IMG/VR virus record: IMGVR_UViG_3300010163_000397
Coordinates: 1 to 13,931 of that record
Reading direction: 5' to 3' (one strand)
Length of the DNA stretch: 13,931 nucleotides
DNA from: a virus
Shown: positions 1 to 13,931 of the stretch, piece by piece
How the letters are laid out: each line of letters opens with the position of its first letter
Numbering within the stretch: the first letter of the stretch is position 1
Translations under genes and position numbers: made by a program
Notes under the pieces: generated by a model
Database searches by the model: none
What the model was told of the DNA's origin: nothing
What the model saw: only the letters and a program-made list of their open reading frames with translations

Positions 1-2
1 TT

Positions 3-137
3 CTGGTGTTCAAATGGTGCGAAGAACAAGTCTCAACCGCGGAAGTGCTGAAACTGTCCATCCGGAAGCCTTTGTTTGGACATCGGCGAGGAAAGACCGT
101 CTTCCTCGTCTTCATGAACTCTAGAATCCCCAACTGA
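3..137 (+). CDS. 3' end of an upstream gene (partial, function unknown)
   Basis: Frame 3 is open from the window edge to TGA 135-137 and translates as ...LVFKWCEEQVSTAEVLKLSIRKPLFGHRRGKTVFLVFMNSRIPN*. It is co-oriented with the next gene and ends 12 nt before it. No motif recognised. Confidence 0.3.
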   Translation: MVFKWCEEQVSTAEVLKLSIRKPLFGHRRGKTVFLVFMNSRIPN

Positions 138-149
138 CGCTTTTTTGAT

Positions 150-650
150 ATGCCACGCAAACCAACATCTTTAATTCCACGGACGCACCGTGAACTGTGC
201 GAAATAGCAGAACGTTGGCTCATTGGCAAATATGGATGCCGTATTGCTATCGCGGAACCAAATTGCATCATCACCACGGAACAACCGGATGCAATCGGAT
301 GGCATGGGCGGGTCAGCGTACTCGTGGAAGCAAAGACAAGCCGTTCTGACTTTTTGGCAGATGCCAAGAAGCCTTTTAGAGCCAACCCTCAAGATGGCAT
401 GGGCATCTACCGTTACTACATTTGCGAGCCTGATGTCATCACGATAGATGACTTGCCGGAGCGTTGGGGGTTACTCCATGTACTGCAAGGCGGCCGAGTG
501 CGCGAGCTTCGAAGAAGTCAACGGTTTGAGGCGGATCGCGCCGAAGAACTAAGTCTCCTGACAGCCTGTCTTGCTATTCATAAACCTCTGAAAATTAGAT
601 CATCTATCAGTAGGAGAGTTTTTCAAATCGGAAAGGAGGATATTGCCTGA
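150..650 (+). CDS. PD-(D/E)XK nuclease-fold protein, MmcB-family-like
   Basis: 166-aa ORF. The motif PDAIGW...SVLVEAKTSRSDFLADAKKPFR...YRYYICEPDVI...LPERWGLLHV fits the D...E-x-K core followed by SRxDF and a C-terminal 'lP..wGLl' block, as I remember it for MmcB-like phage/bacterial nucleases. The stop lies 2 nt before the next start. Confidence 0.55.
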   Translation: MPRKPTSLIPRTHRELCEIAERWLIGKYGCRIAIAEPNCIITTEQPDAIGWHGRVSVLVEAKTSRSDFLADAKKPFRANPQDGMGIYRYYICEPDVITIDDLPERWGLLHVLQGGRVRELRRSQRFEADRAEELSLLTACLAIHKPLKIRSSISRRVFQIGKEDIA

Positions 651-652
651 TT

Positions 653-1804
653 ATGCCTACAAGATTGATCAGAGAAGGTATTCTGACTTCCGAGCGCGTC
701 GCCTCCCTTTCGTGGGAGGCCGAGGTGTTCTACCGACGCCTGATGTCTGTGGCAGACGATTACGGCCTTTATGACGCCAGGACGCCCATTCTCCGTTCTG
801 CGCTGTATCCTCTCCAACTCGACAAGATGAGCGAGTGCAATATTCAACGCTGCCTCTCCGCGTGTGAGGCCGCGGGGCTTATTCTGCTTTATTCTCACAA
901 TGAGAAGCCATACTTGATGATTCTGGGGTTCGACCAGCAGGGGAAGACTATGCCCAAATGGCCTCTTCCGAACGGTTACGAAGTGCTGAAAGTCTCCGAG
1001 AAGAAATACGAATTGAGGAAATTCGTAACAGGTCGTAACGATTCGCCTCAACCCGTTACTTATGCGAATGCGAATGCGGATGCGGATGCGGATGCGGATA
1101 AACAAAAAAATAATGCAGGGGGAAATAACACGGTGGATTGTAGCGAGCCGACCGCCGCTCCTGCACTGCCTGCCTCCCCAGAGGTGGAAGGGCAGTATTC
1201 CGAAAAACGAACAGAAAGGCCGCTCCCTGCCCGTTTTGGCTCCGAGTCGGTAAGTTGTGCCGTCGGAGCGAGAAACAGCCAGCAAGGGGCATCACAGGCT
1301 TTTACAGGGCCATTCCCGGAACGTGAACGGCTCAACGATGTCCGAGGAATGCGTTGCGCCGACAATCACGCGGATTTTGGAGCATCCCCAGATGCGGCCC
1401 GGTTCCTGACAGCTTGCCTTGAAATCAACCCCTCATGGGGGCGGACGCTTCCAACACCGGTTGAGCAGGCCGCCGCGCTTGAGGCGTACCGGTCAGCCAA
1501 GGGCCGCGTGACTCCGCGGGATATGGAGATGTTGAAGGCTTATTACCAATCGAATCTGACTGAAGACAGCCGCCGGAAACCGTTCTGGAGGCCAGACAGC
1601 CGCCGGAGGTTCTGGGAGAACTTCGGAGACGTCATCACTCATGCTGACCGCTGGGCTAAAGAGACGCGCTGGAAGCCGGCATCCGCCCGGAAAAAGCCGG
1701 TTCCAGAAGAACCTCGGCAGCCGGAAGGGCCGGTTGTGGATCTCAAAACAGCCGCCGATGAGTTGAGCGGGTTCAAAACTGAAATGGGGTGGAGCAATGA
1801 TTAA
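653..1804 (+). CDS. Putative phage replication/DNA-binding protein (N-terminal winged-helix-like domain, low-complexity linker, basic C-terminal domain)
   Basis: 383-aa ORF. The N-terminus (ILTSERVASLSWEAEVFYRRLMSVADDYGLYDARTPILRSALYPL...AGLILLYSHNEKPYLMILGFDQQ) resembles a widespread phage replication-module N-terminal domain. The middle is ANANADADADAD followed by a Pro/Ala-rich linker. Function is inferred only from position and this resemblance. Confidence 0.55.
   Translation: MPTRLIREGILTSERVASLSWEAEVFYRRLMSVADDYGLYDARTPILRSALYPLQLDKMSECNIQRCLSACEAAGLILLYSHNEKPYLMILGFDQQGKTMPKWPLPNGYEVLKVSEKKYELRKFVTGRNDSPQPVTYANANADADADADKQKNNAGGNNTVDCSEPTAAPALPASPEVEGQYSEKRTERPLPARFGSESVSCAVGARNSQQGASQAFTGPFPERERLNDVRGMRCADNHADFGASPDAARFLTACLEINPSWGRTLPTPVEQAAALEAYRSAKGRVTPRDMEMLKAYYQSNLTEDSRRKPFWRPDSRRRFWENFGDVITHADRWAKETRWKPASARKKPVPEEPRQPEGPVVDLKTAADELSGFKTEMGWSND
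1064..1099 (+). repeat. Hexanucleotide tandem repeat (GCGAAT)x2(GCGGAT)x4, in frame, encoding ANANADADADAD
   Basis: Read directly: gcgaat gcgaat gcggat gcggat gcggat gcggat, inside CDS 653..1804. Confidence 0.9.
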
Positions 1805-1810
1805 GCGCCC

Positions 1811-1846
1811 CCCCGGAAACTCGTACAAGCCCCGGAAACTCGTACA
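1811..1846. repeat. Two direct copies of CCCCGGAAACTCGTACA (19-bp period)
   Basis: Copies at 1811-1827 and 1830-1846 are identical over 17 nt. They lie just after the stop of CDS 653..1804, in the convergent intergenic region. Confidence 0.85.
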
Positions 1847-1848
1847 GG

Positions 1849-1871
1849 CCCCCGCCCATGCCGGGCGGGGG
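1849..1871. terminator. GC-rich hairpin between convergent genes (possible bidirectional terminator)
   Basis: CCCCCGCCC (1849-1857), loop ATGCC, GGGCGGGGG (1863-1871). This is a perfect 9-bp stem. No clear U-tract on either strand, so terminator function is uncertain. Confidence 0.4.
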
Positions 1872-1885
1872 GGGCAACGGGAAAA

Positions 1886-2488
1886 TCAGCGTGGGAGATT
1901 TTTTGTCGTCCCCCGTTCCATGATGAGCCTCATCAAAAGGCACATGGGTTCCGGAGGGGCGGGGTGGGAATCAAGCCACCTCCAGACTGTCAAATGAGTC
2001 ACGCCGATCACATCAGCGGCCCGGTTCACGGCCGCGGTTTTGCTGTTCAACTTGTGCGAGGTTTTCAAAAAGTCTAAAAATTGAACCAGCGTTTTGACTT
2101 CCGGCCCTCTCTCACCCTCAATGGAGGCCCCATAAGACCGGACGCCATCCCCGTCCCCGGTTTGAGGCGAAAAAATAAAACCATTCTCTTCAAGCTTCAT
2201 CCTTAAGAGCGATTTTAAATCGTCCTGTTTTTTTTCTGAAAGCCACGATGAAAATGAAATATAAAGAGTCACGTCCAAATCATCGTAGCTTTCAACGTCG
2301 TCAACCTCTTCACTCCATTCAGGATCTTGAAAAAGCAACACAACCCCGCCGTCATCAAGGGCGTTAACCTCAACTTCCTCTCCGTCAATGTCATCAGATT
2401 CAATCACAACGTTATCACGCACCAGCTCCGTTTCAAGTTCACGGCTGATGCGTTCCAGTTTAGCTTTAATTTCTTTGGTTACTTTCAT
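1886..2488 (-). CDS. Two-domain protein: highly acidic N-terminal half plus C-terminal helix-turn-helix (Cro/Xre/antitoxin-like) DNA-binding domain
   Basis: 200-aa ORF. The N-terminal half is rich in D/E (ESDDIDGEEVEVNALDDGG...DPEWSEEVDDVESYDDLD). The C-terminus, NSKTAAVNRAADVIGVTHLTVWRWLDSHPAPPEPMCLLMRLIME, has a typical HTH followed by the 'P...LL.li' tail seen in Xre/MqsA-like regulators. It is the second gene of the leftward operon. Confidence 0.7.
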   Translation of the reverse strand: MKVTKEIKAKLERISRELETELVRDNVVIESDDIDGEEVEVNALDDGGVVLLFQDPEWSEEVDDVESYDDLDVTLYISFSSWLSEKKQDDLKSLLRMKLEENGFIFSPQTGDGDGVRSYGASIEGERGPEVKTLVQFLDFLKTSHKLNSKTAAVNRAADVIGVTHLTVWRWLDSHPAPPEPMCLLMRLIMERGTTKNLPR

Positions 2489-2508
2489 TTTTTTGATTGG
2501 TTTGATTT

Positions 2509-2793
2509 TCAGGCTTTAGCAGTTACGAAGCGATTTTCAATGCAGAACCAGGTGGGGAGGGTCAAAAAGCAATCGCCCGCCCAGACTCCATCTTTTAGAA
2601 GTTCAATTTTTTCAACGAGGCTTTTTGGAATCCAATGGTAAGAGGAGCCACCGCAGCTGTAGTCCGTGTCAATCTGGATGGCTTTTTCGGATTCCTTGGA
2701 CACGATGGCGCGCACCTTGGAAAGCTTCCAGCTGGGCTTTATTGAGGAACCGAGTTTAGCTTCATCAATGCTTAATTTGTGGGTGATGATCAT
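2509..2793 (-). CDS. Small hypothetical phage protein (94 aa)
   Basis: ORF with a purine-rich leader (agaaagagaaaaagaaa ATG on the minus strand). It contains the 'KAIQI...HWIPKSLV...LPTWF' pattern that I recall from small phage proteins of unknown function. First gene downstream of the leftward promoter. Confidence 0.65.
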   Translation of the reverse strand: MIITHKLSIDEAKLGSSIKPSWKLSKVRAIVSKESEKAIQIDTDYSCGGSSYHWIPKSLVEKIELLKDGVWAGDCFLTLPTWFCIENRFVTAKA

Positions 2794-2850
2794 TTTCTTT
2801 TTCTCTTTCTATTGTTAATGTTTCCGGGGCTTCCCCCTCTCAACAAAGAC

Positions 2851-2879
2851 AAGATACTATCAAATTGATAGTGCGTCAA
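2851..2879 (-). promoter_or_regulatory. Leftward sigma70-like promoter: -35 TTGACG, 17-nt spacer, -10 TATCTT
   Basis: The minus strand reads agTTGACGcactatcaatttgatagTATCTTg. The -35 is at plus coordinates 2874-2879 and the -10 at 2851-2856. It sits about 50-60 nt upstream of the start of CDS 2509..2793. Confidence 0.5.
2856..2872. promoter_or_regulatory. 17-bp perfect palindrome ACTATCAA-A-TTGATAGT (candidate operator)
   Basis: Read directly. The two 8-bp arms are exact reverse complements around a central A. The palindrome fills the spacer of the leftward promoter. Confidence 0.75.
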
Positions 2880-2948
2880 CTAAAAAACAGATTTTTTTAA
2901 CGCGGAAGAATTTTTTTCAGCCGTCGCAAAAACTGACAAAGCCCGGAA

Positions 2949-2978
2949 TTGACAACGCATTTTTCAGCCGATTAAAAT
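2949..2978 (+). promoter_or_regulatory. Rightward sigma70-like promoter of the late operon: -35 TTGACA, -10 TAAAAT (18-nt spacer) or TTAAAA (17-nt spacer)
   Basis: TTGACA at 2949-2954 and TAAAAT at 2973-2978. The predicted start site is about 2985, only about 3 nt before the AGG at 2988. An 11-bp direct repeat TTTTTCAGCCG occurs at 2913-2923 and at 2960-2970, the second copy lying in the spacer. Confidence 0.45.
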
Positions 2979-2987
2979 TTTTCCAGC

Positions 2988-3500
2988 AGGAAAACGAAGA
3001 AGACAACCACGAAACGAAAGACAGGCAGGCCGAGCATCTATTCCGAAACGCTTGCACAAGAAATTCTAGAACGGCTCGCCTCCGGGGAAACCATGAAGTC
3101 CATCTGTTCTGATTCCAAGATGCCAACTGTTTGGACGGTTTGGTATTGGCGGGAAACCAAGCCGGAGTTTTCAAAACTCATTCAGCGCGCGCGGGAAATC
3201 CAATCAGAATCAATGCTGGACGAATGCACGGCGCTTTCAGATAAGGCCGCGGAAGTCGCTCTTGATGAGAAATGCGGTTCCGCGGCCGTGCAGGCGAAAA
3301 AGATTGCTATTGAAACACGGCTAAAAGTTGCGGCCCGGTTCGCCCCGGAAAAATTCGGAGACAGGGTAAGGCAAGACGTTGCCGGGGTTCCCGGAGCGCC
3401 GCTTGAGCGTAAAATCACGCTTGACCCTGACCAGCTGGCCCAGCTTCAGGAGGACGAAAAAAAAGCGTTGGAGACGATCGCCGGAAAGCTCCAGCGCTAA
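2988..3500 (+). CDS. terS: Terminase small subunit (HTH type); start codon non-canonical or unresolved. Minimal canonical ORF is 3093..3500
   Basis: The frame is open from 2976, after TAA at 2973-2975. The translation is NFSSRKTKKTTTKRKTGRPSIYSETLAQEILERLASGETMKSICSDSKMPTVWTVWYWRETKPEFSKLIQRAREIQSESMLDE...RFAPEKFGDRV. This fits the remembered TerS pattern GRPS.Y..E.a..I...la.G.sl..IC...gmP...TV..W....pEF...y.rARe.qad...K.YGD. The first ATG (3093) lies inside the HTH. No ATG, GTG, TTG or CTG occurs in frame between 2976 and 3092. Start candidates are AGG 2988, AGG 3027 and ATC 3036. Confidence applies to gene identity, not to the start. Confidence 0.8.
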   Translation, partial: RKTKKTTTKRKTGRPSIYSETLAQEILERLASGETMKSICSDSKMPTVWTVWYWRETKPEFSKLIQRAREIQSESMLDECTALSDKAAEVALDEKCGSAAVQAKKIAIETRLKVAARFAPEKFGDRVRQDVAGVPGAPLERKITLDPDQLAQLQEDEKKALETIAGKLQR

Positions 3501-3512
3501 ACCGGAAAGATT

Positions 3513-4883
3513 ATGAGACTCCCGGTCAGTTTTTTTCTTAGGCATGTTTTGGGCCTTGATCCTTATCCGTGGCAAACGGAAGCGATTAAGGCTTTATCGC
3601 TTGGAAAAATAGCTCTGGGAGGAAAAAGCGTTGCTCTTGTCGCTCCCAATGGTTCCGGGAAAACAAGCAATTGCATAGCCCCATCCATCCTCTATTTTCT
3701 GACCATATTCCCGCGCGGACAAGTCGCCGTAACGTCCTCATCTTGGCTTCAAGTCGAAAAACAGCTTTTCCCGGCGTTGCGCCGGTTCATGGACAACCCG
3801 TTTTTTTCAGGCTGGACGTTTAACAAAACAGAAATCAGAACACCGGAAGGGGGCTTCGTGCTGGGTTTTTCGACTGACAACGCCGGACGCGCGGAAGGAT
3901 GGCACCCCAAGATTTCACCAGAAATAGACCCGGTTTTTTATGTTCTCGACGAAGCAAAAACAATCCCGGATTCCATCTTCACCGCCGTTTCCAGGTGCAC
4001 TCTTTACCACGCCTTCATCACGTCATCACCTGGGGCGGATTCCGGAACCTTTTACGATTGCTTTCACAAAAATTCGCCCTATTACTACAAAATCCGCGTC
4101 AAATATGAGGATTGCCCTCATATTGAACAAAACGACCCCGGGAAGGCTGAACGCCTTAAAAAAGAATATGGCGAAACATCTTCATTTTATCGTTCAGCAA
4201 TCCTGGGCGAATTCACAGACCTTGAAGGCCAATCCGTGATTTCCCGCCGCGCCGTCATGGAGCTGATCAATAACCCGCCTCCGTTTTTGGACACGGGCGA
4301 AGTGTGCGGCGGCTTTGACTTCGCGGCGGGCGGCGATGAAAATGTTTTTGCCGCCGGAAAAGGCAACCGGTTTTTCATTGCCGACCATTGGTCGGATCCG
4401 GACACCGTAGGAGCCCGCGGACGGTTCCGGCGAAAAGCCTCTGAACTTGGGATCCCGGCGGATCATATTTTCGCAGACGGCGATGGGCTGGGCCTCCCCA
4501 TCATTGACGACTTCCGCGCCGAAGGCTTCCCGGTTCATTCATACCGGGGCGGGTTCCCCGCCAGCGAACAAAAAGCGTTTGTCAATTTACGAGCCCAGGC
4601 ATGGCGGGCGCTGGCCCGCGCCATTGAAGAAAAAGAACTCATTTTGGACGTGGATGAAGAGACGATTGAACAGCTGGTCGCCCCGCGCCTCCAAACAGAC
4701 GCCATAGGGCGTGTGAAGATTGAATCCAAGGAAGATATGATGAAGCGGGGCGTTCGTTCGCCTGACCGTGCGGACGCTCTCGTCATGGCGTGGCATGCGC
4801 GGCGAAATTGTGGACTGGTTCAAAATCTGGGTTGGTGGTATGACAGACGGCCCGCCAAAAAACGCGCCATCGGAAGATATTAG
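3513..4883 (+). CDS. terL: Terminase large subunit
   Basis: 456 aa. Walker A-like VAPNGSGKTS and Walker B-like FYVLDEAK. A C-terminal nuclease-like region carries acidic motifs (GFDFAAGGDENVF, ADGDGLG, SPDRADAL). It lies immediately after TerS with a 12-nt gap. Confidence 0.92.
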   Translation: MRLPVSFFLRHVLGLDPYPWQTEAIKALSLGKIALGGKSVALVAPNGSGKTSNCIAPSILYFLTIFPRGQVAVTSSSWLQVEKQLFPALRRFMDNPFFSGWTFNKTEIRTPEGGFVLGFSTDNAGRAEGWHPKISPEIDPVFYVLDEAKTIPDSIFTAVSRCTLYHAFITSSPGADSGTFYDCFHKNSPYYYKIRVKYEDCPHIEQNDPGKAERLKKEYGETSSFYRSAILGEFTDLEGQSVISRRAVMELINNPPPFLDTGEVCGGFDFAAGGDENVFAAGKGNRFFIADHWSDPDTVGARGRFRRKASELGIPADHIFADGDGLGLPIIDDFRAEGFPVHSYRGGFPASEQKAFVNLRAQAWRALARAIEEKELILDVDEETIEQLVAPRLQTDAIGRVKIESKEDMMKRGVRSPDRADALVMAWHARRNCGLVQNLGWWYDRRPAKKRAIGRY

Positions 4884-4886
4884 TGC

Positions 4887-4915
4887 TTTACAAAATATCA
4901 ACATATCTATATATA
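4887..4915 (+). promoter_or_regulatory. Sigma70-like promoter directly upstream of the tRNA: -35 TTTACA, 17-nt spacer, -10 TATATA
   Basis: TTTACA at 4887-4892 and TATATA at 4910-4915, giving a predicted start about 4922, 13 nt before the tRNA 5' end. The region is very AT-rich, so a chance match is possible. Confidence 0.4.
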
Positions 4916-4934
4916 TTGATACGTAAATGTAAAT

Positions 4935-5008
4935 CGCAGGGTGGTGAAACGCTATCACGCGGGGTTCCTGTCCCCGAATAGGAGGTTCAATTCCTCCCCC
5001 TGCAACCA
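4935..5008 (+). tRNA. tRNA with anticodon CCU (Arg by anticodon) and initiator-tRNA-like architecture; CCA encoded
   Basis: Hand-folded cloverleaf of 74 nt:
- Acceptor stem CGCAGGG/CCCUGCA, with C1(4935)xA72(5004) unpaired and pairs 2-7 Watson-Crick.
- U8 and G9.
- D stem GUGA/UCAC, with a 7-nt D loop AACGCUA that lacks the GG dinucleotide.
- Anticodon stem CGGGG/CCCCG and loop UUCCUGU. U33 is present, the anticodon is C34 C35 U36 at 4967-4969, and position 37 is G.
- Variable region AAUA.
- T stem GGAGG/CCUCC and T loop UUCAAUU.
- Discriminator A73, then CCA at 5006-5008. Confidence 0.85.
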
Positions 5009-5024
5009 AACTTTCTTTAAACTC

Positions 5025-6389
5025 AGGTTCAACGCCATCCGAAACATCATCAACGCTCCCAAGCTGGTTGTTCAACAGGAAACCAGAATCAAAGAGCTTG
5101 AAACGGATTTAGCGCGGAAGACTTTGACGAATCAAAGCCGGATTCCTGGGCGTCCTCAATGGTTTGAATATTGGGATCCGTTGCAGGGCGCGGACATGGA
5201 AACGCTGGTGGAGGCGCGAAATGAAGCCCGGCGCGGAGCCTACGCGCGCCAGATGCTTATCTGGGACGAAATTATTTATTCAGACGGAATGCTTGGAATG
5301 CTCTTTTCTCGTCTCATCGAGAGCGTTTCAATGCAGGGGTGGAAGATTGATTCAGCGAATGACAGCCCGGAGGCTCAGCGTCAAAAGACTGCTCTTGAGG
5401 AATTTTACAATTCCATCACAGGACTTCAAAAGGCTTTTGGTCAGCTCTCCACGGCATTATTTTACGGCTTCTCTCACCTGCAATTCATTGAAGACTCCTG
5501 GGGTCGAAGATTTGAGTTTATTCCGCAGCGCTATTGGGTGCGCCCCGGTGAACTCAACGAGTGGCAATTCAATCCACAATGCCACATCGGCGTTGATTCC
5601 GGAGAAAGTGTTGAAGATGAAACGCTGGTTATTCTTGAACACAAGAACCCCATTCTTTTTCCGGCATCAAGGGCGTCTTTTGAACGGAATCATGCAAAAA
5701 TGATTTGGGGCAATCACATGGATCGTTACGGATCCTCGCCCGCCATCATCACGGCTCCGGAAAACGCCAGCGCCGCGGTGATGGACGCTCTTGAAAAAGC
5801 CTGTGAAGAGCTCAAATCCGGCGGATCTATTGTGCTGCCTCCCGGATGCACCGCCGAACCGCTCAAGGCGTCCAACATCAGCGAAAACTATTTCATTTCC
5901 AGAATTAATATGGCCGATAAAGACCAAGTGCGCTTTGTGATGGCGGGCACCCTGACTGTTTTGAATGAGTCAGGTTCCGGAACGCTGGCGGGGTCGGCTC
6001 ATACCGACAGCTGGAATTCAGTAGTTTCCGCGGTGTGCTCCAAAGTTGCCGAAGCGTTCAACGCAGTCATCAACCCGTTGATTCTTGGGGACGTTGAATA
6101 TCTGGCCCGCCTCAATATCACTTTTGACACCGTCCAGACGCCGCTCCAAAAGGCCGAAGAGATCGCCGCCCTCGCTGATGGAGGGGTGCGGTTGGACAAG
6201 GCCGAAATTGAAGAAAAGATCGGAATGTCTGTTGAGGATGCGGACGCTCCGGAGCCGATGACGTCAGCAGTCAACCGTGAACCCGACGAACCCGGCATCC
6301 CGCCTGATGCTTTTGAACAGCTCCAACAAATCATCTACAACGGTTTAATCAAAGGATTCAGCGATGATCAGTTCAAAACAAATCAATAA
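5025..6389 (+). CDS. Portal protein, Mu gp29-like (DUF935-like); start unresolved
   Basis: The block DPLQGADMETLVEARNEARRGAYARQMLIWDEIIYSDGMLGMLFSRLIESVSMQGWKI resembles the N-terminal core of Mu-type portals (hPsrGltP..l..il..ae.Gd...q..l..dm.ekD.hl....kR..av..l.W.i). Size and position after TerL also fit. The ORF-track GTG start at 4941 lies inside the tRNA and is rejected. In-frame start candidates are AGG 5025, CTG 5064, TTG 5124 and ATG 5196. Confidence 0.85.
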   Translation, partial: RFNAIRNIINAPKLVVQQETRIKELETDLARKTLTNQSRIPGRPQWFEYWDPLQGADMETLVEARNEARRGAYARQMLIWDEIIYSDGMLGMLFSRLIESVSMQGWKIDSANDSPEAQRQKTALEEFYNSITGLQKAFGQLSTALFYGFSHLQFIEDSWGRRFEFIPQRYWVRPGELNEWQFNPQCHIGVDSGESVEDETLVILEHKNPILFPASRASFERNHAKMIWGNHMDRYGSSPAIITAPENASAAVMDALEKACEELKSGGSIVLPPGCTAEPLKASNISENYFISRINMADKDQVRFVMAGTLTVLNESGSGTLAGSAHTDSWNSVVSAVCSKVAEAFNAVINPLILGDVEYLARLNITFDTVQTPLQKAEEIAALADGGVRLDKAEIEEKIGMSVEDADAPEPMTSAVNREPDEPGIPPDAFEQLQQIIYNGLIKGFSDDQFKTNQ

Positions 6390-7479
6390 CCTTGATTCTG
6401 CTCCCGGGAATGGATGGTTCCACATCGAAAAAAGTGGGGATCATGAAGTTGACTACGGCGAAGGCCCATCAATTTTAAGGATTGATGAAGAGGCCATTGA
6501 AGCGATGGTTGCTGAATTCAATGCACGCACCTTTGACGGCCCAGGAATGTTGATTGATGGGGATCATTTAAGCCATGACCTATCACGAGACACCCGCGCC
6601 CTTGGGTGGCTGAAAAGATTGGACACCTACCAAGACCCTTCCGGATCGGTGGAGCTTTACGGATTCATCGAATGGACGCCGCGCGGCCGGAAGATGCTTG
6701 AGGATAAAGAATATACCCAATCATCAACAGAATATAACGAAGGACTTAAATTCAAAGAAGGCATCTATAAACCTTCAAAACTGACCGGCTTTGCCCTGAC
6801 CAACCGCCCCAGAATCAAGGGGAAGCGTCCGTTGGTAAATAGACAGACTTCCCCCACCTCCACAGGGGCCGGGGATGAAAACAAAAGCCCCGCAGGAGGG
6901 GAAACAACCCAGAAAAAAGACATGGAAAACGAAGAAAGAGAATATCCGTCCACGGAGATGGATAAGGCCCAGCGGGCCCTGTTTGACTCGTTGCTCGATA
7001 AATTGGATGTCGAATTTGACGGCACCGATGACATGAGCCGGGCCATCTTGGGACGTCTGGATGAACTTCTTGCGCTGGAAAAGCGTGAGAAAGACCACGT
7101 GAATTCCGAAGTTGAAGACGCCGTCAGCACGTATGAAAATGCGTTGGACGAGGAAGAACGGGAGGAGTTTACGGAAGAACGCCGGGAAGAGCTGAAAAAT
7201 TCTCTTCGGGAAAGCCCCGCTGCTCTGAGCGCTTTTGTACGGGCCTTGAACCGTCAGGCCCCTCCTAAGCCTCAGGACACTCCGGAACCTAAAGAGCTTC
7301 CAAAAAGGAAGCCTCTTAACCGCCGGGTTACTCAAAATCCGCCGAATCCGTTCATGAAAAAGGAATCCATTGACGGGTTCACCAACCGCGTTAATGAACT
7401 CATGAAGAACGGAATGAAGCGCTACGATGCTTATCAAAAAGCAACCGAGGAAGGCTTCATTGTCGTCAACGAACGCTAA
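6364..7479 (+). CDS. Mu gpI-like prohead protease / scaffold fusion
   Basis: 371 aa. GWFHIEKSGDH..., LIDGDHLSH, ALGWLKRL, FIEWTPRGRKMLEDKEY..SSTEY and GFALTNRPRIKG match the remembered Mu-like prophage I protein pattern. The C-terminal half is charged and coiled-coil-like, as expected for a scaffold. It overlaps the portal end by 26 nt. Confidence 0.8.
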   Translation: MISSKQINNLDSAPGNGWFHIEKSGDHEVDYGEGPSILRIDEEAIEAMVAEFNARTFDGPGMLIDGDHLSHDLSRDTRALGWLKRLDTYQDPSGSVELYGFIEWTPRGRKMLEDKEYTQSSTEYNEGLKFKEGIYKPSKLTGFALTNRPRIKGKRPLVNRQTSPTSTGAGDENKSPAGGETTQKKDMENEEREYPSTEMDKAQRALFDSLLDKLDVEFDGTDDMSRAILGRLDELLALEKREKDHVNSEVEDAVSTYENALDEEEREEFTEERREELKNSLRESPAALSAFVRALNRQAPPKPQDTPEPKELPKRKPLNRRVTQNPPNPFMKKESIDGFTNRVNELMKNGMKRYDAYQKATEEGFIVVNER

Positions 7480-7503
7480 TTATTAACTATTAACTAAAAA
7501 ACA

Positions 7504-7926
7504 ATGCCATCCATCAATATCACTCAAACGGATGCCGAAGTCTACTTCAACGCCCCGGAAGGCGCTGATTTATCGGCCTTGGAAGGTTCCGTGGTTTCTT
7601 TGACCGGGAATCCCGCTATTCCTGAATTAGTCGGCAATCCTCTGACGGCCCTTCCGACTCAAAGTCAGCTTCTTGGGCTTGTCACTCAAATTCAGCCGGA
7701 TAGGGGCACATGCTGCGCCGTTTTGGTAGGCATGTACGCCGGACTGGTCAAGGCGTCTCTCTCTGAAACGCCCGGCACAATAAGCGTTGGAACTCCCCTG
7801 ACTATTACAGCAAATGGGGCGTGGAAGGCCGCCGCCAGCGGTGACACCGTATACGCTCGCGCGATTCACAATCTATGGGAGCCCGGCAAAGTTGAAATCG
7901 GGTTTGTGGCGCCTTATCAGGCTTAA
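7504..7926 (+). CDS. Small head protein, DUF2190-like (decoration/cement candidate)
   Basis: 140 aa, positioned between protease/scaffold and major capsid. It is a Gly/Val-rich beta-type sequence (GLVKASLSETPGTISVGTPLTITANGAWKAAASGDTVYARA), typical of that family as I recall it. Confidence 0.5.
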   Translation: MPSINITQTDAEVYFNAPEGADLSALEGSVVSLTGNPAIPELVGNPLTALPTQSQLLGLVTQIQPDRGTCCAVLVGMYAGLVKASLSETPGTISVGTPLTITANGAWKAAASGDTVYARAIHNLWEPGKVEIGFVAPYQA

Positions 7927-7960
7927 TATCAATTCTAATTTTTAGAAAGACAATCAATCA

Positions 7961-8884
7961 ATGGCTAATCTATTTTATTCGGCGGTTCAGTTTACGGATG
8001 TACTAACATCATTTTCCGTTGGCGCGGGAAATACGGAAAGAGATTCTATGGTGAACCGGATCGCCCCGCTCGTCCCTGTGTACGATGTTTCATTTCAATA
8101 TATGGTGTGGGACACACCGGCCGCTTTTACGGTCGAACCCATCCAGGTGGCGCCCGGTGAACCTCCCCGGCAAACCTCAATGCTCGGAAAAACTGAAACG
8201 GACACTTTACAGGGATATGCTCTCACTGATCCGATTCCAGATATTTTGTTGGGGACGAATAAAGAAAAGGCTCAAGCGATTTTGTTATCTCATGCCAAAT
8301 TCCTTGAATCTAAATTCGTGACGTCTTACGAATATCAGCGCGCCAAACTTATTGAAAGTCAGGTTCCAGCGGCTTCTGGTTATGGAGATTGGGACAATCC
8401 TGAAAAAGATCCTATCGTTGATTTGAATAAAGCTCTTCGGACCATCAATGCAACGGCAGGGAAAATGCCAAATACAATTGTATTTGGTATGAGCGCCTGG
8501 TCCAGGCTTCGCGAAAATCCAAATGCTAAAAAACTCGTATCGTTTAACAGCGTTGGGGCGTTTAATGAGGCTCTTTTGCAGATTGCTTTGCTCAATCCTG
8601 TTGATGAAATTTACCTCAATAAAATGCCGTTTAGAGATTCATCAGGACAAGGCAAAACAATCATGGATGATGACGTCTATATTCTTTATAAAGAAGATTC
8701 TCCGACGCAATTTGACGCATCGGCAATTAAGACGTTCGCTCTTAATGGTCAATTTAATCGTGAAGTAACGACGGAATATTTCCCGACCAACAAGGAAACC
8801 AAGGTGACCAACCGGGTTTATTCGCTGACGAAGTTGACCAATCCCGGAGCAATCATCCGCATCAATACGGCGTCAGCCGCTTAA
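7961..8884 (+). CDS. Major capsid protein (HK97-fold, lambda-E-like by pattern)
   Basis: 307 aa. Position follows scaffold and decoration genes. The motif block WDNPEKDPIVDLNKALRTINATAGKMPNTIVFGMSAWSRLRENPNAKKLV resembles the 'dP..dl....i....G..pn.lv.g..aw..l..n' block of E-like capsid proteins. Confidence 0.7.
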   Translation: MANLFYSAVQFTDVLTSFSVGAGNTERDSMVNRIAPLVPVYDVSFQYMVWDTPAAFTVEPIQVAPGEPPRQTSMLGKTETDTLQGYALTDPIPDILLGTNKEKAQAILLSHAKFLESKFVTSYEYQRAKLIESQVPAASGYGDWDNPEKDPIVDLNKALRTINATAGKMPNTIVFGMSAWSRLRENPNAKKLVSFNSVGAFNEALLQIALLNPVDEIYLNKMPFRDSSGQGKTIMDDDVYILYKEDSPTQFDASAIKTFALNGQFNREVTTEYFPTNKETKVTNRVYSLTKLTNPGAIIRINTASAA

Positions 8885-8904
8885 CCCCTGAAACCGCCTC
8901 CATT

Positions 8905-9381
8905 ATGACAGCGTTTCCCGCATGGTCTCCAATTACCACGGATGAAGCCGACCGGCTTCTTGGCCTCAATACCGCGGAAAGAGATTCCCTTGTAAGGGCC
9001 GGGGAGCAGAGAAGCCTTGATTATCATGGCGTCATGATGGAGGCGGTGAATGATGTTTGTGTAGCCATCCGCGGGGCGTTGGCTAACAACCTCGCCCTGC
9101 GTCAATCCCTTCAAAACAGCGGGACTCATGATATTCCGCAAAGCATGAGGGCGTTAGCGTGGCCTTTAATTATCCGGCAACTCTACATCCGCTATCAAAT
9201 CAACCTGACCGAAACGCGCCAGAAGGCCGCGGAATCCGCAGATGAAATGTTGAGCCTTTACGCGCGCGGGGAAAGACTCCCTGAAAGCGTGGATGGCTCC
9301 GCTCCCGCGGATCCGGCCTACATGATGCCCCGCTACACGCGCCGCCCATGGTTCAATCCAATCAGAAGCACGTACCGATGA
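8905..9381 (+). CDS. Head-tail connector/adaptor candidate (DUF1320 / Mu gp36-like pattern)
   Basis: 158 aa, immediately after the capsid gene. The pattern is weak: ITTDEADRLLGL..., EAVNDVCVAIRGAL, IPQSMRALAWPLIIRQLY, AESADEMLSLYARGERLP. Confidence 0.45.
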   Translation: MTAFPAWSPITTDEADRLLGLNTAERDSLVRAGEQRSLDYHGVMMEAVNDVCVAIRGALANNLALRQSLQNSGTHDIPQSMRALAWPLIIRQLYIRYQINLTETRQKAAESADEMLSLYARGERLPESVDGSAPADPAYMMPRYTRRPWFNPIRSTYR

Positions 9382-10514
9382 TAACCGCAGCCCAAAGGGA
9401 GATGATCGCCAATGACTACGCCGAACGCGCGTTTTTCGTGTCCGGTGTGGAACCCGGCGTCATTTTGTCGGATTTTGAGGACAAGGCCCGTAAGGTGACT
9501 TCCGGGGCGTTGAGCTACGAGGAAGCCCAGCGGGCCATCCGGGAAATGTTGAGGAATCAGGGCTATGAACCGCCAGTTTTAGGTGAAGGAGGCATTCAGG
9601 ATTTGTCCTCCTGGGTCAGGATTCAGGTAGTCATTGAAACGAATGCCGCCATGGCCCACGGATTCCGGAACTGGTACAGCTGGACACAGGATGAAGACAC
9701 GGCCGCCTTTAAATTTTACCGCTCCCAGGGACGGGAAGACCCGCGTTATTGGGCTGAACGTTGGAACAGCGCTCGTGTAGGTTTGGAAGGAGAAGCTACG
9801 GAGGCGGTATCTTCCGGCTTCATCCGCGGTGATGTGGTGGGGTATGCTTTGGCCAATTCCGACATATGGATTAGGCTTTCTCGGTTCGGCACCCCCTACC
9901 CTCCATTTGATTACCTTTCCGGAATGAACATCGCCCCCATAGGTGTTGAAGAGGCGCGTTCAGCCGGTCTTGATGTTTCCCGCGTCAAACCTGCTCCATC
10001 AAGCTTCAACTCGACGCTGGAAAGCAACGCCAAGGGAGTTACTAAAAAGAATGCCGATAAAATCCGCCGGATCCTGAAAGACGCCGTGCGGATGGAAAAA
10101 CAGGAGGACGGCAACACCACGTTCATCTACACTGACCCAAACGGCACCCGGCCTTATTCTGATGCCGGGCTTGCTGATTTGCTGAAAGGTGATTTTCCGG
10201 AAGAAATCCCCTTGAGGCAGGCGGCGGCCTTTCGGCTTGGTATGGCAGGCGGCGCGGTTGTTGGCACCCTTTCCGCTCTCTATCTGGAACGTCTGATTGA
10301 CAGGTTGTTTTCTGAAAAAGAGGGCGTCTGGTATGCGCGCCCCGCTGACGTGGCGTCCGCGCCGTCTCTGACCTTCATTCCCGTTTCCAAGGTTGAGGAA
10401 GGGGATTTTACCTACCCCCTTCAATCCGGGCACGTCAAAAAGGTGGAAGACATTGCCGGAGCGCTTGAAGTGGAAATATCAACCCCCTATGTGTTAGCGT
10501 CAAAATGGGTATAG
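9378..10514 (+). CDS. Virion morphogenesis / minor head protein candidate (Mu F / SPP1 gp7-like N-terminal pattern)
   Basis: ATG 9378 forms an ATGA overlap with the upstream stop (9379-9381). The ORF-track start at 9348 is also possible. AFFVSGVEPGVILSDFEDKARKVTSGALSYEEAQRAIREMLRNQGY...RIQVVIETNAAMAHGFRNW loosely matches the Mu F-like head morphogenesis pattern. The C-terminal 200 aa are not recognised. Confidence 0.45.
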   Translation: MITAAQREMIANDYAERAFFVSGVEPGVILSDFEDKARKVTSGALSYEEAQRAIREMLRNQGYEPPVLGEGGIQDLSSWVRIQVVIETNAAMAHGFRNWYSWTQDEDTAAFKFYRSQGREDPRYWAERWNSARVGLEGEATEAVSSGFIRGDVVGYALANSDIWIRLSRFGTPYPPFDYLSGMNIAPIGVEEARSAGLDVSRVKPAPSSFNSTLESNAKGVTKKNADKIRRILKDAVRMEKQEDGNTTFIYTDPNGTRPYSDAGLADLLKGDFPEEIPLRQAAAFRLGMAGGAVVGTLSALYLERLIDRLFSEKEGVWYARPADVASAPSLTFIPVSKVEEGDFTYPLQSGHVKKVEDIAGALEVEISTPYVLASKWV

Positions 10515-11167
10515 CCGTTCACATTGATCAATCCGAGATTGACCGCGCGTTTGCCGATCTTTCGCCTTCAACGGAACAGCACAAGGTGGGGATTCGCAAG
10601 GCTGGGGTGGCTTTAAGCCTGCTGATTCAGAAAACCCTTAGGCAGCAGGGCAAGGATTACTATGACGGCGCGGCAGATGCCACCAGCATGGAAGAATCAT
10701 CAGAGGGTGTCACCGTCTCCATCGCCTGGCGCGGCATCGGCATTCATTGGGTGGGAACGCAGCGTTATCTTGGCGGCCCGCTCCGTCCCACGGGGCGCAC
10801 GTCTGAAATCACCGGACGGCCTATTAAAAATCTTGCTATACCGACAGCAAACGCCCCCCGCGGGCATGGTGATTTCAGGAGCATCTACAGCGCCGGATTC
10901 CGTCAGGATGATTTGGAGTTCATCCCCTCCAAAGGAGGAGGGAGGGGCGGCAATGTTACCGGCGTTCTCGTCCTCAAAACGGCCCAATCCTCCACCGGGA
11001 AAAAAACGGCGCGGAAGCTTTTCAAGAAGGGCACGAAAACGGGGGATGTCCTCTATGTACTTTGCCGTGAAGTTACAATCCCTCCAACCCCGGGGATTTT
11101 GCCTGCCATTGATGAAATGGCAAAGCACGCGGCCGAAAACTATCTTTCAAACATCGGAAAATCATGA
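10505..11167 (+). CDS. Structural (neck / tail-completion) protein, family not recognised
   Basis: 220-aa ORF, translationally coupled on both sides (10-nt overlap upstream, ATGA overlap downstream), in the head-tail joining position. Confidence 0.5.
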   Translation: MGIAVHIDQSEIDRAFADLSPSTEQHKVGIRKAGVALSLLIQKTLRQQGKDYYDGAADATSMEESSEGVTVSIAWRGIGIHWVGTQRYLGGPLRPTGRTSEITGRPIKNLAIPTANAPRGHGDFRSIYSAGFRQDDLEFIPSKGGGRGGNVTGVLVLKTAQSSTGKKTARKLFKKGTKTGDVLYVLCREVTIPPTPGILPAIDEMAKHAAENYLSNIGKS

Positions 11168-11694
11168 ACCCGTCTATTGATCAGACCTTGAGCCGCCGCA
11201 TCATTGAGCGGCTGAAAAACATTCAGGAATTGGGATGCCACGTGTTTGAACAGCCCTTTGACCCCCAGTTCGCCGCCAACGACATCATCATGTCGTCTAT
11301 GGGCAACAATGGGGTTGTGCTGGTTTCTCCGGGAGATGCGGAAGAATACCAGGACGGGCACGGGCAAACGGCGGTTCCAACTATGTGGAGGCAGTTTTTT
11401 ATCATTGCGGCCATCTACCACAACGCGGCCCTGTTCCCCGCGGAATGCCTGACGCCGGATTTTTATTTAAGAAAGATTGGCGATGAAATAGAACTGGCGC
11501 TTTGGGACTGGAACCCGTTTTACTTTGCCGCCCCTGCCATGATGAAGCCCAAGATTAAAGGCCGTTTTTCATCTTCCGCTATTATCGATGGCGAAAAGCG
11601 GCAAATGAACGTTTTAACCGTGGACTACCGCGTTCCGGTTAATATCAACATTAAATCACACCCTAAATTTAATGAGCAGAACACCAACAATTAA
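11164..11694 (+). CDS. Structural protein, family not recognised
   Basis: 176-aa ORF. ATGA overlap with the upstream gene at 11164-11167. Confidence 0.5.
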   Translation: MNPSIDQTLSRRIIERLKNIQELGCHVFEQPFDPQFAANDIIMSSMGNNGVVLVSPGDAEEYQDGHGQTAVPTMWRQFFIIAAIYHNAALFPAECLTPDFYLRKIGDEIELALWDWNPFYFAAPAMMKPKIKGRFSSSAIIDGEKRQMNVLTVDYRVPVNINIKSHPKFNEQNTNN

Positions 11695-11947
11695 AAAGAA
11701 AGCGCCGGAAACGGTGAAAGCGCCGGAAACGGTGAAAGCGCCGGAAACGGTGAAAGCGCCGGAAACGGTGAAAGCGCCGGAAACGGTGAAAGCGCCGGAA
11801 ACGGTTTCCGTCCGCGTCATCCGAACCCGCGCTGAACTGGATGGCGGGCTTGTTTTGAGCCTTGCCATGAAAACCGACACGCCCAATATTCCGGCGCCCA
11901 TTGCCGAAGCGTTAAAAACCCTGAACCTGATTGAAATCCATGACTAA
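11672..11947 (+). CDS. Small protein with (KAPETV)x6 tandem repeat
   Basis: 91-aa ORF that overlaps both neighbours. Its N-terminal third is encoded by six perfect 18-bp repeats. Confidence 0.55.
   Translation: MSRTPTIKKKAPETVKAPETVKAPETVKAPETVKAPETVKAPETVSVRVIRTRAELDGGLVLSLAMKTDTPNIPAPIAEALKTLNLIEIHD
11698..11805 (+). repeat. Perfect 18-bp tandem repeat x6 (GAAAGCGCCGGAAACGGT)
   Basis: Counted directly. There are six identical units at 11698, 11716, 11734, 11752, 11770 and 11788, in frame within CDS 11672..11947. Confidence 0.95.
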
Positions 11948-12134
11948 ACCAAACACTATTGCAGAACCTGAAAAAAAGACGGAAAATGCCGCCGCCATTG
12001 ATACGAAAATTCGCATCATGTCAAAAGAGCTTTTTATTGGAAAATCTACGTTCTTGAAGGGCGCGGAAATTCATGTTAAAAAAGAGCTTGCCGATAAACT
12101 GGAAAAAGACGGCAAGGCAATCATTATTTATTAA
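11940..12134 (+). CDS. Small hypothetical protein (64 aa from ATG 11940; ORF-track TTG 11931)
   Basis: ATG 11940 overlaps the upstream stop (11945-11947). Translation MTKPNTIAEPEKK...KELADKLEKDGKAIIIY. No family recognised. Confidence 0.5.
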   Translation: MTKPNTIAEPEKKTENAAAIDTKIRIMSKELFIGKSTFLKGAEIHVKKELADKLEKDGKAIIIY

Positions 12135-12156
12135 CCATCTAACTTTTTTAAGCATC

Positions 12157-12813
12157 AGGGCAACCACATACGAACCTACTTTCATCAATCGAAACGTAAC
12201 GCCCCAGATTACCGGCGTGCTTGCCATTTTTCTTCCGGACGGCATCAAAGTAACCGAAGACGGGGGGACGTCTTACATCACCGGCCCCAACCAGTTTCCG
12301 ACGCCTCCGGACATGCCCCCGGTAGATCCTACCGCCGGGCCGGAAGCTCCCTGGGTCAGTTTTGGCCTTCTCGGAGCCTTCCAATCCGTCGCTACACAGG
12401 TTGAGGGCGAAGTCACCCGCTTTTACGGCGGGGCGCTTGGTTATCGTGTGCAGCGAAAGAACACGACGACCGGGAAGCGCATGACCTTCACAACGCCGGA
12501 TATGTCCCCGGAATCCTTCCAGCTTTCCTTTGCGCTGGGGGCACCCCCGTCCAATGGCGAAGAGTCAACCACAATCGGCCATGGCGGAGACAATAAAATT
12601 GAAGGCTATCTCCGTTTCTGGTATCAAGACGACGTTGGCACTATTTATTTAGCCGGTACGGCACACGGAGCGTTGCGGCTATTGCAAGATCCGGAACACA
12701 CCACGGCGATTGCGTCGCGTCAGTTTGAATTTGAAATGGACTACCGCGGGAAATACCAGTTCACCCCGTCCAATGTTCAGGATGTGGTGACTAGCACATC
12801 CCCCGGATCCTGA
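12157..12813 (+). CDS. Putative major tail (tube) protein; start unresolved
   Basis: The frame is continuous with ORF-track 12073..12813. ATG 12073 would overlap the upstream gene by 62 nt. Other in-frame candidates are AGG 12157 (22 nt after the upstream stop, giving [14 protein letters not shown]...), GTG 12217 and ATG 12313. The tail assignment rests only on position, on beta-rich composition, and on the strong hairpin that follows. Confidence 0.5.
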
Positions 12814-12825
12814 TTGTTTAACCAT

Positions 12826-12864
12826 GGGGGAGCGACTCGCTCCCCCGCATCCCCTCCTTTTTTT
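12826..12864 (+). terminator. 9-bp perfect GC hairpin followed 11 nt later by T7 (possible partial terminator or RNA stabiliser)
   Basis: GGGGGAGCG act CGCTCCCCC at 12826-12846, then gcatcccctcc, then TTTTTTT at 12858-12864. The U-tract is not adjacent to the stem, so this is not a textbook intrinsic terminator. Confidence 0.4.
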
Positions 12865-12865
12865 C

Positions 12866-13931
12866 AGGCAACAAGCGGGCCAGTATAATATCAAGACGGT
12901 TACGGGGCTTAACCAGTCTCTCGTGATTCGGCTGTTGGATTTTCAGGGCGACCCCGTAGATATGAGCGGCATCACCCTCCGCGGTGCGGTGCGCCTCAAG
13001 AGCGGCGTTTCAGAGTTCGGCTTTTCCCGTGATGTTGAAGGCAACAGCGTGATTTCATGGGAATCCGTTCCCGCCGGAATGTGGGCCTACGATCTTTTCA
13101 TGGACGACGGGAAAGAAGAAAAGCCGCTGCTTTTCGGAACCTTCATTTCATCCGGGCGGGTGACGCCGGATTTGCCGGATGAACAGCAGGCCGTTGCCGG
13201 GGCTGTGTTAGTCCAGCTTCCGGAAAAAACCGGATGCGTGCAAATCGTTCTTAACAACGCGTCAAGTGCTGCCTGGTATGCCGAACAGGCTAAAAAATAC
13301 GCCGAAAATTTCGGCTTGTCCGTGGGAAAAGTCACCACCGGAGAGCCCGGCACGCCAGCGGCCGCGGAAGCCGTCCGGGGAGAGGAACCCGGTTCATACG
13401 TCCTTTCATTTACGATCCCTCAAGGCCCGGAAGGTCTGCAAGGCCCGGTTGGCCCCCAAGGAGAGCCCGGCCCTCAAGGAGTTCCGGGCCCAACAGGCCC
13501 GCAGGGGGCAACAGGGGAACAAGGCCCGCAAGGGCCCAGGGGGGAACAGGGTGAACGCGGCCCGGAAGGCCCTCAGGGGCCGCAGGGCGAAACAGGCCCC
13601 CAGGGCCCGGCGGGGCCTGTTGGGCCTCAAGGCCCGCAGGGAGAAAAAGGGGATGCGGGCGATGTAAATGCGGATTCATCCTACATTTGGATTCAACCAC
13701 AGACTTTTACCGGAGCCATCAACGCCAACGGGGGCATCAACATTCCTCTTGCCGTGGGGGCGCCAACAGAAACGGCGGCGGTCAATCGCCTGTACGCTGC
13801 CGGGCTGGCTGCCGTGACGGAGGCGTTTTCTCCGCAAAGTTTCCTTTCAAGCTTCACCCTGTACGGCGGGAGCGTCGCCGTAGATCAGACGGTTCCCGGC
13901 CAGATGTGGAAACTCCGCAAGACGTCCGCAG
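12866..13931 (+). CDS. Collagen-like tail fibre protein (3' partial, runs off the window); start unresolved
   Basis: It is absent from the ORF track because it has no stop in the window. I translated the frame containing 13424 by hand and it is open from 12812 to 13931.
- The N-terminal region ([37 protein letters not shown]...[31 protein letters not shown]) looks like the Ig-like N-terminal domain common in phage fibre/baseplate proteins.
- 27 Gly-X-Y triplets follow.
- The C-terminus reads [27 protein letters not shown]...
- Start candidates are ATG 12824 (inside the hairpin), AGG 12866 and ATG 12962. Confidence 0.85.
13424..13666 (+). repeat. Collagen-like Gly-X-Y repeat region (27 triplets)
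   Basis: [81 protein letters not shown], read directly in frame. Confidence 0.95.

Follow-up and report, generated by a model that had tools for sequence, protein, structure and literature searches.

The DNA analysed here, referred to as the window, is a stretch of 13,931 nucleotides (positions 1 to 13,931 of the IMG/VR virus record IMGVR_UViG_3300010163_000397). The features on which our analysis relies all lie on the plus strand:

2949-2978 (+): sigma-70-like promoter before TerS, TTGACA-18 nt-TAAAAT, 11/12 matches
2988-2990 (+): AGG, proposed start codon of the terminase small subunit (TerS), a few codons 5' of the onset of the family alignment
2988-3500 (+): TerS of the Sf6 gp1 type, 170 codons from AGG (PF20901, PHROG 1482, PDB 3HEF/4DYC)
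3027-3029 (+): second in-frame AGG, encoding the R of GRPS; an ordinary Arg codon within the gene, not a start
3093-3095 (+): first ATG, gene-caller start of the 135-residue product P0001; probably an internal Met codon, with homology at least 30 codons further upstream
3513-4883 (+): TerL (PHROG 2), ATG start in the window, AGG in relatives
4887-4915 (+): promoter-like TTTACA-17-TATATA before the tRNA, weak and read by eye
4935-5008 (+): putative initiator-type tRNA with anticodon CCU (ARAGORN; Rfam tRNA, 51.6 bits)
5025-5027 (+): AGG, proposed portal start, 16 nt past the tRNA 3' end
5025-6389 (+): portal protein, Mu-type (PF06074, E=1e-30)
7961-8884 (+): major capsid protein (PHROG 1005), ATG start in the window, AGG at the same codon in relatives
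12157-12813 (+): tail-module protein, proposed AGG start at 12157
12866-13931 (+): tail-fibre-like protein, proposed AGG start at 12866, continuing past the window end

As the original prediction had stated, the TerS frame continues after TAA 2973-2975 with 39 sense codons (2976-3092) that contain no ATG, GTG, TTG or CTG; its landmarks are AGG 2988 and 3027, ATC 3036, ATT 3063, and the first ATG at 3093. A run of 39 codons without a canonical start has a chance of about 0.1 and is therefore not improbable by itself; the gap becomes meaningful because homology covers it. The Pfam profile PF20901 (Sf6_terminase) matches with positions 1-105 of 106 to residues 22-133 of the translation of the 2976 frame (E=1e-27), and this near-full match, which includes the N-terminal DNA-binding segment, requires a translation start upstream of ATG 3093. 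PHROG 1482 matches the TerS frame from residue 9 onward (E=2e-31), and in the alignment with Sf6 gp1 (PDB 3HEF/4DYC, E about 1e-14) residue 3 of the 4DYC protein lies opposite TerS residue 8, counting from AGG 2988. The limits of the profile and Sf6 gp1 alignments therefore place the N-terminus of the TerS family next to AGG 2988. Profile and structure-sequence searches thus concur that homology sets in about 30 codons or more 5' of ATG 3093, and a start at this ATG would remove the counterpart of Sf6 gp1 residues 1-30. Hence, the conserved N-terminus that had been recognized upstream of ATG 3093 is confirmed. The window TerS is a clear homologue of the Sf6 gp1-type small terminases (PF20901; 3HEF, 4DYC) from the N-terminal DNA-binding region onward, and the start codon is its sole difference from them.

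The possibility that a truncated but functional TerS is made from ATG 3093, with the upstream homology representing a decaying remnant, had been raised as an alternative. Gene callers do choose this start, and their 135-residue TerS product recurs in hundreds of database entries. However, the approximately 35 codons upstream show protein-level conservation, with synonymous changes, in 33 sequence contexts and encode the beginning of the Sf6-type DNA-binding domain, and the same gap of canonical starts recurs in the genes for the portal, TerL and capsid proteins. We consider initiation at ATG 3093 very improbable.

Our start-codon census took in about 100 related loci from phages, prophages and satellites of Akkermansia. 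Among them are prophages of several Akkermansia genome assemblies and a phage that has been isolated (CP084202.1). A comparison of homologues around the GRPS region had been proposed beforehand; in it, AGG 2988 proved unchanged in 84 of 84 phage, prophage and satellite loci with 33 different upstream contexts. The sequences upstream of the TerS AGG belong to several unrelated families, with an in-frame stop codon 2 to more than 50 codons 5' whose position and identity differ between lineages; the next canonical start in the relatives follows 13-45 codons 3' of the AGG. In some loci an in-frame ATG is found near the AGG, either upstream (L021, L023, L020) or just downstream (L063). The original prediction had left open which of the two in-frame AGG codons starts TerS. 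Of these, only AGG 2988 stands; AGG 3027 is ruled out as it is replaced by CGG or CGC in most relatives. Collectively, the comparison strongly supports AGG 2988 as the site of TerS initiation.

Initiation of TerS at another rare codon (ATC 3036, ATT 3063, ATA or CTG), or readthrough of TAA 2973 from TTG 2949, finds some backing in translation table 11, which permits ATA, ATC, ATT and CTG starts, and in PGAP, which picked ATA and CTG in two relatives. No such codon is conserved among the relatives, ATC 3036 and ATT 3063 included; AGG alone is invariant. TTG 2949 forms part of the TTGACA hexamer of the promoter-like -35 region, and the upstream stop that would have to be read through varies with the lineage. 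Such starts are therefore highly unlikely. A sequencing or assembly error, the remaining alternative offered earlier, would be conceivable for a window that is a single metagenomic contig, but the same layout is present in about 100 independent assemblies, among them the isolated phage CP084202.1 and Akkermansia prophages, so that we regard the chance of such an error as negligible.

AGG starts extend beyond TerS, and more widely than the original prediction had seen. Four genes inside the window would use them: TerS (2988), portal (5025), tail-module protein (12157) and tail fibre (12866); in most relatives TerL and capsid would join these users. For the portal gene, AGG is present in 99 of 99 loci. 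The spacer between the tRNA and this AGG measures 15, 16, 22, 23, 24 or 29 nt, and its variable length therefore marks it as non-coding; protein conservation starts at the AGG, the next canonical start follows 33-76 codons 3', and the two GTG candidates in the portal frame (4941 and 4944) fall within the tRNA, and most relatives do not have them in frame. The proposed AGG of the tail-module gene is found in 12 of 12 loci (11 contexts). The usual call for this gene, ATG 12073, falls within the preceding gene, and in the relative L064 the frame opens just 5 codons 5' of the AGG. For the tail fibre, AGG occurs in 9 of 9 loci (six contexts), ATG 12824 exists in the window only, and the upstream frames vary between relatives; the L064 orthologue is matched by tail-fibre PHROGs.

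The TerL and capsid genes reveal an interchange of ATG and AGG at orthologous starts. TerL begins with AGG in 83 of 85 loci and with ATG in the other two, the window and L063, and the capsid gene begins with AGG in 77 of 78 loci and with ATG in one. In the capsid gene it is precisely the same codon that changes, as evidenced by TCA ATG GCT AAT CTA TTT in the window versus ACA AGG GCT AAT CTA TTT in L064. Control genes always start with ATG: the protease (96/96), the scaffold (82/82), the gene at window position 8905 (70/70), and two further head-module genes at 10505 and 11164. The DNA 5' of each AGG start behaves as non-coding sequence, with non-triplet indels, unrelated families and, in most loci, stops 2-11 codons away; 3' of it there is in-frame conservation with synonymous changes. 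Other Arg codons interchange freely (CGG, CGA, AGA) while the start AGGs are constant, and truncation to canonical starts in the portal, TerL and capsid genes would cost 9-76 conserved codons. Initiation at AGG would yield the N-termini X-ANLFYSAVQ... (capsid), X-FNALKNILNAPK... (portal) and X-KKKASP... (TerS), with X standing for the AGG position.

A CCU initiator-like tRNA had been suggested to lie approximately 1.9 kb downstream of the TerS start, and both ARAGORN and Rfam indeed locate it at 4935-5008 on the plus strand. It carries initiator hallmarks: C1xA72, G2:C71, C3:G70, A73, an encoded CCA, the anticodon-stem pairs G29-31:C39-41, and the anticodon loop UUCCUGU. In 97 related loci this tRNA is represented by 23 sequence variants, all 97 with the CCU anticodon, and it is linked to an AGG-start portal gene in 97 of 99 loci. 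All 20 cloverleaf pairs are 100% paired over the 23 variants, with compensatory double changes in eight of them, two within the acceptor stem. The C1xA72 mismatch, an initiator trait, is kept in 23 of 23 variants, none of which has the Watson-Crick 1:72 pair that an elongator requires for its use by EF-Tu. The three anticodon-stem G:C pairs are present in the window and 19 of the 23 variants, and pair 30:40 is invariant; since two variants carry A29:U41 and two U31.G39, the rule of three G:C pairs has exceptions within this tRNA family. By the E. coli rule, G2:C71, C3:G70 and A73 are the determinants of formylation. The bases at these positions are identical in E. coli tRNAfMet, and G2:C71 is kept in 22 of 23 variants (G.U in one), while C3:G70 and A73 are invariant. 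The A11:U24 pair typical of initiators is absent; U11:A24 occupies this position in 23 of 23 variants. Measured against E. coli references, tRNA(CCU) is 68% identical to tRNAfMet and 56% identical to tRNAArg(CCU). As it lacks the CAU anticodon that goes with methionine identity, it is not a strict tRNAfMet, and we file it as a putative initiator-like tRNA rather than as a member of that family.

These traits bear on the most serious competing explanation, according to which the AGG start is read inefficiently by the host fMet-tRNA(CAU), with the second base of the codon mismatched, and the phage tRNA is a supplementary elongator tRNA-Arg. AGG differs from AUG at a single position, ARAGORN assigns this tRNA to Arg(CCU), the U11:A24 pair of its D-stem is elongator-like, and tRNA-Arg genes are common in phages. 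An elongator, however, would hardly be expected to retain C1xA72 in 23 of 23 variants although other acceptor pairs covary, nor G37, which is present in the window and 21 of the 23 variants. tRNAs reading ANN codons normally carry A37 (t6A), as does E. coli argW, and A20 is an identity element for ArgRS; position 20 of tRNA(CCU), in the numbering of a 7-nt D-loop, is U. In a BLAST search against 50,697 phage genomes, the annotated full-length hits outside the family were, among the matches listed, all tRNA-Met genes and never tRNA-Arg genes. AGG makes up 9-14% of the internal Arg codons in the phage and 9% in three host genes; there is thus no internal over-use and no sign of a need for an elongator supplement. 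The tight linkage of the tRNA with AGG starts likewise speaks against an elongator function, and mismatch reading would leave capsid and portal, both major virion proteins, dependent on a very weak near-cognate start. We therefore judge this combined explanation to be unlikely. The invariance of the AGG, the ATG/AGG swaps and the retention of C1xA72 support the earlier proposal that AGG initiation is served by the downstream tRNA(CCU).

We also considered a fourth base pair, which would join G37 of the tRNA to a C directly before the start codon (position -1). The idea was prompted by the C found at -1 of the AGG starts of TerL (83/83), portal (98/99) and TerS (78/84), and by the A37:U(-1) effect described for E. 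coli (PMC10018350). We dropped this pair as unsupported: the tRNA variants with A37 (the L091 group and L107) keep C at -1, and the capsid AGG is always preceded by A. Among the internal AGG codons of the L064 late genes, C precedes 16 of 21.

The promoter-like site before TerS is the best such site in the region 2780-5100, and its -10 element ends 9 nt 5' of AGG 2988. In an AGG-anchored alignment inspected by eye, a TTGAnn-17/18-TAnnnT pair ends 6-9 nt 5' of the TerS AGG in 19 distinct relatives. Our promoter scan of L064 picked out neither the TerS promoter nor that of the tRNA, and the promoter evidence for L064 is the alignment read by eye. The consensus scan of 2780-5100 did not call the site at 4887-4915 before the tRNA; at this site, relatives carry TTGACA-17-TATATG. 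Given its position, the TerS promoter would probably produce an mRNA with no leader at all or with one of at most about 3 nt. Van Etten and Janssen (1998) reportedly found that in E. coli an unleadered mRNA requires AUG as such, complementarity of codon and anticodon not being sufficient; this would speak against AGG initiation on an mRNA that is strictly leaderless.

Initiator tRNAs with altered anticodons are said to have been studied in E. coli in the work of RajBhandary and Varshney. According to two reports, an engineered initiator tRNA whose anticodon has been altered starts translation at the non-AUG codon that matches it (PMC11744186; bioRxiv 10.1101/2021.05.25.445580), and a third states that IF3 checks codon-anticodon complementarity (PMC10158994). 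The engineered E. coli amber initiator tRNAfMet(CUA) and tRNAfMet(AAC) (see also bioRxiv 10.1101/2024.07.29.605542) likewise combine an initiator body with a changed anticodon and a complementary non-AUG start. With orthogonal initiators, genes bearing the special codon depend on the special tRNA, and the phage biocontainment design follows the same logic. In contrast to these engineered systems, tRNA(CCU) is natural, phage-encoded and conserved in a lineage, carries U11:A24 and mostly G37, and would read a sense codon that occurs inside genes as well.

The suppressor tRNAs of crAss-like and Lak phages gate late genes via stop-codon recoding. There, as is proposed here, a phage tRNA alters the reading of a codon, and the genes concerned are mostly late or structural, so that a phage product is needed for their translation. 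Only the concept is shared, since those phages reassign a stop codon in elongation, whereas the codon at issue here is a sense codon at initiation; the late genes of the window contain no in-frame stops, and ARAGORN found tRNA(CCU) as its sole tRNA. Closest in sequence, among the matches listed, are phage tRNAfMet(CAU) genes from Streptomyces and Stenotrophomonas phages and from IMG/VR (L077, L078, L080, L081), with 74-79% identity; that of L078 (74% overall) has the same CGCAGGG/CCCUGCA acceptor stem. These tRNAs have retained CAU as anticodon and function at AUG, GUG and UUG starts, whereas the window tRNA has CCU. Near-cognate starts such as GUG, UUG, the AUU of infC and the GTC of Streptomyces sigR (PMC5472188) are also non-AUG, with a regulatory role for the choice of start codon, but they involve the single CAU initiator, a mismatch and discrimination by IF3; the AGG starts would be read by a dedicated cognate tRNA.

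Full-text literature searches found engineered non-AUG initiator tRNAs only and no natural precedent for such a private start codon; PMC11744186 mentions neither AGG nor CCU. Our search pattern for similar tRNAs (CGCNGGG acceptor, A72/A73, GGG/CCC anticodon stem, non-CAU anticodon) is narrow, so that the absence of hits is weak evidence. In IMG/VR it retrieved this Akkermansia phage family alone; the matches with DNN turned out to be CAU initiators at an offset, and CAV yielded no match. Applied to 185,579 species genomes, it recovered two real tRNAs, one in a Parcubacteria MAG and one in Neobacillus piezotolerans; the remaining seven hits were false positives in coding sequences.

We conclude, with considerable confidence for a reading of sequences, that this gut Akkermansia phage most probably uses an initiator tRNA of its own, with CCU instead of CAU as anticodon, together with AGG starts for a set of packaging and virion genes. 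The sequences show the anatomy described above, its conservation and the ATG/AGG interchange; how this tRNA might be charged, formylated and used in the P site, and which regulatory purpose it might have, is what we infer. It would be transcribed from its own promoter between the TerL and portal genes and then aminoacylated, with Arg as the default guess from C35-U36. By E. coli rules, tRNA(CCU) is a poor substrate for MetRS because of CCU, and possibly for ArgRS as well because of U20 in place of A20. The host formyltransferase would formylate it, and EF-Tu would avoid it, owing to C1xA72, G2:C71, C3:G70 and A73. Formyltransferase handles basic aminoacyl groups (Lys) poorly, which counts against this mechanism. 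IF2 would then deliver the tRNA to the 30S P site, where IF3 and 16S rRNA would accept it via the G:C pairs of the anticodon stem and where it would pair perfectly with AGG. Internal AGGs would be ordinary Arg codons decoded by a host elongator tRNA.

Translation of the AGG-start genes would likely depend on expression of the phage tRNA, which could act as a lock or timer on late genes. It is likely, in our view, that this temperate phage lineage of Akkermansia, a bacterium of the human gut, has a private AGG start via tRNA(CCU), by which virion production would be translationally locked to expression of the tRNA. In A. massiliensis, a satellite-like island has a TerS with an AGG start and no tRNA(CCU) within the 12.4 kb examined; it may use the tRNA of a helper phage as its cue.

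To our knowledge, bacterial cells and their viruses all begin translation with the single initiator tRNAfMet(CAU), and non-AUG starts are near-cognate readings by this tRNA. If our reading is correct, a natural second initiator with another anticodon would represent a new departure from the standard code, at initiation rather than at stop codons, and nature's equivalent of the orthogonal initiator tRNAs built in synthetic biology. Standard gene callers would systematically mis-annotate AGG-start genes, either by truncating TerS, portal, TerL and capsid or by forcing ATA or CTG starts, and this blind spot may conceal similar systems elsewhere. Because an isolated phage (Akkermansia phage DTMo-2021a, CP084202.1) and its culturable host (A. 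muciniphila NBRC 114322) are on record, the idea of AGG starts is directly testable. If true, it would reveal a new mechanism of late-gene control in phages, and possibly a dependence of satellites on their helpers.

The proteins of the window, a 13.9-kb phage contig, find their nearest counterparts in Akkermansia prophages and human-gut metagenomes. The isolated relative is Akkermansia phage DTMo-2021a (CP084202.1, 31,946 bp; host A. muciniphila NBRC 114322; locus L064), whose record carries no annotation. The gene order is as follows, with TerS and TerL denoting the small and large terminase subunits.

653-1804, replication initiator
between replication initiator and TerS, two leftward genes
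TerS, following the leftward genes (proposed start AGG 2988)
3513-4883, TerL
4935-5008 (+), tRNA with a CCU anticodon, tRNA(CCU), between TerL and portal
portal, following the tRNA
6364, protease
7504, scaffold-like gene
7961, major capsid protein
downstream of the capsid gene, head-completion genes and then tail genes

The original prediction held that TerS begins upstream of any canonical start codon, and the codon string on which it relied matches the sequence exactly: TAA at 2973-2975 is followed by 39 codons devoid of ATG, GTG, TTG and CTG, with AGG in frame at 2988 and at 3027; ATG first appears at 3093. Since a gap of this length has a probability of about 0.1 and is not rare by chance, the weight of the argument rests on homology. 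A profile search bears out the homology claimed for the upstream segment, as residues 22-133 of the frame from 2976 align to positions 1-105/106 of PF20901 (Pfam Sf6_terminase; E=1e-27). The PHROG 1482 alignment starts at residue 9 of this frame, and residue 3 of Sf6 gp1 (PDB 4DYC) stands opposite TerS residue 8, numbered from AGG 2988. A distant homologue with a normal ATG opens with MSARKTKKKTGRPSIY, the same N-terminus. With ATG 3093 as its start, TerS would lack the counterpart of Sf6 gp1 residues 1-30.

The TerS start is spanned by 84 related loci (Logan and ENA assemblies, IMG/VR contigs, NCBI Akkermansia genomes and the isolate), and AGG AAA with an A- and K-rich stretch occupies the position of window 2988 in 84/84 of them, in 33 distinct 42-nt contexts. 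The sequence 5' of this AGG belongs to several unrelated families, and the closest in-frame stop lies 2, 3, 4, 11 or >50 codons away. Of the two AGG codons proposed as starts, the invariant one at 2988 is therefore retained; that at 3027 is an ordinary arginine codon because most relatives have CGG or CGC there. L020, L021 and L023 have an incidental in-frame ATG upstream of the AGG, and L063 has one immediately 5' of the GRPS motif; these loci nevertheless retain the AGG AAA arrangement and the spacing to the promoter.

In most loci, the next canonical TerS start lies 13-45 codons 3' of the AGG. As no early canonical start exists, gene callers output a 135-aa truncated protein, clusters of which contain 460 and 78 member sequences; PGAP places the start at ATA in one lineage (L005-L008, position 4001) and at CTG in another (L060-L062, position 6001). 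The Logan and JGI calls truncate TerS, TerL, portal and capsid alike. The truncated calls and the ATA and CTG starts are a systematic annotation artefact of AGG starts.

For a census of start codons, tblastn was used to locate the N-terminus of each gene family in all loci, and the start-position codon of each was recorded.

Table. Codon at the start position of gene families other than TerS
Portal: AGG in 99/99 loci
TerL: AGG in 83/85 loci; ATG in the window and L063
Major capsid protein: AGG in 77/78 loci; ATG in the window
Tail-module protein (window 12157): AGG in 12/12 loci
Tail-fibre-like protein (window 12866): AGG in 9/9 loci
730-codon tail-region gene of the isolate (L064 28905): AGG
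Protease: ATG in 96/96 loci
Scaffold-like: ATG in 82/82 loci
Gene at window 8905: ATG in 70/70 loci
Gene at window 10505: ATG in 16/16 loci
Gene at window 11164: ATG in 15/15 loci

The exchanges between ATG and AGG are the most telling cases for AGG as a start. In the capsid gene, TCA ATG GCT AAT CTA TTT TAT of the window corresponds to ACA AGG GCT AAT CTA TTT TAT of the isolate, with the following canonical start 19-62 codons downstream; in TerL, ATT ATG AGA CTC CCG GTC corresponds to ACC AGG ACA CGC CTC CCC GTC. Between the 3' end of the tRNA and the portal AGG lie 15, 16, 22, 23, 24 or 29 nt among relatives, lengths that mark this spacer as non-coding. Amino-acid conservation of the portal starts exactly at the AGG, which is unchanged while nearby arginine codons vary (CGG, CGA, AGA). 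An ORF finder offers GTG 4941 and GTG 4944 as portal starts; both fall within the tRNA sequence, and in most relatives their frame is not that of the portal.

Four genes of the window have a proposed AGG start, at 2988, 5025, 12157 and 12866. ATG 12073 was rejected as the tail-module start because it sits within the preceding gene, and ATG 12824 as the tail-fibre start because it is found in the window only. Within 12825-12865, a G+C-rich hairpin (GGGGAGCG act CGCTCCCC), conserved in relatives, is followed by a pyrimidine/T run that directly reaches AGG 12866; it could act like a terminator or form a structured leader of this start.

ARAGORN and Rfam recognize a 74-nt tRNA whose anticodon is CCU and whose CCA end is encoded; 97 loci have it between TerL and portal, in 23 sequence variants. 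None of the variants breaks any of the 20 cloverleaf pairs, compensatory double changes affect eight pairs (acceptor-stem 4:69 and 7:66 among them), and 0/500 shuffles reached the observed covariation. C stands opposite A at position 1:72 in 23/23 variants, and G2:C71 (G.U in one variant), C3:G70 and A73 are the same as in E. coli tRNAfMet. The anticodon stem is G29-31:C39-41 in the window and 19 variants; 30:40 is invariant, two variants weaken the first pair and two the third. In E. coli, a 1:72 mismatch, G2:C71, C3:G70, A73 and a G:C anticodon stem direct formylation, exclude EF-Tu and license P-site binding. Unlike tRNAfMet, the tRNA has U11:A24, G37 within the anticodon loop UUCCUGU and an odd T-loop, where most variants carry C55; unlike tRNA-Arg(CCU), it has the 1:72 mismatch, G37 in place of A37 and no A20. 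By E. coli rules, MetRS should reject it, and as a substrate of ArgRS it may be weak. Pairing of G37 with a C at mRNA position -1 failed on testing.

In global alignments, the tRNA has 68% identity with E. coli tRNAfMet and 56% with E. coli tRNAArg(CCU); the value is 74% for an IMG/VR phage tRNAfMet(CAU) with an identical acceptor stem. A BLAST search of 50,697 phage genomes listed the Akkermansia isolate (88% identity) and other full-length matches at 74-79%; those listed with a tRNA annotation are all tRNA-Met, of Streptomyces and Stenotrophomonas phages, and no tRNA-Arg is among the full-length matches listed. A role as a codon supplement is unsupported, because internal AGG makes up 9-14% of arginine codons in the phage and 9% in three adjacent host genes.

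Position 55 of tRNAs is almost universally U (pseudouridine 55). Columns 52-58 of alignment A2 read UCCAACU or UCUAACU in most variants and the canonical UUCAAUU in the window. At window 4952 (tRNA position 19), the window has C (D-loop AACGCUA versus AACGGUA), while all but two other variants have G19; C19 would disrupt the G19:C56 tertiary pair that tRNAs usually form. The window represents the lineage with ATG, not AGG, at both TerL 3513 and capsid 7961, and its phage may depend less on tRNA(CCU).

In the window and 19 distinct relatives, the TerS AGG follows a -10-like hexamer with a properly spaced -35 by 6-9 nt (window, TTGACA-18-TAAAAT, 11/12 matches; one relative, TTGAAT-18-TATAAT-agagccgc-AGG). 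Judged from this spacing, the TerS mRNA is probably leaderless or nearly so; unleadered mRNAs of E. coli reportedly require AUG itself, which conflicts with a strictly leaderless AGG mRNA. The portal AGG comes after the tRNA, for which a promoter-like element of its own is present; the 5' end of the portal mRNA may be produced by tRNA processing. Several AGG starts are preceded by pyrimidine-rich tracts; no Shine-Dalgarno sequence precedes the AGG starts, or most ATG genes of the window. About 45-60 nt 5' of the TerS AGG, relatives (e.g., L015, L005, L001, L020) share a AAGAACAAACAA box, absent from the window, that abuts the -35 hexamer despite otherwise divergent sequences and could bind an activator of late genes.

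Loci L060-L062 (e.g., A. massiliensis CP118234.1 1297654-1310082) are a chromosomal island beside tRNA-Tyr with an integrase, a TerS homologue (58% identity; locus positions 5923-6429), small genes and a Toprim primase. Since neither TerL nor portal adjoins TerS, the island resembles a phage satellite. Its TerS has the sequence TAG ATT TTA TCC AGC AGG AAA, without a canonical start 5' of the HTH, and no tRNA(CCU) occurs in the 12.4 kb covered; the island may depend on the AGG initiator tRNA of a helper phage. In two further loci, L092 and L131, the tRNA before the AGG-start portal is reduced to its last 14 nt (TTCCCCTGCAACCA), ~130 nt 5' of the portal AGG, and an unrelated module (a coiled-coil protein and a GYF-like membrane protein) lies upstream. 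Recombination or integration at the 3' end of the tRNA is suggested by this arrangement; these genomes would need tRNA(CCU) from elsewhere.

A narrow structural pattern for tRNAfMet-like genes with non-CAU anticodons detected this Akkermansia phage family only in 2.9 million IMG/VR contigs and, in 185,579 species genomes, only two chromosomal initiator copies with CCU for CAU: Parcubacteria MAG JABMPZ010000105.1 (L065 41-114) and Neobacillus piezotolerans NZ_QNQT01000019.1 (L071 74-147). Both are otherwise canonical initiators (CGCGGGG...CCCCGCAA, anticodon loop CUCCUAA); tRNA-Asp lies directly downstream in Neobacillus and ~2.2 kb away on the Parcubacteria contig, whose tRNA-Met is paired at 1:72 and so elongator-like. 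These copies could be mutated spares, sequencing errors or further AGG initiators. The literature searched describes engineered but no natural non-AUG initiator tRNAs; within the limits of that literature and of the narrow pattern, AGG starts with tRNA(CCU) represent a new kind of system.

In six or seven gene families, the start position is occupied by an invariant AGG, ATG and AGG interchange there, and the linked, selectively maintained tRNA has an initiator-type body and pairs perfectly with AGG. The original prediction of AGG initiation with the CCU tRNA is thus supported for AGG 2988 and extends to a family-wide set of genes; we regard AGG initiation by the phage tRNA as likely. The tRNA would be charged, formylated and carried by IF2 to the P site on AGG, although formylation of a basic aminoacyl group is perhaps inefficient, and internal AGG codons would be read by the host elongator tRNA. 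Translation of terminase, portal, capsid and tail proteins would then be conditional on the phage's own tRNA. We infer a regulatory purpose with less confidence than AGG initiation itself: this dependence may serve as a lock or timer on virion production.

What the first reader, a model, noticed from the sequence alone, without database searches (positions are those of the whole stretch)
4935..5008. Phage tRNA with bacterial initiator-tRNA hallmarks but a CCU (AGG-reading) anticodon
**Seen in the sequence**
- With U8 and the encoded A73-CCA fixing the register, position 1 is C4935 and position 72 is A5004. This is a C1xA72 mismatch on top of G2:C71 and C3:G70.
- The acceptor arms CGCAGGG...CCCUGCA-A-CCA differ from E. 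coli tRNA-fMet (CGCGGGG...CCCCGCA-A-CCA) only by one compensated pair.
- The anticodon stem ends in three consecutive G:C pairs: G29:C41, G30:C40 and G31:C39.
- The anticodon is CCU, not CAU.

**Established knowledge**
- The 1x72 mismatch is the main determinant for formylation. It is also an anti-determinant for EF-Tu and peptidyl-tRNA hydrolase.
- The three G:C pairs direct the tRNA to the ribosomal P site.
- Engineered anticodon mutants of E. coli tRNA-fMet initiate at the complementary non-AUG codon.

**Inference**
- This may be a natural initiator tRNA retargeted to AGG.
- AGG is rare as a sense codon here. By hand count there are 2 in-frame AGG among the 456 TerL codons. A simple codon-supply role is therefore not obviously needed.

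**Caveats**
- Pair 11:24 is U:A, like elongators, whereas bacterial initiators have A11:U24.
- The D loop lacks G18G19.
- C35 and U36 would favour charging by ArgRS.
- Phage tRNA-Arg(CCU) genes are common.
Basis: partly seen in the sequence, partly recalled or inferred. Interest (0 to 1): 0.9.

Follow-up and report, generated by a model that had tools for sequence, protein, structure and literature searches.

The report
Phage initiator tRNA reading AGG starts
A family of Akkermansia phages carries a tRNA built like a bacterial initiator tRNA but with a CCU anticodon, and their portal, large terminase and major capsid genes begin with AGG instead of ATG, so the phage appears to bring its own start codon; no natural case of this turned up in my literature searches.

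Summary
Window 4935-5008 is a genuine tRNA with anticodon CCU, a C1xA72 mismatch, G2:C71, C3:G70 and three G:C pairs in the anticodon stem.

- **Portal gene.** Sixteen bases after the tRNA, the portal reading frame begins at an in-frame AGG (5025-5027).
  - Purifying selection on the protein starts right after it (pN/pS 0.11-0.14 for codons 2-32).
  - In most relatives no ATG, GTG or TTG lies between the upstream stop and the AGG.
  - In 105 of 107 related contigs this codon is AGG. One has ATG. The only relative without the tRNA has TTG.
- **Two more genes.** The large terminase and major head protein genes also start with AGG in 95 and 101 tRNA-bearing relatives. The window and the tRNA-less relative have ATG there.
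- **Controls.**
  - Internal conserved Arg codons vary synonymously, but the start AGG never does.
  - C1xA72 and G30:C40 are invariant while other stem pairs covary.
  - AGG is not enriched as a sense codon.

Formylation, the amino acid charged and P-site use remain inferred. I found no published precedent. A cultured host, A. muciniphila JCM 30893 with plasmid pJ30893, carries the system.

The parts
4935..5008 (+). tRNA gene with anticodon CCU, initiator-type acceptor end and encoded CCA
   Evidence: ARAGORN. Rfam tRNA model, 51.6 bits. The cloverleaf is supported by 9 covarying pairs in 17 distinct homologues.
4935..4935 (+). C1, mismatched with A72 (5004)
   Evidence: Flagged as a non-pair by Rfam. 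It is C x A in 17 of 17 distinct family sequences, while pairs 4:69, 6:67 and 7:66 change compensatorily.
4967..4969 (+). Anticodon CCU (C34 C35 U36), followed by G37
   Evidence: The anticodon is invariant across the family. Position 37 is G, A or U in different lineages.
4962..4964 (+). G29 G30 G31, paired with C41 C40 C39 (4972-4974)
   Evidence: Across the family, 30:40 is G:C in 17 of 17, 29:41 is G:C in 15 and A:U in 2, and 31:39 is G:C in 15 and U:G in 2.
4887..4917 (+). Promoter-like element upstream of the tRNA: TTTACA, then a spacer, then TATATA/TATATT
   Evidence: Relatives keep TTGACA-N17-TATATG or TATGTG about 17 nt before tRNA position 1, flanked by the inverted repeat CATATC..GATATG. 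The tool's own scan does not call it in the window. Function is inferred only.
5009..5024 (+). Pyrimidine-rich 16-nt spacer between the tRNA 3' end and the AGG, with no Shine-Dalgarno match
   Evidence: The spacer is 15-26 nt in relatives, varies in sequence and does not keep a reading frame relative to the tRNA.
5025..5027 (+). AGG, the inferred start codon of the portal gene
   Evidence: AGG in 105 of 107 relatives, ATG in L046 and TTG in the tRNA-less L047. It never changes to a synonymous Arg codon, although internal Arg codons do.
5025..6389 (+). Portal protein gene (Mu-like portal, PF06074; phrog_113)
   Evidence: pN/pS is 0.11-0.14 for codons 2-32. The first canonical in-frame starts are TTG at codon 34 and ATG at codon 58, and neither is conserved.
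3513..4883 (+). Large terminase gene. ATG start in the window; AGG start one codon upstream in relatives.
   Evidence: phrog_2. AGG in 95 of 97 relatives. An in-frame stop lies 3 codons upstream in 78 of them, and none has a canonical start in between.
7961..8884 (+). Major head protein gene. ATG start in the window; AGG at the same codon in relatives.
   Evidence: phrog_1005. AGG in 101 of 102 relatives and ATG only in the tRNA-less L047. The flanking DNA is otherwise nearly identical.

Best explanation
**What it is.** The tRNA is a phage-encoded initiator-type tRNA whose anticodon reads AGG instead of AUG.

**Proposed mechanism.**
1. The tRNA is transcribed from a promoter-like element just upstream, on the same transcript as the portal gene, and is cut out by the normal tRNA-processing enzymes. 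(Inferred.)
2. It is charged, most probably with arginine by the host ArgRS, which would recognise C35 and U36. (Inferred.)
3. Its unpaired C1xA72 end, together with G2:C71 and C3:G70, lets the host formyltransferase and IF2 treat it as an initiator and keeps it away from EF-Tu. (Inferred from E. coli knowledge.)
4. Its G:C-rich anticodon stem, with invariant G30:C40, lets it pass IF3 and 16S rRNA inspection in the P site. (Inferred.)
5. There it pairs by Watson-Crick pairing with an AGG that serves as the start codon. (Comparative evidence shows AGG sits at the start; decoding by this tRNA is inferred.)

**Which genes.** In this window the AGG start is that of the portal gene (5025). In most relatives, the large terminase and major head protein genes use it too.

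**Consequence.** Translation of the key head-assembly and packaging proteins depends on a phage-made tRNA. This amounts to a private start codon that the uninfected cell cannot use efficiently.
For: **1. AGG sits exactly where three genes must start.**
- Portal: 105 of 107 relatives have AGG. In 67 of those 105 there is no ATG, GTG or TTG between the upstream in-frame stop and the AGG. In 4 the stop lies only 4 codons upstream. The next canonical start lies 33-76 codons downstream and is not conserved.
- Major head protein: 101 of 101 AGG loci have an in-frame stop 6-10 codons upstream and no canonical start in between. The next one lies 19-95 codons downstream.
- Large terminase: 95 of 95 AGG loci have no canonical start between the upstream stop and the AGG. 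The stop is 3 codons upstream in 78.

**2. Translation begins right after the AGG.**
- In portal codons 2-32, variable sites number 11, 5 and 26 at codon positions 1, 2 and 3. pN/pS is 0.11-0.14.

**3. The AGG is replaced only by start codons.**
- ATG in L046 for portal, and ATG in the window for the major head protein gene at the identical codon.
- For the large terminase gene, the window and L048 have ATG one codon downstream of the AGG position.
- TTG for portal and ATG for the major head protein gene at the same codons in the tRNA-less L047. Its large terminase ATG lies two codons upstream of the AGG position.

**4. The constraint is on the nucleotides, not on Arg.**
- Ten of 10 internal invariant Arg positions use 2-5 synonymous codons.
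- The start position is AGG in 43 of 43, 47 of 48 and 32 of 32 unique sequences.

**5. The tRNA and the AGG starts occur together.**
- Every relative with upstream sequence has the tRNA 15-26 nt before the portal AGG, apart from three truncated elements.
- The only relative with canonical starts at all three genes has no tRNA in its 9-kb locus.

**6. Initiator features are kept by selection.**
- C1xA72 in 17 of 17, C3:G70 in 17 of 17, G2:C71 in 16 of 17 and G30:C40 in 17 of 17, while nine other pairs covary.
- The variants seen at 29:41 (A:U) and 31:39 (a wobble pair) fall at the same positions that vary in natural initiators. G30:C40 is the essential pair (PMC5389676).
- A 1x72 mismatch occurs in only 1 of 81 other-isotype phage tRNAs.

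**7. Elongator-Arg features are missing.**
- U20 replaces A20. Position 37 is G, A or U rather than a fixed A.
- AGG sense-codon use is no higher than in the tRNA-less relative: 7-11% of Arg codons in L046 and L047, and about 14% in the window's genes.

**8. Feasibility has been shown experimentally.**
- E. coli initiator tRNAs with all 64 anticodons were tested. IF3 accepts Watson-Crick codon-anticodon pairs whatever their sequence (PMC10158994).

**9. A distant relative points the same way.**
- L286 has, at the same genomic position, a tRNA with the same acceptor stem. Its body is much more like E. coli tRNA-fMet: D stem GAGC/GCUC with A11:U24, variable loop AGGAC and three G:C pairs. Its anticodon loop is AUCCCUUA.
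- Its three genes have in-frame GGG, GGG and GGU at the expected start positions instead of AGG.
Against: - All evidence is comparative. No transcript, N-terminal or charging data exist.
- Pair 11:24 is U:A, the elongator type, throughout the main family.
- The three G:C pairs are not fully conserved.
- G37 and U32/U38 differ from the initiator anticodon loop.
- ArgRS charging lacks the A20 determinant. How well formyltransferase accepts Arg is unknown, and E. coli data for the similarly charged Lys are unfavourable (my recollection).
- Three contigs (L233, L272, L282) keep AGG at the portal and major head protein genes but retain only the last 12 nt of the tRNA. These are either decayed elements or a counter-example.
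- Only one tRNA-less relative was found, so the presence/absence correlation rests on a single independent contrast plus three within-family reversions.
- Sharing a D arm with phage CAU tRNAs does not prove descent from an initiator, because the same D arm occurs in Gln, Lys, Asn and Trp tRNAs.
- The L286 reading rests on one contig and is ambiguous between triplet and quadruplet decoding.
Confidence: 0.8

Rival explanations
1. The tRNA is an ordinary elongator tRNA-Arg(CCU) that supplies a rare codon. The AGG starts are read weakly as near-cognate codons by the host tRNA-fMet, and the adjacency is a coincidence.
For: - ARAGORN types it as Arg(CCT).
- Pair 11:24 is U:A.
- Phage tRNA-Arg(CCU) genes are common (established knowledge).
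- AGG differs from AUG at one position only.
- Three elements keep AGG starts without an intact tRNA.
Against: - The C1xA72 mismatch is invariant under covariation elsewhere and is nearly absent from other phage elongators.
- There is no A20 and no fixed A37.
- AGG sense codons are not enriched compared with the tRNA-less relative.
- The tRNA-less relative has no AGG starts.
- IF3 rejects non-Watson-Crick pairs at codon position 2 (PMC10158994). CAU on AGG should therefore be very inefficient for an abundant capsid protein.
Confidence: 0.08
2. The tRNA acts in cis rather than as a free adaptor. It could serve as a processing signal that creates the 5' end of the portal mRNA, as a stabilising structure, or as a tmRNA-like or IRES-like element that places the ribosome on the following AGG without a free aminoacyl-tRNA.
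For: - The tRNA always lies 15-26 nt upstream of the portal AGG, apparently on the same transcript.
- The leader has no Shine-Dalgarno sequence.
Against: - The large terminase and major head protein AGG starts lie about 1.5 kb upstream and about 3 kb downstream of the tRNA, with no tRNA next to them. A diffusible product is therefore needed.
- The anticodon is exactly complementary to the start codon.
- Spacer length and sequence vary.
- The encoded CCA end and the intact covarying cloverleaf argue for a chargeable tRNA.
Confidence: 0.05
3. The genes really start at the downstream canonical codons, as current annotation has it. The conserved upstream stretch and the AGG reflect some other constraint, such as a Shine-Dalgarno-like AGG or an RNA element.
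For: Gene callers and RefSeq place the starts downstream, or inside the tRNA gene.
Against: - The downstream canonical starts differ between close relatives: codon 33, 57 or 76 for portal and 19-95 for the major head protein.
- The stretch after the AGG shows third-position variation and a low pN/pS.
- It aligns with the N-termini of the ATG-started proteins of the window and L047.
- No start codon lies 4-12 nt after the AGG.
Confidence: 0.03

Closest known systems
Bacterial initiator tRNA-fMet (for example E. coli metZ/metY)
   Same: - C1xA72 mismatch, G2:C71, C3:G70 and A73-CCA. The acceptor stem differs from E. coli at one compensated pair.
- G:C pairs at 29:41, 30:40 and 31:39, with G30:C40 invariant across the family.
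- Comparative evidence places it at start codons.
   Different: - The anticodon is CCU, not CAU.
- Pair 11:24 is U:A, not A:U.
- G37 replaces A37, and the loop ends are U32/U38.
- The variable loop has 4 nt and the D loop has 7 nt.
- Most relatives have C55 in the T loop.
- It is phage-encoded and probably carries Arg rather than Met.
- Overall identity to metZ is 66%.
Engineered anticodon mutants of initiator tRNA (amber initiator tRNA-CUA, tRNAini(AAC), the 64-anticodon FIT set)
   Same: The principle is the same: an initiator body with a new anticodon initiates at the complementary non-AUG codon. IF3 checks Watson-Crick complementarity, not AUG as such (PMC10158994; PMC11744186 and bioRxiv 10.1101/2021.05.25.445580, listed).
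   Different: Those tRNAs are laboratory constructs. This one is natural, is conserved in more than 100 independent gut-metagenome contigs, and is tied to specific phage genes.
Phage-encoded elongator tRNA-Arg(CCU) and E. coli argW
   Same: The anticodon is CCU, the variable loop has 4 nt, and a phage carries it.
   Different: - argW has G1:C72, A20 and A37. This tRNA has C1xA72, U20 and G37.
- Identity to argW is 56%.
- There is no sign of a codon-supply role.
Phage suppressor tRNAs used with stop-codon recoding of late genes (established knowledge: recoded crAss-like and Lak phages)
   Same: A phage-encoded tRNA changes the meaning of one codon, so that structural or late genes can be translated properly only when the phage tRNA is present.
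   Different: That system acts at termination and elongation, on stop codons inside genes. This one acts at initiation, on a sense codon used as a start.
Phage CAU tRNAs with a 1x72 mismatch (putative phage initiator tRNAs) found in IMG/VR
   Same: They share a 1x72 mismatch (C x A, A x A or G x A), A73-CCA and the D arm GUGAAACGGUAUCAC. The tRNA in L065 even shares the acceptor stem CGCAGG.
   Different: - They keep the CAU anticodon and sit in other phage types.
- The D arm is not specific to initiators, so common descent is not shown.

Membership tests
Bacterial initiator tRNA (tRNA-fMet class) | No Watson-Crick pair at 1:72 | tested here: met
   C1xA72 in the window and in 17 of 17 distinct homologues.
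Bacterial initiator tRNA (tRNA-fMet class) | G2:C71 and C3:G70, the formyltransferase determinants | tested here: met
   Present in the window. C3:G70 in 17 of 17. G2:C71 in 16 of 17, with one G:U.
Bacterial initiator tRNA (tRNA-fMet class) | Three consecutive G:C pairs at 29:41, 30:40 and 31:39 | tested here: met
   Met in the window. In the family only 30:40 is invariant; 29:41 is A:U in 2 sequences and 31:39 is U:G in 2. Natural initiators vary at the same two flanking positions (PMC5389676).
Bacterial initiator tRNA (tRNA-fMet class) | A11:U24 in the D stem | tested here: not met
   U11:A24 in all 17 main-family sequences. The L286 relative does have A11:U24.
Bacterial initiator tRNA (tRNA-fMet class) | CAU anticodon and methionine identity | tested here: not met
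   The anticodon is CCU, invariant across the family.
Bacterial initiator tRNA (tRNA-fMet class) | Decodes start codons in the P site | tested here: inconclusive
   The complementary AGG sits at the inferred start of 1-3 genes in more than 100 genomes. This is comparative evidence only.
Bacterial initiator tRNA (tRNA-fMet class) | Formylated by Fmt, bound by IF2 and rejected by EF-Tu | not testable with these tools
   Needs biochemistry.
Elongator tRNA-Arg(CCU) | CCU anticodon (C35 and U36 are ArgRS determinants) | tested here: met
Elongator tRNA-Arg(CCU) | Watson-Crick 1:72 pair, as needed for EF-Tu binding | tested here: not met
   C x A in all sequences. argW has G1:C72.
Elongator tRNA-Arg(CCU) | A20 in the D loop, the bacterial ArgRS determinant | tested here: not met
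   In the D loop AACG(G/C)UA the position is U, and it is invariant. argW has A20.
Elongator tRNA-Arg(CCU) | A37 (carrying t6A) in tRNAs that read ANN codons | tested here: not met
   G37 in the window and in most relatives. A37 or U37 occurs in minor lineages.
Elongator tRNA-Arg(CCU) | The phage's AGG sense-codon use is raised, giving a codon-supply rationale | tested here: not met
   AGG makes up 8-11% of Arg codons in the tRNA-bearing L046 and about 14% in the window, against 7% in the tRNA-less L047. Host codon usage was not available.

The most novel reading that the evidence does not exclude
These phages run a small regulon defined by a private start codon. A phage-made, initiator-derived tRNA is the only efficient way to begin translation of the large terminase, portal and major head protein genes, so virion assembly is gated at the level of initiation.

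The pairing between tRNA and start codon also seems to evolve.
- Individual genes flip between AGG and ATG.
- A distant relative (L286) has an initiator-like tRNA with an 8-nt anticodon loop (CCC or CCCU), and GGG, GGG and GGU (or AGGG, UGGG and AGGU) at the same three start positions.

Elements that keep AGG starts but have lost the tRNA (L233, L272, L282) could be satellites that depend on a helper phage's tRNA.
Probability: 0.45. Interest if true: 0.95.

Novelty: new variant of a known kind. Interest (0 to 1): 0.92.

Why it matters
- **A rule with no known natural exception.** As far as I know, every natural initiator tRNA described so far carries a CAU anticodon, and start codons are AUG or its near-cognates read by that tRNA. 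A natural initiator-type tRNA that turns a sense codon into a start codon would be the first natural exception. It would be a natural counterpart of the orthogonal initiation systems built in synthetic biology.
- **A new layer of phage gene control.** Late-gene translation would be locked to a phage tRNA.
- **Wrong gene models.** It explains why gene callers and RefSeq mis-start three core genes in a common family of human-gut Akkermansia phages and phage-plasmids.
- **A general search strategy.** One can look for tRNAs with a 1x72 mismatch and a non-CAU anticodon, near genes that lack a canonical start.
- **It can be tested.** The cultured strain A. muciniphila JCM 30893 carries the system on the circular 32.8-kb plasmid pJ30893.

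Tried and rejected
1. **Descent from a phage initiator tRNA, argued from the shared D arm.**
   - A scan for the D arm plus AACCA returned mostly CAU tRNAs with 1x72 mismatches.
   - The control scan with the D arm alone showed the same arm in Gln, Lys, Asn and Trp tRNAs.
   - With the D arm masked, similarity to CAU tRNAs is no better than to other isotypes.
   - The argument was dropped.
2. **A second, independent CCU lineage.** L173 has a CCU tRNA that differs by one base from the CAU tRNA of two near-identical contigs, but the downstream gene starts with ATG. I treated it as a one-off mutation or sequencing error.
3. **Quadruplet pairing between G37 and the base before the AGG.** That base is C at the large terminase and portal genes but A at the major head protein gene. 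It does not covary with the A37 variants. Not supported.
4. **A codon-supply role.** There is no AGG enrichment.
5. **Other AGG starts in the window.** No other window gene shows a long conserved stretch before its first canonical start. The L001 whole-genome scan was too noisy to settle anything beyond the three genes.
6. **Stop-codon read-through from the small into the large terminase gene.** The two genes are in the same frame in 78 loci but not in 17 others. Rejected as a general mechanism.
7. **Relatives of L286.** None was found by two DNA pattern scans or by a protein search.
8. **One viral scan was wasted** on a pattern with the wrong spacing.
9. **Host tRNA-fMet and tRNA-Arg(CCU) of Akkermansia could not be retrieved.** The single genome-contig scan went on the phage tRNA pattern. 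It returned a prophage and a CRISPR spacer, but no chromosomal tRNA of this type.
10. **Literature.** Five searches found no description of a natural non-CAU initiator tRNA or of AGG starts in Akkermansia phages. The library does not cover most subscription journals.
Full report
**1. The observation**

ARAGORN finds one tRNA in the window, at 4935-5008 on the + strand, with anticodon CCT. The Rfam tRNA model scores it at 51.6 bits against a gathering score of 29, and marks only pair 1:72 as non-standard.

The sequence reads as follows:
- Acceptor stem CGCAGGG/CCCUGCA, then A73 and an encoded CCA.
- D arm GUGA-AACGCUA-UCAC, with U11:A24.
- Anticodon arm CGGGG-UUCCUGU-CCCCG, so 29:41, 30:40 and 31:39 are all G:C, and position 37 is G.
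- A 4-nt variable loop.
- T arm GGAGG-UUCAAUU-CCUCC.

E. coli metZ, fetched from NC_000913.3, has the acceptor stem CGCGGGG/CCCCGCA-A-CCA. E. coli argW, the Arg-CCU tRNA, has G1:C72, A20 and A37. Every factual statement in the finding checks out. One nuance: the missing G18G19 is peculiar to this genome, because relatives have AACGGUA.

**2. Context and host**

PHROGs annotates the neighbouring genes as follows:

| Window position | Gene |
|---|---|
| 3093 | small terminase |
| 3513 | large terminase |
| 5025 | portal (Mu-like, PF06074) |
| 6364 | head maturation protease |
| 7961 | major head protein |

- The nearest GenBank phage is Akkermansia phage DTMo-2021a, at 77% DNA identity.
- The same element is the circular 32.8-kb plasmid pJ30893 of the cultured strain A. 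muciniphila JCM 30893.
- An A. muciniphila genome assembled from a metagenome (MAG) carries a prophage copy. It also carries a CRISPR spacer identical to tRNA positions 8-42.

**3. The key finding: the portal gene starts at AGG**

The portal reading frame runs back through the tRNA gene. Its only canonical starts in the window are GTG codons inside the tRNA, a TTG at codon 34, and ATG at 5198, which is codon 58. When the window is aligned with DTMo-2021a, protein-level conservation begins exactly at an in-frame AGG (5025-5027), 16 nt after the tRNA.

I collected 107 relatives from IMG/VR, public metagenomes and assemblies.
- The codon is AGG in 105 of them.
- The spacer to the tRNA is 15-26 nt, varies in sequence, and does not keep a frame relative to the tRNA.
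- In 67 of the 105 there is no ATG, GTG or TTG between the upstream in-frame stop and the AGG. In 4 the stop lies only 4 codons upstream.
- The next canonical start is at codon offset 33, 54, 57 or 76, depending on the genome.
- In codons 2-32, variable sites number 11, 5 and 26 at codon positions 1, 2 and 3, and pN/pS is 0.11-0.14. The stretch is therefore translated.

The two exceptions are informative. L046 has the tRNA but ATG at this codon. L047 is a relative with 59% portal identity and no tRNA in its 9-kb locus. It has TTG at exactly the homologous codon.

**4. Two more AGG-start genes**

I compared the N-terminus of every window gene with the relatives.

*Major head protein gene*
- The gene starts with ATG in the window (7961). 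It has AGG at the same codon in 101 of 102 relatives, and the flanking DNA is nearly identical.
- An in-frame stop lies 6-10 codons upstream, and none of the 101 has a canonical start in between.
- The next canonical start is 19-95 codons downstream.
- The single ATG belongs to the tRNA-less L047.

*Large terminase gene*
- The gene has an invariant AGG three codons before the conserved [L/I]PVSFF motif in 95 of 97 relatives.
- A stop lies 3 codons upstream in 78 of them, and none of the 95 has a canonical start in between.
- The window has ATG one codon downstream. L048 and L047 also use ATG.

All other head genes start with ATG everywhere. The window phage therefore uses the AGG start for the portal gene only, while most of its relatives use it for three genes.

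**5. Controls**

- **Arg codon or start codon?** In the same N-terminal regions, all 10 invariant Arg positions use 2-5 synonymous codons. The start position is AGG in 43 of 43, 47 of 48 and 32 of 32 unique sequences, and its only alternative is ATG.
- **Shine-Dalgarno-like AGG?** No start codon follows within 4-12 nt, and coding conservation begins at the next codon. Phage genes here generally lack Shine-Dalgarno sequences.
- **Read-through from the small terminase gene?** The frames differ in 17 loci.
- **Codon supply?**
  - AGG makes up 8-11% of Arg codons in the tRNA-bearing L046 and 7% in the tRNA-less L047.
  - In the window it is about 14% over the ORF set I used, which includes one probably spurious AGG-rich ORF at 13266-13667.

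**6. The tRNA family**

Seventeen distinct sequences, including the 64%-identity portal lineage L048, give a cloverleaf with nine compensatory pairs.
- Pair 1:72 is always C x A. C3:G70 is invariant, and G2:C71 holds in all but one, which has G:U.
- Pairs 4:69, 6:67 and 7:66 change compensatorily.
- In the anticodon stem, 30:40 is always G:C. Pair 29:41 is A:U in two sequences, and 31:39 is U:G in two.
- Natural bacterial initiators vary at the same two flanking pairs, and G30:C40 is the pair essential in E. coli (PMC5389676).
- Position 37 is G, A or U in different lineages. That is unlike elongators that read ANN codons.
- U20 replaces the ArgRS determinant A20.
- A 1x72 mismatch occurs in 1 of 81 other-isotype phage tRNAs in my sample, in 11 of 22 CAU tRNAs, and in 15 of 15 distinct CCU sequences in that sample.
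- Across 185,579 species representatives, this tRNA type turns up only as an Akkermansia prophage copy and a CRISPR spacer.

**7. A distant relative, L286**

This single contig has a tRNA between its large terminase and portal genes. It scores 46.7 bits on the Rfam model.
- It has the same acceptor stem as the window tRNA, but a body much closer to E. coli tRNA-fMet: D stem GAGC/GCUC with A11:U24, variable loop AGGAC, and CCGGG/CCCGG in the anticodon stem.
- Its anticodon loop has 8 nt, AUCCCUUA.
- Its large terminase and head protein reading frames again have conserved N-termini ahead of any canonical start.
- The in-frame codons at the expected start positions are GGU, GGG (portal) and GGG. 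Counting the base before each, they read AGGU, AGGG and UGGG.
- This suggests that anticodon and start codon change together, and that the tRNA derives from an initiator. It rests on one contig, and I found no relatives.

**8. Mechanism**

*Shown here*
- The tRNA is real, and selection keeps its initiator-type acceptor end and G30:C40.
- AGG occupies the start position of one to three head genes.
- AGG starts and the tRNA occur together.

*Inferred from established knowledge*
- C1xA72 with G2:C71 and C3:G70 directs formylation and blocks EF-Tu.
- The G:C pairs license P-site selection (PMC5389676).
- IF3 accepts any Watson-Crick codon-anticodon pair formed by an initiator body (PMC10158994).
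- C35 and U36 favour ArgRS, so the first residue is probably Arg.

*Not known*
- The efficiency of charging without A20.
- Whether Arg-tRNA is formylated.
- Why the phage does this.

My preferred reading is a translational gate on head-assembly and packaging genes. The conserved TTGACA-N17-TATATG element, with its flanking inverted repeat upstream of the tRNA, would then be the controlled step. That element was not detected by the tool's own scan in the window.

**9. Caveats**

- Three contigs (L233, L272, L282) keep AGG at the portal and head protein genes but retain only the last 12 nt of the tRNA, joined to unrelated DNA without a large terminase gene. They may be remnants or helper-dependent elements.
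- There is only one tRNA-less relative.
- The shared D arm does not prove descent from an initiator.

**10. Novelty**

Five literature searches found engineered non-AUG initiators, but no natural one, and nothing on these phages' start codons. RefSeq mis-starts all three genes in pJ30893, and places the portal start at a CTG inside the tRNA.

I rate this as a new variant of a known kind: an initiator tRNA with a reassigned anticodon. It is of high interest and can be tested directly in a cultured strain.

Noticed in passing
L220 (A. muciniphila MAG CANQLV010000011.1), about 6071-6140 on the - strand: A CRISPR array with repeat GTTTCAATCCACGCACTCGTGAGAGTGCGAC carries a spacer identical to tRNA positions 8-42. 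Akkermansia therefore targets this phage tRNA gene, which also confirms the host.
   Followed up: partly
L233 and L272 (about 2440-2500), and L282: These contigs keep only the last 12 nt of the tRNA (CCCCTGCAACCA), followed by AGG-start portal and head protein genes. The upstream DNA is unrelated, contains palindromes, and has no large terminase gene. They could be decayed prophages or helper-dependent elements.
   Followed up: partly
L286 2035-2110 (Logan SRR26188688_50636): A distant relative has an initiator-like tRNA (A11:U24, variable loop AGGAC, C1xA72) with an 8-nt anticodon loop, AUCCCUUA. GGG or GGU sits at the three expected start positions. This hints at anticodon/start-codon co-variation, or at quadruplet reading.
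   Followed up: partly
L421 = NZ_AP021899.1 (pJ30893), 3025-3123: The system sits on a circular 32.8-kb plasmid of the cultured strain A. muciniphila JCM 30893, so the element may be a phage-plasmid. RefSeq starts the portal CDS at a CTG inside the tRNA gene and truncates the large terminase and head protein genes.
   Followed up: yes
window 4887-4934; relatives at -75 to -1 of the tRNA: A conserved TTGACA-N17-TATATG/TATGTG element lies just upstream of the tRNA, with the inverted repeat CATATC...GATATG around the -10-like box. It could be a regulated promoter or operator for the tRNA and portal transcript.
   Followed up: partly
L173, - strand, 609-680, compared with L182 and L193: An unrelated phage tRNA has an fMet-like acceptor stem (U1xC72, G2:C71, C3:G70, G4:C69). 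It has CCU in one contig and CAU in two near-identical contigs. The downstream gene starts with ATG in all three, so this is probably a single mutation or an error.
   Followed up: partly
L050-L210 (IMG/VR loci from the D-arm scans): Many phage CAU tRNAs from other environments have C x A, A x A or G x A at 1:72 together with A73-CCA, which makes them putative phage-encoded initiator tRNAs. The D arm UGGUGAAACGGUAUCAC is shared by phage Met, Gln, Lys, Asn and Trp tRNAs.
   Followed up: partly
T loop of the tRNA in relatives (alignment A2, columns 52-58): Most relatives have UCCAACU, with C at position 55 where tRNAs almost always have U (pseudouridine). The window has the canonical UUCAAUU. 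The window in turn has C19 where relatives have G19.
   Followed up: no
junction of the small and large terminase genes in relatives (for example L001 11390-11405): In 78 of 95 loci the small terminase stop codon is in frame with the large terminase AGG and only 6 nt upstream of it. This suggests re-initiation by terminating ribosomes. The base before the AGG is C at the large terminase and portal genes and A at the head protein gene.
   Followed up: partly
window 13266-13667: This ORF has 8 AGG codons in 133. It overlaps a longer frame (12791 to the end of the window) and is probably not a gene. It inflates a naive AGG count.
   Followed up: no
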